Shown here piece by piece: positions 1 through 64,000 of a stretch of DNA of 64,000 nt. Positions within the stretch are counted from its first letter, which is position 1. The number at the start of each line of letters is the position of its first letter. The position numbers and the translations under genes are program-made. The notes under the pieces are model-generated. The model was given only the letters and a program-made list of their open reading frames with translations, ran no database searches and had not been told where the DNA came from. The stretch comes from Fimbriimonadales bacterium (GTDB lineage: Bacteria; Armatimonadota; Fimbriimonadia; Fimbriimonadales; ATM1): positions 165,973 through 229,972 of the forward strand of contig JBGTLG010000015.1 of NCBI GenBank assembly GCA_041744215.1. Direction: 5' to 3'.

Positions 1-1356
1 TGCAAGCAGTGATGTCGCACCCTCAACGAGCTCATTAAGATCGAACTCCATTTCTTCTATCCGAATGGCATTTGCTTCAAGTTTAGAATGATCCAGTATG
101 TCGTTGATCATGCCGACCAATAAGTCCGCGCTCTCCCTAATCGTGTTGAGGCACTCCAGCTGTCGCTCGTCAAGAGAAGTCGACAGCAAAATCTCTGACA
201 TCCCGATAATCCCATTCATCGGAGTCCGAATCTCGTGACTCATTGTTGCCAGGAACGCGCTCTTCAGCCGCGATGCGTTCAGTGCTTCGTCTCGCGCAGT
301 TGAAAGCTCCTTGTCCGAGTGCGCCCTATCGATGGCTATAGCCGACAGCTGAACTACGATTGCTTCGAGGTGCCCTAACAGATTCATGTCTGGCGGTACG
401 CCCTCCCCAGTAGTGACGACCCAGCCGACAACCGCCCCGGATCGGTCCCACACCGGCGCGCGCAGCCATGCGCCTTCGTGACCAGGCGCCGTTTCGCTCG
501 GATAGATGTGCCAAGTCGACCCAGGTAGATGCTCTGCCGCGATCAGCGCTATCGACTCCAACACTTCATCCAAGGGCGCGTTGCGCGCAACCATCTCCAG
601 AACTTCTTTCTGCGCGGAGATAATCTCGAAACTTCTCGCAGCCTCAGCCTCGGCGCGAGCGATCCTGCCAAATCCGATAAACGTTGCCACCCCCGCGAGA
701 AGGGCGATCGCCATTGCGAGCGCAAGGCCGATGTACCACGCAGTGCGAATTCCCGCCAGTCGCCCGACGAAGTCTTCGACAGTCAGGTCCACACCGACGA
801 CACAGGCGACGTCCCCATTTGCGTCGAAAACGGGAGCATACGCACTCATGAACGTGCCCCATCGATCACGGTAGGGCCTTGAGTCCGCTGAAGCGAGCCC
901 AGAAGCGAGGGCTCGAAGCAGCTCGGGCGAAGCCTCCGGATAATGCTCGAGCGGATAGGATTTGTCATCGATGCCGTCCTCGTCTGAATCTCCCGGCTCT
1001 GCGGCATCGAGCACAAAGTGCACCTGATCTCCAATCAAAATGCAGGTGTAGATGTAGGCAATCTCGGCATCAGAGTCACGGATTTCTCGCAGTTTCGCCA
1101 CCGCCTGCTCGTACTCAGGCGACTCGTGAGCATCGGGGGACTCCAGCGTAAGATGGACTCTTGGGTCAACTCGTGTTGCTGCGGCCTTTGCGCTTCGGAT
1201 GAGTCCCTGCTGGACTTCTTGAGTTACCGCATTCGAGCCGAGGAGGTATAGGACTGTGGCGACGCACGCGGAGGCTGACAGCAGAACAAATGCTGCCAGC
1301 ATGCCTGCGATAATCGGTCGCATGCGCGGCTTACCGAATCGGTCCCGAAACCTCAT
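1..1356 (-). CDS. Membrane sensor histidine kinase (TM - extracytoplasmic Cache-like sensor - TM - GAF-like - HisKA); runs off the left edge of the window
   Basis: Not in the ORF track because there is no stop in the window. Hand translation of the minus strand gives KSAFLATMSHEIRTPMNGIIGMSEILL...INDILDHSKLEA (H-box), two hydrophobic segments and YRDRWGTFMSAYAPV...VVGVD. ATG at 1356 (alternative 1323) is in frame. Confidence 0.9.
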   Translation of the reverse strand, partial: MRFRDRFGKPRMRPIIAGMLAAFVLLSASACVATVLYLLGSNAVTQEVQQGLIRSAKAAATRVDPRVHLTLESPDAHESPEYEQAVAKLREIRDSDAEIAYIYTCILIGDQVHFVLDAAEPGDSDEDGIDDKSYPLEHYPEASPELLRALASGLASADSRPYRDRWGTFMSAYAPVFDANGDVACVVGVDLTVEDFVGRLAGIRTAWYIGLALAMAIALLAGVATFIGFGRIARAEAEAARSFEIISAQKEVLEMVARNAPLDEVLESIALIAAEHLPGSTWHIYPSETAPGHEGAWLRAPVWDRSGAVVGWVVTTGEGVPPDMNLLGHLEAIVVQLSAIAIDRAHSDKELSTARDEALNASRLKSAFLATMSHEIRTPMNGIIGMSEILLSTSLDERQLECLNTIRESADLLVGMINDILDHSKLEANAIRIEEMEFDLNELVEGATSLLA

Positions 1357-1447
1357 AAGCAAAGGGCAACTACAAAGCGCGCCCATTCGGGATTATCGGC
1401 AGGGCAACCTTTAGAAGGGAGGTCACCCCGACTGATAAGCTCTCGGC

Positions 1448-2989
1448 CTAAAGTTGAGTTGAGAGACCTTGGGCCATCACAATCTCGCGTGCGTGGTTCA
1501 CGGTGAAGGCCGTTCTGTGCGTTACCGCGTCAAGCAAACCTTCGGCGGAAGGATGGCCGTTGCCGGAGTTCTTAACGCCGCCAAACGGGAGGTGGACTTC
1601 CGCGCCAATTGACGGCAAATTGACGTACCCCAGGCCATAGTCCGCATTGTCTCGAACATAGCGCCACTTGCGGTAGTCCTCAGTCACGACAGCCATGGCT
1701 AGGCCGTAGTCCGTGTCATTGTAGATATCGACGGCCTGTTCGACGCCGTCAACAGGAATAATTGCGACGTGCGGGCTAAAGGCCTCTTCGCGTAGGCAGA
1801 AAGTGTTGGGCCGGTACTCCATGCGATAAACAAAGGGCTCGACAAAGTGGCCGTTTGCGTACTCTCCGTCGGTCAATGCTCCACCATCGCGAAGAACAGT
1901 CGCACCCTCCTCGACAGCCTTCTGATTGTGATGTAGGAACTTCTGAACGCTCTCCTGGGTGATCAGGGGGCCCATAAAGACGTCTTCGTTCAATCCGTCG
2001 CCGATCTTTATTCGGTCAACCATCGCGAGGAACTGCTCCTGAAACTGATCTACCAGCTTCCTATCCACGATCAAGCGGTTCGATGTTACACACCGCTGGC
2101 CGCTCGTTTTGAAGGCACTTAGCAGAGCCGCGGGAACCGCAATGTTGAGATCTGCATCATCCAAAATCAGGACGGCGTTCTTCCCCCCCATTTCCGTTGC
2201 CACGAACTTGTGGGCCTCTGAGGCGGCTTGCCGCTGGACTATCTTGCCGACCTGATAGCTCCCGGTGAACAGCACAACGTCCACATCTGGGTGTGCCACT
2301 AGAGGCGCGCCGGCGGACTCACCTTGGCCATGAACGATGTTGATAACACCCGGTGGGAACCCAGCTTCAACCATGAGCCGGAACAGGTAATCCGCGCAAA
2401 TCGGGGTTTCCTCGCTGGGTTTAAGGACGACGGTGTTCCCCGCAATGAGTGATGGCGTCATTTCCCACAGGGGGATCGCCATTGGGAAATTCCACGGACT
2501 GATGCAAGCAACGACGCCCTTCGGTTTCCGGCGGATGTACGCATCTTTCTCTGGGATCTCGCTGCTGATGCAGTCGCCGATAGGGAGCCTTCCAAGGGCA
2601 GCCGCGAACTGAACCATGTGCAGCGACTCGATGACGTCGGCACGCCCCTCATTGATCGGCTTTCCGCATTCGCGGGTCACCAGCCGGCTCATCGCTTCAA
2701 CGTCTCGCTTGATCAGCTGTGCGAAATTGTCAAGGATCTCGCCCCTGCGCACCCAGCTGAGCTTGCTCCAGGACGGGAAAGCTGCCCCGGCGGCTTCGAC
2801 CGCTGCACTCACGTCCTTCTCATCCGAATCGGGAGCACTCCCTACCACTTCCTTCATGTTTGCGGGATTTACCGAGTCAAATCGCTTCCCCGATGCGGCG
2901 TCTCTCCACTCGCCGTTGATCAGGTTCTTTGCTTCTCGGGGACCCTGCATTTCGCTCTCCTTCTCGCCAAGCTGCGTCATCGTTGCCAT
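1448..2989 (-). CDS. Aldehyde dehydrogenase family protein
   Basis: ISPWNFP, LKPSEETP, FTGS, EMGGKN, GQRC(V), EEAFSP and PFGGVKNSG motifs. Start trimmed from 3253 to ATG 2989, which has a -10 box TATCCT 6 nt upstream; an alternative start at 2950 has AGGAG. Confidence 0.93.
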   Translation of the reverse strand: MATMTQLGEKESEMQGPREAKNLINGEWRDAASGKRFDSVNPANMKEVVGSAPDSDEKDVSAAVEAAGAAFPSWSKLSWVRRGEILDNFAQLIKRDVEAMSRLVTRECGKPINEGRADVIESLHMVQFAAALGRLPIGDCISSEIPEKDAYIRRKPKGVVACISPWNFPMAIPLWEMTPSLIAGNTVVLKPSEETPICADYLFRLMVEAGFPPGVINIVHGQGESAGAPLVAHPDVDVVLFTGSYQVGKIVQRQAASEAHKFVATEMGGKNAVLILDDADLNIAVPAALLSAFKTSGQRCVTSNRLIVDRKLVDQFQEQFLAMVDRIKIGDGLNEDVFMGPLITQESVQKFLHHNQKAVEEGATVLRDGGALTDGEYANGHFVEPFVYRMEYRPNTFCLREEAFSPHVAIIPVDGVEQAVDIYNDTDYGLAMAVVTEDYRKWRYVRDNADYGLGYVNLPSIGAEVHLPFGGVKNSGNGHPSAEGLLDAVTHRTAFTVNHAREIVMAQGLSTQL

Positions 2990-3007
2990 GGGAGTAGGAT
3001 ACCTTTC

Positions 3008-3036
3008 GGAAACCTCTGGCGGCCGTTCGGCGTAAT
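3008..3036 (+). promoter_or_regulatory. ECF-sigma-type promoter (GGAAAC-N17-CGTAAT)
   Basis: AAC/CGT bipartite motif with 17-nt spacer, ending 7 nt before the lipoprotein ATG at 3044. Confidence 0.5.
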
Positions 3037-3043
3037 GGTACAC

Positions 3044-3391
3044 ATGAATCGCTTCTTGCTTGGCTCCCTGTTTGCTCTGTCCATCGGTGCACTGGGTTGC
3101 ACCCCTCAAGTTGAGCCGCAAGCAACGGGTGAAGGCAGCGGTGTCACGACGTCGGACGAGGGCTACACAGTGACGAAGAAGCCCCTCAACAGAGAGATCG
3201 TCCCGGTCTACCCAGACCCGGCAGACCCAAAGACCGTCGAGGCACCAACCCAAAGTAGCTACGACACGCCGTACCGCCCCGACACGAAGGGGGGAGAACC
3301 AGCGCCGCCGAAGGCATCAAAGTTCAAGCCGATGGAGGCGAAGCCGGCTGACCAGGCCCGCAAGCCGGATCCGGTGAAGCCAGGCCGATAG
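3044..3391 (+). CDS. Small Pro-rich lipoprotein, hypothetical
   Basis: MNRFLLGSLFALSIGALGC: signal peptide with lipobox ALG-C, followed by a low-complexity P/K/A/T tail. In frame with the track ORF 2618..3391. Confidence 0.7.
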   Translation: MNRFLLGSLFALSIGALGCTPQVEPQATGEGSGVTTSDEGYTVTKKPLNREIVPVYPDPADPKTVEAPTQSSYDTPYRPDTKGGEPAPPKASKFKPMEAKPADQARKPDPVKPGR

Positions 3392-3447
3392 CCAAGTTAC
3401 GACGGCGGTTCCTGGCCTAGTTGCCGAAGTTGTGTAGGCTGTGGAGA

Positions 3448-4572
3448 ATGCCCCATGTACTCAGGTGCTTCCTCTGCGAGGCGCCGCACGATCCGAACTC
3501 CCTGCAAACGACTTGCTCGAAATGCGGAAAGCCGCTACGCGTGGATCTCGATCTCGCTGGACTTCGGCCCGAATCAATCGACGGCTCTCGCGCGGATCTC
3601 TGGAGGTACGCACGCTTTCTGCCCTGTGCGCCCGCCGTCTCGCTAGGTGAAGGCTGGACGCCCCTCCGTCATACGTCGACACTTGGAGATGGTGTCTGGC
3701 TCAAAGACGAAGGCGTAAATCCTACGGCAAGCTTCAAGGCTCGGGGGATGGCTGTTGCCGTAGCTATGGCGAAGAGCCTCGGTGCCACCGAACTCGCAGT
3801 GCCCAGTGCAGGCAACGCTGGAGGAGCAATGTCGGCGTACGCGGCGGCGCACGGGATGGTCGCTCATGTCTTCATGCCGGCGGACACTCCCTCAGCCTGT
3901 GTGATTGAGTGCAAGGCCCTCGGGGCCAATGTCATCTTGATCGACGGCCTCATCACGGATTGCGCTGCCGAGATTCAAAGGCAGATCGGAGAAGGCGCAC
4001 CATGGTTCGATATGAGCACGCTCAAGGAGCCGTATCGAGTGGAGGGTAAGAAGACGATGGGCTACGAGCTCTTCGAACAACTCGGCCGATTGCCTGACGC
4101 GATCATTTATCCGACAGGTGGCGGTACAGGCCTGGTCGGTATGTGGAAGGCATTCGGAGAAATGGAGCAGTTGGGTTGGATATCCAGCGACCGCCCTAAG
4201 ATGATCTCGGTGCAGACAGAAGGCTGCTGTCCGCTCGTGAACGCGTTTATGCTCGGTGAGCGGTTCGCGATCGAGCACCAGAACGCCCAGACGGTTGCCT
4301 CGGGGCTCCGCGTCCCGCGTGCGATCGGAGACTTCATCATTCTTGACCTGATTCGCGCCTCGGGGGGCACCGCAATCGCCATCCCGGACGACGAGATGAT
4401 TCGGACTGCGAAGGAGATCGGACGATCTACGGGGGTATTCGCGTGCCCGGAGGGCGGAGCTACTCTTGCCGCGTACCGTCGATTGATCGGCTCGGGATTT
4501 CTCTCGTCCGGCGAGACGGTCGTTCTGTTCAACACGGGTAGCGGGACGAAGTACTTGGAAGCGATGGGCTAG
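3448..4572 (+). CDS. thrC: Threonine synthase (PLP-dependent, fold type II)
   Basis: N-terminal CxxC...CxxC, SLGEGWTPL, NPTASFKARG (PLP lysine), SAGNAG, YRVEGKKT, PTGGGTG, FNTGSGTKY. Confidence 0.9.
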   Translation: MPHVLRCFLCEAPHDPNSLQTTCSKCGKPLRVDLDLAGLRPESIDGSRADLWRYARFLPCAPAVSLGEGWTPLRHTSTLGDGVWLKDEGVNPTASFKARGMAVAVAMAKSLGATELAVPSAGNAGGAMSAYAAAHGMVAHVFMPADTPSACVIECKALGANVILIDGLITDCAAEIQRQIGEGAPWFDMSTLKEPYRVEGKKTMGYELFEQLGRLPDAIIYPTGGGTGLVGMWKAFGEMEQLGWISSDRPKMISVQTEGCCPLVNAFMLGERFAIEHQNAQTVASGLRVPRAIGDFIILDLIRASGGTAIAIPDDEMIRTAKEIGRSTGVFACPEGGATLAAYRRLIGSGFLSSGETVVLFNTGSGTKYLEAMG

Positions 4573-4821
4573 GGGATTCACGTCTCGCCGAGGGGAGCAG
4601 GCCGGACGCTCGCCTCACGTTCAACTCAGTGATAGGGCTGACACCTTCCCGAGTCATAAAAGCCAGCAAATATACCTGTGTCCCTAGTATTCCCAACAGG
4701 AATAACCCCCGCAGAGTTAGCAGGGCCGGTTAGGTCAGGCGCTCCCGACCGGAACGGCTGAAACGGATTTTGGCCCTCAGGACGGACACCACTACCGAAT
4801 AAGTCAAGGAGGATTGAAGCG

Positions 4822-6258
4822 ATGTCATTTCGCGTCAACACAAACCTCGGAGCGATAAACGCGCTCCGGAATCTGAACATGACCGGCCTGGAGTTTGGAA
4901 AGTCAGTCACTCGGCTCTCCACCGGCTTGCGAATCACAACCGCAGCCGACGACCCGGCAGGGCTCATCATCTCGGAAAACTTTCGCGCCCAAATCGCGTC
5001 CCTGGATCAAGCGGTCCAGAACAACCAGGATGCGATCAATTATGCCAAGACGGCAGAAGGCGCACTTGACGAAGTCAGCCGGCTATTGAAGGATGCACGC
5101 AAGCTCGCGATCGCATCCGGAAACACCGGCGCCCTGGACGCAACAGCGATTCAGGCTAACCAAACTCAGCTTCAGTCGATCCTATCGTCGATCGACCGAA
5201 TCGCTTTGCAAACGCAGTTCGGCAACAAGAAGCTCCTCGACGGCTCAGCGGGTATCACTACCTCGGTGACGAACGCGCAAAACGTGGCTGCGATTACGAT
5301 GAGCGGGACGTTTGCTGGTTTCGCCGTAAACACTAGCGGCACGGTTACAGGTGAAGTAACAACTGCGGCAACGCGAGCAGTTATAACCGGCTCGACAACG
5401 TTCGGGTCGGGACTCACCACAGTCGTCGGCGCTGGCAACTTTGTCGTGAACGGCGTTGCATTTGCGACGGACGGCACAGAGACTCTCCAGTCCGTCCTCA
5501 CTCGCTTCAACAACGCGTCTTCCCAAACTGGAGTCACGTTCGACTACAACGGCACGAACGTCGTCTTGACGTCAAATGGCTGGGGCTCCAACGCGAAGAT
5601 CTCGTTCACAGATACGGCCGGGCGGATCATTGCGGCGGGCAACCAAACTGCCGCTGGTACGGACGCAATCGCGACCGTCACGGTAACCACCGCGAATGGC
5701 GTGGTTTCATCCACGTTCAGCGGCGGTCGAAATGGTGACAGCGGACTGCGGCTAACCGACATCTATGGGAACTCTCTGCTTCTGACCGAAGCTGGCAACG
5801 CAACTGGCGCAGCAGCAGCGATAGGTCGGATCGAGGCGGGATCTGCCCAGTTCCAGGTTGGCGCGAACGCGGGACAGACGGTCAGCCTTTCACTAGCGAA
5901 CATGCTGACGAGTCAACTTGGAGCCGGTGTCATAGCCGGCGAGACGTTGGCAACGATAAATGTCACGTCCGCCACAGGCGCAGAGAACTCGATCCGAGTA
6001 ATCGACGCGGCCATCACACAGGTCACCAAGATTCGAGGCGAGATCGGCTCCTTCCAGAGAAACGTTCTCGAATCGAATGTCAGATCGTTGGGCGTGGCCC
6101 GCGAAAATCTGACCGCGACAGAATCGACGATTCGCGACGCCGACATGGCGAGCGAGATCACCAACTTCACACGTCTGCAGATTCTTCAACAAGGCGGCCT
6201 CGCCGTCCTCAGTCAAGCTAATGCAGCGCCCCAAGCAGTACTCAGTCTTTTGAGGTAG
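4822..6258 (+). CDS. fliC: Flagellin, copy 1
   Basis: RLSTGLRITTAADDPAGL, FGNKKLLDG, FQVGANAGQ, SxIRDADMASE, QILQQGGLAVLSQAN; strong SD AAGGAGG. Confidence 0.95.
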   Translation: MSFRVNTNLGAINALRNLNMTGLEFGKSVTRLSTGLRITTAADDPAGLIISENFRAQIASLDQAVQNNQDAINYAKTAEGALDEVSRLLKDARKLAIASGNTGALDATAIQANQTQLQSILSSIDRIALQTQFGNKKLLDGSAGITTSVTNAQNVAAITMSGTFAGFAVNTSGTVTGEVTTAATRAVITGSTTFGSGLTTVVGAGNFVVNGVAFATDGTETLQSVLTRFNNASSQTGVTFDYNGTNVVLTSNGWGSNAKISFTDTAGRIIAAGNQTAAGTDAIATVTVTTANGVVSSTFSGGRNGDSGLRLTDIYGNSLLLTEAGNATGAAAAIGRIEAGSAQFQVGANAGQTVSLSLANMLTSQLGAGVIAGETLATINVTSATGAENSIRVIDAAITQVTKIRGEIGSFQRNVLESNVRSLGVARENLTATESTIRDADMASEITNFTRLQILQQGGLAVLSQANAAPQAVLSLLR

Positions 6259-6277
6259 TGGCACAATAGCGGGGCAA

Positions 6278-6317
6278 GAGCGGGGCTCGCCGAAAGGCGG
6301 GCCCTGCTCGTTTCTTT
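6278..6317 (+). terminator. Intrinsic terminator after flagellin 1
   Basis: GAGCGGGGCTCGCC-GAAA-GGCGGGCCCTGCTC stem-loop followed by GTTTCTTT. Confidence 0.75.
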
Positions 6318-6345
6318 GTCCTCGGTGAGAAAGCCACCATAGCAT
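6316..6345 (+). promoter_or_regulatory. Putative sigma70-type promoter of flagellin 2
   Basis: TTGTCC-N18-TAGCAT; a similar TAGTATTCCC lies upstream of flagellin 1 at 4685. Confidence 0.35.
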
Positions 6346-6392
6346 TCCCGGTATTGGTGCGAGGTGAATGCGGAACTGCCGTGTGGAAAACG

Positions 6393-6423
6393 TGTCACGG
6401 ACGGAGACAGGTCATGGATGACC
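6393..6423 (+). promoter_or_regulatory. CsrA/RsmA-type GGA hairpins in the flagellin 2 leader
   Basis: TGTC-ACGGACGGA-GACA (6393-6409) and GGTC-ATGGAT-GACC (6410-6423), each with ANGGA in the loop. Confidence 0.55.
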
Positions 6424-6534
6424 GCAGCGCTCCGTTGCCCGGAGTGCTTCTGTGAGGGTGGGCTGAGTCTACCGAGGGTTAGTGTCCTCTGAGGAAGAAG
6501 CAATTCCGGGTGACTGCAATCAAGGAGGAATCAG

Positions 6535-7971
6535 ATGTCGTTTCGTGTAAACACCAACGTTGGTGCATTGAACGCGCTGCGAAACCTGAACAGAACGGCG
6601 GCGGACTTTAACAAGTCTGTTACGCGGCTCTCAACGGGTCTTCGCATAACCACCGCAGCGGATGACCCTGCGGGCTTGATCATTTCTGAGAGCTTTCGCT
6701 CCCAGATTTCATCCATCGACCAGGCTGTCCAGAACAACCAGGACGCCATCAACTACGCTAAAACAGCCGAGGGCGCACTTGATGAAGTCAGCCGACTTCT
6801 CAACGATGCCCGAAAGCTGGCAATCGCGTCCGGTAACACCGGCACGCTTGACGCAACTGCAATCCAAGCCAACCAAACTCAGTTGGCTTCGATCCTCTCA
6901 TCCATTGACAGAATCGCGAACCAAACGCAGTTTGGAAACAAAAAGCTTCTGGATGGCTCTGCCGGCATCACATCAACTGTGACGAACGCGACCAACTATG
7001 GCGCGATCAACATCGGCGGAACGTTTGGCAATTATGCCGTCAACGCAAGCGGTAACGTTACTGTAGAAGTAACGACCGCTGCTACACGCGGGGTAGTTAC
7101 TGGCTCAACCACATTCGGCTCAGGGCTCGCCACGACGGTAGGAGCAGGCAGCTTCGTCGTGAACGGTGTCGCATTCTCTACTGACGGCACGGAAACTCTT
7201 CAAGGTCTGCTGACGCGCTTCAATAACGCTTCATCGCAAACCGGCGTCACGTTTGACTACAACGGCACGAACGTCGTGCTGACTACGAACGGCTATGGCA
7301 CCAACGCGAAAATCTCGTTCACTGATACAGCTGGACGGATCATCGCAGCAGGCAACCAAACTGCTGCTGGTGTGGACGCTGTCGCAACGGTAACCGTTAC
7401 GACTGCAAATGGCGCGACCTCAGCGACGTTCACTGGCGGCCGGAATGGAGACAGTGGGCTCAGGCTCACGGACACCTTTGGCAACGCCGTGCTTCTGACG
7501 CAAGCTGGCAACGCGACTGGCGCGGCGGCCGTAGTCGGTCGCATAGAAGCTGGTTCGGCGCAGTTCCAGGTTGGCGCAAACGCCGGCCAGAAGGTAAGCC
7601 TGTCACTGGCGAACATGCTCTCGAGCCAACTCGGTTCTGGCGTGGTCGCTGGCCAAACATTGGCGACTGTAAACGTGACTTCGGCCAGCGGAGCTGAAGA
7701 TGCCGTGAAAGTCATTGACGCTGCAATCTCGCAAGTGTCGAAATCTCGCGGCGACATAGGTTCATTCCAGAGAAACGTACTCGAGTCGAACGTTCGATCG
7801 CTCGGCGTTGCGCGGGAAAACCTAACTGCAACAGAATCTACGATCCGCGACGTGGATATGGCGTCGGAGATCACGAACTTCACTCGGCTGCAGATCCTGC
7901 AGCAGGGCGGTCTGGCCGTGCTATCGCAGGCCAACGCATCACCGCAGTCTGTTCTCAGCCTGCTTAGATAG
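6535..7971 (+). CDS. fliC: Flagellin, copy 2
   Basis: Same conserved flagellin N- and C-terminal motifs; 478 aa and colinear with copy 1; SD AAGGAGG. Confidence 0.95.
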   Translation: MSFRVNTNVGALNALRNLNRTAADFNKSVTRLSTGLRITTAADDPAGLIISESFRSQISSIDQAVQNNQDAINYAKTAEGALDEVSRLLNDARKLAIASGNTGTLDATAIQANQTQLASILSSIDRIANQTQFGNKKLLDGSAGITSTVTNATNYGAINIGGTFGNYAVNASGNVTVEVTTAATRGVVTGSTTFGSGLATTVGAGSFVVNGVAFSTDGTETLQGLLTRFNNASSQTGVTFDYNGTNVVLTTNGYGTNAKISFTDTAGRIIAAGNQTAAGVDAVATVTVTTANGATSATFTGGRNGDSGLRLTDTFGNAVLLTQAGNATGAAAVVGRIEAGSAQFQVGANAGQKVSLSLANMLSSQLGSGVVAGQTLATVNVTSASGAEDAVKVIDAAISQVSKSRGDIGSFQRNVLESNVRSLGVARENLTATESTIRDVDMASEITNFTRLQILQQGGLAVLSQANASPQSVLSLLR

Positions 7972-8000
7972 TTCGACCTCCCGTAACTCGGTAGACGCAA

Positions 8001-8025
8001 GGGCCTCGGAAAGTATCCGAGGCCC
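8001..8025. terminator. Hairpin between convergent flagellin 2 and ADP-ribosylglycohydrolase genes (probable bidirectional terminator)
   Basis: GGGCCTCGGA-AAGTA-TCCGAGGCCC, a perfect 10-bp stem. Confidence 0.6.
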
Positions 8026-9350
8026 TACGTCATCGAGACCGCTAGTGTCCTCTTTGCCATGTGGCTTATCGACACTCTGTGAAAGCCCTGTACCCCAGTT
8101 TCTAGTGTGTCGTTGAGCGGGTGGATCCAACGCTCTGGCAAGAAAGATTTACCTTGCATCGCGCCCAGGACCGAGCCGACGGTCGCGCCATTGCAGTCAG
8201 TATCAAACCCTGCCTCCACAGCAAGGCAAATCGATCGCTCGAAGTCCTGATCGCCCCACAGCAACGCCATCGCGACAATCTCCGCATTCGGGATGACGTG
8301 ACACCAGTCGTGTGCACGATTTTCATTCCATCGAGTATGGATCTCGTCAACTGCCTGCGCTGAATGCGAAAATTTCTGTCGGTTCTCGAGTTGCCCCCGA
8401 ATTGCGGCAGCAATCCGAGACTGCTCTGGTACTTCACCCAGTCCAGCATGGATCACGGTAGGCATGTCGGCCTGCACAAATGCGGCTGCGATCATCGCGG
8501 CAACCCACATCTCCCCATAGATACCGTTCCTTATATGGGAGATACGAGCGTCGCGCCAGGCGTATTCAGCAGCAAGCTCTGGATTGCCAGGATTGACGTA
8601 GCCCCACATATCCGCACGAATCTGTGCACCGATCCACTCACGGTAAGGGTTGCGAAACCGTGCTGACGCGGGCGGCATGATTCCGTTTGCGAAATTTCTG
8701 TACGCAATCCGTTCGGCTGTGCAAGTGCGGAGGATTGGTATTCGGTCGAGCCAGAGGTTCGCTACGTCTTCGCAACTGAAGTCTCGTCCGTGCGCTTCGA
8801 GGATAGCGAGTCCGACAGTCGTGTAGTTCATGTCGTCGTCCTCCGGCATATGGGTCACGTTTTCGATGAAAGGGCCGCTTCGATCGATGTTGTGCTTCTC
8901 CAAGATTGCTGCAGTTGAGTCGATTGAGATGTAGTAGCTTAGTGGAGCCTGGTCCGACTCATGCAGATAGCCCTTGATCTGTTCGCGCTTCCAACCCTCC
9001 ACAGGCTTACCGAGAAGACATCCTGCGCACCTGCCAAACCACGCGCCCTGAAGGCGATCCTCGATGCCACCGGCTAAAGCCGATCGTGCAAAGCGTCCGC
9101 TTGGCCGAGCCTCTCTAATGTGTGAGAGATCCTCGGGCTCGACGAAGGGATAGTCGGCTCTGCTCGAGGTGGCTCGAAGTGCATCCAACAATTGGTGAGC
9201 GCGCCCCTGACCGCTCTCGGTTTCGAGGTCTGCCGCGTGTAGCTCATTTAGAGACGCAGCGCATACGGACAAGTCACGCCCTTCCTGTTCGCATTGGAGT
9301 TGCTCCGTCTGGAGGTCAGTGGCGTCAAGCCTCAGCCACAAGTGTTTCAC
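8025..9350 (-). CDS. ADP-ribosylglycohydrolase family protein
   Basis: GAWFGRCAGCLLGKPVEG, MPEDDDMNYT, EWIGAQIRAD and GFDTDCNGATVG metal-binding motifs. Confidence 0.88.
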   Translation of the reverse strand: MKHLWLRLDATDLQTEQLQCEQEGRDLSVCAASLNELHAADLETESGQGRAHQLLDALRATSSRADYPFVEPEDLSHIREARPSGRFARSALAGGIEDRLQGAWFGRCAGCLLGKPVEGWKREQIKGYLHESDQAPLSYYISIDSTAAILEKHNIDRSGPFIENVTHMPEDDDMNYTTVGLAILEAHGRDFSCEDVANLWLDRIPILRTCTAERIAYRNFANGIMPPASARFRNPYREWIGAQIRADMWGYVNPGNPELAAEYAWRDARISHIRNGIYGEMWVAAMIAAAFVQADMPTVIHAGLGEVPEQSRIAAAIRGQLENRQKFSHSAQAVDEIHTRWNENRAHDWCHVIPNAEIVAMALLWGDQDFERSICLAVEAGFDTDCNGATVGSVLGAMQGKSFLPERWIHPLNDTLETGVQGFHRVSISHMAKRTLAVSMT

Positions 9351-9377
9351 AGAGACGATTTTGTACGAAGTCTCGGC

Positions 9378-12300
9378 TTAGAACCGAAGCTGGTAGTCGA
9401 ATCGGAACACCCAGTTGCTCCAAGTATCTCCGACTGCGATTCCATCGCCCCAATTGATGTAGCCAAGTCCGACGCTGAGGGACTGGTTCGGGCCAGGCTT
9501 CTGTTCGAACAAAAGGTCGTAGGTGTTCTTAGTAAAGCGCTTTCCATCCGGCCGGTGGTCTTGCTCCATACTGTAGCTGAGTGTAACGGGGCTGCCGGTG
9601 TTCCTGAATAGCGAAGTTGACGCCATCAACCTACGAGTCAGGGCGTTGCGGTCGTAAAGTCGCTCTTCCTGGAAGCCAAACTTAGCGCTTGCGAAGGAGC
9701 TGATGTTCCAGTCTACCGCCCATGAGTTCTTGGCTAGTGGGAGCGCCAATGAATTCAGCGGCACATTTTGCTGAGCTTTCTCTGGCAGTGTGTCGAGAGA
9801 ATGTGACAGCGTAAACTTGTCATTTACCTTGTAGCTCACGTCGTAGTCACGTATCACCTGTTCCACGCCACCCGGAAGTGTGCGAAGCTTGTAAACAAGG
9901 TTAGCCTGCAGCGCCTTCTTGCCTGTCGGGTCATAAATGTACCGAAGCGTTCGGTCAGCTGCACGCTGCTGATTTGGAAGTATCACGTGACCATAATCCG
10001 CGCCGAAACCTGAGCCAAATGCCTTGAATCCAATACTTGCAAGTGTGTTGTCCTTCTTCCAGATTCCAGCATCGGTATGGCTGTCGTAGCCCACGCTTAT
10101 CTGCAGATCTTTCAAGAACCCGACGTTGATAGGCTTCGGGTTCTTAAAAGAAAAGTTACCGAGCGCGGTGGTGCGCGTGTTATCGATGCGCTTCTCCTCG
10201 TATGAGCCCCCGAACTCGAAACCGTGAACCTCGCCCGGAGTCAAACTCCAGTTGTAGTTACGCTTGCCGTTTCCGTTCGAGTTCAGCTCCCGATGCCATG
10301 ACCAGCCAAACTTCATATTGTTCCCGAAGTCGTACCCGATGCCGTAGTTTCTCGTTTGGAGGTCGGCCTTGTCGGAATCCCTATCAACGAATATCTCAGT
10401 CACGTTGACACTCAGTCGACTGTTTAGTTGCCAGCCAAGCTTGTACGCCTGAACGTTTTCGTAGCCGCCGTCCGAGAACGTGGTCCGAATCTGCTCGGTC
10501 ATAAAGTCGTTTTTAGGACCCAGCTTGGTTTCATACCTTGCATAGTGGGTGTTCCGATCTGGCGCGACTCCTTGCGAACCAGCGAAAGATTCGCGCTCTG
10601 TTCGCGCCGTCACTTTCCCGAAGCGTCCGAAGTCTTGGAAACCCTGGAGCACGAAGAGCTCGTTCTCAAAAAGCGAACCTGCCGCCCCGTCGAGTTTGTG
10701 CGAGTTGTAGAGCACATTCCACGAAGTCGACTTGTTCGGCGAGTAAGCCAGTTTCGCATTACGCTTGTATCGATGCAAATCTTGTTGCCCGTTGTCCGCG
10801 TCATAGACAAACGCTTCCAGTTTGACGCCCTTGATGCCATCGAACTTGAGGCCCGCGTCGAACTGTGTGTAACCGATCAACTCCTGGAAGAACTGGCGTT
10901 CGTGATCGTTTACCTGTGACGCTCGCGCGAACGTTTCGTCGACCTTTCTATACGCGCCCTTAAACTCCAAACCTTGTAACTTGAGATCCGCGGTATAACG
11001 CGTCAGGCCTCCGTTAGCACTGTTGACGTCTAGTGATGTGAAATCTAGCTTGGATTTCCCGCCGAGCGCTAACTGTCCAGCCAAATCTGTACGATCAAAG
11101 CCTGCCTGGAGTCCAAACAACTTTCGCTCCGCTTCGAGCAGGTCATGTACTCGGTCGAACCCTTCGTCAATCTTCGTGTTCCGATAGTCGAGTTTCACGC
11201 TCTTCGAGTCAATGCCAAAAATGGTGTATTCGAGCCCGCCACCACTGTTACGGACTCCTGAGCGTTGATAGGAGAGCCCAAAATCCTTCAGTGGCGCACT
11301 CGTTAACTTAAGGAAGTCTCTGCTCAACCCGGCTTCGCGAACCACAAACCCACGGTCGTTTCCATTGACCCCAGCCTTCGGGTCGTAGATCTGGAGTGTC
11401 TGCTGGATCATGCCGTCAAGTTCCGGCTGAGTTAAATCGCCTAACCGAGAGAATGAGGGGCTTGTTTCCCGACTCCAGTACCGGAAGTCCAATACACTTG
11501 TGCTGACGTCAAGCGCCATCGATTGCATCGCATTGCCGCCGTATTCGATGCTCTTCTGGTCAAACCTCGCTGAGATCCCCTTCAATCCGTCGCCCGTTGC
11601 GAAGCTCAGCGAGTCTCGCTTCATGCCTCGCTCTTTGTGCCACTGCCCTCGTTCGTTCTCAATAAGGTCATTCGCTCTATCAAAGTTAGAGCTGACTTCC
11701 TGAGTGTTCCAGCTGCCGACGAGCCAAGCGGAATCGAATGACAGCGACTGTCGGTAGATGCCTGCGTCGTTCTCAGAGATGGAGTTCTGATCAAACTTCA
11801 GTGCGGCCGGTCCAAAGCTAAATCGTCCGCCGAACTTCTCGCGGGTGATTCCCCGTTCCTTCTGAAGCTGTTGCCGATCGCCCTCTGCTAAATCCTTGAA
11901 CCGACTGAAATCACGATCGATCGCTCTTGAGGAATAGTAGGCGTCAAACATTGTCGACTTGACACCGTAGTTCTGAAACGTGATCTTGGATCCGCCATCG
12001 TCGATCGTCCTGAAGGAATTGTTGAAGGAAAGGCCGCCCGGCGCGTCCGTTGATAAGCCGAAGCCCATGCGAGTGATGCCCTTTTCCTTCTCAAGCTGCT
12101 GTGCGCGTTCCGCGCTGACCCCTGAACCTTGCAGCATCCCGAAGCCAGCAAACTTCTCACCTACGTCTGTGTAGTCTGCGGTCAGCTTCATCCCGCCAAT
12201 AGTAAGGTCGAGGTTCTGCATCAGCAACATGTCTGTTGCGTTCTGCCCCTTTTTCGGCGCGGTCTTGTCGGGTGACGATCCGTCAGCCATCACAGTCGTC

Positions 12301-12863
12301 TCCGACTGAGCGCTCACAAGCAGCATCCCAGTTAGGCTCCCACCATTAAAGGACAGCGAGTTCTCGATGCCAGCATTATTCGATTGGATCATCGTTCCGT
12401 CAGCGAATCGCTGAGTACCGTTGAATCCCATCAACATGCGGACGCCACCGGTCTGCCCAAAGTTAAGTGAGAGCAAAGGAATGCCTCCGCCCCCGGCTGT
12501 CTGCTTTACTGACGGGTCGTGCCGATAGGCGACACGAATCGAGGAACTATCCCTCACTTGTGCGTTGATAAACAGCGCGCCGCCGCCATAGTCAACTGTG
12601 AAGTCCCTTCCCTCCGTCAGCAGTTTCCCATCAAGTTCGAGCTTCACCGTACCGGGAACAACGTTGCCGTACCGGAGCGCGTAGCTAAGCCCCGTCCGCT
12701 TGCCGGGAATAAGATCCACCGCTGCGCGGCCCTTGAGGTTGGTTGGGGGAGTCAAGATCGTCGAGTCGGTGACACCGCTTTGCATGGATTGGGCAAGCGT
12801 GGCAACAGGCAGCAGCGCAGCCGCTGCGGCCATAGCCAAGTGTGTCGTTTGCCTGATCCTCAT
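9378..12863 (-). CDS. Large secreted protein, probable outer-membrane beta-barrel with internal repeats
   Basis: Signal peptide (LAMAAAAALLPVATLA-Q), alternating polar/apolar strands, C-terminal FRFDYQLRF (BAM-type terminal Phe), six ~75-aa repeats. Confidence 0.75.
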   Translation of the reverse strand: MRIRQTTHLAMAAAAALLPVATLAQSMQSGVTDSTILTPPTNLKGRAAVDLIPGKRTGLSYALRYGNVVPGTVKLELDGKLLTEGRDFTVDYGGGALFINAQVRDSSSIRVAYRHDPSVKQTAGGGGIPLLSLNFGQTGGVRMLMGFNGTQRFADGTMIQSNNAGIENSLSFNGGSLTGMLLVSAQSETTVMADGSSPDKTAPKKGQNATDMLLMQNLDLTIGGMKLTADYTDVGEKFAGFGMLQGSGVSAERAQQLEKEKGITRMGFGLSTDAPGGLSFNNSFRTIDDGGSKITFQNYGVKSTMFDAYYSSRAIDRDFSRFKDLAEGDRQQLQKERGITREKFGGRFSFGPAALKFDQNSISENDAGIYRQSLSFDSAWLVGSWNTQEVSSNFDRANDLIENERGQWHKERGMKRDSLSFATGDGLKGISARFDQKSIEYGGNAMQSMALDVSTSVLDFRYWSRETSPSFSRLGDLTQPELDGMIQQTLQIYDPKAGVNGNDRGFVVREAGLSRDFLKLTSAPLKDFGLSYQRSGVRNSGGGLEYTIFGIDSKSVKLDYRNTKIDEGFDRVHDLLEAERKLFGLQAGFDRTDLAGQLALGGKSKLDFTSLDVNSANGGLTRYTADLKLQGLEFKGAYRKVDETFARASQVNDHERQFFQELIGYTQFDAGLKFDGIKGVKLEAFVYDADNGQQDLHRYKRNAKLAYSPNKSTSWNVLYNSHKLDGAAGSLFENELFVLQGFQDFGRFGKVTARTERESFAGSQGVAPDRNTHYARYETKLGPKNDFMTEQIRTTFSDGGYENVQAYKLGWQLNSRLSVNVTEIFVDRDSDKADLQTRNYGIGYDFGNNMKFGWSWHRELNSNGNGKRNYNWSLTPGEVHGFEFGGSYEEKRIDNTRTTALGNFSFKNPKPINVGFLKDLQISVGYDSHTDAGIWKKDNTLASIGFKAFGSGFGADYGHVILPNQQRAADRTLRYIYDPTGKKALQANLVYKLRTLPGGVEQVIRDYDVSYKVNDKFTLSHSLDTLPEKAQQNVPLNSLALPLAKNSWAVDWNISSFASAKFGFQEERLYDRNALTRRLMASTSLFRNTGSPVTLSYSMEQDHRPDGKRFTKNTYDLLFEQKPGPNQSLSVGLGYINWGDGIAVGDTWSNWVFRFDYQLRF

Positions 12864-12941
12864 TTCTTCTCTTCAGTCGATAGCTTTAATTCTGGCTAGT
12901 TGTCAAACCCGGTGAACCCCCGTATCGGTCGAGAGCATTCG

Positions 12942-13850
12942 CTATCTGCTCCCCTTGAAAGCGTCTTGTACGTCCGTGTTCTGATTCACTGCCTCCAGCC
13001 GCTTTCTAAGCTCAAGCCGAGGGTCTCTTGCGACACCCACCGATCCAGCAGACTTGGGTTCCACAGGCCGGCCTTCGGCGAAGGACTCCTCGCCCTCCTG
13101 GCTCATACCTGCCATCGCAACCACATCTGGCTGCTCAGGAATCGCTCGGCCGACGGGCCCGGACTCGGGTCCCATGCGAATGGGTGGAGTCGACCCAGCC
13201 GGGTTCGAAGTTGACGACCGCACGCTATTGTTGCCATTCGGAGTACCCAAGCTGGGACTCGGGGAAGCTGCTGGAGTCGCAGCGGCAGTCTTAGGGCCTG
13301 AAACGGTACGGAGACCCATCTCTACGCCTCGAGGTTGAGGGGGAGCAGTCACGTCCGCAACCACGGTCCCCTCAGCCAAGCTCGAATCCACAGCAGGACC
13401 CGTAGTAGTCGCTGAAACGGGGAGAGGGATCGAAGGGTGTTCTCCCACCGCCACGACGTCCACGACGGGAACCCCGTCCACTTGCGCCAACGGCCAATAG
13501 ACCACCGCAAGAGCGGCAGCAGCAGCGCACCCTGCCAAAGCCGCAACCCTCGGAACTCCAAATCGACCGAGCAGCGCAGGCCGCCGGGAAGTTGAGTTCA
13601 AAATGGCGTCGCGAAGCCATGCCGGGGGTTCAGCTGACTCAGCCATGAGCACGGCTGCCTGAGCTCGAATATCGGCGAGCATCTCCCGGGCCCCGGAGTT
13701 CTCCGCGAGGTACGCCTCAACCAGTCTGCGCTCTTTGAGAGAACACTCGCCGTCGGCGTACGCAGAGATCAGATAGAACATCTCCTCCGAGAGGCTCTCA
13801 GGCGCTGTCGCCAGTTCAATTTCGTCCCAAATATCGCGTTTCTGGTTCAT
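12942..13850 (-). CDS. Anti-sigma factor family membrane protein (ZAS-like N-terminus without the full HxxxCxxC)
   Basis: LISAYADGECSLKERRLVEAYL, then EPPAWLRDAIL, one TM helix and a low-complexity extracytoplasmic tail. Confidence 0.7.
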   Translation of the reverse strand: MNQKRDIWDEIELATAPESLSEEMFYLISAYADGECSLKERRLVEAYLAENSGAREMLADIRAQAAVLMAESAEPPAWLRDAILNSTSRRPALLGRFGVPRVAALAGCAAAAALAVVYWPLAQVDGVPVVDVVAVGEHPSIPLPVSATTTGPAVDSSLAEGTVVADVTAPPQPRGVEMGLRTVSGPKTAAATPAASPSPSLGTPNGNNSVRSSTSNPAGSTPPIRMGPESGPVGRAIPEQPDVVAMAGMSQEGEESFAEGRPVEPKSAGSVGVARDPRLELRKRLEAVNQNTDVQDAFKGSR

Positions 13851-13979
13851 AGTGTGCCTGCTCCGTCAGGGAGGATTGCTCCGAAACCCCGGGTGACATT
13901 CAGATTAGACCTCAGGAGGTCATAAGAGTGTCGGCAACTGAGCCGGCACTTCTGCCAGAGTTCTCCTTTTCAGCCCCCC

Positions 13980-14008
13980 TTGACCAAGGCACTTCTATCT
14001 GCCATAAT
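13980..14008 (+). promoter_or_regulatory. sigma70 promoter of rplJL
   Basis: TTGACC-N17-CATAAT with extended -10 TG at 14000-14001. Confidence 0.8.
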
Positions 14009-14014
14009 GTTCGA

Positions 14015-14140
14015 CGGTCTCCGCAGACAGTCGGCGCTCGTAAGAGCTTAATCCACCAGCCAACCGAGGGGCAGCGACAACCGAGCCAGAAACACAGTTT
14101 CAGTTTGGGGTCCCGCCTGCTTGGGCGGGACCCCAAATCA
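14015..14140 (+). ncRNA. Ribosomal protein L10 leader (autoregulatory cis-element) with downstream hairpin
   Basis: CCGCAGACAG...GCTTAAT...CCGAGG core typical of L10 leaders, directly upstream of rplJ; strong hairpin TTTGGGGTCCCGCC-TGCTTG-GGCGGGACCCCAAA at 14104-14137. Confidence 0.75.
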
Positions 14141-14160
14141 CTTCTACAAGGAAGAAAATC

Positions 14161-14856
14161 GTGGCAACTCCAAACAAGGTTGCAGCAGTTGAAGAGGCGC
14201 GTGCTTGGTATGAGCAGTCAATTGGGCTGATCTTCACCGATTATCGCGGCCTGTCGGTCTCCGAAATGCAGGAGCTTCGCAAGTCGCTCCGTGCAGTTGG
14301 TGCCGAGTTTCACGTTGTGAAGAACACGCTCTTTCGGCGTGCAGTCGGCGACGACATCGAGCAGTTTCCTGAAGAGCTACACAGCGGCACGACCGCGACG
14401 GTGTTTGTCTTCAAGGAGCAGCCCGCATGCGCTAAAGCCGTCGTGACGTTCGGCAAAGCCCACCAAGCGCTTCAAGTGAAGGGTGGATTCTTTGATGGGA
14501 AGGTCTTTTCGGCTGAAGAGATCGACGCCCTTTCGAAGCTACCGAGCCGCGACGAATTACTTTCGATGATTGTAGGGCTCGTGGCGGCACCCATGTCACA
14601 GCTCGTAGGCGTCCTAAACGAAGTCATCGCCTCGCCGATTCGATTGATCGACGCGATCATCGAGAAGAGCGGCGGCAGCGCTCCCGAGGCCAAAGCTGAG
14701 GAGCCGTTGGCCGCTGAGCCACTGGCAGAGCCGTCGGCCTCGGAAACCGTGGATGCCGCCGAACCATCGACTGACGAAGTTCCGACCGCAGACGAAACCA
14801 CACCTGCTGAACCTACCCCTGAATCTGAATCTGAAACCTCCCAAGGAGAAAACTAA
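14161..14856 (+). CDS. rplJ: 50S ribosomal protein L10 with acidic C-terminal extension
   Basis: [28 protein letters not shown]; followed by rplL. Confidence 0.96.
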
Positions 14857-15239
14857 TGGCAACCGTTGTTGAAGAAATCGTTGACAAAATCGCTGGAATG
14901 TCGGTACTCGAACTCAGCGACCTGAAGAAAGCACTCGAAGAAAAGTTCGACGTCACCGCCGCTGCGCCAATGCCCATGATGGGCATGATGCCAGCTGCAG
15001 GTGGCGGCGAAGCCGCGGCAGAAGAGAAGACGTCGTTTGATGTCGTTCTCACCGCAGCAGGCGATCAGAAGCTTCAAGTCATCAAGACTGTTCGCGAAGT
15101 AACCGGTCTCGGACTCAAAGAAGCAAAAGACCTCGTTGATGCCGCACCCAAAGCCATCAAGGAAGGCGTGAGCAAGGACGAAGCCGAAAAGGTCAAGGCC
15201 GCTATCGCCGAAGCTGGTGGCTCTGTCGAAATCAAGTAG
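14856..15239 (+). CDS. rplL: 50S ribosomal protein L7/L12
   Basis: [41 protein letters not shown]. Confidence 0.98.
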
Positions 15240-15252
15240 TTTCGGTGATGCT

Positions 15253-15290
15253 AATCGGGCTTCGGCATCGCCGAAGCCCGATTCTATTTT
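15253..15290 (+). terminator. Intrinsic terminator of rplJL
   Basis: AATCGGGCTTCGGC-ATC-GCCGAAGCCCGATT followed by CTATTTT. Confidence 0.8.
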
Positions 15291-15361
15291 ATGCAGGGTT
15301 CGCCGCCTCCGGTGGTGCAAGACAACCGTCAAAATGACACACCTCTGCTGAGGTCACCACA

Positions 15362-16675
15362 ATGACTCATCACTCATCGCCCCGACACAAGCCGGATATG
15401 ACGTGGTGGAGAGAAGCGCGGTTCGGGCTCTTCATCCACTGGGGATTGTATGCATTACCCGCGGGCAAGTGGGGCGAGCAGGAACACTACGGCGAGTGGA
15501 TCATGGACTCGGCGCAGATTCCCGTCGAAACCTACGAGCGACATTTGTCGGGGTTTAACCCTGTCAAGTTCGATGCAGACGAGTGGGTGTCTCTGGCAAA
15601 AGATGCGGGTACTCGATACTTGGTCGTTACGACAAAGCACCACGACGGATTCGCTCTCTTTGACAGCAAGCATTCGAGTTACGACATCATGGCGACACCG
15701 TTCAAGCGCGACATCATGCGCGAGATCGCCGACGCAAGCAGGCGCGAGGGCATCTTTCCCTGTTGGTACCACTCAATCATGGATTGGCACCACCCTGACT
15801 ACCTGCCGCGACGAAGCTGGGAAACGCGGAGCACAGATGGAGCGAAGTTCGACAGGTATGTCGATTATCTTAAGGGTCAAGTCGAGGAACTGCTGACAAA
15901 CTACGGCGATATCGCGGTTATGTGGTTTGATGGAGAGTGGGAGAGCTCCTGGCTGCCAAAGTACGGTGCCGAACTGCTTGCTCATTGCAGGAAGCTATCA
16001 CCCAGAACTATCGTCAATAACCGCGTGAGCCAGGTGCGGAGGGGAATGGAGGACGTTATGGGTGCTGCCGATTCCGACATGGCAGTCGGTGACTTCGGCA
16101 CTCCTGAGCAGCACATTCCGGCAACCGGACTCCCAGGTGAAGACTGGGAAACGTGTATGACAATTGGGGATCATTGGGGCTACAGCGCGTACGAGTCGAA
16201 TTGGAAATCTTCACAAACTTTGATTCGGAACTTATTGGATGTTGTAAGCAAAGGCGGAAACTACCTGCTCAATGTAGGGCCTCGAGCAGACGGCACTTTT
16301 CCGCCTGAATGCGTTGAACGCTTGCGCGAAATCGGCGAATGGATGAAAGTCAACTCTGAGTCCGTATATGGAACAGAGCCGTCCCCCTTAGATACGCTTT
16401 GTTGGGGCAGGTGTACTCTAAAATCGGGGGCAGAAACATCAATCCTCTATCTGCACGTGTTCGACTGGCCAGCCGAGAGTGAACTAGTCGTACCAGGACT
16501 CGGCAACGATGTTCGGTCGGTTAGGATCTTAGGTGCTGGTACGGTCCATTGGCACCGTACCGATTCGAAGGTGATTCTTCAGCTGCCTCGTGCGCCATTG
16601 CACGATGCAGCGACAACGATCGAGTTGATTGTCGACGGGCAGCCGAAAATCTATCCGCAGATACCAGGTTCCTAA
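15362..16675 (+). CDS. Alpha-L-fucosidase (GH29)
   Basis: WWREARFGLFIHWG, TTKHHDGF, WFDGEW, IVNNR, WETCMT, SKGGNYLLNVGP. Confidence 0.93.
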   Translation: MTHHSSPRHKPDMTWWREARFGLFIHWGLYALPAGKWGEQEHYGEWIMDSAQIPVETYERHLSGFNPVKFDADEWVSLAKDAGTRYLVVTTKHHDGFALFDSKHSSYDIMATPFKRDIMREIADASRREGIFPCWYHSIMDWHHPDYLPRRSWETRSTDGAKFDRYVDYLKGQVEELLTNYGDIAVMWFDGEWESSWLPKYGAELLAHCRKLSPRTIVNNRVSQVRRGMEDVMGAADSDMAVGDFGTPEQHIPATGLPGEDWETCMTIGDHWGYSAYESNWKSSQTLIRNLLDVVSKGGNYLLNVGPRADGTFPPECVERLREIGEWMKVNSESVYGTEPSPLDTLCWGRCTLKSGAETSILYLHVFDWPAESELVVPGLGNDVRSVRILGAGTVHWHRTDSKVILQLPRAPLHDAATTIELIVDGQPKIYPQIPGS

Positions 16676-16720
16676 CTTCCCTGCCGATCCTGAGTCTCTC
16701 CAGGTCAATGCTGTTCCACT

Positions 16721-16755
16721 AAAGAAAAAGGCGCCGCCGAATGAGTCGGCGGCGC
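16721..16755 (-). terminator. Intrinsic terminator of the prepilin-type/PEP-CTERM operon
   Basis: Minus strand GCGCCGCCGA-CTCAT-TCGGCGGCGC then CTTTTTCTTT. Confidence 0.8.
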
Positions 16756-16782
16756 AAGTTACTCACTAGAGCTAAACATAGC

Positions 16783-17466
16783 TTACTTTCTTCGTCGGCG
16801 AGCAGCAAGCACACCGAGACCCGCGACGAGCGCAGCCACCGTCGCCGGCTCCGGAACAACGTTTCCGCTGACGGTTACGTTGTCGAACCGTTGCGTTCCC
16901 GTGCCAGCGTACGTGCTGTTGGGATTTGCAGAGGTGTATTCACTAGTGCCAGGAACGAACACCGCGACAACGCGAAACGCGAAGTTCGCGTTGTCAGCAA
17001 CGCCAGCGATCGACGAAAGATCGACCATCCGTGGCGCGTGCCATGTATCTCCGCCCAATGCGCTGAACAGGCCGTCATTGAGCAGGCCCGCGCTTGAGAA
17101 GCTTGTGCCATCAACGGAGTATTGGAACTGAACCCAGCTCGACGAAGTGTTGCTGTTCCGATGATCCCAGTCAACGATGATGTCCATATAGCCGACCGTT
17201 GAGACCTGTACCTCAATGCCTGCGGTACCCGATCCTGTACCCTGCGCCGGATACCCCCGTGTGTTTGGTGCCCGTCCGCCTGTCGCCGCAGTGTTTCGAT
17301 CCCATCCGGTAGCCCATTCGATCGCAGGGCCACCGATGACGGCAAACGTTCCCGCACCCATGCTCGGGGTGAGGACTTCGCCTTCGAAGTCCCACTGCGT
17401 GATGACCACCGCGTTTGCGCCCACTGTGACTGCAATTAGCGCAAGCGCTGCAATTGCCTTATTCAT
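16783..17466 (-). CDS. PEP-CTERM sorting domain surface protein
   Basis: Signal peptide; C-terminal VPEPATVAALVAGLGVLAARRRRK; SD AAGGAG. Confidence 0.9.
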   Translation of the reverse strand: MNKAIAALALIAVTVGANAVVITQWDFEGEVLTPSMGAGTFAVIGGPAIEWATGWDRNTAATGGRAPNTRGYPAQGTGSGTAGIEVQVSTVGYMDIIVDWDHRNSNTSSSWVQFQYSVDGTSFSSAGLLNDGLFSALGGDTWHAPRMVDLSSIAGVADNANFAFRVVAVFVPGTSEYTSANPNSTYAGTGTQRFDNVTVSGNVVPEPATVAALVAGLGVLAARRRRK

Positions 17467-17528
17467 ATGATTGTCTCCTTTCTCCTATTGAGTGTGTTTG
17501 TTGAATGTATAGGGATGAAACGTGGCGC

Positions 17529-18326
17529 TTAACCAGGACAACTTGCGCCTGGCTCGGGATGCGGATAGAACCGCTCGCCATACATGAAGTTCTCTGGATC
17601 CAGTGTCTGCTCAATCCGGTGCCACTTTGCGTGGCCGTCAGAGAAGATGTAGTTGGCACCCTGTTGGTGTCGATCCCACTTAACCCGCACGATCTCAGGC
17701 TTATCGCTGGTACCGGTGAGTGCGTTCTTCGCGTCCTGGAACGTCGCCCGCCGATACTCGACACCAAGAGTCCACGTCGGACAAGGCTGCCCAGGAATGA
17801 ATGCGCTCATCCCTTTGTGCACTCCCATGATCGTGCCGTTCTGCAGCTTATCTCTGCGTTCAGCGAGCGTTATCACTTGAGCTGGGTACTCGATCGTCGA
17901 CGCGTTTACGACAGTGAAGTCATGCGCGGAGATTACGTTATAGTTGTTGATGTACGAGTACAGAATCGTCACCGGCTGATTGTTGTTGTCCCTGGTGGGA
18001 AATCGAACGGGTGCCGGGTCTGACGGGCACCGAAAGATCTGAAGATTTTGGACGTAGGGCTGTGTCGTGTAAACCCATGATCCGATTCGGGGGGAGCCCG
18101 AATTGTACGTAGTCTTCATGTACGTATCGTCATAATCGGTGATGTAGAGCATCACCGACGTACCCAACTGTCTCATGTTCGACAGACAGGACGTCTTCTT
18201 GGCAGCCTCCTTCGCGCTGGCAAAGACCGGGAAGAGTATCGCAGCAAGAATCGCGATGATAGCGATCACCACGAGTAGCTCGATGAGAGTGAATGCACGG
18301 TTCCGGGAGTTGTTTTTGTGTTTCAT
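17529..18326 (-). CDS. Prepilin-type N-terminal cleavage/methylation protein (DUF1559-like, C-terminal H-X9-DG motif)
   Basis: [59 protein letters not shown]. Start trimmed to MKHKNN. Confidence 0.9.
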
Positions 18327-18398
18327 AGTGTGTCCCCCACATGCGGTTTCCATCACGGGAACAGCATGTCGTTTCGGTGTTAACGAAACCGCCGAAGC

Positions 18399-18448
18399 AT
18401 TAACGGGTCGTCACCTCAATGTTAATGGCCTGTTACGCAATCGTTAAC
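18399..18448 (-). promoter_or_regulatory. Array of five 11-bp-spaced direct repeats (OmpR/PhoB-family, Pho-box-like operator)
   Basis: Hexamers ATTAAC, GTCACC, GTTAAT, GTTACG and GTTAAC start at 18399, 18410, 18421, 18432 and 18443. Confidence 0.55.
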
Positions 18449-18452
18449 CGCG

Positions 18453-19373
18453 TTAAGACTTTGCCCTGGGATGAGCCCGATCGTACTTCCGACGAAGCGT
18501 TGCCCCGTCGAGTTGCGTGTAAATGTCGGTCGTCGCAACAGACTCATGTCCAAGGAGCTCCTGGACACTGCGAAGATCAGCACCGGCCTGTACAAGATGT
18601 ACTGCGTAGGAGTGGCGCAATGTGTGTGGGCCGATCGCCTTAGTCATCCCGGCCCTTTTTGCGTAACCCTGGAGAATCCTGAACACGCCCGAGCGCGAAA
18701 GCGGACGCCCGCGCCGGTTCACAAAGAACGACGAGCCACTTCCCGTATTCGTCATAGCAGACCGCGACTCCACCAAGTAGCGATCGAACCAGTCCTTCGT
18801 GCCAGCAGGTACAGGCACGAGCCGCGTCTTCTGCCTCTTACCAAGGATTCGCAAAACAGATTCCGTCGCGACGTAGTCCTCAGTTCGCAGACTGACCAAC
18901 TCCGACACCCGCAATCCCGTTCCATAGAGCGCCTCCAGCATAACTCGGTCGCGCATTCCTGATGGCGACGAAACGTCTGGCGCCGAGAGAAGTGCCGTTA
19001 GCTCGTCGACGGTCAGGGCCTTAGGCAGTGGCCTCGCACGGTGGCTTCGGGTGGGTTCCAACATTCCGCTCGGCGGGCCCGATCCCCGCTTGATGAGGAA
19101 TCTAAGCAAACTGCGTACCGAAGAGGCCTTACGAGAGATGCTCGACTGAGCCAAACTGAGCGACGCTAACACCCCCCTTACACGCGAGTCCACAGCTTCG
19201 TCGTACTGCGACCACGACTTCAGATTCCACTTCCTCAGGAATGTGCCGATCTGCTTGAGGTCTGTGTGATACGCAAGAACCGTGTGGTGACTCGCACCTC
19301 GCTCCACGGCGAGATTATCGAGGAACCACTCGACTTCTTCGGTCAGTTGGTCGGTCGTTTCCGAAAAATGCAT
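18453..19373 (-). CDS. xerD: Site-specific tyrosine recombinase XerD-like
   Basis: LAVERGASHHTVLAY, RDRVMLEALYGTGLRVSEL, GKRQKTRLVP, PHTLRHSYAVHL, LRSVQELLGH, TTDIYT. Confidence 0.88.
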   Translation of the reverse strand: MHFSETTDQLTEEVEWFLDNLAVERGASHHTVLAYHTDLKQIGTFLRKWNLKSWSQYDEAVDSRVRGVLASLSLAQSSISRKASSVRSLLRFLIKRGSGPPSGMLEPTRSHRARPLPKALTVDELTALLSAPDVSSPSGMRDRVMLEALYGTGLRVSELVSLRTEDYVATESVLRILGKRQKTRLVPVPAGTKDWFDRYLVESRSAMTNTGSGSSFFVNRRGRPLSRSGVFRILQGYAKRAGMTKAIGPHTLRHSYAVHLVQAGADLRSVQELLGHESVATTDIYTQLDGATLRRKYDRAHPRAKS

Positions 19374-21070
19374 ACGGTTGGCTGTATGTACATCATGTCG
19401 TGAAGCAGCGGATAGCCCCTCAGAATGATGTTGCGAACAATGGCCCGGTCCACTTGACTCGGACGCGTTTCGTTATCTGCCTCGTACACGCTGCCGCCCC
19501 AAACGACGGCGGCGAGGTCGTAGGTTTCTGTCAATCGATCGATGCACTCGACAAAATCGGGCTGGTTTATCCGGTCATGATCATAGAACTCGAAGCTGCT
19601 GAAGGTTATCCACTCAGGTTGGGCTACAGTTACGATCCGCGGATCCCACTCCTTTCTGGGACCTTCGCTCGGTATGTACCTAATCAGACTGTGATTCTCC
19701 TCGTGCATCGCTCGAAGACGATTGTCGGCGCCGAGCAATCCTGTATTCGCGAAAAGAGGTGGCGACCAGAACCAAGGGTCCATCACAAATCCGATTGTCT
19801 GCTCCTGAGCGTTCGATTTGATCCATCTCGCAGCAATGTCTCTCGGATCTTCGGTCGCCATAAACGCGCTCAACCGAATTGCTCCGTTCTCTGTACGCAT
19901 TGAAAATCCGACAGCCAAGATGGCTACCATGTTAAGGATGCGCCAGTACTTACCTTTGGCATGGATTTGACCGACCAGGTATCCGAACCCTACCGCGAGG
20001 AACGGAAGAAGGGGGAAAACGTAGCGCAGAAACTTTACCTCTGCCCGGCCAATAACGATAAAGTAGGCGACGCAAAAGATAACAAATGGGATCGCCCACT
20101 TTTCTCGCTTGAAGACAGCGACTCCAAGCCCAATGACAGCCAGAACAAGCGCGACCATCCCGAAGGCAGCTACGAGGTTAACTAGATGATAGGCAAAACC
20201 AGATGGAGTGTTTGCGAATACAATTCCATGACCTTCAGCAGTGTGCGCAATTTCATAGAGAAAGTCACGGCGGAACAGAGAGAACTGCGCAATGACGCCT
20301 GGCGTTGCAAGCAAGAAGCCTACGATCGCTCCGATTCCGATGGCACAACTGCCACGGACGAACTGCCCCCGATCCACGCTCCACAAGGCCCACAAACCGG
20401 ACAAGATCAGCAGTGCGCCTGTGTACTTCGTGCCAGCTGCCATTCCGGCGACGAGCCCGAACAGGGCTGCGTTTTTGACCCTCTGCTCTTCGGGAACATG
20501 AAGGATCCGCCATATCATGAAAGCGGCGATTGCAATCAACAAGACCGCCGTAATGTCGGAGGTTGCAAATCTCGAATGAACGACGTGACCCGGTGCTATG
20601 AGCAGTGCGAAGCATCCTGTAATGGCACCAAGCAGATTAGTTAAACTCGCAAGCAAGAGAAAAACGACCGCGATCGTTGCCGCCCCGCAGGTTGCAGAGA
20701 TCACGCGACCACTCATGGTTAATCCGCCCAGGTACTGCCACTCAGCTGTCGTTTCGCCGGTCGGAACCCATCCGTAGGCCTTCCCCATTTGCATGACAAT
20801 CTTTGTCGCTGTGAAGTAGAGGGTCCCATAATTGTAGAAGCCCACGTGCCAAGGAGCTGCCATCTCGTCAGCCACTAACATGTTGAGCGTCTCATCTGGA
20901 TGCAGCGATTGATTCCGCATCTCGTTTGGCATCCCCCACCCGATACCTACGATTCGCAAGCCCAAAGCGATCAGAAAGATCGCGATAGCCAAAAGAGCCC
21001 GCGCGCGCCCCGACAGCGGGTTAAGAAATGGTTTCAAGGGCGGAGACTCTATCGGGCTGTTCGCTGCCAC
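19343..21070 (-). CDS. GT-C membrane glycosyltransferase (family 39 / ArnT-PMT-like)
   Basis: HPDE acidic motif after TM1, HSRFATSD, GTKYTG, RYVFPLLP; about 12 TM segments. Confidence 0.8.
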   Translation of the reverse strand: MAANSPIESPPLKPFLNPLSGRARALLAIAIFLIALGLRIVGIGWGMPNEMRNQSLHPDETLNMLVADEMAAPWHVGFYNYGTLYFTATKIVMQMGKAYGWVPTGETTAEWQYLGGLTMSGRVISATCGAATIAVVFLLLASLTNLLGAITGCFALLIAPGHVVHSRFATSDITAVLLIAIAAFMIWRILHVPEEQRVKNAALFGLVAGMAAGTKYTGALLILSGLWALWSVDRGQFVRGSCAIGIGAIVGFLLATPGVIAQFSLFRRDFLYEIAHTAEGHGIVFANTPSGFAYHLVNLVAAFGMVALVLAVIGLGVAVFKREKWAIPFVIFCVAYFIVIGRAEVKFLRYVFPLLPFLAVGFGYLVGQIHAKGKYWRILNMVAILAVGFSMRTENGAIRLSAFMATEDPRDIAARWIKSNAQEQTIGFVMDPWFWSPPLFANTGLLGADNRLRAMHEENHSLIRYIPSEGPRKEWDPRIVTVAQPEWITFSSFEFYDHDRINQPDFVECIDRLTETYDLAAVVWGGSVYEADNETRPSQVDRAIVRNIILRGYPLLHDMMYIQPTVCIFRKRPTN

Positions 21071-21566
21071 GAGCGGATCTTAGCACCGCGAGTAACGTCT
21101 CGACCACTTCCTTAGAGAACTCAGATTGCTGCCCTCTGCGAAGTACGTCTCGAGCAAGGAACGCGCCCTGAATTCGTGCCGCATCACAATACGCCTCGCA
21201 AGCTGCAAGAATACGTGATTCGAGAGGCGCAGGCACCTGCACTGGCACGTGGTGGAATCGCACTACATCGACCACGTCATCAAAGCCATTGATCTCTTTT
21301 AGGATCTCCGCACCGCGCTCAGGGTGTTTAGCGTAGGCGTCTCGCGCCCGTGAACTCAGCGGCGACAGCAAAGTGCGTGGAATCTCCAGCAAGCCAATGT
21401 CGCTGACCCGAGCTGCAGCAGCCAGACGCGACAATCGGTCCCGATCCATACCAAGCCTTGCGCCCGCTCGCATCGCGAGCGTGCAGACTGCATCAGAGCG
21501 ACGCCGATCGGCTAAGTGAGCATCTATCATAGCGGATATCAGAGCCAGTTTTGCTTCACGCGCCAA
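21021..21566 (-). CDS. Degenerate HD-GYP-like domain protein
   Basis: SDIG (instead of HDIG), KHPERGAEIL, RFHH, PLESRILAACEAY; no GYP; strong SD GGAGG before TTG. Confidence 0.7.
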   Translation of the reverse strand: MAREAKLALISAMIDAHLADRRRSDAVCTLAMRAGARLGMDRDRLSRLAAAARVSDIGLLEIPRTLLSPLSSRARDAYAKHPERGAEILKEINGFDDVVDVVRFHHVPVQVPAPLESRILAACEAYCDAARIQGAFLARDVLRRGQQSEFSKEVVETLLAVLRSARGSEQPDRVSALETIS

Positions 21567-22305
21567 GTATCGCCTCCTTCGACTCCATTACAGAGTTAAA
21601 TGCTCTCACCACTTCACCGTCGAACTGCTTTCCGGCACAGCTGCACAACTCAGCCATCGCTTCTTTCCGAACTCTCCGAATACGATAGGGATGCGAATCT
21701 TCCTCTCCCGCTCCGCCCACCATCGCATCGTAAGCATCGGCTACTGCGATGATCCTGCTCTCAAGTGGAATCTCATCACCACCGATCCCGTCCGGGTACC
21801 CGCGCCCATCGACACGCTCATGGTGGTGCCGAACCCAAGGCGCAAATTCTCGGGTAGTCGCACATTCAGACAGAATTTCGCCGCCCGCGACCGCATGACG
21901 CTTCACTTCCTCGAACTCCTCCGGACTTAGCGGCCCTTCCCTCATGAACAGGGAGCGCTCAATGGCCATCTTCCCGATGTCGTGAAGCATTGCCGCTGCA
22001 TGAACTCTGCGTGTATGCTTAGACCCCAACCCCAATTCACAGGCAATGGCTCCGGAGTAGGCAGCTGCGCGAAAAGAGTGAAGGTAGAGCGCACGATCCG
22101 TCGCTCGCATCAACTGTGTTGCCGCCTGTACTTCGTCAACACCTGCCCGACGATCCCGAAGCACAATGTAAGAAATCGGGCAGACACCTGCAGCCAGTAG
22201 GAGAGCCGCCAGCCCGGGAGGTCCCGCGACAAAAGTAAGCGCGCCGCCAGCGGTCAATCCGCCCGCAGCAACCCATGCTCCCTGTTTCGCCATCCTGGCA
22301 TCCAT
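21556..22305 (-). CDS. Membrane-anchored HD-GYP cyclic-dinucleotide phosphodiesterase
   Basis: N-terminal TM segments, HSFR, LHDIGK, HHERVDGRGYPDG, IPLESRIIAVADAYDAM. Confidence 0.88.
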   Translation of the reverse strand: MDARMAKQGAWVAAGGLTAGGALTFVAGPPGLAALLLAAGVCPISYIVLRDRRAGVDEVQAATQLMRATDRALYLHSFRAAAYSGAIACELGLGSKHTRRVHAAAMLHDIGKMAIERSLFMREGPLSPEEFEEVKRHAVAGGEILSECATTREFAPWVRHHHERVDGRGYPDGIGGDEIPLESRIIAVADAYDAMVGGAGEEDSHPYRIRRVRKEAMAELCSCAGKQFDGEVVRAFNSVMESKEAILGA

Positions 22306-22394
22306 CGCAGTCCTTTGCGAAAAACGCGGCTTCTTACGTGATTCGGGTTCCGGATCACCCGTCTTTCAGACAAATCCGAAACCCAAAACGATTC

Positions 22395-23342
22395 TCACTT
22401 TTTGGAAAGTGAGGCCTGACCCTTCATTTTGATCTCTTCAACCGGACCGTTGACTCCCTTGATGCTGATTGCTGCGTGCCCTTCGCTCGTACCCCGAATC
22501 CTGAGTGGCCAAAGGGTTGCCTTGTCGAGATAATAATCAACGTCCATTTCAAGCTTCAACTTGATTGATGTGACTGGAAAGGCCGCGGGTTCATATCCAT
22601 ACAATTCGGCTACGTAGGCTGCGGCGTCTGAATCCTGAACGAGCTTGCCTTGGATCCACGTCACCGTCTTGCCCTCCCATTCGGTGTCGCCCTTGTATGT
22701 GTACTCATAGTCGAGCCGAGACACGAGATTCTTTCCTTTGTCCGCGCCCGCCTTCACGGTGATCGGCGCATAAGCCTTCGTCTCTTTCCAAGTGTCACCG
22801 ATCTCAATGGGTCTTGCGGGCAGTGTCGGACCGAAGTCGAAGAAATTGACGAAACCCGACAGCTGAAACAGTTGCTGCACGTAGTTGCCGACGATCTCGA
22901 GTTGGGCGAAGCCTGCCGCCCCGGCTGTTCGAATCCAAAGTCCATCTTTCTTGTCGGTCCTTGGCGGTGACTCGTCCTTGATGGCAAGGATCTGATTTGC
23001 CCGACTCAACGTGAAAAGGACGTTGTCTTTCATGTCGATCGTTTGCTTCTCGGCATCCCCCCACGGGGATTCGCTGACGTCCACAACAATCTGTGGTCGC
23101 TTGAATCTGAGGTCTGCAACGCCGTCAGGCTTTTGCCGCTCAACATCAAATGTGAATGAATAAGTTGTCAGATTGCGAACCGGAAAGAAGTTTTGAAACG
23201 GGTACTGTCGAAACTCCATGTCGAGTCTGCTAGAGAACGCATATGAGCTCTTAGAGTTGCCCTCATAAAGCCGCGCCAGCAAAACCTTGTCGCTCGACCC
23301 GGTGAGCCCCACCACTACAATTGTAAGAATCGAAAGAGTCAC
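22395..23342 (-). CDS. Hypothetical secreted beta-rich protein
   Basis: Long ORF with hydrophobic N-terminus and LPARPIEIGDTWK motif; GTG start at 23342 with GGAGGA upstream. Confidence 0.65.
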   Translation of the reverse strand: MTLSILTIVVVGLTGSSDKVLLARLYEGNSKSSYAFSSRLDMEFRQYPFQNFFPVRNLTTYSFTFDVERQKPDGVADLRFKRPQIVVDVSESPWGDAEKQTIDMKDNVLFTLSRANQILAIKDESPPRTDKKDGLWIRTAGAAGFAQLEIVGNYVQQLFQLSGFVNFFDFGPTLPARPIEIGDTWKETKAYAPITVKAGADKGKNLVSRLDYEYTYKGDTEWEGKTVTWIQGKLVQDSDAAAYVAELYGYEPAAFPVTSIKLKLEMDVDYYLDKATLWPLRIRGTSEGHAAISIKGVNGPVEEIKMKGQASLSKK

Positions 23343-23365
23343 GGCATCTATTCCTCCTGGCCCGT

Positions 23366-23803
23366 TTGGGCCATGATCATTGTACTCCCGCATTGAGACG
23401 CGTTGCCCTTCTCTTGGTTACACTGCTCTGGTGGTCGATCGTTTTCGGCTCCAGCGGCGAGGGCGCGTCCGGCAGCTGGACCGCAAAGCTACTTGCCGAC
23501 TGGCTTGGGCTCAGCGGTTCCGGACTGGAAACTGCCAATTTCCTCGTCCGAAAGGCCGGGCACGTCATCTACTATGGGGTCCTCACTGCACTCATCGCTT
23601 GCCTGGTCTATGGCTGGCTGCTCTCGTGCAGAATCCGCAGCATCGTGCTCGCGAGCATGCTCGCCATAACTACCGGAGTTTTCGACGAGGCTCGCCAATC
23701 ACTCTTTGAATCAAGATCGGGCACGCCGATTGATCTGATCTATGACTCGGTTGGAATAGCGGTTGCTGCCGCGGTGTTCTTGCGAGCGACTCGCGGGAAG
23801 TAG
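23366..23803 (+). CDS. VanZ family membrane protein
   Basis: [26 protein letters not shown] and DLIYDSVG motifs; start uncertain. Confidence 0.8.
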
Positions 23804-26800
23804 TCGTCAAGAGCCTTGCAATGGACACGTGCCTTGTCCCTGCGCGCTTTCAGTGAGACGATGAACGCTTCCGCAGTGTCTATGGCCGTCAAGCATGGAA
23901 TTCCCGATTCGACGCACACTCGCCTAATCCGCATCGCTTCCGCTTCTGCGGAACGATCCGGGCTTGGCGTGTTGATTAACAACGAGACTTCGCCGGATCT
24001 CACCCTCGTAAGCACGTTGTCCTCGCCTTCACTGATTCGAGATACAGCTTGTGACTGAATCAGGTTCTTAGAAAGGTGCGCGTGGGTCCCGGCCGTGGCA
24101 AGGATTCGGAATCCATGCGCGACCAGTTCGCGAGCGATGCCGACAGATCGCTCCTTGTCGTCATTAGACACAGTTATCAACGCAGTCCCTGACTCCGGAA
24201 ACCTCATACCAGCCCCCAACATAGCCTTCATCAGGGCACTCGGATAACTGTGATCTATCCCCAACACCTCACCGGTTGATTTCATCTCCGGACCGAGGGT
24301 TGGCTCTACAAGTGTCAGTTTCTGAAAGCTGAATACGGGCGCCTTAACAGCGAACAGTCCAGGGTCCGGTGGGCTCAACACCGAGTCATTGAGTCCGAAT
24401 TCGCTCACCTCGCTGCGCTCGGGATCCCACACTCCGCTACGATAACCTTGAGCATCAAGCGACATTCCAAGCGCGCATCGTGTGGCGATCTTGACCATTG
24501 GAAGACCAGTCACCTTGCTGAGATACGGCACCGTGCGACTGGCGCGAGGGTTGACTTCAAGTACATAGACCACTCCGTCCTCAACCACAAACTGGATGTT
24601 CATCAGACCCTTCACACCCAGTTCCCTCGCAATCAAGCATGCTGACCGCACCATCTGTCTCTGTTCTTCGACAGTTAGCGAAACTGCCGGGTAAACCGCC
24701 ATGCTGTCGCCACTGTGGACACCTGCCCGCTCCACATGCTCCATGATTCCTGGGACGAGAGTATCGACACCATCGGAGATCACATCGACTTCCGCCTCTT
24801 TGCCAATAATGTACCGATCGACAAGTACGGGCGCCCTCCCACTTGCGCGCGTGGCAGCGGACATATAACTTCGCAGGTCCGACTCGTTCCACACGATTTC
24901 CATTGCACGTCCGCCGAGAACAAAACTGGGTCGTACGAGCACTGGATAGCCAATGTCGCGCGCCACTGCGACGGCCTCATCGGCAGAAGTAACGCCGCGG
25001 CCAGGGGGTTTTGGGATCTCCAACTTAGTGAGTAGCTGCTCAAACAGATCACGGTCTTCCGCTGCGCGGATCGCCGCTGGCGATGTACCCATCACTGGCA
25101 AGCCGCTGGATTCAAGCGAATCCGCGAGATTAATCGCGGTCTGGCCACCAAACTGGAGCATCACTCCGGTGACACCTTCATGTGTTGCCACGTGCAGGGC
25201 GTCCTCCTTCGTAACTGGATCGAAGTAAAGCGCATCAGCAGTATCGAAATCGGTGCTGACTGTTTCTGGATTGTTGTTAAGAATGACGGATCGATATCCA
25301 AGTTCGCGCAATTCCCACGCGCAGTGAACGCACGAGTAATCAAACTCGATCCCCTGCCCTATGCGAATGGGACCGCTACCCAAGACAAGAATAGCGGGTT
25401 TCGAGGTGTCGCTTACAAAGTCATCTTCCGTGTCGGGGGACGAGTAGTAATAGGGTGTCTTGCTCTCAAACTCGCCCGCGCAAGTATCGACCATCTTGAA
25501 TCCCATGGCCGGTGGAACGGTTGCCCCCTTAGCGAGTGCCTCGACACGCTCCAAAAACCAGGGATCAACGCGGCATAGCTCTCTCACGCGCTGGACTCCC
25601 CAATCCCTCCGCAATGCTTCGCATATCGCCCAAAGGCGGTCGTCCGTTGCGACACGAACTGCCTCCGCGAGGTCGTCGTCGTCCATCGCTGAAAACTTCG
25701 GATCATGCAGGGTGTCTGTATCGACTTCGAGTCCTCTCACCGCTTTCATCAATGCGCCCTCGAAGGTGCGGTCGATCGCCATCACTTCGCCCGTTGCTTT
25801 CATCTGCGTGCCGAGTCGTCTGTCGCCGCTGGTGAATTTATCGAACGGCCAACGAGGGATCTTCACGACGCAGTAATCGAGTGCAGGCTCAAAGCAGGCC
25901 TTCGTGGTCTTCGTCACCGCATTCTCAATCTCATCAAGCGTCTTGCCAATAGCAATCTTCGCCGACACCCTTGCGATCGGATAGCCCGTCGCCTTCGAAG
26001 CAAGCGCTGAGGACCGAGACACGCGGGGATTGACCTCGATAACATAGTAGTCGAACGAATTTGGATTGACCGCAAGTTGCACATTGCAGCCGCCCTCGAC
26101 CCCGAGGGCGCGAATGATCTTCAGCGATGCGCTGCGCAAGATGTGATACTCAACGTCGGAGAGCGTTTGCGATGGTGCGATGACAATCGAATCGCCAGTA
26201 TGAACTCCCATCGGATCGAAGTTCTCCATGTTGCAGATCGTGATGCAGTTGTCAGCGCTATCGCGCATAACTTCGTACTCGATCTCTTTCCACCCAAGCA
26301 ACGAACGCTCCACTAAAACCTGACGGCGCATGCTCAACTGGAGCCCTAATCGCCCAATATCCCATAAATCATCCGGTGAACTTGCGACACCCCCCCCCGT
26401 CCCGCCGAGTGTGTAGGCCGGGCGAACAATGCACGGATACGGCACTCTCGGAATCAGTTCTTGCAGCTGCTCTTCCGATTCGACGATCCAGCTCTCCGGA
26501 ACCGGCTCGCGAATCTCCCTCATCAGGGTCCTGAACTCCTCACGATCCTCCGCCAAACGAATCGTGTTCAGCGAAGTTCCGAGCAACTTGACATTGTAGT
26601 CCTCCAGGATTCCTGCTTCTGCAAGCTGAGTGGCCAGATTGAGCCCAGTCTGCCCACCAAGCGATGCAAGCAAGCCGTCCGGTCGCTCCTGTGCGATAAC
26701 CCGCTCGCAAAACTCGACGGTGAGCGGCTCAATGTAAACCCGGTCCGCCGTTTCGAGGTCGGTCATGATGGTCGCTGGATTGCTGTTGATCAAGACAACT

Positions 26801-26910
26801 TCCAGCCCCTCTTCTCGCAGCGATCGGCAGGCTTGCGAGCCGGCATAATCGAACTCAGCTGCCTGACCGATCACTATCGGGCCGCTACCAATTACTAAAA
26901 CCTTTCTCAC
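23740..26910 (-). CDS. carB: Carbamoyl-phosphate synthase large subunit
   Basis: [32 protein letters not shown], second repeat [18 protein letters not shown] domain; GTG start overlapping the carA stop. Confidence 0.97.
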
Positions 26911-28016
26911 GCGCCTGCCCTCTCGATTCGTTGAACAAACTCTTCGAAATATGGCCTGCTGTCCCAAGGTCCGGGCGCAGCTTCAGGATGATACTGAATG
27001 CTGATCACACCATATGCTTCGTGGCGCAACCCTTCCACAGTCCCATCGTTCAAATTCACTTGGGTGACTTCTGCGCCAGTACCAACCAGAGAACTCGGAT
27101 CGACCGCGTAGCCATGGTTCTGGCTCGTGATCGTTGTCTTTCCCGACACCAAGTCTTTCACAGGGTGGTTACTGCCTCTGTGGCCGAACTTTAACTTGAA
27201 AGTCTTCCCACCGATTGCGTGCGCAACCATCTGATTTCCGAGGCAGATCCCGAATATGGGGACCTTTCCGAAGAGCCCTCGCACTGTTTCCATCACACCC
27301 CCGAGCAAGACGGGGTCTCCGGGCCCCGGCGACAAAAGAACTCCGTCCGGCTTCCATCCAAGCACTTCTTCCGCGGTCACCGACTGCGGCAGCACGATCG
27401 ATCGGCAACTGAGCGCTGCCAAGCGCCGGAGGATGTTAAACTTCAGCCCGCAGTCGATCACGGCGACTTTGTGCTTGTAATCTGCAACCGGCTCGTCCAG
27501 GTCTTCTCTCCCGGCGGGCCCCCAGGCGTACGGAGCCGAAGTGCTCACCTGCTCGACGAAGTTCTGTTCTCCGTAATCCTGGACCGAATGCAAGAAATCC
27601 TGTGCATCCGCGACAGAGCGGGACGTCACCATGCCCATCGTAACTCCCGCGCTGCGAATGTGCTTTGCTATCGACCGCGTGTCAACACCTTGGATACCAG
27701 GAACACCTCGTTCGCACAGAAACTTGTCAAGGGTTTTACGGCTACGCCAATTGCTCGGAGATTTACAGGCTTCCCTAACTATCAATGCCGTAGGCTGAAC
27801 ACGGTCCGATTCAAAGTCGTCGTCGTTGATTCCGTAATTGCCGATAAGCGGATAGGTGAGCAACACCATCTGACCTGCATAACTGGGATCCGTAAGAATC
27901 TCCTGGTAGCCAGTCATTCCGGTATTGAACACGACCTCTCCAAAACCGTCAGTGTCGGCGCCCAGCGGCTCCCCGCTGAACACCATTCCGTCTTTAAGGA
28001 CTAGGTGTCGTTCCAA
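26907..28016 (-). CDS. carA: Carbamoyl-phosphate synthase small subunit
   Basis: [43 protein letters not shown]; start uncertain (28016-28073). Confidence 0.96.
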
Positions 28017-28084
28017 TGCCTCTTTGCGGCTCACGCGTGCGAAGGCCGGATCGCCTTGCTCGGGGGAACCCACACGTTATACCC

Positions 28085-28816
28085 TTAATGAAAGTAGCTC
28101 GCGCCGTTGATGTCAACCACTGCACCGCTGAGATAACTTGCCTCATCGCGAAAGAGGAACGCAGCCGTGACTGCACAATCGGCAGGCGAAGCGACACGAC
28201 CCAGTGGGATTGAGGCTTCAATCTCGGCGCGGCGATGCTCCATTCCCGGCCGGGTCATCGCAGTCTCCACCCAACCTGGCGCAATTCCAAAAACTCCTAT
28301 TCCCTTTGGTGCGAGCTCGACGGCGAGCGATCGGACCAGGTTGATTTGAGCCGCCTTGCTGGCAGCGTAGGCCGCGGCACCAGACTCCCCGCGAAAGCCC
28401 ACCCGTGAACAGACGTTGAGGATCCGCCCGCCAGGCGAGGCCCCCTGTACGAAGCTTCTCGCTAAGCGGAGAGTAGAACCAAAATTCACTTCGTAGTGGA
28501 ATCTCCAGCTCTCAAAAAACTCTTCGTCGGAGCCGGCATCGAACTGGAAAGGTCTGTACACGCCGGCGTTGTTGACTAAGCCGGAAACTTCTCCCTGCGA
28601 TTTCGCCCATTCCCACAGCCGTTCGCAGTCGGCGTGTTGCGAGAGATCAGCGCCAAACGGCGGAACTTTCCCTCCACACTCCTGCGCAACCTCCGCGGCG
28701 GCTTCATCCGCCGCACGAAAGTGAATCAGTGGGATCCAGCCATCCTTCGCCAGATGTATTGCGATGGCACGGCCAATCCCTCGCGACCCACCCGTTACCA
28801 GCACATGCCGAGACAT
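28085..28816 (-). CDS. SDR family oxidoreductase
   Basis: TGGSRGIG, NNAG, YAASK. Confidence 0.92.
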   Translation of the reverse strand: MSRHVLVTGGSRGIGRAIAIHLAKDGWIPLIHFRAADEAAAEVAQECGGKVPPFGADLSQHADCERLWEWAKSQGEVSGLVNNAGVYRPFQFDAGSDEEFFESWRFHYEVNFGSTLRLARSFVQGASPGGRILNVCSRVGFRGESGAAAYAASKAAQINLVRSLAVELAPKGIGVFGIAPGWVETAMTRPGMEHRRAEIEASIPLGRVASPADCAVTAAFLFRDEASYLSGAVVDINGASYFH

Positions 28817-28830
28817 CGGTCCAGTTTACG

Positions 28831-29313
28831 TCAAGATTCGTACTTCCGATACAATTCGACACTTCGGTTAAAGCTACCCAGCCACGACCCGCGAACAGAT
28901 GCCTCGCCCCATGATTCTTCGATGCACTCGCCGTAAACCGCCTCTACAGTCTCCACCTCAATCCGTTCGCCGGACGGAGTGACAAGCACGACCCAGTACT
29001 GCGGGTCTTCAACTTGAGTATCTTCGGACGTCAGCAGATTGGCGCCGTCGGATCTCCATCGCCGAAACACCTTTGCGTCGAAAGTACGCACAGGGTGAGT
29101 AGAAGATAGTGAGTGGAAACTGGGTCTGTGCTTATAGGCAGAAATCGAAGCGACCAGAACCGCGGCGAGGATGAGCAGGACGCCAAACGCCTTCACTGCA
29201 CCAGCAATCATTTTCAGAGCTGAGACTTCGTGTACTACGTTCGAAATGATCACCAAGAAAATGCCGAAGACGAACCCGGCTCCGGTAAAGATGTAGACAT
29301 GCTGTGGCTTCAC
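28831..29313 (-). CDS. Hypothetical membrane protein
   Basis: Two N-terminal TM helices and a small beta domain; coupled to the upstream ORF. Confidence 0.6.
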   Translation of the reverse strand: MKPQHVYIFTGAGFVFGIFLVIISNVVHEVSALKMIAGAVKAFGVLLILAAVLVASISAYKHRPSFHSLSSTHPVRTFDAKVFRRWRSDGANLLTSEDTQVEDPQYWVVLVTPSGERIEVETVEAVYGECIEESWGEASVRGSWLGSFNRSVELYRKYES

Positions 29314-29618
29314 TATAAACTCCTCGTGGTGGCATCACGCAGAAACTGCTCGAGACCCCGGAAACCGTCAGCCGTCCATTCACCGATCCGGTTCGACCGG
29401 ACTTCTATCACCACCACGCCGCGCAGGGGCAAAAAACTGATTTCAAGAGTTCCTCTTCGTCTAGTACGTCTCAAATGCCAGTGCCCGCTTCCCTCTTGTC
29501 GAGCGATCGCTCCGATAGCCCTGCACTCGAGGCCGTCGCGCGCAGCGAAGCGATCTAGCAGTCTCCAGACCTCATCGGCCGTGGTTGTGGCTTTGAAGGC
29601 TTCAATCTCTACTCGCAT
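29313..29618 (-). CDS. Hypothetical protein
   Basis: 101-aa ORF filling the gap in a minus-strand run; HWHL...GTLEI...EVRSNR.GEW motif; -10-like TAGGTT 8 nt upstream. Confidence 0.55.
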   Translation of the reverse strand: MRVEIEAFKATTTADEVWRLLDRFAARDGLECRAIGAIARQEGSGHWHLRRTRRRGTLEISFLPLRGVVVIEVRSNRIGEWTADGFRGLEQFLRDATTRSL

Positions 29619-29690
29619 TGTCTGTTAACCTAAGGCTCCCGGAAAGCCTAGTACGATTGGGCAGCCAAGTAGCGTTGCGCCACGAGCCGC

Positions 29691-30416
29691 TCACCCTCCA
29701 AGCAGATTGCGCCTCGCGGGCAGCTCGCCTTCCAAGAACTCGATCCAAAATGGGAGAATCGCCTTTGAAACCTCGACCGCGCTCCTAAGGAACGTTGGCG
29801 GAGCCTCAAGTTCCTGAAGGCCACGGAGTGCGGCAATGGTTTGCCCAGAGACCGAGAGAGCAGGCCACCCCTCTTCCACCTCCCCGAAACCGACTGCGCC
29901 ACCTGCGCGCGGGCAAAGTACAGCTCGACCGGGTGGTATCGGCTCGCCAGTTTGCACCGATACGCCAAACTCCGGCGCGTGACCGATCAGCTCCATGAGA
30001 CGCAAATCTCCCCAAGCCAGCGGCGCCAGCGCTTCTTTGCTGCACTCAATCGCCTCTAGAACGAGGAGGCACAGGTCGAACGCGTCCTCATGGGGTTCTC
30101 CCGTGTGCAATGCAGCATCAAGCGTCTCTAACCAAACGAGCGAAGTACAAAGCCGGGCGTAATCAGTCCGAAGGCCCCCAAATGAGCGGGTTGGCTGTGC
30201 CTGTATGATGTAGTCGGTGTGACGCCCTGAAGCTAGTTCGAGCGAAGATCGCGTCAGCGGCTCGGTTATCCCCGCAAGCTTGCTGCGCGCCTTTCTCGCG
30301 CCCCTCGCCACCGCTACCACCTTCCCGCGCTCACGCGTTAAGAGAGAAACCCGCCGGTCAGACTCGGATGAATCCCACCGGCGCAACACCACGGCATCCA
30401 CCGTGGACGACGACAT
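29691..30416 (-). CDS. recO: DNA repair protein RecO
   Basis: AVVLRRWDSSESDRRVSLLTRERGKVVAVARGARKARSK OB-fold; degenerate Zn-finger region. Confidence 0.9.
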   Translation of the reverse strand: MSSSTVDAVVLRRWDSSESDRRVSLLTRERGKVVAVARGARKARSKLAGITEPLTRSSLELASGRHTDYIIQAQPTRSFGGLRTDYARLCTSLVWLETLDAALHTGEPHEDAFDLCLLVLEAIECSKEALAPLAWGDLRLMELIGHAPEFGVSVQTGEPIPPGRAVLCPRAGGAVGFGEVEEGWPALSVSGQTIAALRGLQELEAPPTFLRSAVEVSKAILPFWIEFLEGELPARRNLLGG

Positions 30417-30417
30417 T

Positions 30418-31203
30418 TTAGAGCGGCGGTCCCAGCCTCAGCCACTCGATCAATAGGAAATAAGCACGGTCGATAAAGAGCACGAATCGCGTCATCATCG
30501 TCGTGCCGAAAATCGCACCCAGCCCAATCATTAGCAACCATCGACCATATAGAGCCGAGCGCTGAACGAGCTTGTTCTTCTGTTCGAAGCTGTACAGGAA
30601 GTAGCTGAGGACTACGAGGAAGGTCAGCACCAGAATGATGTTGCTGACGGCATTGGAGATAGTCAGCGTGCCCGGAGGCTGTCCTGCCCCCGCCAACTCC
30701 CATGTGTTGGGAATGATCGGAACGGTCGTCGCCGCGAGTTGCGGCAAAAACTCCTCCTGGAACGCGCTGAACTGTTGCCCTGCCCAAAGCCCAAGGATGA
30801 TCCCGATAGGGATTCGGCTCAACCACGCCTGTTTCCGGCTGAAGACAAACAACCCCATAAAGCCGATTGGCAATAGCACCGCCCACGCCCACCGCCCAAG
30901 CGCCATCGGCATTGCGTCGGTTGGCACCTTGCCCAGCATCGCATCCCACCATTGGTCAGCGAGCACCTGAGTCCAGGCGACCACGATGGCGTACCCGGCG
31001 GCCAGCCCCACAAAGATATGCTCGACAAATCGGTACAGCTTGTTTTCGCGGTAGAGCAAACTGTAGATGCCGATTGTTAGGAATGCCCCGATGGTCAGAA
31101 CAACCATCGGCGGCATGATCTGCCAATCCTCTTTCTTAGTTAGCTCCTGCCACCACTCACCTTTGAAGATGCTGTGGTCAACTTGTGCAAGAAATTTCAT
31201 CAT
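30418..31203 (-). CDS. Conserved hypothetical polytopic membrane protein (operon subunit D)
   Basis: LTIGIYSLLYRENKLYRFVEHIFVGLAAGY and GRWLLMIGLGAIFGTTMMTR; about 6-7 TM segments. Confidence 0.8.
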   Translation of the reverse strand: MMKFLAQVDHSIFKGEWWQELTKKEDWQIMPPMVVLTIGAFLTIGIYSLLYRENKLYRFVEHIFVGLAAGYAIVVAWTQVLADQWWDAMLGKVPTDAMPMALGRWAWAVLLPIGFMGLFVFSRKQAWLSRIPIGIILGLWAGQQFSAFQEEFLPQLAATTVPIIPNTWELAGAGQPPGTLTISNAVSNIILVLTFLVVLSYFLYSFEQKNKLVQRSALYGRWLLMIGLGAIFGTTMMTRFVLFIDRAYFLLIEWLRLGPPL

Positions 31204-32048
31204 GACGAGTTTCCTGCCTTACGAACCATTACCATCGCGATATTGCCGAAAATGACAGCGACGATGAGTAGCATTAGCGCGAACGCAAGAGGACCCATGT
31301 ATCTCTGCCCGGCCGCCAAGTTGATCATCTTTTGATCTTCCTTGTACTTATCTTGCAACAACGTTTCGTAATCAAATGCGCCTTTTGCGCCAATCGCCAA
31401 TCCAAAAAGCTGGCCGCTGGCATAATAAGGAATGTTCTCTGCGCTCATGACAGCAGTGCAGAACAGTCCCAGTTTAGTCTTGTTCCGCATTCGCTGATAC
31501 CAGATATTGATGCTTGCCGACGCCGTCACAAGAATCACAGCCCGGCAGTCCGAAAGATCCGAGATGTTCGCCATCACAGGCGTGTTCACCACTCCCCTCG
31601 GTGCAAACTCTTTTCGAATGTCGTTCACGACGCCAAAGACATAGTTAGGGGCATCAGGAAAGAACCCTGCGATGACATAGTCCCGACCCTGCTCGTAATC
31701 GTTGTTGCCATGCTCCTTCGCAACTTCTTCAATGTTAACTCGAGCAACTTCGATCGCTTGTCCATCAATCGACGTTACAATAATCTTGACCTTCTTGCGC
31801 ATCAAGTGACGCATCAATGCTTGGAACTGGCTCCGACTTTCGCCACGAGTGCTGTTCGTCCAGTCGCTCTGAACAAGGACTACATCGCCCTCATTCATAG
31901 AGTCGATGTAATCGAACAATGAATCAGTCTTTGTAGATACAACGTTTTCGGCCTGGAGGGGTGACACCACTTGCCAGCCGACCAGAATCATGAGGACCAA
32001 GTAGAGGATCCGTCGATCAAGGGTTAGGAGCGCTTGCCAAACCTTCAT
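31200..32048 (-). CDS. Conserved hypothetical protein, TM - alpha/beta domain - TM (DUF6754-related; subunit C)
   Basis: DRRILYL N-terminal TM, PYYASGQLFGL..G.KGA..YE, C-terminal TM ..IFGNI; ATGA overlaps at both ends. Confidence 0.8.
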   Translation of the reverse strand: MKVWQALLTLDRRILYLVLMILVGWQVVSPLQAENVVSTKTDSLFDYIDSMNEGDVVLVQSDWTNSTRGESRSQFQALMRHLMRKKVKIIVTSIDGQAIEVARVNIEEVAKEHGNNDYEQGRDYVIAGFFPDAPNYVFGVVNDIRKEFAPRGVVNTPVMANISDLSDCRAVILVTASASINIWYQRMRNKTKLGLFCTAVMSAENIPYYASGQLFGLAIGAKGAFDYETLLQDKYKEDQKMINLAAGQRYMGPLAFALMLLIVAVIFGNIAMVMVRKAGNSS

Positions 32049-33244
32049 TCAGATACACCTCGCTCAAGGCCGAAGAGGATACGCATGCCCATAGCAAGCA
32101 CACCCAACGCAAGGCCTAAGTTGATGGCACGGATCGCTGGCGTGTTTAGATACGCCAGGATCCAGTCGCTTATCGAATCCAGCCTCAGGTTTCCAATGAA
32201 CTGATCCGAAGGCAGTCCGCTCGTGATTGCAAGTCCCAGCGGGACGAAACTCAATAGGATGATTAGAGCGGTGAACATCAGAATCGTGGCTTCGATAGAC
32301 CGCAGCCGGAAAGCGCGAAACGCAGCGGATAGAATGAAGAACGCGATCAAGCTGAATGTTGCGGCGTCCAGGACCTGAAGCATGTCCGTAAAAACGAATC
32401 GCTGGCTCTGCGCGATGAATCCTCGGGCCTGCTCCGCTCTCGCCCCCGCCCTGGCAAGTCCAGCAATCTCCGGTGTCATTTCGCCCGAGGCGGCGGCCGC
32501 TTCGATTTGGGCAGTCGACGCTGCAACAGCCGTCTCATAGACATCCTCCGCTTCAGTCTTTCGCGTCTCAAACTCCTCACGCGAGATCTCTCCCTTGCGC
32601 AAACGTCGGAACGCATCGTTCTCTGCATTCTGCTTAGTGGTGAATGCCTGTGACTCACTCCCCAAAGTCGCGACCTGCACCCAGCGCTCACTCATCTCCT
32701 GAGACTCCGCGGCCTTGTCGATCTCTGCGAGAGTGACATCAAGGCCGCGGCGCTCACTAAAGTTGGCCATTCCGAAGAACAACATCGTGAACATGCTGAT
32801 CAGCAAGACCGCGCTAAAGAACCAGTCCTTTTGCGCCTTCAGCAACCTGCCGAAGTGAACACGAAAAATGCTTATGACGCCAAGGACCAAGAGCATCGCA
32901 GAGATGATCTGAGCGGTTGACGAAGCGACAGGCAGAGCAGCTAACCAGTTCCCGATAACCGGTACCGGTGCGATCTCTTCACCTGTGGCGAGTCGCTGCT
33001 TCGGGATCAACCACTCTGCAACGTAATAGAAACCGCAGAGAAACGTCACGCCAACAATCAAAGGCTTCCTGAAGTTGCTCGGTACACGAGCGATTAGGAA
33101 AAGCAGAATTGAGGTGACGATAATCGTGCCAACAACCCACCAAAAGATTGGTTGGCTTAGTATTGGATCTGACGTACGCTCTAGAGCCCAGATGTTGGTG
33201 CCAGGCGGTGTGTCCTGCGCAAGGAATTGAATGGACCAGTTCAT
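32045..33244 (-). CDS. Conserved hypothetical polytopic membrane protein (subunit B)
   Basis: ATFSLIAFFILSAAFRAFRLRSIEATILM and PAIRAINLGLALGVLAMGMRILFGLER; coiled-coil loop in the middle. Confidence 0.8.
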   Translation of the reverse strand: MNWSIQFLAQDTPPGTNIWALERTSDPILSQPIFWWVVGTIIVTSILLFLIARVPSNFRKPLIVGVTFLCGFYYVAEWLIPKQRLATGEEIAPVPVIGNWLAALPVASSTAQIISAMLLVLGVISIFRVHFGRLLKAQKDWFFSAVLLISMFTMLFFGMANFSERRGLDVTLAEIDKAAESQEMSERWVQVATLGSESQAFTTKQNAENDAFRRLRKGEISREEFETRKTEAEDVYETAVAASTAQIEAAAASGEMTPEIAGLARAGARAEQARGFIAQSQRFVFTDMLQVLDAATFSLIAFFILSAAFRAFRLRSIEATILMFTALIILLSFVPLGLAITSGLPSDQFIGNLRLDSISDWILAYLNTPAIRAINLGLALGVLAMGMRILFGLERGVSE

Positions 33245-33245
33245 G

Positions 33246-34913
33246 CTACTGCCTCTTCTCCCTGGTCAGCTTCAAGAACCATGTGTCAGTTCTCCAATCG
33301 ATGTACTTCTGATCATTAGCTTCGTAAAGCGTCCGCTCCTCAATCGTCAGGCTGTTCGGATCGACAGGCCGAATTTGATTGTACGAGTGGATCACAACAG
33401 CCCCGAGAATGAACGCCATAAACAGCATCTTTGACCAGTCGACGCCGATGAGGCTTCCCAACAAGACGGGCTGTCGTCCCAGATAAGCACTCGCGGCGTA
33501 GAACTCATCGCCGAGCAACACGTAGTCGCAGGCCGCAATGAAAAACGGCGTCTGCGTTGTTTGCGTCGAAGCGGCCACCTGGATTGCGCCCACGATGTTA
33601 GCGTTCTCCGCAAAGATCATCGATTCGGCAAAAAACTCGCCCATGAAGAACGCGGCCGCAACTCGCTCACGTTGAATGATGCCGGCAACTCCGGATGCAA
33701 ACGCGAACTGGCGATCTGAAACAAACCGAACGCTGTCTGGATCGAACTGCTCCGGAACTCCTTCGCTCAAGTACACGTCACGAGCGATCTCTTGGGCAAC
33801 GCCAAAGACTGCCGGGTTAGCAGTAAGCAGCCTGATAGGCGTCGCAAATCTCGCAGCTGACCGGATGACTGACCCGAACACGGTCAGCGCCTGCACAGAG
33901 ATTCCGTCCAATACGCCGATGCCTGGCACCATTAAGACCGGACGAGCGGTTTCTGTCGCGCGCCCGATCGCTTCGTCGATCTGGTCGAGTCCGGCAATTC
34001 GCCGGATCGTCAACGTTTTGCCTTTCTTTGCACGCAGAATGTTGAAGATGATGAAAGCGCCGACCAGGAGCACGGTGCCGATCAACATCCAGCCGCTCTT
34101 TGAAAACTGCAGTCCGCCAGCCCAACGAATCGAGTCATCGAGGAGAGCCCTATCAGCATACGCGCTAACCTCGTCGACACTGCCAAACGCTTCTGACCTG
34201 AACACCAAGACGCCTTCCGGCGTGTCCGGGTCGGCGATGTCGAGAGTGTAGGTTCCGTCGGGGAGTTTCCAGCCATAGAGCTGAAACTCAGTCAGGGTGC
34301 GTGCCCAGTCCAGAGTCGCGCCGCCCAAAGCTTCAGACCGCTGCTGGATCCATTCAAGGTGGTTGTCCGTCCAGTTGCCTAACTCTCCTTGGGCCTGAAT
34401 CAGGTTCGCAAACTCCCGACTCTCGGTGATTGTGATCCCGCCTAGAGCATCCGAGGCCGGGATGTCAACAACGACGACATTGGAAGGCAGCGTGTAAGCA
34501 TACAGGGGACCGCCGGGCGACGAACCAACCATCGAACTGGATGTCGCGCCGAGCTCAGTCGTACGGTTGGATCGCACGATACTCACCGGGTGCTGCGTCC
34601 CCCGGTCGGCACGCTCCTCAGTCAACAGCCACGCACGAGCAGAGCCCTCATCCGAGAATGGAAGGGATTCAATCACGTGGATAGCACCGCCTACTACTTC
34701 GACGCGGTCGACAATCGCTTGCCTCGACTCGAGGTTCCACAGATAGAACGAAACGTCGTCGCGCGTAAACTCCTGCTTTTCGCTGTTTTTTGCGACCAGA
34801 GCCGTTTGTCGCGCGCTGAGGTAGGCGGCTTCATCCGCGAAGCGCGGGCCACCGCAGCCGACCGTCAGCGCAAGGAGTGCGGTCGCTGTTGCCAAAAAGA
34901 GGAGCCGCCTCAC
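33246..34913 (-). CDS. Lipoprotein with repeated ectodomain and DUF6754-like C-terminal domain (subunit A)
   Basis: Lipobox LTVG-C; IRRIAGLDQIDEAIGRATE, QFAFASG, FFAESMIFAE, PFFIAACDYVLLGDEFYAASAYL. Confidence 0.8.
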   Translation of the reverse strand: MRRLLFLATATALLALTVGCGGPRFADEAAYLSARQTALVAKNSEKQEFTRDDVSFYLWNLESRQAIVDRVEVVGGAIHVIESLPFSDEGSARAWLLTEERADRGTQHPVSIVRSNRTTELGATSSSMVGSSPGGPLYAYTLPSNVVVVDIPASDALGGITITESREFANLIQAQGELGNWTDNHLEWIQQRSEALGGATLDWARTLTEFQLYGWKLPDGTYTLDIADPDTPEGVLVFRSEAFGSVDEVSAYADRALLDDSIRWAGGLQFSKSGWMLIGTVLLVGAFIIFNILRAKKGKTLTIRRIAGLDQIDEAIGRATETARPVLMVPGIGVLDGISVQALTVFGSVIRSAARFATPIRLLTANPAVFGVAQEIARDVYLSEGVPEQFDPDSVRFVSDRQFAFASGVAGIIQRERVAAAFFMGEFFAESMIFAENANIVGAIQVAASTQTTQTPFFIAACDYVLLGDEFYAASAYLGRQPVLLGSLIGVDWSKMLFMAFILGAVVIHSYNQIRPVDPNSLTIEERTLYEANDQKYIDWRTDTWFLKLTREKRQ

Positions 34914-35209
34914 GCCGTCCTCTCCTCTGGAGTTTCACGCTGTTCGAGGCGCCGTATGAGCATTTCGATGTTCTCCCTGCTGCTGATGAACTGAGAGTAT
35001 TCGTCGACAGATTTGAACCCGAAGAAAGGCATCACGAACGGCGATACTGCGACCACCGCGTGAGCAGCGATGTTAGCGATAGGCTTATGCATCTCAAGAA
35101 AGAGAATCGCCGGAGTCTGGAGCTTTCTCTTTGAGATCTCCTCCGAAACCCTCCGAATGATGGTCTCTCTCTGCTCCTCCGTCAGTGGGCTGTCCCAAAT
35201 CGCCGGCAT
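34910..35209 (-). CDS. Conserved hypothetical small protein
   Basis: PAILFLEMHKP...SPF...RENIEMLIRRLE; stop overlaps the next start (GTGA). Confidence 0.7.
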   Translation of the reverse strand: MPAIWDSPLTEEQRETIIRRVSEEISKRKLQTPAILFLEMHKPIANIAAHAVVAVSPFVMPFFGFKSVDEYSQFISSRENIEMLIRRLEQRETPEERTA

Positions 35210-35624
35210 GTTTAGTTCTCCAATACGAGACTGCGTCCTCGATCTCCTGCAAGTTTTCGCTCGCTCGCAAAAAGACGCCCCGAAACGGAGCGGTTCGCGA
35301 CGAGGTAGCGAGGGGCGACAGTTTTACACCATCTTCGCCTCGGATCACCCGTTTGACGTCGCCCCAGGCGATAAAAGTCGTCGAGAGGCCGCACCGACTC
35401 GAAGCGCCGTCCGACCGCAGCTGATACCGGACGGGCAGAAGAAAGTCCGAGAGTGCGAAGAGAATAACGGCGGCGCATATGGGAAACAGCCAGATAGAAC
35501 TCATGAGCACAGCCCCAAGCCCCCCCGCCGCGGCCGCAACCGTCACGACGAGCGCCGCCTTCGCAGGCTCGGATCTTGCTAAGTGAACTGTCCAACTGAG
35601 TTCCCGTGGTTCGACTTCTTTCAT
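35094..35624 (-). CDS. Hypothetical membrane protein (2 TM + PH-like beta domain)
   Basis: LSWTVHLAR, two TMs, FLLPVRY, GVKLSPL...FRGVFL; start trimmed to MKEVEP. Confidence 0.65.
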   Translation of the reverse strand: MKEVEPRELSWTVHLARSEPAKAALVVTVAAAAGGLGAVLMSSIWLFPICAAVILFALSDFLLPVRYQLRSDGASSRCGLSTTFIAWGDVKRVIRGEDGVKLSPLATSSRTAPFRGVFLRASENLQEIEDAVSYWRTKHAGDLGQPTDGGAERDHHSEGFGGDLKEKAPDSGDSLS

Positions 35625-35730
35625 CCTTAGACTTTCGCAGTACCGTGTTGGATTCGCCCACTTTACATCCGCGCACCGGCAACTCGCCTCCATGAGACCC
35701 CGAGATCACTTATGCAACACCACAAAGCAC

Positions 35731-35761
35731 GATCCGGGCTCCCAAAAGGGGAGCCCGGATC
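35731..35761 (-). terminator. Terminator hairpin downstream of 35786..36955
   Basis: GATCCGGGCTCCC-AAAAG-GGGAGCCCGGATC, a 13-bp perfect stem. Confidence 0.65.
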
Positions 35762-35785
35762 GATGCCTGTGCGTTAGCGAACGAG

Positions 35786-36955
35786 CTACCGCGTTCGGAA
35801 CTTCGCTTCGAGGTCTCGGCCCTCGAATCTGGACTTAACCTCCATATAGGAGACTGAGCGAAGATCCCGCGACAGGTCCATGCGACCCGTGCCGGAGGCG
35901 CGTCGCCCGTACGCAGACGTGAGCCTGAGGTCGACCCGCGTACTGCCTTGGCGGTAGGTGTAGGTTCCTTCAAACGAGTGATAGCCCCGCCCGTCGTACC
36001 ATTGGCTTGTGAACTGGCCGCCTGGACGAAGATTGACATCCATCCACCGGATCGCAGTTTTAGCGTTGCCATACTTCACTTCGCCGGAACCCGAATGAGA
36101 GGCCCGTAGCTCGAAGTAGGGTGAGCCGCCACCATACGAACTCGAGGCATCAAACTGCGCCATGAACCGGTCTCCGTTCGCATAACCTGACATGAAGATC
36201 CTGCTGAAGCCCCTTCGGTCTGCGGCAAAGATCACCGTGCCGGAACCGCTCGCTCGCCGATCACCAGCCGCATTCGTGATGCGAAGATCGACCGTGTTCG
36301 AGTTGCGTTCCGTCCAAGTGCCGCTGAAGGTGTAGGGAAATCTCCCAGAGAGGTTGACCGTGAAGTGACCGGTCGGCAGGAGAGACACCGTCGCCTCGTG
36401 GACTTGGGTAGTTCCGCTCCGATTGAACGAGACTGTACCTGACCCGCGTTGAGGGAGGGCACCAAAGCTCGGTCCTCCGAACCCCGGGGGGCCGAAGCCA
36501 GGTCCACCCACGCCGCCGGAGCGGTAAGGAGCGAACGACAGGCTAAACGAAGACCGATTCGCCCAACCTGATAAATCCAGCCGAGTGATAGTATTTAGCT
36601 GAGAGCCGTAGCTGACCGTGCCGCTCCCTTGAGCGTTACGGTCGTTAAACGCGTTGTGAACCGACAGCCTAACGCTGTTGGAGCCGCCTTGGCTCCAAGA
36701 GCCGTAGATTCTGTGTCGATTGCGACCCACTACGTGCAGGTCAAACGTGAAGTCGCCTTTGAGATGCAATTCGACGCGTTCGACCTGCATCTCTTTTGAG
36801 CCTTCCCACTGCAGCCATCCGTCGCCGCGGCCGGTTGACGTTCCCAGGGCGTACGAACTGCGTGGTTGGGCTACCGCCAGACTCGCCGCACAAAGCAGTG
36901 CTGCGGCGCAAATGGTCCGTGCATAGGTTGCAACAAGATTTGTTCTCAACTTCAT
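35786..36955 (-). CDS. Secreted protein with three tandem ~105-aa beta-rich repeats
   Basis: Signal peptide (..SLAVA-Q); repeats G.G...../G.W..../V.L....A..R.A.G.G; strong SD AAGGAGG. Confidence 0.75.
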   Translation of the reverse strand: MKLRTNLVATYARTICAAALLCAASLAVAQPRSSYALGTSTGRGDGWLQWEGSKEMQVERVELHLKGDFTFDLHVVGRNRHRIYGSWSQGGSNSVRLSVHNAFNDRNAQGSGTVSYGSQLNTITRLDLSGWANRSSFSLSFAPYRSGGVGGPGFGPPGFGGPSFGALPQRGSGTVSFNRSGTTQVHEATVSLLPTGHFTVNLSGRFPYTFSGTWTERNSNTVDLRITNAAGDRRASGSGTVIFAADRRGFSRIFMSGYANGDRFMAQFDASSSYGGGSPYFELRASHSGSGEVKYGNAKTAIRWMDVNLRPGGQFTSQWYDGRGYHSFEGTYTYRQGSTRVDLRLTSAYGRRASGTGRMDLSRDLRSVSYMEVKSRFEGRDLEAKFRTR

Positions 36956-36984
36956 TGTCTTGAACCTCCTTGGGTTATGCCTAA

Positions 36985-37012
36985 TGAACGTTTGAACGGG
37001 CTGAGCGTTACC
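36985..37012 (-). promoter_or_regulatory. ECF-sigma-type promoter (GGTAAC-N16-CGTTCA)
   Basis: Motif on the minus strand about 30 nt upstream of the 36955 start; matches the motif upstream of the ECF sigma gene. Confidence 0.5.
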
Positions 37013-37091
37013 TGAGCCAACGCCACGTGGGCACTCAGTCCTTTAGACTTCCCGCCCAGAGGGCCCGTTCCCCTCACTCGACAGCCGTAGA

Positions 37092-38069
37092 CTATCTCCA
37101 ACCAGAGAACAGGCTGCTGACTGACCTATCGAGGTGGATCCTGCGGATTGCCTCACCCAAGAGAGGTGCAGCAGGGAGAACAGTCAGCTTGGGGAATTGC
37201 TTCCTCGGCTCGATTGGAATCGTGTCCGTGGCGATGACTCGGCTGACGGGCCCTTCCTGAAGTCGCTGCGGCGCGCTCGCGCTGAAAACGGCATGAGTGC
37301 AGGTGACGATGACATCCTTAGCTCCGCGGCCCAAAAGCGCCTCGGCGCCGTGAATCACCGACCCACCACTGTCGACGATGTCGTCAATCATGACGGCGAT
37401 CTTCCCTTCGACGTCGCCGATGATCTCCATGATGTCGACTTTGCCGGGCTCGGGACGCCGCTTGGCGATGATGGCGAGCGGTTTGCCGAGATGTTCAGCC
37501 AGCGCCCTCGCCCTTGTCACCCCGCCGACATCCGGCGATACGACCACAACATCCCGGTCTTCAAATCCTTCGCTGATGAGGTACTTCCCGATCTCTGGCC
37601 CTAGATAAAGATGGTCGACAGGGATGTTGAAGAAGCCTTGGATCTGTTCCGCGTGCAGATCGCAAGTCAAGATTCGGTGCGCCCCAGCCATCTCGATGAG
37701 ATCGGCCACCAATCTGGCGGTCACTGGTTCACGCGGCTTGATCTTCTTGTCCTGCCGAGCGTAGCCGTAGTACGGCATCACAACGGTTACGCGCCTCGCC
37801 GATGCCCGCCGGAAAGCGTCCAGCATGATCAGGAGTTCCATGATGTTGTCGTTCGTTGGGTGACAGGTCGGTTGAACGAGGAAAATGTCGCAGCCTCGCG
37901 CGCTCTCATTGACCTGGACCTGCGTCTCGCCGTCACTAAACCGGGTGCAAGTCAGCCGCCCCATCTGCACGCCAAGGTAGTCGGCGATGTTGTGCGCCAA
38001 CTCTGGGTGCGCGTTGCCCGTAAACAGCCGCATCATCGACAAATCGTCCTTGATAACATCGTGATTCAT
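37092..38069 (-). CDS. prs: Ribose-phosphate pyrophosphokinase
   Basis: FSDGET, PYYGYARQD, DLHAEQIQGFF, VSPDVGG, IDDIVDSGG; ATG overlaps the glmU stop. Confidence 0.97.
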   Translation of the reverse strand: MNHDVIKDDLSMMRLFTGNAHPELAHNIADYLGVQMGRLTCTRFSDGETQVQVNESARGCDIFLVQPTCHPTNDNIMELLIMLDAFRRASARRVTVVMPYYGYARQDKKIKPREPVTARLVADLIEMAGAHRILTCDLHAEQIQGFFNIPVDHLYLGPEIGKYLISEGFEDRDVVVVSPDVGGVTRARALAEHLGKPLAIIAKRRPEPGKVDIMEIIGDVEGKIAVMIDDIVDSGGSVIHGAEALLGRGAKDVIVTCTHAVFSASAPQRLQEGPVSRVIATDTIPIEPRKQFPKLTVLPAAPLLGEAIRRIHLDRSVSSLFSGWR

Positions 38070-39448
38070 TACCGCTTCTTCCTGTTTCGCCATTTCTCCG
38101 CCCAACTCTCCTTGATCTCTTGCCGCGAACGGCCAATTGCCAGTGCGTCGTCTGGCACATCCTGTGTTACCGTGCTGCCTGCCGCAATGAACGCGCCATT
38201 CCCTATCGAAAGAGGCGCGATCAGTGTCGAGTTTGAACCAATAAAGGCATCATTGCCGATCTCGGTACCGTGCTTCGAGAAGCCATCATAGTTGCAGGTG
38301 ATTGTGCCTGCACCGATATTCGTTCGGGCACCTACCGTCGCGTCGCCAATGTAAGCAAGATGAGACGCGCTTGACTCTTCGCCAAGAGAGCTCGCTTTGA
38401 CCTCCACGAAGTTCCCGATCTTTACCCCTCGCCCCAGCACCGTGTGCGGCCGCAGATTCGCGAACGGCCCGACTCGGCAGTCGTCCCCAAGCTCGACTCG
38501 ATTGACGTGACTCATGTGGATGACGCATCGCTCGCCGACGGTGGAGTCGGTCACTCGAGTGGCAGGTCCCAGTTCGGAAGCCGCGCCAACCGTTGTCCTG
38601 CCTTCCAAAACGGTCATCGGCCGAATGATGCAATCCGGACCGAGCATGACGTCTGCGCCAATGAACGTGGAGTCCGGATCGTCAATCGTGACACCAGACA
38701 TCGCGAATTCCCGCAGAATCCGCATGCGCATGATTTTCGAAACCTCGGCGAGTTGCCAGCGATCATTGACGCCCAACAGCAGCTCAAACTCCTCGAAGAC
38801 GACGGCCGTGCAAACCCCACCCGATTCGTTGATCATTCCGACGAGATCCGTCAAGTAAAACTCGCCCTTCGCATTTGCATTACCCACATTGGGAATGTGC
38901 TTCCGAAGGGCCGAGGCGGAGAAGCAGTAGAACGACGTCCCAACTTCACGGACCGCCTTTTGTTGTTCGTCTGCGTCGAGTTCCTCGACAATCTTGACGA
39001 CGCATCCGGCTGCGTCCCGAATAACACGGCCGTAGTTCCGGGGGTCCTGCAAAACGCATGTCGCAACGACGCCATCTGCGCCGGAGGACTGCATCTCGGC
39101 GACGAGTCGCTTGAACGCGTAGCCCGTGATTAGCGGAGCGTCGCCTGGCCCCACCAAAACCGGCCCCTCGAATCCTTCTAGAAGCGGCAAGGCCTGCTGC
39201 ACAGCATGCGCAGTCCCAAGTTGATCCGGTTGTAAGGCATATCGGTAGCGGTCGCCTAACGCTCCTTGCACCTTCTCAGCCCCATGGCCACAGATTAGGA
39301 TTGGGTGATCCACCCCTGCCATTTGCATGGCACGGCCCACGTGATCCGCCATCGGCACGCCACAAACGGTGTGAAGCACTTTCGGCAGGTCAGACTTCAT
39401 CCGTGTGCCTTTGCCGGCAGCAAGTACGATTCCAGCAGTTTGGGACAA
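38069..39448 (-). CDS. glmU: Bifunctional UDP-GlcNAc pyrophosphorylase / glucosamine-1-P acetyltransferase
   Basis: LAAGKGTRMKSDLPKVLH, QLGTAHAV, GNFVEVK, NIGAGTITCNYDG; adjacent to prs. Confidence 0.97.
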   Translation of the reverse strand: MSQTAGIVLAAGKGTRMKSDLPKVLHTVCGVPMADHVGRAMQMAGVDHPILICGHGAEKVQGALGDRYRYALQPDQLGTAHAVQQALPLLEGFEGPVLVGPGDAPLITGYAFKRLVAEMQSSGADGVVATCVLQDPRNYGRVIRDAAGCVVKIVEELDADEQQKAVREVGTSFYCFSASALRKHIPNVGNANAKGEFYLTDLVGMINESGGVCTAVVFEEFELLLGVNDRWQLAEVSKIMRMRILREFAMSGVTIDDPDSTFIGADVMLGPDCIIRPMTVLEGRTTVGAASELGPATRVTDSTVGERCVIHMSHVNRVELGDDCRVGPFANLRPHTVLGRGVKIGNFVEVKASSLGEESSASHLAYIGDATVGARTNIGAGTITCNYDGFSKHGTEIGNDAFIGSNSTLIAPLSIGNGAFIAAGSTVTQDVPDDALAIGRSRQEIKESWAEKWRNRKKR

Positions 39449-39558
39449 GGGGGCTTATTATGCCAGACCCCTAAAGATTGACCGACTTGTTCCGAAGATT
39501 CCATCGGGAGCCCCATAACGCGGGGCCGAAAACCTCAAGCTGATTGCGAGGAAATGGT

Positions 39559-40212
39559 ATGGAGCGAACTGACTGCCCGATAGCTAAGAAGTCGCTGCTT
39601 GCGTACCTTGCCGGCCGTCTGGACGGCACGGGAGAAGGCGCAGATTTCGAGGCGCACGTCAAAGAATGCGACGTGTGCCGCGCTCTCGTTGGCGACCGCC
39701 GAAAGGCGTTGCAGGTGCTCATAGCGTCGATGGACGATGCGCCGGCAACCCAGACTTCGGGTACGCCGCTGCCGGGTATCAAGCCCGGGCAAGTCAAGGT
39801 CCTGGCTCTATGCTCGCTGATAGCATTGACGCTCATTGGAGTGAGCTACTTCGTCAAGCCAGGCTCCTCGCTGCTTGGCGAAAAACTCGGCGATGTATTG
39901 CCCCCCGTGCCGCCAAGAGTCGCAACAACGACCGGCCCACCGCCGGACACCAGAGTCAGAGTTCAAGAGCAGACCGAGGAAACCACCGCAGCCTTGACAA
40001 TCGACCAAGTTCAAGCGGCGGTCGAGCCTGTTGATGTCGCCGACGCTGTTGTCGCGAAACCGGAACCCTCTGAAACCAACAAGCCAAAGCCGAAACCCAT
40101 AAAGAGGAAGAGTCCGGCACCCAAGCAATCGCAATCCCAACCTGCCGTCAATAGGGTCGAAGTCTTCGATGCCTCCGGTCAAAAAGTTGGGGAGACCATC
40201 CAGCCCCGATAA
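39559..40212 (+). CDS. zf-HC2 (ZAS) anti-sigma-like membrane protein
   Basis: LLAYLAGRL...FEAHVKECDVC (HxxxCxxC), one TM, Pro/Lys-rich tail. Confidence 0.75.
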   Translation: MERTDCPIAKKSLLAYLAGRLDGTGEGADFEAHVKECDVCRALVGDRRKALQVLIASMDDAPATQTSGTPLPGIKPGQVKVLALCSLIALTLIGVSYFVKPGSSLLGEKLGDVLPPVPPRVATTTGPPPDTRVRVQEQTEETTAALTIDQVQAAVEPVDVADAVVAKPEPSETNKPKPKPIKRKSPAPKQSQSQPAVNRVEVFDASGQKVGETIQPR

Positions 40213-40222
40213 GGAGAATCTT

Positions 40223-40966
40223 ATGAAAAGCCTTTTCATCGCAACACTACTCATCCTGGGAGCGACGCCCTGTTTCGCGCAAGGTAGCGGCGGAACCGCG
40301 ATCACCTCGGATGGGAAGATCTCAGTGGCATCAAACGGCCTTGACGTTAGGACTGTGCTGTACGACCTCTTTAACCAAGCCAACAAGAGCTTTGTCAGCG
40401 ACGTCGGCATGTACTTTGCGCTTTACCTAACGCTCAACAACGTTCCCTTCGATCAAGCGCTGGAAATGATCTGTAAGACAGCGGGCCTAACTTACGAGAT
40501 TGAGGACGGCGTCTACATCTTCTCGAGAACAAGAATTGGAGCGACTCAGCGAACAGCTCCCACGGTCCAGAAGCCGCTCGACCCATCTATTCTCAACAAG
40601 AAGATCACGGTGAAGGTTGAACAGAAGGAGCTGAAGCTCGTTTTGGATGAGATCGGCAAGCAAGTCGATGCCAAGATTGAAGTCGCCCCAAATGTTAGGA
40701 CATTCAAAATCAACGCATACCTCCTCGACACGACTCTCAGGTTCGCACTCAACTCGCTTACGCAATCGGCGAGGCTCATGTATACACTTACCGACCACGG
40801 AACGATTCTGATAAGCGACCCAGAAGCTCCACTCTCTGAGAGTCGGATCGTGACTAAGAACCAATCAACGGCGAAGCCGTCTTGCGATCGATGCGATGCT
40901 GAAATCGACAGGACGTGGAAGTACTGCCCGCACTGCGGCAACTTCGTCAAGACGATCACAAACTGA
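40223..40966 (+). CDS. Secreted protein with two STN/secretin-N-like domains and C-terminal zinc ribbon
   Basis: Signal peptide; LNNVPFDQALEMIC..AGLTYEIEDGVY; second similar unit; CDRC...KYCPHCG; SD AAGGAG. Confidence 0.7.
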   Translation: MKSLFIATLLILGATPCFAQGSGGTAITSDGKISVASNGLDVRTVLYDLFNQANKSFVSDVGMYFALYLTLNNVPFDQALEMICKTAGLTYEIEDGVYIFSRTRIGATQRTAPTVQKPLDPSILNKKITVKVEQKELKLVLDEIGKQVDAKIEVAPNVRTFKINAYLLDTTLRFALNSLTQSARLMYTLTDHGTILISDPEAPLSESRIVTKNQSTAKPSCDRCDAEIDRTWKYCPHCGNFVKTITN

Positions 40967-40998
40967 CCGACTTTGTCCCTCCCCACACGCACCCCTAA

Positions 40999-41031
40999 GG
41001 GCCCCGACCTAGTCGGGGCCCGGGCTTTTTT
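40999..41031 (+). terminator. Intrinsic terminator
   Basis: GGGCCCCGAC-CTA-GTCGGGGCCC then GGGCTTTTTT. Confidence 0.7.
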
Positions 41032-41130
41032 GTGGAAACCGGTACCACTCCCAACCACCCATCCTCTGGCTACCTGCCATAATGTCCACTATCAACCCTT
41101 CGTATAGACAATAGGAGCAACCAAAACGCA

Positions 41131-41553
41131 ATGGCACTCAGAGAAGAATTTGCACCGGCCGAAGTAACCCTGACCGAACGTGCAGCCCAGGAAATCAAGA
41201 ATCTGCTCGAAGAGCAGAAGCAGCCTGATTCAGCACTCAGGGTTTGGGTCGCAGGCGGCGGCTGTTCGGGACTCCAATACGGAATGGCGCTCGACGACGG
41301 GGACCCCGAGGACGGCGACATCGTCATGCAAGACCAAGGGATAACCATCGTGGTCGACAACTTGTCACTGAAGTACATGAAAGGCGCCCACGTCGATTTC
41401 GTCGACGACGTCCTCGGCGGCGGCTTCAAAATCGAAAATCCAAACGCCGTTAAGTCCTGCGGCTGCGGGTCTTCATTTTCTGCAGAGGACGAAGCAATCG
41501 AGGGGCTCGACACGCGCAAAGGCGGCGGTTGCGGTTCTTGCGGTTGCGGATAA
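41131..41553 (+). CDS. A-type Fe-S cluster carrier (IscA/ErpA/HesB family)
   Basis: GGGCSGLQYG, GFKIENPNAVKSCGCGSSF. Confidence 0.93.
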   Translation: MALREEFAPAEVTLTERAAQEIKNLLEEQKQPDSALRVWVAGGGCSGLQYGMALDDGDPEDGDIVMQDQGITIVVDNLSLKYMKGAHVDFVDDVLGGGFKIENPNAVKSCGCGSSFSAEDEAIEGLDTRKGGGCGSCGCG

Positions 41554-41572
41554 TCGCGACGCGCACCGAATT

Positions 41573-41603
41573 CGACAAGCCGGGCAAAACGCCCGGCTTG
41601 TCG
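41573..41603. terminator. Bidirectional terminator hairpin
   Basis: CGACAAGCCGGGC-AAAAC-GCCCGGCTTGTCG between convergent genes. Confidence 0.7.
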
Positions 41604-41605
41604 CT

Positions 41606-41965
41606 TTATCTCACCTGACGATCGACCCCCATTTCTCCAGGAGGACTGAGAACGTCCAGGACCACCGCATCCTCAAGCGCTGTCACACTGTGCGGTACGT
41701 TCGATGGAAGGTGGATCACAGTGCCGCCCTCTACGACGACCTCTGAGAATCCGTCAGTTCCCTCTTCGCCAAGCCTCCATAGCAGTTTGCCACGCACGAC
41801 ATATGCAATCTGCTCGCTATCGTGAAAGTGCGACGCGACATGGCAGCCCTTCGCAAGTTCGACGTAAGCCCACAACATCTGGGCTCCAAACACCCGTCGC
41901 CGCTGCAATAACTCGATCGGCGAATCTTGCTCAATCGAATCCAAACGATGAATCGTTGCATTCAT
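41606..41965 (-). CDS. Cupin domain protein
   Basis: HFHDSEQ and LPSNVPHSV motifs, VLDVLSPP. Confidence 0.85.
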   Translation of the reverse strand: MNATIHRLDSIEQDSPIELLQRRRVFGAQMLWAYVELAKGCHVASHFHDSEQIAYVVRGKLLWRLGEEGTDGFSEVVVEGGTVIHLPSNVPHSVTALEDAVVLDVLSPPGEMGVDRQVR

Positions 41966-42031
41966 TATTGGAACAGTCTATCCGTTCCAGACCCAATCGC
42001 GACACCAGGCTGCCATACGTTCACTCCAAAC

Positions 42032-42958
42032 TCAGTCAACGGGAAAGTGACAGTAATATTCACGCGAATCCTCAATCGAGACGCCGGGGTCTTCGGTGTC
42101 GCACCTTTGCTGCCGATTCGGGCATCGTGTTTTGAACCGGCACCCCAAAAAAATCTCACGAGGATCCGGTATCTCGCCCGGAAGAACTTCGGGTAACCGA
42201 CCCAACTTTTCCAGCGTCGGAGCGGAAGCAAGCAGCGCACGTGTGTAAGGATGCCTCGGATTCGAGAAGATGCGCTCTGTAGGTCCTACTTCAACGACAC
42301 GTCCCAGATACATCACCGCGACGTCGTCCGCGATGAATCGTACGGTTGTTAAATCGTGCGAGATGTACAGGTAGGCGCATGCGAGATCCAACTGCAAATC
42401 CTTTAGCAAGTTGAGAATCTGCGCACGTATTGAAAGATCGAGAGCAGCGGTGGGCTCATCGCAAAGCACGAGCGGTGGATTCAGCGCAAGCGCGCGCGCA
42501 ATAGCCACGCGCTGCCTCTGGCCCCCTGAAAGCTGATGGGGAAACCGATGCTTCATCGAGGGCTCCAAACCAACTTGACGCATCACTTCATCGACACGGG
42601 ATTCGATGCTAACACCGTTCTCGCGGTTTACAACAAGAGGCTCCGCAATTGATCGGCCAACTCGCCACCGCGGATCGAGCGAAGCGTAAGGATCCTGCCA
42701 AACAATCCCCACTCGCTTTGCGAGGCCCTTCAGATTCGCTGTCACAGCTTCTCCCCTAACACGGATTTCACCACGAGCGAGTTGCTCTAATCCCAGGATC
42801 CCTTTCGCAAGCGTCGTCTTGCCGCAGCCTGATTCACCCACAACGGCGAGCGTTTTGCTTGCCTTTAACTCTAAGGAAACGCCATCGACGGCTCGAATCG
42901 CGCCGCCAGGAACCTGGTACACAATGCTCGCGCCAACAATGTCGAGAACCACGCTCAT
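42032..42958 (-). CDS. Oligopeptide/dipeptide ABC transporter ATP-binding protein (OppF-like)
   Basis: GESGCGKT, LSGGQRQR, DEPT, HPYTRALL, GCRFKTRCP. Confidence 0.92.
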   Translation of the reverse strand: MSVVLDIVGASIVYQVPGGAIRAVDGVSLELKASKTLAVVGESGCGKTTLAKGILGLEQLARGEIRVRGEAVTANLKGLAKRVGIVWQDPYASLDPRWRVGRSIAEPLVVNRENGVSIESRVDEVMRQVGLEPSMKHRFPHQLSGGQRQRVAIARALALNPPLVLCDEPTAALDLSIRAQILNLLKDLQLDLACAYLYISHDLTTVRFIADDVAVMYLGRVVEVGPTERIFSNPRHPYTRALLASAPTLEKLGRLPEVLPGEIPDPREIFLGCRFKTRCPNRQQRCDTEDPGVSIEDSREYYCHFPVD

Positions 42959-43932
42959 TCCGCTGCCTCCGTTTTTGCAACGGGAGCATCCTGCGGAAAT
43001 GTATCGAGCCAACACGAAGCACGATGGTCCCCACCAAGCGGGAGTAGCGTAGGTTCAGTCACACACTTATCGAAGCGGTACGCGCATCGCGTAGAGAACG
43101 AACAATCTCGCCCTAAGGTTGAGAAGTCAGGAGGCTGTCCCGGAATGCTCACCAGCCTTTCGGCTTCTCCAGGGAGTGACCCTAAGAGCCCACGAGTGTA
43201 AGGGTGCCGTGGGTTCTTCAACAGTCTGTCTCGCGGACCTTCTTCGATCACGCGGCCAGCGTAGAAAACGCAGATGCGATCGGATACGGATCCAATAACG
43301 CCGATGTCATGCGATATCAAGAGTACCGCCGTTCCCTCGCGTTCTTGAAGCTCTTTTAGCAGCGCTAGGATCTGAGCCTGCAAAGTTACGTCCAAGGCAG
43401 TCGTCGGCTCATCCGCAATCAGAACTTTTGGGTGACAGCTGAAAGCGATTCCAATCATCACGCGCTGCCTCTGGCCCCCGCTTAGCTGATGAGGAAACTT
43501 TCGGGCTGCGCTGTCAGGTGATGGAACGCCTACGGCCTTCAACATCTCAATCGCCCGCGTCTGCGCTGTCGCTTTACCAACGTTTTGATGCAGAACGATC
43601 GCTTCGGCGATTTGCGCACCCACTCGCATCATCGGATTCAAGCTCGTGAATGGATCTTGAAAGATCATCGCGATCTCGCTGCCTCGCGCATGACGCATTT
43701 TCGATTCCGACAGCGATCTCAAGTCGGTCTCCCCCAGCAAAATCCTCCCTGCAGTAATCTTTCCCCCCGGCGGCAGAAGCCGCATCGCGGCTAACCCCGT
43801 CATACTTTTGCCGCACCCGGACTCGCCGACAATGCCAAGAGTTTCCCGGGGCTCAACCGCCAGGCTAACCCCGCGCAACACATCGGTTTTGCCAAACGAA
43901 ACTTTGAGATCACGAATGTCCAGAGCGGGCAC
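42955..43932 (-). CDS. Oligopeptide/dipeptide ABC transporter ATP-binding protein (OppD-like)
   Basis: GESGCGKS, IAMIFQDP, LSGGQRQRV, ADEPTTALDV, HPYTRGLL. Confidence 0.92.
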   Translation of the reverse strand: MPALDIRDLKVSFGKTDVLRGVSLAVEPRETLGIVGESGCGKSMTGLAAMRLLPPGGKITAGRILLGETDLRSLSESKMRHARGSEIAMIFQDPFTSLNPMMRVGAQIAEAIVLHQNVGKATAQTRAIEMLKAVGVPSPDSAARKFPHQLSGGQRQRVMIGIAFSCHPKVLIADEPTTALDVTLQAQILALLKELQEREGTAVLLISHDIGVIGSVSDRICVFYAGRVIEEGPRDRLLKNPRHPYTRGLLGSLPGEAERLVSIPGQPPDFSTLGRDCSFSTRCAYRFDKCVTEPTLLPLGGDHRASCWLDTFPQDAPVAKTEAAE

Positions 43933-44065
43933 GGCTCGAGATTATGCCGAATTCGCAGAAAACTGCGGAGAGACGCATCCATAGACGAGAGGGCGGTACG
44001 CGGAGGATGATCAAGACGGAATCTTCAACCCGGTTTCACCGTAGAGTTCCTGAGGAGGAACAAAA

Positions 44066-44866
44066 ATGGTAATGCGTATGACACTCGTGCTCATGTCTGT
44101 GCTCTTCGGCAGCTTTGCCGTGGCACAAGATTGGGCAAAGAAGCGGCTGGACGACTCTCCTCGGCATCAGGAATGGGTCGAAATCAAACACGGGGACAGG
44201 ACCCTGAAAAGCTTCGTGGTGTATCCCGAGGTTGACGGCAAAGCGACAGTCGTGGTGTTGATCCACGAAATCATGGGGCTCACCGATTGGGTGATGTCTG
44301 TCGCAGACCAACTCGCCGAAAAGGGCTTCATCGCTATAGCGCCCGATTTTCTCAGCGGGATGGCGCCAAACGGCGGACGAACAACTGACTTCGAGGATGT
44401 TGGAAAAGCGCGAGAGGCAATCTCCAGCTTATCTCCCGCACAAATCACCGCAGATCTCGACGCCGCTTGCAACTACGGGGCGAAGATCCCCGCCGCCAGC
44501 GGAAAAGTCGCTGTTGCAGGGTTTTGTTGGGGCGGAACGCAAACTTTCAATTTCGCAACGCACAGAGCCGACCTCGCTGCTGCTTTCGTCTTTTATGGAA
44601 CCGGCCCAACCACAGCCGAAGCTGTCAAAGATGTGAATTGCGCTGTCTACGGCTTCTACGGCGGCAATGACAACCGGGTCAACGCGACAATTCCAGAAAG
44701 CCAATCGGCGATGAACGCGAAATCAAAGAAGTTCGAAACCGTCATCTACGAAGAGGCAGGACATGGATTCATGCGCGCAGGCGAACAGCCAGACGCTCAA
44801 GCAGCGAACAAAGCCGCAAGAGATGCCGCGTGGCAGCGGTGGCTTGAAATCCTCTCAAAGCTGTAA
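44066..44866 (+). CDS. Dienelactone hydrolase family protein with signal peptide
   Basis: HEIMGL, GFCWGG nucleophile elbow, DNRV, GHGF; SD GAGGAGG. Confidence 0.9.
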   Translation: MVMRMTLVLMSVLFGSFAVAQDWAKKRLDDSPRHQEWVEIKHGDRTLKSFVVYPEVDGKATVVVLIHEIMGLTDWVMSVADQLAEKGFIAIAPDFLSGMAPNGGRTTDFEDVGKAREAISSLSPAQITADLDAACNYGAKIPAASGKVAVAGFCWGGTQTFNFATHRADLAAAFVFYGTGPTTAEAVKDVNCAVYGFYGGNDNRVNATIPESQSAMNAKSKKFETVIYEEAGHGFMRAGEQPDAQAANKAARDAAWQRWLEILSKL

Positions 44867-44919
44867 CAACTCCGACAGTATAGTGCAGCACCTTTCACGC
44901 GGCGCGGTATAACCGCTCG

Positions 44920-46212
44920 GTGTCAGGAGAGACAAAGAGTTCGAGCGCTAAGTTCGCTGCCTGGTCGGTGCCCGCGCTCATCGTAGGGCTGGTCATGGGT
45001 ATCGCCGCCCACTCGAGTGAGTCGCCCTCTCTAATCAGCCTTGGCGAATCCATCTCTCCGCTCGGCGAAGTGTGGATCAATCTCCTCCGCCTCGTCGCAA
45101 TCCCTCTCATTATCTGCCTGTTGATTCCCGCCGTAGCCAGGCTGCAACATGGAGGCGAAGTCGGCCGAATAGGAGGAGTGTCGCTCGGGACATTCGCGTC
45201 GCTCCTTGTCTTGGGTGGGCTGCTCGCGCTCGCTATCGCGATTCCACTTCTCAAAGTCATTCCGCCCAACCTTGGACTGACGACCTTGCCGGCGGGGGAG
45301 AGCCCGATCCCAGTTGATGCTGACAACGGGCTCGGGGCTTGGTTGGTGAAGTTGGTTCCCAACAATGCGTTCGCTGCAGCCGCGGCGGGCGACTTGTTGC
45401 CCCTCCTGGTCGTCACGCTCCTCTTTGCGCTCGCCGTCCGCGGCATATCGGAAAAGAATCGCAATCTCATTGTCGATTTCTTCACGGCAATCGGAGAAGC
45501 AATGATGAAAATGATCGGCTGGGCAATCGTGGTGATGCCAATTGGCGTCTTCGCCCTCGCCTATGGCTTTGGAATGAAGCATGGAGTCGCACTCGCTGGC
45601 GTGGCCGCGTACTTCATCGTTTACATCAGCGCGATCTGCGTCGCGCTCGTTCTGATCATGTACCCCATCGCCGCTCTGATAGGCAGAATCGATATCAAAC
45701 GATTCGCAATTGGAGTTGCCCCGTCTCAAACTGTCGCCGCTACCACACGGTCATCCCTCGCGACATTGCCCACAGTCATGGAAGGTGCGGAGAAGTCGCT
45801 CGGATTATCGCCAGCCACGACATCGTTTGTTCTGCCACTGGCTGCGTCGATCTTTAAGCCGAATCGCCCGCTTACGAGCCTCGCAAAGCTCGTGTTTGTA
45901 GCGGCTGTTTTCGGGATCACACTCAGCCCTGGAGCGATCCTCATCTTCTTCGCGACGGTCGTTTTGCTCAGCGTCGGAACACCCGGCATCCCAAGCGGAT
46001 CAGGATACGCAGCTGCGGGTGCCTATCTCGCTGTAGGCATTCCGCTTGAAGGATACGTTTTCTTCAAGAGCTTGGATCCAATCCCAGACGTTTTCAAAAC
46101 CATTGTAAACGTCACAGGCTTCATGACAGCCGTAGTTCTCGTCGAACGATTCACTCGCCCGAAGTCCGAGGCAGAGGACTTAGAACAGCTCGAACCTATT
46201 CGTCAGGCGTAA
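44920..46212 (+). CDS. Dicarboxylate/amino acid:cation symporter (DAACS/GltP family)
   Basis: LVPNNAF, PIGVFAL, TRSSLATLP, FVLPLA, D.FKTIVNVTG. Confidence 0.88.
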   Translation: MSGETKSSSAKFAAWSVPALIVGLVMGIAAHSSESPSLISLGESISPLGEVWINLLRLVAIPLIICLLIPAVARLQHGGEVGRIGGVSLGTFASLLVLGGLLALAIAIPLLKVIPPNLGLTTLPAGESPIPVDADNGLGAWLVKLVPNNAFAAAAAGDLLPLLVVTLLFALAVRGISEKNRNLIVDFFTAIGEAMMKMIGWAIVVMPIGVFALAYGFGMKHGVALAGVAAYFIVYISAICVALVLIMYPIAALIGRIDIKRFAIGVAPSQTVAATTRSSLATLPTVMEGAEKSLGLSPATTSFVLPLAASIFKPNRPLTSLAKLVFVAAVFGITLSPGAILIFFATVVLLSVGTPGIPSGSGYAAAGAYLAVGIPLEGYVFFKSLDPIPDVFKTIVNVTGFMTAVVLVERFTRPKSEAEDLEQLEPIRQA

Positions 46213-47557
46213 ACAGAATCGTAAACTGTGATCGCTTCCCTGAAGGGAGCGGAGGAATCTGTTCGACCTTCGTCACGGTCATGCTCACTCGCTCCTCTAC
46301 TAACTCCTCCAGCAGAGACTGAAGAGTTCCGCAATCTTCATCGGACAGAACACTCTCTCCGTCAATCACGATCTCGAACTCCGTAAAGTGTCTTTGCAGA
46401 ATCTTGTAGTTTTCGACAGTAGGCAGGAGTTGCAGGTATTTTGAAACGGTACGCGCAATCCTCTTTCTTCCGCCGCGCAATAGGAGTCGATTGACCTCAC
46501 GTCCCTCAAAGAGCGGTACGTGTGTCAAGGTGCGCCCGCATCGGCAACCTGGACTAATCGATGCTAAGTCCCCGACCCGATATCGAATCATCGGCGACGC
46601 ATAGTTGTGGAGCGACGTGATCAGCACGTGCCCTATTGCTCCAAAATCGCATGGCTTGCCCTCATCGTCCACAATCTCCACAATCACATTCAGATCGTGA
46701 ACATGGTAGCCGCTTCCGTCCGGGCAGTTAGCAGCAACCCTGCCCGTTTCGCGTGTCCCGTAAACGTCGAATGCATTCGCGCCATATGCGAGCTCCAACT
46801 TCTGACGCACCTCGTCATGCAGCATCTCGCCAATCGTGAACAGCTTCTTTGCACTATAACCGTTCGTAAGGTATGGGATCAGGGTCTCAAGTGTAGTCGG
46901 TGTCGTGATGATGTAATCGATCGAATCTTCAGAAAGCGCGTCCGCGAGCGCTTCTTCGCGTGCCCCAATCGGGAACTCGAGTCCTACGCCGAAATCAAGG
47001 AATTCCGACATTGGCCACTCCTCCCAACTCGCGAGAGGTTGGCCTCTCGACTCTTTGCGCGCAAACGTGTCCAATGTTCGAGTGTCGGACCGAACAATCA
47101 GACACCTCCCACGGGGGTCTATCCCAGCCCAGTCGTACTCCAACGCTCGGCACGCGGCTCGCCAAACTTCGAATTTGAGAGAGCGAGTCGTAACTACCTT
47201 TTTTCCTGTCGTGCCCGACGTCACCGTCTCGGTCACAGGCGTGGCCATTCCAATTGACCGACTCGCCGAACGGTCTCCCGGCGTTGAATCGGCTGCCAGA
47301 GACCGCTCCAAAATGGGAAGCGACTTAAACTCGTTCCAATTCGTGATTCGTTGCACACCGCCGTACAAGGTTTGGTACACCGGCACGCGGGACGACGCGA
47401 ATTCAACTATCCGCGAGGCAAGCGACAACTGTCGCTCCTTCAACTCCCCGCGCGACAATCGCTGGCTTTCATACACATCGGCAAACGCTCGCCGAGTGGC
47501 ATCAAGAACTGGATCATTCACGCCCTTGTCGTAGCGGGCTACGATATCGTCGCGCAA
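46196..47557 (-). CDS. Phenylacetate-CoA ligase / CapK-like adenylate-forming enzyme
   Basis: TSGTTG, YGTRETG, PMIRYRVGD, CRCGR, GR, SGK. Confidence 0.82.
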   Translation of the reverse strand: MRDDIVARYDKGVNDPVLDATRRAFADVYESQRLSRGELKERQLSLASRIVEFASSRVPVYQTLYGGVQRITNWNEFKSLPILERSLAADSTPGDRSASRSIGMATPVTETVTSGTTGKKVVTTRSLKFEVWRAACRALEYDWAGIDPRGRCLIVRSDTRTLDTFARKESRGQPLASWEEWPMSEFLDFGVGLEFPIGAREEALADALSEDSIDYIITTPTTLETLIPYLTNGYSAKKLFTIGEMLHDEVRQKLELAYGANAFDVYGTRETGRVAANCPDGSGYHVHDLNVIVEIVDDEGKPCDFGAIGHVLITSLHNYASPMIRYRVGDLASISPGCRCGRTLTHVPLFEGREVNRLLLRGGRKRIARTVSKYLQLLPTVENYKILQRHFTEFEIVIDGESVLSDEDCGTLQSLLEELVEERVSMTVTKVEQIPPLPSGKRSQFTILFTPDE

Positions 47558-48487
47558 CTACCCTGCGACCACGGCGCGATCCAACAGTCCGTAAGCGCGC
47601 ATCGCATCTTCGATTCGCTTCCTCTGGCCGTCGCTTGGCGGAATGATCGGGAGGCGATAGTTGTCGGTTTTGAAACCCAAAAGTGACGTGGCAAGTTTAA
47701 CAGGCGTTGGATTCGTAGTGCAGAACAGCGCCTGAATCAGCGGAATCATCTTCTTGTTCATGTTCGCCGCTTCAATAACACCACCAGGTCCGAAGAACGT
47801 CTCGATCATTTTGCGTATGTCCGCGCCGATCACATGGCCTGCAACGGACACAACACCGATGCCACCGACGGACAACACCGGCAGTGTCAAGACATCATCA
47901 CCGGAAAAGACGCGGAAGCCATCCGGCATTGTCGCGCAGACCTCCGCGATTTGTGCCAAGTTCCCGCTTGCTTCTTTCACAGCGCAGATGTTCTCAACAT
48001 TCTCCGCAAGCCGCTGGAGCGTCGGTGTTTCTACATTGACGGCAGTCCTGCCTTGGATGTTGTAAATTAAGACTGGCAAGTCAGTGCGCCCCGCGATCGC
48101 TCTGAAATGTTCGTACAATCCTTCTTGACTCGGCTTGTTGTAGTATGGCGAAACAAGCATGATGCCGTGCGCGCCAGCCTCAGTCGCCAAGCGTGTGAGA
48201 TGAATGCTGTGCTTAGTGTCGTAAGTCCCCGCTCCGAACACCACTGCGGCTTTCTCTCCAACCGCGCCAAGCACAACACGCAACAGCTCCAGCTTTTCGT
48301 CGTCAGATAGCGTTGGTGATTCACCTGTCGTGCCCGCAACGACGACACCCGTGTTCTCTTGGACATCCACCAAGTAGTTGGCTACACGCTCGGCCTCATC
48401 GAAGTTAATGCTGCCGTCATCTTTGAACGGCGTGACCATCGCAGTAAGCAATGATCCCCAGTCTCGCGGCGCTCGAAAAGCTCCCAT
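47558..48487 (-). CDS. dapA: 4-hydroxy-tetrahydrodipicolinate synthase
   Basis: TAMVTPF, GTTGESPTL, PYYNKPSQEG, YNIQGRT, VKEASG, SGDD, NPTPVK. Confidence 0.96.
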   Translation of the reverse strand: MGAFRAPRDWGSLLTAMVTPFKDDGSINFDEAERVANYLVDVQENTGVVVAGTTGESPTLSDDEKLELLRVVLGAVGEKAAVVFGAGTYDTKHSIHLTRLATEAGAHGIMLVSPYYNKPSQEGLYEHFRAIAGRTDLPVLIYNIQGRTAVNVETPTLQRLAENVENICAVKEASGNLAQIAEVCATMPDGFRVFSGDDVLTLPVLSVGGIGVVSVAGHVIGADIRKMIETFFGPGGVIEAANMNKKMIPLIQALFCTTNPTPVKLATSLLGFKTDNYRLPIIPPSDGQRKRIEDAMRAYGLLDRAVVAG

Positions 48488-48547
48488 ATTCTTCTTCTCC
48501 GTACAACAGTCTGACTTACAGTGTATCCCGCTCGGCCCGAAGTACGC

Positions 48548-49777
48548 TCATGCGCCCAGGACTTGATCCAAAACGTCGATCAGGCGGCCCACCTCCTCGG
48601 CAGTGTTGTAGTGAACCAGGCTCACCCGTACCACGCCGTCGTCGATCGGCAATCGGAGCGCCTCACACAGATGGTACGAATACATATGCCCATGACGGAT
48701 GCCGATACCCCGCCGACAAACCTCGTCCGAAATCACCTGACTCGACATTCGCTCGTGGACAAAGCTAACGGTCGCAACCCGTGGCAAACCGCCCCGACCC
48801 GGCCCAATGACCCGCATTCCACCCTTGGACTCAAGATACTCAAGGAGGACTTCCTGCAGGGGCGTCTCGAGTGATTCAATAAGCCCGTAAGCCCGCTCAA
48901 TCATCGCACGGCGAGATGGAGTAGTTCCCGCCAAAAAGTGGAAGTAACCGACGAGCCCCATCAACCCCGCCAGAAGTTCATGCGCCTGGCACCCGAGCTC
49001 GAACTTCGTTGGCGACCCCTTGTCAATAAAGAAGTGGTTTGGACCAACAACGTCCTCCCAAGCTTCGTCGGATCCCCAGAGTACTCCCACGTGAGGACCA
49101 AACACCTTGTACGCTGAAAACACGTACCAATCGACTCCCCAATCTGCAACATTCATTGCGCGATGCGGCGCAAACGCAACCCCGTCAACCACAGAACGCG
49201 CGCCAGCAGATCGCACAAGATCAGCAACGCGCTTCACATCGACAATCTCACCGAGTAGATTGGAAACATGAGGAAGAGCGACGATTCGAGTGCGCTTGTT
49301 CAGAAGTGGCTCAAGCGTGCTCATCGGGCACGTTTCCAAGTCTGCGCCGATCGGCCACATACGAACGCGCACACCGCGAGAAGCTAGTTTTTTCCACGGA
49401 TTCAGGTTCGCTTCGTGACCACCTTCGGCGATGATGACTTCGTCCCCAGGCTCCAGCGTCTCCCCATAGGAATCTGCCAAAAACCTAATCAGTGTGCTCG
49501 TTGAGTGACCAAAGCTCGTCTTACCACGACTGCCGCCACCAACAAGCTCGGCAGCGAACTCGCGGGCCCTGGTCAGCGACTCGGTTGCGTGAACCGACTG
49601 AGGATAGGAGGCGCCAGTTTGCACGTACAGCTCACGCATGTACTTCACAATTGCGTCGATGACGTCGACCGGAACTTGAGTCCCACCAGCGTTCTCAAGA
49701 AACGCGAACTCCTCCGATATGGCGGGAAATCGCGCACGAATCTCATGAACAGTCGGCGACGGGGACTGAGAAATCAC
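48548..49777 (-). CDS. Class V aminotransferase / cysteine desulfurase-like protein
   Basis: LENAGGTQVP, HEANLNPW, VDGVAFAPH, FSAYKVFGPH, GVVRVSLVHYN; GTG start with CATAAT 6 nt upstream. Confidence 0.9.
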   Translation of the reverse strand: MISQSPSPTVHEIRARFPAISEEFAFLENAGGTQVPVDVIDAIVKYMRELYVQTGASYPQSVHATESLTRAREFAAELVGGGSRGKTSFGHSTSTLIRFLADSYGETLEPGDEVIIAEGGHEANLNPWKKLASRGVRVRMWPIGADLETCPMSTLEPLLNKRTRIVALPHVSNLLGEIVDVKRVADLVRSAGARSVVDGVAFAPHRAMNVADWGVDWYVFSAYKVFGPHVGVLWGSDEAWEDVVGPNHFFIDKGSPTKFELGCQAHELLAGLMGLVGYFHFLAGTTPSRRAMIERAYGLIESLETPLQEVLLEYLESKGGMRVIGPGRGGLPRVATVSFVHERMSSQVISDEVCRRGIGIRHGHMYSYHLCEALRLPIDDGVVRVSLVHYNTAEEVGRLIDVLDQVLGA

Positions 49778-49938
49778 TCTCGGATTATGGCGTAGGCACC
49801 TAAACCTGAAAAGAGAAACGACAGTCTCACCATGCCCCGCCCGAGCCCATAACACTGAGAATAGCGATCAGACCACAACTCTCGCAGCATCCGACTGGGT
49901 AACCTCCCGCGCCAACGGACGGAGTACGGAGGAAGCGC

Positions 49939-51534
49939 ATGGCAAAAAGCGAAGCCCCCAAGAAGGCGACGTTTCTCGACAGGTTCGAGCGGATGGGCAA
50001 CAAACTGCCCGACCCCGCCACACTGTTTCTCATCGGTGCGGTCATCGTCATCGGGCTGTCCCAACTCGGCGAAGCTTTCGGTTGGAGCATCCAGCCAGTC
50101 AAACCGCAAACGATCCCAGGCGAAGCTGGCCTGCGGCTGGTGCCGGAAGGGGACCCGCTAAGCGCAGTCGGGCTGCTGTCTGCCGAAGGCATCTTCTGGA
50201 TGCTGTCCAATCTGGTCAGCAACTTCATCAACTTCCCGCCGCTCGGCATCGTCCTCGTCGGCATGCTCGGCATCGGCGTCGCCGAACGAACCGGCATGAT
50301 GGCAGCGCTCCTTAAGGCGTTCCTCTATCTCGTCCCTGCTTCGCTCCTCACGCCCGCGATGGTCTTCCTTGGCATCATGTCGTCGATGGGTATCGACGCG
50401 GGATACATCGTCTTGCCTCCTCTTGCGATGGCGCTTTACAAAGCCGTCGGGAGATCCCCTATCGTTGGCCTCGCGGCGGTTTTCGCGGGTGTTTCCGCAG
50501 GATTCAACGCGAACCTCTTCATCACAGGACTCGACCCAATGCTCGCGAGTTTTTCCACCCTGGGCGCGCAAGTCGTAGACCCGAGCTATGTTGTGGATCC
50601 TCGCGCAAACTGGTTCTTCATGATCGCCTCGACTGTCGTTATGACGCTCGCGGGCTGGTTCATCACCGCGAAGTTTGTCGAGCCGCGATTCGAGCGAAAA
50701 ACCGAAGAAGACGGTGGCCCGCCGCCTGACAAACAGGACATGAAGACGGTCCGCATTCTCGATCCGAGCGAACGAAAGGGCCTCGTCGCCGGAGCAGTCG
50801 CATTTGCCCTGGTGTTCGCCGGAATCCTCGCGATGATTTTAATCGAGGGGGCGCCGCTTCACGGAAAAGCGGCGGACGCACCGTTCGATCGGTGGGTTCA
50901 AGTCATCGTTCCGCTCATCTTCTTGACGTTCCTGATTCCCTCTCTCGCTTACGGTTTCACCTCGAAGACACTCAAAACGGAACGCGACGCAGCGAAAGCG
51001 ATGGTTGACGCGATGGCTGGAATGGCCCCAATCATCGTCTTAGCATTCTTCGCTGCGCAATTCATCGCGTTCTTTAACAAGTCCAACCTCGGCCAGATGC
51101 TCGCGATGTGGGGCGGGCAGTCGCTCGCACAAGCCGACATGAGTCCGATGCTGCTGATTGTCGCATTCATCTTGGTCACCGCAGTGTTCAACCTCTTCGT
51201 AGGCTCGATGTCAGCGAAGTACGCGATGTTCGCTCCAATCTTTGTGCCGATGTTGATGCTCGTCGGAATCAGCCCAGAACTGACGCAGGCCGCATACCGC
51301 ATTGGCGACTCGGTAACAAACATCATCACGCCGCTTAACGCGTATCTCATCATCATCCTCGTAGCAATGCGCAAATATGTACCGAAAGCAGGAATGGGAA
51401 CGCTCGTCTCAACGATGCTTCCCTACTCTATCGGCTTTCTGATCATCTGGACGCTCATGCTACTCGCTTGGATGGCAACCGGCCAGCCACTCGGCCCAGA
51501 GGGTCCGCTCACATACCAAGGTGTCGCTCAATAG
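49939..51534 (+). CDS. AbgT family transporter (p-aminobenzoyl-glutamate / MtrF-like)
   Basis: ERMGNKLPDP, NFINFPPLG, YRIGDSVTNIITP, MLPYS. Confidence 0.93.
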   Translation: MAKSEAPKKATFLDRFERMGNKLPDPATLFLIGAVIVIGLSQLGEAFGWSIQPVKPQTIPGEAGLRLVPEGDPLSAVGLLSAEGIFWMLSNLVSNFINFPPLGIVLVGMLGIGVAERTGMMAALLKAFLYLVPASLLTPAMVFLGIMSSMGIDAGYIVLPPLAMALYKAVGRSPIVGLAAVFAGVSAGFNANLFITGLDPMLASFSTLGAQVVDPSYVVDPRANWFFMIASTVVMTLAGWFITAKFVEPRFERKTEEDGGPPPDKQDMKTVRILDPSERKGLVAGAVAFALVFAGILAMILIEGAPLHGKAADAPFDRWVQVIVPLIFLTFLIPSLAYGFTSKTLKTERDAAKAMVDAMAGMAPIIVLAFFAAQFIAFFNKSNLGQMLAMWGGQSLAQADMSPMLLIVAFILVTAVFNLFVGSMSAKYAMFAPIFVPMLMLVGISPELTQAAYRIGDSVTNIITPLNAYLIIILVAMRKYVPKAGMGTLVSTMLPYSIGFLIIWTLMLLAWMATGQPLGPEGPLTYQGVAQ

Positions 51535-51674
51535 CCCAACATTTTGAGCGAGCGCAAGACAATTGAAAATGGTAAGAATACTTGCTCAACCCCTTGGATC
51601 GGGGATCCGAGTTGCTGTATATTGAGGCGTGCCCGGACTTGGCTGGGCGATCATGACCCCTTTGGAGGAAAGAA

Positions 51675-52409
51675 ATGAGAACAAAAGTGTTTGTTGTCGT
51701 CGCTGGCCTAGTGGGAGCTACAGCAGCTTCGGCCCAAGTCTATTCGACAATCCCCAACGCATTCGAAAACGCCATTGGAGGCAGTACATTCCTCGGGCCG
51801 CTCGCAAACTCGCAGCGCACCTACCAACTTCTGATCAACGCGAATCAGATGACGCACCACCTCGGCAATGATTTAACAGGCATGACGTTCCGGTTGCCAA
51901 CTTCTGCGACGGCGGGATGGCCAACTGCAGACGTAACGTTTACAAACTACGATATTCGCCTCAGCGAGAGTGTCGCACCGGCCAACCGAAGTCTCACCTT
52001 TGCAGACAACGTCGTTGGAACGCAAACGCTCGTACGCTCAGGCGGCCTCACAATCACGCCTGACTCATTTACCTCCGGAAACGTTCCGAACCTGTTCGGA
52101 GTCATGATCGACTTTCAAAGTGGCTACACCTACACCGGCGGGCACTTGCTCATCGAGATAAGGCACACGGGCTTCACAGGAACATCCCGAAGCGTCGACG
52201 CAATCGCAGCAACAGGCGGCCCGGCGGGAGTGTATCACGAGCAAGTCAGCGCGGCGTGGACGGGCAACTACACGGGCACTTCCGGCAGCCAAGGCAACTT
52301 CTCCGTCATCCAACTCGAGTCGGTTCCCGAACCCGGCACAATGGCGGTCATAGCAGTCGGGCTCGCAGGGCTAATCGCCCGGCGACGTGCGCGCGCCGCA
52401 AAAGCGTAA
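51675..52409 (+). CDS. PEP-CTERM sorting domain surface protein
   Basis: Signal peptide; C-terminal VPEPGTMAVIAVGLAGLIARRRARAAKA; SD GGAGG. Confidence 0.9.
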   Translation: MRTKVFVVVAGLVGATAASAQVYSTIPNAFENAIGGSTFLGPLANSQRTYQLLINANQMTHHLGNDLTGMTFRLPTSATAGWPTADVTFTNYDIRLSESVAPANRSLTFADNVVGTQTLVRSGGLTITPDSFTSGNVPNLFGVMIDFQSGYTYTGGHLLIEIRHTGFTGTSRSVDAIAATGGPAGVYHEQVSAAWTGNYTGTSGSQGNFSVIQLESVPEPGTMAVIAVGLAGLIARRRARAAKA

Positions 52410-52473
52410 GCGGAAAGTAACGATCCCCGTGTTGCCTCAAGTGAGAGAAATCCCACTCGACCTTGTAGACTGA

Positions 52474-52525
52474 AGAACCGTATCTGTGGCGCAGACTGCG
52501 GCGAACCCCACAGATACGGTTCTAC
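52474..52525. repeat. 16-bp perfect inverted repeat, REP-like (GTAG end on the minus strand) or terminator
   Basis: AGAACCGTATCTGTGG (52474-52489) and CCACAGATACGGTTCT (52508-52523). Confidence 0.6.
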
Positions 52526-52557
52526 TGCACTTTCAATACTGCCTGCTGCTACCGCTG

Positions 52558-52585
52558 GGTAACCTATCGTCTCGGTTTGTCGTCC
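52558..52585 (+). promoter_or_regulatory. Putative autoregulatory ECF promoter (GGTAAC-N17-CGTCC)
   Basis: Ends 10 nt upstream of the ECF sigma ATG at 52596. Confidence 0.6.
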
Positions 52586-52595
52586 AAATCAGGGC

Positions 52596-53168
52596 ATGAC
52601 GGCGACTGTCATTGATATGGGTAGTTTCGCTTTTGACGAGGACGCGGTGCTCGTCGAGAGGTTTCTGGCCGGTGACCAATCCGCTTTTGATTCGCTCTAT
52701 AGTCGATATCACGAGAAGGTCTACGTCATCGCAAAAGGCGTCCTGCTCGACCCCGACGACGCGGCCGACGCCGTCCAGGAGACGTTTACCCTCATCTTTC
52801 GCAATCTGCCCCGTTTTCACCGGCGGAGCAAGCTCTCCACCTGGATCTTTCGTATCGCGGTCAACTCTGCAATTCAGAGGGGGCGCCGTCTCAAGCATCG
52901 AGCCAAACTAACGACGCTCGATGAGGCGCGTGACCAGGTAGAGGAATCTCAAGAATCGGACGTGGCAGGAGTCGATCTTGTGGCGACCGCGATGTCTCGC
53001 CTTCGCACCGAGGATAGGGCGATCCTGACCCTTTTTTATTGGGAAGACCTTTCGCTAAACGAAATCGCTGAGGCGCTATCGTGCGGTGCAAACGCTGCGA
53101 AGACCCGCCTTTATCGTGCCAGAGAGCGGTTTCGCGAACACTTCGAAGCGCTCGGGGGCCGCGAATGA
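52596..53168 (+). CDS. ECF-type RNA polymerase sigma factor
   Basis: GDQSAFDSLY, DAADAVQETF, STWIFRIAVN, region 4 LSLNEIAEAL...KTRLYRAR. Confidence 0.93.
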   Translation: MTATVIDMGSFAFDEDAVLVERFLAGDQSAFDSLYSRYHEKVYVIAKGVLLDPDDAADAVQETFTLIFRNLPRFHRRSKLSTWIFRIAVNSAIQRGRRLKHRAKLTTLDEARDQVEESQESDVAGVDLVATAMSRLRTEDRAILTLFYWEDLSLNEIAEALSCGANAAKTRLYRARERFREHFEALGGRE

Positions 53169-53953
53169 GCAAGCGGCTTGACCCCGAGACAGAAGAACTC
53201 CTATGGGCTGCGGCCGAGAGCGATGACCCAGCGGTCGTTGATGAGTTCGAGCGGCGCTTCCCCGACCTCCGGCCAGAGCTTGCTACCAGGCGCGTGATGG
53301 TCGAAGTGCTCAGAAAGTCGAAACCCGATGCCGCGGCAGGTGCCAAGGAAACTTTCAAGCCTACGCCTACCGCGCGCGCGGTGTTTGCCCAGAGAGTCGT
53401 CTGGGTTCCCGCAATGGCTGTCGCCCTCGCCGTTCTCGCGTTTGGCGCATATCAAGCCACGCTGTACTTCGTCCAAGAGAAGCCGGTGTCGTCTCAGGAT
53501 GGAAACGTCGACGGCACAAATCGCGGTGCGCCACCGCCCGCTCCTGTGATCACCGGCGACGGAGCCGACACTTCACAAGGAGTGCCGGTCGACGATGGCA
53601 GCCGAGACCCCGTTACGGGACGGCCGTTGGGCGTTGGCGATCGCCCTCCGACCCCGCGAGAACCGGAAAAGCTCGTGGAGTTGCCCGGCGAAACAACCCT
53701 TTTCGCGGCCTTTGACCAATTCGTCAAGCAAACAGGTATTCGCGTACAGTTGATGCCCGGAGTCGTCGATGCACCCATCCGCCTGTTCCTCGGAGACTCG
53801 AATCAGAGCATCTTCTTGCCTCCAGGAGAAGCGGTGCAAGCGATAGCACGTGCCGGGCGCGTCCGCATTCTGCAAAACGGCCCCGAGGAGTACTTGGTGT
53901 TTCCGCCAGAGAACACTGAATCCAGATCGGGCACAGAAGGCGCAAATCAGTAG
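53165..53953 (+). CDS. Putative cognate anti-sigma factor (TM, C-terminal STN/FecR-C-like domain)
   Basis: ATGA overlap with the sigma gene, single TM, Pro-rich linker, TTLFAAFDQFVKQTGIRV...EAVQAIARAG. Confidence 0.65.
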   Translation: MSKRLDPETEELLWAAAESDDPAVVDEFERRFPDLRPELATRRVMVEVLRKSKPDAAAGAKETFKPTPTARAVFAQRVVWVPAMAVALAVLAFGAYQATLYFVQEKPVSSQDGNVDGTNRGAPPPAPVITGDGADTSQGVPVDDGSRDPVTGRPLGVGDRPPTPREPEKLVELPGETTLFAAFDQFVKQTGIRVQLMPGVVDAPIRLFLGDSNQSIFLPPGEAVQAIARAGRVRILQNGPEEYLVFPPENTESRSGTEGANQ

Positions 53954-54093
53954 CGGTCCTTCTTTGACCCCGCGCCATAGCAAGCGTGGGTAATATCGAA
54001 GAGTCAAGCGGCGTTTCCCGTGCGGCAATGGTGCCGTAACTGGGTTTCTTTCGCCTTCCACGTCGAGGGCAATCCCGACCGCAAGGAGAGACT

Positions 54094-56787
54094 GTGCCTG
54101 ATAAAAGCGTTTTCCTATTTCGAGAAGGTTCTGCAGATATGCGCGACCTGCTCGGTGGCAAGGGTGCAAACCTTTGCGAAATGACCAACATAGGCCTGCC
54201 TGTACCGCCCGGCTTTGTCATCACAACAGACGTCTGCCGCGACTTTTATGACGAGGGCGGACGATTGCCGACTGATTTAATGCCTTCAGTTCGCGAAGCA
54301 ATGCAAGATGTTGAGCGCGATCTTGGCAAGCAGTTTGGAGATCCCGCAAATCCGCTCCTCGTGTCCGTTCGGTCCGGATCCAGATTCAGCATGCCCGGAA
54401 TGATGGACACCATCCTAAACCTCGGATTGAACGCAGAGACTCTGAGAGGAATCATCAAATCCACGGGCAATGCGAGATTTGCGTGGGACGCGTACCGCCG
54501 ATTCATTATGATGTTCTCGGACGTCGTGCTTGGAGTCGAGAAACGATCATTCGAACACATCTTCGAACAGTTTAAAAAGAGTCATGGCTCAACTGTCGAT
54601 ACCCAACTTAACGCAGAAGATTTAGAGCAAGTCGCCATGCTGTTCCTTGAGCATGTACGCGCTCACACAGGTCGCGATTTTCCTGCAGATCCGTGGGAGC
54701 AAGTCGAAATGGCGATCGAAGCGGTGTTCAAGAGTTGGAACAACGACCGCGCGATTGTTTATCGCAGACAAGAGAAAATCCCCGACGACATTGGAACAGC
54801 AGTCAGCGTTCAAGCGATGGTCTATGGAAACATGGGCGACGATTCCGGCACGGGAGTCGCCTTCACACGCGATCCGTCCACTGGAGAGCGTGTGCTCTAT
54901 GGAGAATTCCTTGTCAACGCTCAAGGAGAGGACGTCGTCGCTGGCATTCGCACCCCCCTTCCCATCAGCAACATGGCAGAGGCGCTGCCCGAGCCTTATA
55001 AAGAGTTCATGCAGATCTGCGACAAGTTAGAGGCGCACTACCACGATATGATGGACTTGGAGTTCACCGTGGAGAGGAGTCGCTTGTTTATGCTCCAGTG
55101 CAGGGTTGGTAAACGCACGGGTTCATCCGCCGTCCGATTGGCGATAGAAATGGCAACCGAGGGACTCATTAGCAGAGAAACCGCGATACAGCGCGTGACC
55201 GCTTCACATCTGGATCAGTTGCTTCACCCTCGAATCGACGAGCAAAACCTTGAAGAAAGTGGCACCAAACCCCTTGCAACCGGATTAGCGGCGTCGCCCG
55301 GCGCAGCTGTGGGAATCGCGGTGTTCGATGCGGATCGCGCTGCAGAACTTGGCGCAGCCGGGAAGAAGGTAATCCTGGTGCGCGACGAAACAAACCCCGA
55401 CGATGTCCACGGAATGCTTGCAGCTCAAGCGATACTCACTGCGCGCGGCGGCAAGACGAGTCACGCTGCAGTCGTTGCGCGCGGCTTCGGAATTCCATGC
55501 GTCGCGGGCTGCGAAGCATTGGATGTTGACTTGCAGGGTCGCATGTTTTCAGTTGGTGGAACCGTGGTCAAAGAAGGCGCATGGATAACGATTGACGGGA
55601 CCACGGGGCGAGTGTATCTCGACAAGATGCGGCTCATCGACCCGGAGGTTGGCGGAGACTTCGCAACGCTGATGGAATGGTGCGACGAGCTGAGGAAGCT
55701 CCGTGTCCGCGCAAACGCAGATAACCCGCGCGATGCGGCGCAGGCGATTGAGTTCGGCGCAGAAGGCATTGGGCTCTGCCGAACAGAACACATGTTCTTT
55801 GAGCGGGATCGGCTTCCAATCGTTCAGCAAATGATCCTCGCGGACACCGATGAAGAGCGAGAACTCGCTCTCGACAAGCTCCTCGGTATGCAGCAGCGCG
55901 ACTTCGAAGGAATTTTCGAAGCAATGGCGGGCAAGCCGGTCACGATTCGGCTGATCGATCCACCTCTTCACGAGTTCTTGCCCTCATACGACGATCTGCT
56001 TGAGCAAGTGGTCGAACTCCGGCTTGCCGTTCATACGCTCGGTGCCGAATCCATCAAACGTGTCTTAGAAGAGAAGGAGCGACTGCTCAAGACGATCGAG
56101 GGGATGCGAGAGTCAAACCCAATGCTCGGCCTTCGAGGCGTGCGCCTAAGCATTCTCTTCCCCGGCATCGTTGCAATGCAGACCAAGGCCATATTGCAGG
56201 CTGCGGTCAAGATGAAGAGGCACGGCATCGACACGCAGCCTGAAATCATGATTCCACTTGTTGGGCATGTGAACGAGTTGAAGACTGTTCGTGAAAAGCT
56301 GGAGGCGGTCGCAGCCTCCGTGGTCGAAGAAATGGGTGAACAAATCCCGTATACGATCGGAACCATGATCGAGCTGCCGCGAGCCTGCCTCACCGCTGGC
56401 GCCATCGCCGAGTTCGCGCAGTTCTTCAGTTTTGGTACGAACGATCTAACGCAAACGACGTTCGGTTTCAGCAGAGACGACGCGGAAGGAAAGTTCCTGC
56501 AAAAGTATGTCGACATGAAAGTGTTGCCAGTGAATCCATTCGAAACGCTCGACCAAGCGGGTGTAGGGCGGTTGATGAAGATCTGCGTCGACGAAGCTCG
56601 GCAAGTCAATCCTCAGCTCAAGCTCGGTATCTGTGGTGAGCACGGTGGTGATCCAGCGTCGATCGAGTTTTGCCACAAACTCGGTCTCGACTACGTATCC
56701 TGTTCGCCGTTCCGTGTTCCGATAGCTCGATTGGCCGCAGCGCAGGCGACAATCTCGGATCGCGTCACCGCCATCGTTGACAAGTGA
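54094..56787 (+). CDS. ppdK: Pyruvate, phosphate dikinase
   Basis: LLGGKGANL, LLVSVRSG..SMPGMMDT, GGKTSHAAVVAR (phospho-His), GIGLCRTEHMF, GICGEHGGDP. Confidence 0.98.
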   Translation: MPDKSVFLFREGSADMRDLLGGKGANLCEMTNIGLPVPPGFVITTDVCRDFYDEGGRLPTDLMPSVREAMQDVERDLGKQFGDPANPLLVSVRSGSRFSMPGMMDTILNLGLNAETLRGIIKSTGNARFAWDAYRRFIMMFSDVVLGVEKRSFEHIFEQFKKSHGSTVDTQLNAEDLEQVAMLFLEHVRAHTGRDFPADPWEQVEMAIEAVFKSWNNDRAIVYRRQEKIPDDIGTAVSVQAMVYGNMGDDSGTGVAFTRDPSTGERVLYGEFLVNAQGEDVVAGIRTPLPISNMAEALPEPYKEFMQICDKLEAHYHDMMDLEFTVERSRLFMLQCRVGKRTGSSAVRLAIEMATEGLISRETAIQRVTASHLDQLLHPRIDEQNLEESGTKPLATGLAASPGAAVGIAVFDADRAAELGAAGKKVILVRDETNPDDVHGMLAAQAILTARGGKTSHAAVVARGFGIPCVAGCEALDVDLQGRMFSVGGTVVKEGAWITIDGTTGRVYLDKMRLIDPEVGGDFATLMEWCDELRKLRVRANADNPRDAAQAIEFGAEGIGLCRTEHMFFERDRLPIVQQMILADTDEERELALDKLLGMQQRDFEGIFEAMAGKPVTIRLIDPPLHEFLPSYDDLLEQVVELRLAVHTLGAESIKRVLEEKERLLKTIEGMRESNPMLGLRGVRLSILFPGIVAMQTKAILQAAVKMKRHGIDTQPEIMIPLVGHVNELKTVREKLEAVAASVVEEMGEQIPYTIGTMIELPRACLTAGAIAEFAQFFSFGTNDLTQTTFGFSRDDAEGKFLQKYVDMKVLPVNPFETLDQAGVGRLMKICVDEARQVNPQLKLGICGEHGGDPASIEFCHKLGLDYVSCSPFRVPIARLAAAQATISDRVTAIVDK

Positions 56788-57801
56788 TCAAGGGCCGACA
56801 AACTTGCCGATTGTGTGCGTAAACCCTTTGCTCTCCGGTTCGAAGCTGATGACATGCAAAAGCATTTCGTTGTTATACGTCTCGGTGAAGATCGCAACAT
56901 GCCCCAGGAGCAGCGGAACCCGCGAAGCGATCCCAATCGTCTCTGCGGGTGATAGTCCGCCATCAAGATCGAGGTCCTGACCAAAAATGACTGCGATCGA
57001 GTCCTCCAATCCGGCGCCAGCGATTCCGTGGTCAAGGTAAACGATCGATACGCGATTGTTCTTTGCGCCATAGGGCCAAATGAGCTTGAAACTGTAGTCC
57101 TTTGTTCCATCGCCGTCGTAATCGTGCTCTTTTAGAATTTTCACATCGGGCAAGACCTTCGGCGGGTGCCCATACCGGGGACCAATCGGAAGATGAATCG
57201 CGGTGCGCCTTCCCGAAAGATTATAAAGCGCGTTGCTCACGGTTACCCGCTGCTTTCCCGCAGAAGGGTTGAGCCAAACGTCGCTGATGCAGCCACCTAA
57301 TGCGCCAGCGACGTCCGCAAGATCGACGAACCCTGGAAGAAACCTAACCACAACGTAGTGCAGGTCTGCTGTTACGACAGGCGTGCCACCGATCGAAAAC
57401 GTAATCGCGCTATCTTCAATCGTTGCAGCTGCATTCGCCACAGCCTCGAGGTTTTCAAGCTTTACAACTCGCGCGTCACCGTGCGCCAAGCGGGGAGAGA
57501 AAAGCTCGGCTTTGCCATGAGCAAAGGCCAGGACGTGGCCGGACGAGAAGTACGCCTCGATCATCAGCCGGTCATCCAGAGCGGGTAAAGACCCACGCAT
57601 CTCAACGCGAATCGCGGTCTCCAAAAGTTCGACTCGATCAATCCGACATCCGAGCGGGGCAGGAAATCCGCTCGCGCGGAACCGGCTCTTAGAGAAGTAA
57701 TGTGACGCCGCAGTTTGTTCGCTGACCGACGCATCAACGTCTATCGGGCACGGAGGATGCCAAAGAGTGGATGCGAGCACAATTGCTAAGAGGGGCGCCA
57801 T
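56788..57801 (-). CDS. Hypothetical secreted protein
   Basis: 337-aa ORF with hydrophobic N-terminus and DYDGDG / DLDLDG Ca-binding-like loops. Confidence 0.6.
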   Translation of the reverse strand: MAPLLAIVLASTLWHPPCPIDVDASVSEQTAASHYFSKSRFRASGFPAPLGCRIDRVELLETAIRVEMRGSLPALDDRLMIEAYFSSGHVLAFAHGKAELFSPRLAHGDARVVKLENLEAVANAAATIEDSAITFSIGGTPVVTADLHYVVVRFLPGFVDLADVAGALGGCISDVWLNPSAGKQRVTVSNALYNLSGRRTAIHLPIGPRYGHPPKVLPDVKILKEHDYDGDGTKDYSFKLIWPYGAKNNRVSIVYLDHGIAGAGLEDSIAVIFGQDLDLDGGLSPAETIGIASRVPLLLGHVAIFTETYNNEMLLHVISFEPESKGFTHTIGKFVGP

Positions 57802-57864
57802 GTCTTCTTCTGCTCCAAGCTTAGACGTGCTCGCGCGTCCACCGGCACGAACAATCGGTGCCTT

Positions 57865-58674
57865 TTACGATGATGCAGCGCGCCAAATCTTCATCACCCG
57901 CCGAAGCAGCGCTTCAGCCTCTGAAAGGGGCCACTGAGTGGCAGAATCCGACTGCGCGCTCGCGGGATCAGGATGAACCTCCATGAATAACGCGTCGATG
58001 CCGACTGCGACAGCAGCGGACGCGAGAAACGGAATGGACTCCCTTGCTCCGCCTGTGACGTTGCCGCCTGCGCCGGGCCGTTGCGCGCTGTGGGTTGCGT
58101 CAAAACAAATCGGAACTCCGAACGAGCGCATGATCGGAAGCCCAGCCATGTCGACGATCAGGTTATTGTAACCAAACGTAGTGCCGCGCTCCGTAAGCAT
58201 CGTGCCACTTGCGCCTTCCAGCTTCTCAACGATGTTCTTTGTGTCCCATGGCGCAAGGAACTGGCCCTTCTTAACGTTCACAGGCTTGCCTGTTTCTTTG
58301 CATGCCTCAAGCAGATCCGTTTGTCGACAAAGGAATGCAGGAACCTGTAGCAAATCAACAATCTCGCCGACTGCGGCCGCTTGATCTGGCAAGTGCACGT
58401 CCGTGGTAACGGGCACTTGAAACTCGCGTCGGATCCGCTGCAAGACATTTAGCCCTGCATCCATACCCGCGCCACGCTGAGTGTCGGCGCCGCTTCGGTT
58501 CGCCTTATCAAACGACGCTTTGAAAACAAACTGAACAGACAGCGTCGAACAGATGCGCATCATTTCGCCGGCAACCTGGCGGCACAGATCAAAAGACTCC
58601 GCTAAACACGGGCCGGCAATAAGTACGGGATGTCCCGCGCCAACAGTAACCGCCCCCACCGAGAACGACTTCAC
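57865..58674 (-). CDS. kdsA: 3-deoxy-8-phosphooctulonate (KDO8P) synthase
   Basis: IAGPC, KASFDKANRS, QVPAFLCRQTDL, KKGQFLAP, ERGTTFGYNNL, FDATHS. Confidence 0.96.
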   Translation of the reverse strand: MKSFSVGAVTVGAGHPVLIAGPCLAESFDLCRQVAGEMMRICSTLSVQFVFKASFDKANRSGADTQRGAGMDAGLNVLQRIRREFQVPVTTDVHLPDQAAAVGEIVDLLQVPAFLCRQTDLLEACKETGKPVNVKKGQFLAPWDTKNIVEKLEGASGTMLTERGTTFGYNNLIVDMAGLPIMRSFGVPICFDATHSAQRPGAGGNVTGGARESIPFLASAAVAVGIDALFMEVHPDPASAQSDSATQWPLSEAEALLRRVMKIWRAASS

Positions 58675-60641
58675 TTTACGACCGTCGCTCCAGCTTTCTC
58701 CAAGATTTCCAGCCAGCCATCCGCGTTGATAAACTCAAGCTGAATGTGAACGAGTTGGCCCTGTGGATCATAGAATCGAATGTGCGGCAAGCTCTGCCAC
58801 CCGAAGTGTTTCTGCGTGCCTTCGATGTACGCCTCATCCACTCCAGTACTTGCGTCCATCTTGAACGCGACTACGTCTCGCATACTGACAATCACCCGAG
58901 GATCGCTAAGCGTCTTGTGCTCGATCTCTTGGCATGCCGCGCACCAGTTCGCGGTTCCGTCAACGATCACTGGCTTGCCCTGTCCCACTGCTCGCTCAAA
59001 CGCTTCAATCGTGAACGGTTGCCAAGCAATTTTTCGATTCACTTCCTGTTGCAGTTCTCTTTCGATCGCAACAAATCGGTTTTCCTTCAACTTCGAATCA
59101 AGATCGCTATACAGAAGCATGCCGTAAGCGACGGAACCGACCACTGTTGCGGTCCTTATCGCAGCAACAATTTTCGAAGAGAACGACCGATCGAAGTAGA
59201 CAAGATACGCGGCTCCTACCAGAAAGCCAGCGACGGTGATCCCCAGAGCGATCTCGTCCATGACACCGAAGCCGACAAGTGCCGGCCGCAAGAATCGATC
59301 TAATGCTAGCAGCACAACGATCAGCCCAAGAATCTTCTTGATCGAAACCAGCCACTCCGCAGATCGAGGCAGTTGCGCACCGGCTGCGGCAAGGAACACA
59401 TAGGGTAACCCCAGTCCGAGCCCCATACCAACAAAAATCGGCACGCCAAACTGCAGTCGGCCGTCTTTCGCAACCTCAGTTATGAAGTAAGCGATGAGCG
59501 CGGTTCCGCACGGTGCCGCGGCGAGGCCGAGCAGCGAACCCATTGTAAACGCTCCGACTCCACCGGACCTGCCTTTCAACTGCTTTTGTAAAAATCCCGG
59601 AAGTCGGATTTCGTATAGGCCAAACATCGATAGCGACAAGGCGATGAGCAACGCCGCCATCGCAGCGTTGAATGCTGCGGTTTGCGAAAGCGCGCCGAAT
59701 CCCGCGCCGAGCAGAGACGACACGGCCCCGAGAATTCCAAAACTGAGTGCGATCCCAAGCGCGTACATGGTCCCAAGCCCCAACTTGCTTCCGCCCTGCG
59801 AGCCCGCTTGGGAACTGAAAAAAGACAGCGTAATCGGTATGAGCGGATAAACGCACGGTGTCAGGTTTAGGCTCAGCCCCGCGAGAAAAGCACCGATGAG
59901 CAACGCGACGAACGCCGCGCTGACGGGGCCCGCTGCGCCACCGGCTGGCAACTCCTCAGCCCTGCTCGGATAGCCACCTTCCGGCACTGGAGCACCTTGC
60001 TCGGTCTGCTCGGGTTCCTCCGTCGGCTGGGCCGTTGTTTCGCCCGGATCGGGCTCCTCGGCTGACTGGACCGGCTCGTCCAGGGGCTTTTGTTCCGGCT
60101 TAACTTCCGTCTTTGATGGCGGCTCGACAGGCGGTTTCTCCTGGGTCGGCGGCGTCGCGGCCTTGGCGACGGTGAGGGTTGCCGCCACGGTCTCTGTCTG
60201 CGGCATGTAGCAGGCGGCGTCGTCGCACATCTGGATCCGAAATCGCAGCTGGACGGTGTGAGTCCCGGTCGCGGTCGACGGAATCTTGATCTCGACCGGG
60301 ATCCGCTGGGTTCCCTCGTAGACTCCGGCGGGATCGGGGCTGATGCCCTCGAAGACCTTCATCTGGCCACGCGGGTAGCGGACGAATGCCAGTTCGGTGC
60401 CTTCGCCCGCCGAGATTGCGAGCGGGATGTAGTCGGGGCTCGTCGGTGGATTGCTGTAAGCGTGGTATCCGCCGGGGATCACGACGGTTACGGTTCCCTT
60501 GACGGTGGCTCCCGGCTCCGCTGAGTTCGACTCGAGGCTGAGACTCCCGGTCGCCTTCGGCTGAGCGACAGCGAGCGCGAAGCAAGACAGCACGGCGAGG
60601 CTGAAGAAAGGGCGGAGCAGCTTTAGGCAGCGGTTTCTCAT
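58671..60641 (-). CDS. dsbD: Protein-disulfide reductase DsbD (N-terminal Ig domain, TM domain, thioredoxin domain)
   Basis: QMCDDAACYMP, LTPCVYPLIPI, APCG, ANWCAAC. Confidence 0.9.
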   Translation of the reverse strand: MRNRCLKLLRPFFSLAVLSCFALAVAQPKATGSLSLESNSAEPGATVKGTVTVVIPGGYHAYSNPPTSPDYIPLAISAGEGTELAFVRYPRGQMKVFEGISPDPAGVYEGTQRIPVEIKIPSTATGTHTVQLRFRIQMCDDAACYMPQTETVAATLTVAKAATPPTQEKPPVEPPSKTEVKPEQKPLDEPVQSAEEPDPGETTAQPTEEPEQTEQGAPVPEGGYPSRAEELPAGGAAGPVSAAFVALLIGAFLAGLSLNLTPCVYPLIPITLSFFSSQAGSQGGSKLGLGTMYALGIALSFGILGAVSSLLGAGFGALSQTAAFNAAMAALLIALSLSMFGLYEIRLPGFLQKQLKGRSGGVGAFTMGSLLGLAAAPCGTALIAYFITEVAKDGRLQFGVPIFVGMGLGLGLPYVFLAAAGAQLPRSAEWLVSIKKILGLIVVLLALDRFLRPALVGFGVMDEIALGITVAGFLVGAAYLVYFDRSFSSKIVAAIRTATVVGSVAYGMLLYSDLDSKLKENRFVAIERELQQEVNRKIAWQPFTIEAFERAVGQGKPVIVDGTANWCAACQEIEHKTLSDPRVIVSMRDVVAFKMDASTGVDEAYIEGTQKHFGWQSLPHIRFYDPQGQLVHIQLEFINADGWLEILEKAGATVVK

Positions 60642-60815
60642 GCGTTCAGTGATCCGGGCGTGGTGAAGGGAATTGGTCGGCGTCCCCTGAATCCGCCTCT
60701 GGATACACCCGTTATAACGCACGGGGAGCCGATTTTGCTCCTGACCCGGGCATCAGGGATGCTTTTGGCCCTCAATCAAGGCGAGATCCTGCCTCAACTC
60801 AGCATCGGCAATCGG

Positions 60816-61796
60816 TCAGATGTCGACAGATTTTCCAGACTTCGCGCTTGCCTGCGCAGCTTCGATGATCGCCATCGCAATCCGAACTTCCTCTGGCCTA
60901 ACGAACAGGCTATCGCCATGATTGAGGTGCCTGCTGACGTTCTCATAGAACGCGCCCCACTGACCTGGTTCTACGTCGACTTTCAACTCGCCGTGCAATC
61001 CGTCGAAGTTTCCACGAAGTGAAGCCGTCTCCCAATCCTGCATCTTTAGTGCGGCCTTCTCGCCTCGGATCAGCCAGCGAGGGCGGGTGTAGTGGCTGAT
61101 GCAGCCAACGTCGATTTCCGCAATCACCCCGTTATCAAAAGCGATCATCGCAGTCGTTTGCGTTTCGATGTCGACATCATGAACTCCATAACAACTCTGC
61201 GCGAAAACCGTTTTCGGTTTGGCAGGCAACATCAGCTGCACAATCTGATCGGTGAGGTGCGCGCCCCAGTCATAGAGCATTCCTCCACCCTGCGCTTTGA
61301 CGCCTCTCCAGCCGCCTGGAAACCACCAACCATTTACGCTCGATTCAATTTGAAAGACTTTTCCAAGCGCGCCACTCTCGATCACCTTTCGGACGGTGAG
61401 GTAGTCGCCGTCCCATCGCCGGTTCTGATAAACCGTTAGCATTTTCCCTGCCGCTTTCGCCGCGTCAATCATGTCGTCTGCCTCGCGCGTGTCGAGGCAC
61501 ATCACCTTCTCCGTAATGACATGCTTCCCCGCTCTGCTCGCCGCGATGCTAAGCGGCGCGTGCGTGTCGTGCGGCGTAATCAGCACGACCATGTCGACTT
61601 CAGCAGCTTCGAGAAGTTGCTCATAGGTGTCGTACACCTTCGCCTGCGGCTGTTCGTTCCTCGCGGCCTCGCGCCGCTCCTCTAAGACATCGTAGATGCC
61701 AACGAGCGACAAGCCTTCCGTTTTGTTCGCGTTTTCGGCGTGATGCTTGCCCATTCCAAACTGTGCGCCATAGCCGACGAGCGCGGTGCGAATCAT
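60816..61796 (-). CDS. Gfo/Idh/MocA family oxidoreductase
   Basis: ALVGYG, HVITEK, YQNRRWDGD, GGGMLYDWGAHLTD; start trimmed to MIRTAL. Confidence 0.92.
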   Translation of the reverse strand: MIRTALVGYGAQFGMGKHHAENANKTEGLSLVGIYDVLEERREAARNEQPQAKVYDTYEQLLEAAEVDMVVLITPHDTHAPLSIAASRAGKHVITEKVMCLDTREADDMIDAAKAAGKMLTVYQNRRWDGDYLTVRKVIESGALGKVFQIESSVNGWWFPGGWRGVKAQGGGMLYDWGAHLTDQIVQLMLPAKPKTVFAQSCYGVHDVDIETQTTAMIAFDNGVIAEIDVGCISHYTRPRWLIRGEKAALKMQDWETASLRGNFDGLHGELKVDVEPGQWGAFYENVSRHLNHGDSLFVRPEEVRIAMAIIEAAQASAKSGKSVDI

Positions 61797-61935
61797 GCGG
61801 GCGGGATTATGCCCTGAATCTGTCTCCGCCACACCGTGCTCTCTTTTCGGCGGCTGGGTTCGACTTGTGCGCCAGACTCGAGCCTCCTAATGATGGGGCT
61901 ACTCGGATTTTGTTGGTTGACCTGTTTGGTTTCAG

Positions 61936-61998
61936 ATTGTTAACGACTCATCGGGCTCACTGGACTCATCGAACTCATCACGTTTTAACATTGTTAAC
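61936..61998. repeat. Seven-unit 9-bp periodic repeat bounded by identical ATTGTTAAC units
   Basis: ATTGTTAAC GACTCATCG GGCTCACTG GACTCATCG AACTCATCA CGTTTTAAC ATTGTTAAC. Confidence 0.7.
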
Positions 61999-62264
61999 GC
62001 GGTTTCTTGAGTTCAGCGGATGGGTCGGATGCGGTGTTGCGAGCAGTTCGGACGCATTCGTTCTCGTACAGGGCCACCGTCGGTTAAGTCCTCGGGAGGG
62101 GCAGAAGTCAACCTGTTGTGACACCGGCAGTCGCGGCGGCGGGGGGATGATGCTGGCCTTGGCAGTTCACGGACAGATTCTTTGCGAGCAGTGGAATCAC
62201 GAAGTTAGTTGAAGAATCTGTCAGTGCCACCCGGTCTTAACACACTGAGAGTGTAACACCACGC

Positions 62265-62348
62265 ATGGAAGTGGTTTACGAGACCACCCGTCTGGCGCTC
62301 GGACTGCTGTTGTTGTTCCTTCTTTGGAAAGGTGTTCTCCAACCTTAG
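62265..62348 (+). CDS. Candidate 27-aa single-TM small protein
   Basis: MEVVYETTRLALGLLLLFLLWKGVLQP*; below the ORF-track cutoff; no SD. Confidence 0.3.
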   Translation: MEVVYETTRLALGLLLLFLLWKGVLQP

Positions 62349-62518
62349 TTTAGCCCGGTAAAACTAGCTGATCGACAAAAACCTTGCGGGTTTTGCGACA
62401 GTTGGTTGTTAGTCTGTTGTACTATGCTTTGGGAGGCGAAAATCGATAGCGCCGCCCATGTAGGGGACTGCCCCGGAACTGTCGGGGGCACAGTCTTGAG
62501 ACTGAAGGAGATTCGAGA

Positions 62519-63217
62519 ATGCGAACAGTGATTCTTATTGGGTTCCTGCTGCCGTGGGCGGCCATGGGGCAATCTTTCAACGTGGACCTAGATGTGTTCG
62601 ACGGGGGCCCTACCGTCGGCGAGGGCTCGCCCTCCGATGCCTTTGGAGGCGCGGCAAATCAACCCGGCCGGTGGAACCAAGTCAACGGCTCCTTTCATGG
62701 CATGACACAGCTGATGAATCTCGATGGAAGTCTGAGCAATGTCTTTATGTCGATCAATGGAATCATTCAACGTGGAGGGTGGAACAACCCGCTAAATTCC
62801 GGAGATTTCCGCCTTCTTTATAACGACGCAACGACAGTGTTTGGAGCGGTCACTTGGACCTTTGTTGGTATACAGCCGGGGTGGTATAGCGTGATCGTTT
62901 ATGCTGTAAGCCCAATTCCCGCACATAATGTGGCTCGACCCATCGAGGTTTTCGTCGATGGCGCATCGGGCAAAAATCCGCAAGTAGTTACCGGCCCGAT
63001 GCCGGGCAACAGTTTTGAATATCTTATCACCCATTCAAAGCACGATGTGCTCGTTACTTCTGGGCCGCTCCGCTTCACAGTCAGCACGACCTTGAACGAG
63101 TGGCAACATGTTAACGGTTTTCAAATCTCACCTGTGCCCGAATCGGGCACGCTTGCCATTATTGCGCCTGGTGTGGTCTGGCTGTGGACACTTAGGCGTC
63201 GACCCATCCGCCGGTAG
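62519..63217 (+). CDS. PEP-CTERM-like sorting domain surface protein
   Basis: Signal peptide; VNGFQI; C-terminal VPESGTLAIIAPGVVWLWTLRRRPIRR. Confidence 0.82.
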   Translation: MRTVILIGFLLPWAAMGQSFNVDLDVFDGGPTVGEGSPSDAFGGAANQPGRWNQVNGSFHGMTQLMNLDGSLSNVFMSINGIIQRGGWNNPLNSGDFRLLYNDATTVFGAVTWTFVGIQPGWYSVIVYAVSPIPAHNVARPIEVFVDGASGKNPQVVTGPMPGNSFEYLITHSKHDVLVTSGPLRFTVSTTLNEWQHVNGFQISPVPESGTLAIIAPGVVWLWTLRRRPIRR

Positions 63218-63271
63218 GGTGCGCCAGCACCGGATCCGGCCCTATCAGAAACATCACGTTTGGAGACAATA

Positions 63272-64000
63272 ATGAAACTGAATAGAAACACGGTTGTCAC
63301 GATGCTGGCAACTCCTATTGTGGCCGTTTCGACGGCATTTCTACAACCCGATCCAGATTGGACAGCGAGGTACAACGGATCAGCCGACGGCGAAGACATC
63401 GCGAATGGGGTCGCCGTCGACGTGTTCGGGAACACGATCGTCACTGGACGCGCCGAAGAGACCGGCAATGGACTCGACGCCGTTACCCGCTCGTATTCCC
63501 CGACCGGATCGCTCAATTGGTCAACGCCATTCAATAGTCCGATCGACGGAGACGACGAAGGCGTAGCTCTCGTCGTCGACAAGGCGGGCAATACCTATGT
63601 TGCGGTCACGTCCGAAGGCGACGGAACCGGCAAGGACATGGTCGTCCTGAAGATCGATCCCAACGGGAGCTTGTCCTCTGACTGGTCGAGCACAGGCGAG
63701 GGCCCTGGCGTTCGCCGCTACGACCATGACGAGAGCGAGGAGATCGCGTACGACATCGCGCTCGATGAAGAAGGAAACGTGTATGTGACCGGCACCACCG
63801 ATGGAAACGGTACCGAGCTTGACGTACTCGTTATCAAGATCAAACCGGACGGCACGATAAACCCTGGGGGCGAAAACTGGCCCGCCGTCTACGACGGCGC
63901 AGAACAAGACGACGTCGGTCGCTCGATAGCGACGGACAAGGACGGTCACGTTGTGGTCGCGGGATACACCAATACGACCACGACCAGTATCGGCGACAGG
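63272..64000 (+). CDS. Secreted beta-propeller (SBBP-repeat-like) protein; runs off the right edge
   Basis: Not in the ORF track (no stop in the window). MKLNRNTVVTMLATPIVAVSTA signal, then repeats GVAVDVFGNTIVTG / LVVDKAGNTYVAV / IALDEEGNVYVTG / IATDKDGHVVVAG; SD GGAG. Confidence 0.85.
   Translation, partial: MKLNRNTVVTMLATPIVAVSTAFLQPDPDWTARYNGSADGEDIANGVAVDVFGNTIVTGRAEETGNGLDAVTRSYSPTGSLNWSTPFNSPIDGDDEGVALVVDKAGNTYVAVTSEGDGTGKDMVVLKIDPNGSLSSDWSSTGEGPGVRRYDHDESEEIAYDIALDEEGNVYVTGTTDGNGTELDVLVIKIKPDGTINPGGENWPAVYDGAEQDDVGRSIATDKDGHVVVAGYTNTTTTSIGDR

Follow-up and report, generated by a model that had tools for sequence, protein, structure and literature searches.

GlmL-type proteins are regarded as B12-enzyme chaperones rather than motors, with GlmL, DdrA and EutA taken to load or exchange the cofactor of such enzymes. 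The client domain of GlmL/MutL, DdrA and EutA is Rossmann-like, as proposed here for the subunit we call A. ECF transporters and some ABC sugar importers share one energising module, which offers an analogy, while NqrA is a soluble subunit seated on a membrane complex. To our knowledge, the actin-like motor fold has been described in chaperones, kinases and the cytoskeleton and not in transport. Our literature search returned no function, structure or paper for DUF6754 (PF20539), a family that is merely catalogued, and no paper relevant to the function of the system described below. Glutamate mutase and diol dehydratase reactivase are listed as actin superfamily members in PMC5597319.

The window (the whole 64,000-nucleotide stretch of Fimbriimonadales DNA that was analysed) contains six co-directional minus-strand open reading frames, U1-U2-A-B-C-D, which overlap or abut across positions 30418-35693; all window features given below lie on this strand. 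The ORF list confirmed the junctions noted in an earlier sequence-only reading (34910/34913, 33244/33246, 32045/32048 and 31200/31203), with 4-nt overlaps at U2/A, B/C and C/D, a 1-nt spacer at A/B and a 116-nt overlap of U1 and U2. A terminator-like hairpin (35730..35762; 14-bp stem, 11 G-C pairs) closes the upstream gene and probably marks the 5' boundary of transcription for the unit. At the other end, the gene chain continues 1 nt past D into recO (29691..30416; RecO_N, RecO_C and TIGR00613 matches), which is probably co-transcribed with D. This gene follows D only in loci L001-L003, with no match in L011-L016, and is a local passenger retained only in nearer relatives. Because the order of all six genes is preserved in 4/4 related loci, and D and C have 1,300 and 123 representative relatives, respectively, the six genes are more than chance reading frames. 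Pfam and NCBIfam searches at E <= 0.1 gave no match besides DUF6754 in U1 to D, and a pattern search of the same proteins found no Walker A, CxxCH, CxxC or 4Fe-4S pattern, in agreement with the earlier remark that Walker A, Fe-S and heme motifs are missing. The anti-phage defence models of PADLOC matched 0 families among seven proteins, and profile searches of PDB sequences with A, B, C, D, U1, U2 and P (a soluble protein introduced below) returned none below E 0.018.

Membership of subunit A (33246..34913; 555 aa) in DUF6754, previously suggested from its motifs, was confirmed by HMM search (E 1.8e-84). The family model spans residues 273-511 and scores 283.3 bits (cut-off 27), and the paralogue A' matches it at 295.7 bits. 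The proposed architecture of a lipoprotein ectodomain followed by TM, alpha/beta domain and TM also holds. A lipoprotein-like signal ending in LTVGC (34854-34913) precedes a lineage-specific ectodomain (34098-34853) that A shares only with L001 and L002, and the DUF6754 unit (33381-34097) comprises a predicted cytoplasmic Rossmann-like domain between two TM helices, with hydrophobic helices at residues 275-293 and near 489-507. Within the domain, 38 alignment columns are invariant, among them C-D-Y and a PG.G loop that follows the first strand. In the ESM Atlas, the DUF6754 family was found in Armatimonadota, Planctomycetota, Zixibacteria and Cloacimonadota; the structure search gave DUF6754 clusters only and the feature search gave nothing else. 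The cultured species Fimbriimonas ginsengisoli carries a DUF6754 protein, OP10G_4670.

Subunit B (32045..33244; 399 aa) is polytopic, as had been read from its sequence, with about seven hydrophobic segments and no Pfam, NCBIfam or PDB-sequence match. The C-terminal module is conserved, with S306, A307, A308, R310 and R313 invariant, and a charged insert (~residues 165-285) is confined to the window and the two relatives nearest to it. For subunit C (31200..32048; 282 aa), the AF2 model (pLDDT 93.3, pTM 0.88) agrees with the TM, alpha/beta domain, TM layout first suggested. The AF2 model, fold searches and topology together define a Rossmann-like domain at 31281-31952, predicted to be extracytoplasmic; fold searches of the model identify a generic Rossmann type. 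The alignment shows a conserved beta1-loop motif, QSDWTNSTRGES, and an invariant E70. Subunit D (30418..31203; 261 aa) is a six-helix membrane protein, modelled as an isolated monomer with six long helices (pLDDT 85.6, pTM 0.67). Its invariant residues are G66, F202, G229 and R239, and E61, R130, Q155 and R246 are near-invariant. The motifs singled out earlier (EHIFVG, GRWLLM and MMTR) fall on conserved columns, with G66 and R239 invariant and E61, G220 and M225 kept by 90% or more of the 80 sequences. Comparing this monomer model (pTM 0.67) with solved chains gave a best Foldseek E of 1.5, and VIA-align placed 0/48,161 chains at Z >= 5 (best Z 4.5, rmsd 4.5 A over 57 residues). Homologues of D carry inserted BamB-like propellers and a lyase-N-like sandwich. 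Together with the A ectodomain, these inserts differ between lineages, as expected from the earlier suggestion of variable extracytoplasmic domains.

The two small upstream genes, initially put forward as possible accessory factors, do accompany the cassette: U2 is present in 10/10 and U1 in 7/10 cassette loci, and U2 always lies directly upstream of A or of an ATPase gene. U1 (35094..35624, alternative start 35693) is a small membrane protein of 199 aa from its first ATG (35693) or 176 aa from the ATG taken as start in the sequence-only reading (35624). After a hydrophobic hairpin comes a soluble domain of ~70 aa, which is conserved and has the motif KLSPL..SR..PFRGVFLR. U2 (34910..35209; 99 aa) has one Pro-containing hydrophobic stretch and invariant P33, E39, P43, P57 and E82. 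Neither protein has a Pfam, NCBIfam or PDB match, and a search for fused forms of U2 among proteins of 297-2,000 aa found none, which is weak evidence.

The Rossmann-like domain of A is predicted to be cytoplasmic and that of C to face outward, because of Lys/Arg statistics (mean K+R after TM1 of A, 4.03 in 39 sequences) and because both linkers of the natural C-D fusions (2/150 D representatives, P0267 and P0325) contain an extra TM helix. This bears on the earlier idea that C resembles A and that the complex is a pseudo-symmetric (A+B)/(C+D) assembly. BLASTP detected nothing between A and C, hhalign gave probabilities of 1.9% and 3.2%, and a relaxed alignment of the two domains, colinear over 148 columns, was not significant. 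Homology of B and D was likewise rejected after BLASTP and hhalign (1.3%). The sequence resemblance of A and C was thus not recovered and the pseudo-symmetry is left without sequence support; since A and C are predicted to face opposite sides, the two halves would not be equivalent.

We asked which genes accompany the cassette in a sample of 201 Armatimonadota genomes. DUF6754 was found in 175, the ATPase family PF13941 in 176, D in 172 and the soluble protein P in 171. Tallied by hand, A and the ATPase were both present in 173 genomes, both missing from 23 and discordant in 5, while A and D were both present in 172 and both missing from 26, with A alone in 3 and D alone in 0. P is also absent from all 23 genomes without A and ATPase. 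The four genes were lost in at least five lineages, and in one family each of DUF6754, D, ATPase and P is found in 0/18 genomes. Two genomes (G002 and G083, 92-93% complete) have ATPase and P with A and D not detected; nothing informative lies downstream of ATPase-P in either. The ATPase is not adjacent to the cassette in most genomes, and U1, U2 and A-D are absent within ~5 kb of 20/20 further ATPase loci. Some relatives have single clusters in the order U1-U2-ATPase-P-A-B-C-D or (U1-)U2-A-B-C-D-ATPase(-P). In the genome under study, A, B, C and D are present in two copies each, and ATPase, P, U1 and U2 in one each; the second set is split into A'B' and C'D' on other contigs, a division seen in 3/3 genomes of the window's family. 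A common phyletic profile unites the eight genes, and the cassette is not self-contained. These results support the earlier view of a conserved, uncharacterised membrane-complex operon around DUF6754, whose genes occur together in other genomes.

Two of the three PF01522 genes of this genome lie directly upstream of parts of the system. A link to polysaccharide deacetylases was nevertheless rejected: the only copy in G078 is far from the system, and G156 has none yet has the system. The adjacency is a local coincidence.

The ATPase, a GlmL/MutL-family protein of the actin fold (ASKHA), is encoded on contig C39 and P on contig C4. The ATPase matches PF13941 over the whole profile (positions 1-450/450, 429.3 bits, cut-off 27, E 2.2e-128), and the ASKHA motifs DCGSTTTK, DIGGATTD and GSGGVLSH are invariant in 27/27 sequences. 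The named proteins nearest to it are accessory to B12 mutases; it scores below the GlmL cut-offs (NF040745 equivalog, 227.1 against 475; TIGR01319 subfamily, 171.9 against 204.05) and is ~130-180 aa longer than GlmL/MutL relatives, with a conserved C-terminal extension. It contains no Walker A pattern, and its profile gave no match to PDB sequences searched to E 0.01. Beside it on C39 are genes for an M55 peptidase, a metallophosphoesterase, a CE4-like protein and DUF4015, and no B12 mutase gene. P is soluble (371 aa) and belongs to no family over its full length. Residues ~56-119 match RnfC_N, NQRA_N and Biotin_lipoyl weakly (18-27 bits). Compared with full-length NqrA and RnfC, P matches in its N-terminal barrel-sandwich region only, at 13-24 bits against cut-offs of 25-850, and neither a flavin/Fe-S motif nor other Nqr/Rnf subunits were found. 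An apparent fusion of P in G002 was dismissed, the 957-aa frame being a stop-free stretch that overlaps the ATPase gene. Predicted docking of the ATPase on A residues 294-488 gave a median score of 0.56 in three runs (0.51, 0.56 and 0.58; best control 0.00), with at least 92% of contacts shared between runs and partner pLDDT of at least 77, which the tool grades as weak support. In the tool's calibration, which holds roughly here as our own alignments were used, the docking mark was reached by 116/157 solved complexes and 2/215 mismatched pairs; scores of 0.60 or less among these came from 18/157 solved complexes and both mismatches.

Taken together, we propose, at somewhat under an even chance, that the six genes are the membrane module and small accessories of an eight-component ATP-driven machine, with ATPase and P encoded elsewhere, whose predicted function is probably uptake. 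The Rossmann-like domain that A is predicted to expose to the cytoplasm would be the docking site of the ATPase and P, and ATP binding and hydrolysis would alter the conformation of A. The change might be relayed by helices in A, B and D, with their conserved Arg and Glu, and reach the outward domain of C and the variable ectodomains, so that a ligand captured outside could be carried across the cytoplasmic membrane. Uptake would be the most likely direction of any transport, because one energiser for several diverged membrane units with different outward-facing domains resembles the shared-ATPase importers.

The same parts could be read in other ways. The ATPase may instead move the outward domains so that an envelope component is assembled, extracted, flipped or activated, with no solute import, in a logic like that of FtsEX, LolCDE and MacB. 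We regard this as unlikely. In its favour, the C domain, the propellers, the beta-sandwich and the lipoprotein ectodomain of A would all face outward, the system is a near-core trait of a diderm phylum (175/201 genomes) and D is unlike a closed transporter bundle. However, envelope-biogenesis genes are not consistently linked to the system, the deacetylase adjacency is not kept in relatives, and PrsA, GlmU and RecO are only local neighbours. It also seems improbable that we are dealing with a cofactor-handling membrane enzyme, in which A would hold a cofactor or ligand and the GlmL-type ATPase, as a reactivase-like chaperone, would load or exchange it. Such an enzyme would account for the PF13941 match (429 bits), for closest named relatives that serve B12 mutases and for the 38 invariant columns of the A domain with C-D-Y and the PG.G loop, but B12, Fe-S, heme and dinucleotide motifs are absent from A-D, the ATPase reaches neither the equivalog nor the subfamily cut-off of GlmL and has no mutase gene beside it, and the variable outward domains would be left without a role.

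We give only a slim chance to a transmembrane signalling device whose outward domains sense a ligand and signal inward to A, ATPase and P. Four membrane subunits with ~17 helices would be heavy for a sensor and the eight proteins contain no kinase, cyclase, HAMP, receiver or DNA-binding domain, even though variable outward domains joined to a highly conserved cytoplasmic part are what such a device might look like. Barely plausible is the secondary transporter or channel favoured by the sequence-only reading, which would be complete in itself, work without an ATPase and consist of pseudo-symmetric halves (A+B)/(C+D). The window does lack an ATPase gene, D and B have conserved intramembrane charges, and the second set divides exactly into A'B' and C'D' in the 3/3 family genomes. 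Against this, ATPase and P follow the phyletic profile of the cassette and, in some relatives, share its gene cluster, and A/C and B/D are not detectably homologous, with A and C predicted on opposite sides. Of that reading, the conserved DUF6754 membrane operon stands, while the ATPase-free transporter and the pseudo-symmetry are not supported.

If the proposed ATP-driven machine is real, a large part of uncultured bacterial diversity has an undescribed kind of energy-coupled membrane machine: the system is found in about 87% of the sampled Armatimonadota, and the family also in Planctomycetota, Zixibacteria and Cloacimonadota. Its parts can lie scattered over five loci, so annotation of a single locus will miss the ATPase. 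The eight-protein parts list, the predicted sidedness and the conserved residues make the question testable. More tentatively still, it may represent a new class of primary transporter or energy-coupled machine, in which an engine of ASKHA ATPase and P would replace an ABC, P-type or rotary ATPase and drive interchangeable four-protein units, each with a second Rossmann-like domain and lineage-specific capture domains outside. Nearly all Armatimonadota, and members of several other phyla, would have such a machine.

Among known families, A is a clear member of DUF6754, and B, C, D, U1, U2 and P belong to none. Family searches with all subunits and fold searches with C and D found no known transporter resembling them. 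In Pfam and NCBIfam, no subunit maps to TRAP, TTT, ECF or Mrp systems, the comparison called for at the outset, and the DctQ/DctM, TctA/TctB and Mrp subunit families gave no match at E <= 0.1 for the six proteins. The likeness to NqrA/RnfC is limited to the N-terminal barrel-sandwich-hybrid region of P, mostly below cut-offs. With GlmL/MutL, DdrA and EutA, the ATPase shares the end-to-end PF13941 match and intact ASKHA motifs, but it co-occurs with membrane proteins and not with mutase neighbours. MacB, FtsEX and LolCDE (Type VII ABC mechanotransmission systems) offer an analogy, since there too a cytoplasmic ATPase would act on domains outside the cytoplasm and a substrate channel may be lacking; no sequence or fold relationship to them was found. 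The ECF and ATPase-sharing ABC sugar importers are not homologous to this system, in which Walker A, an ABC domain and EcfT were not found; the logic is nevertheless similar, two diverged membrane sets with different outward domains being served by one P and one ATPase, here actin-like.

The listing of open reading frames confirmed that six co-directional genes, as the sequence-only reading had proposed, overlap or abut on the minus strand: U1 (35094-35693, or 35094-35624 from the ATG preferred in that reading), U2 (34910-35209), A (33246-34913), B (32045-33244), C (31200-32048) and D (30418-31203). Overlaps of 4 nt join U2 to A, B to C and C to D, and a 1-nt spacer separates A from B. The end of U1 and the beginning of U2 share 116 nt (35094-35209), read in different frames; the related loci L001 and L002 show the overlap too, and the conserved part of U1 stops before it, at about residue 155. 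A strong terminator-like hairpin (35762-35730) closes the gene upstream of the cassette, while no hairpin of that kind was found between D and recO (29691-30416), which lies 1 nt past D and into which the chain continues. The DUF6754 domain suggested for A in that reading proved to be present (Pfam PF20539, residues 273-511, E 1.8e-84); U1, U2, B, C and D matched no Pfam or NCBIfam family. The gene that the hairpin directly follows (35786-36955, minus strand) encodes a 389-aa protein whose N terminus resembles a signal peptide and whose internal repeats take the form of recurring 'SGSGTV' blocks; Pfam and NCBIfam gave no match for it, and it is kept only in the closest relative, L001, at 53% identity. 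Beyond it, on the same strand, an ORF that we take to be PrsA-like (37092-38105) overlaps by 37 nt a 459-aa ORF that is presumably GlmU-like (38069-39448), and the PrsA-like gene stands ahead of the cassette in all four Fimbriimonadales-type loci.

The genes also occur together in other genomes. Their order is kept in 4/4 related Armatimonadota loci, and six more distant loci carry the cassette too; across these ten, U2 is always present and U1 is found in seven. In one sample of the phylum (201 genomes), DUF6754 was detected in 175 and D in 172. By hand count from the two tables, D is absent from all 26 genomes that lack DUF6754, and A stands without D in three genomes (G151, G173 and G196), all fragmented assemblies. 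Many D matches in the genome-search table carry one flagged internal stop; the ORF of D', the second copy of D in the window's own genome (contig C33), is intact, and the stop flagged in its match is probably that of the neighbouring gene at the 4-nt overlap rather than the mark of a broken gene. A search with D gave 1,300 representative relatives (E <= 0.001); among the 150 of them that were listed, P0267 and P0325 are natural C-D fusions. For C we obtained 123 homologues, none with a Pfam domain and all of those named by a source called hypothetical. For the DUF6754 unit, 1,682 short-form relatives were found; the best 120 show 53-76% identity, and one of them is OP10G_4670 from Fimbriimonas ginsengisoli, a cultured species.

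Phyletic profile and gene clustering tie the cassette to an ATPase of the GlmL/MutL family (PF13941), an actin-fold ASKHA protein encoded once in the genome, outside the window (contig C39, 633 aa, E 2.2e-128). PF13941 is present in 176 of the 201 genomes; by hand count, 173 carry both it and DUF6754 and 23 carry neither. DUF6754 occurs without PF13941 in G193 and G200, and the reverse holds in G002, in G083 and, by a weak PF13941 match, in G167. In one family none of 18 genomes has either, and genomes that lack both are also found in at least four further lineages. The ATPase gene lies inside the cassette cluster in six fetched loci and stands alone in 20/20 further ATPase loci. Clustering the neighbours of the stand-alone genes revealed P, a soluble protein of about 371 aa encoded downstream in 7/21 loci. 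A single P orthologue is found in the genome (contig C4, E 3.5e-126). P occurs in 171/201 genomes with the same profile as the cassette and ATPase: it is missing from all 23 genomes that lack A and the ATPase, and from all 18 genomes of the family just mentioned. Because P sits exactly between the ATPase and A in linked clusters, the full order reads U1-U2-ATPase-P-A-B-C-D. Judged from these sequence data, the cassette appears to be half of a larger system that includes the ATPase and P. A docking prediction, graded as weak support by the tool and given little weight here, hints that the ATPase may sit on the cytoplasmic domain of A (median score 0.56, best control 0.00; at least 92% of contacts in agreement between runs, partner pLDDT at least 77). 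G002 and G083, which are 92-93% complete, each hold an adjacent ATPase-P pair (L038 on C24 and L039 on C360, respectively) and no detectable copy of A or D; this may reflect a cassette that is missing from the assembly, or an ATPase-P pair that acts with a different partner.

Parts of the system are spread over five loci of the genome: the window (C15), second copies A'B' (C3) and C'D' (C33), the ATPase (C39) and P (C4). The window's family keeps A'B' and C'D' apart in 3/3 genomes, which shows that the A-B and C-D gene pairs can be separated; three two-copy genomes from other families have two intact cassettes each. A single ATPase and a single P thus seem to serve two membrane sets. B' (2956-4515 of locus L007 on C3, minus strand) is extended at its N terminus by about 250 aa; the added part contains an Asp-box-like motif (SIDGTNW), has no Pfam match and may form a beta-propeller ectodomain. 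Downstream of C'D' (5226-7057 of locus L008 on C33, minus strand) lie genes for 246-aa and 182-aa proteins without a family and for a CBS-domain protein. Two of the genome's three polysaccharide-deacetylase genes (PF01522) are directly upstream of system parts, namely A'B' (deacetylase gene at 5678-6370 of L007 on C3) and the ATPase (deacetylase gene at 5178-6200 of locus L010 on C39); this adjacency is not kept in the relatives G078 and G156, and we read it as coincidence.

C was modelled confidently (pLDDT 93.3, pTM 0.88) as two membrane helices around a Rossmann-like domain. Foldseek returned weak generic matches (best E 1.2e-3, TM about 0.3), and the best VIA-align match was 1kjn_B (Z 9.3, rmsd 3.5 A over 138 aligned residues), with about 50 unrelated proteins of Rossmann fold next in rank at Z 7-8. 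The D model has six long helices (pLDDT 85.6, pTM 0.67) and no structural relative was found (Foldseek best E 1.5; none of 48,161 chains at Z >= 5). Lys+Arg counts in the family alignments assign the domain of A (4.03 after its first membrane helix) and the two termini of C (3.19 and 3.54) to the cytoplasm, and the N terminus of D to the outside; with both termini of C cytoplasmic, its domain is predicted to face outward. In both C-D fusions the linker contains one additional membrane helix, as this predicted sidedness requires. Of 27 long D homologues scanned, three contain BamB-like propellers (PF13360) above the cut-off and one more passes in score with no single stretch passing alone; a lyase-N-like sandwich was seen in one D homologue. 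Under the predicted topology these insertion points would lie in outward-facing loops. The ectodomain of A is common only to the window and its two closest relatives, as is the charged insert of B. The pseudo-symmetric (A+B)/(C+D) complex of the sequence-only reading gained no support from sequence comparison: A resembles C in layout, but the two domains are predicted to face opposite sides, and no homology was detected between A and C (no BLASTP match; hhalign probability 1.9% for full units, 3.2% for soluble domains) or between B and D (hhalign 1.3%).

We propose that the ATPase and P would act on the cytoplasmic domain of A, and that ATP-driven changes would reach the domain of C and the ectodomains by way of the helices of A, B and D. 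Conserved charges lie within the helices (E61, R130 and R239 in D; R310 and R313 in B). Uptake is the likeliest outcome of such an ATP-driven machine, a preference that we hold tentatively. Envelope mechanotransmission or export, the next in probability, is an unlikely alternative. The three ASKHA nucleotide-binding motifs of the ATPase are invariant in 27/27 sequences, its score falls below the GlmL cut-offs, and P shows a weak barrel-sandwich-hybrid resemblance and nothing beyond it. An enzyme that handles a cofactor, with the ATPase in a reactivase-like part, seems improbable to us, and a signalling role still more so. A pattern search of the six proteins found no Walker A, Fe-S or heme motif, in line with the sequence-only reading; its ATPase-free secondary transporter or channel is, beside the profile shared with the ATPase, the least probable of these readings.

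We found no paper on the system in the literature, and sequence searches gave no solved relative for any of the eight proteins. A and the ATPase are its only components that belong to any curated family.
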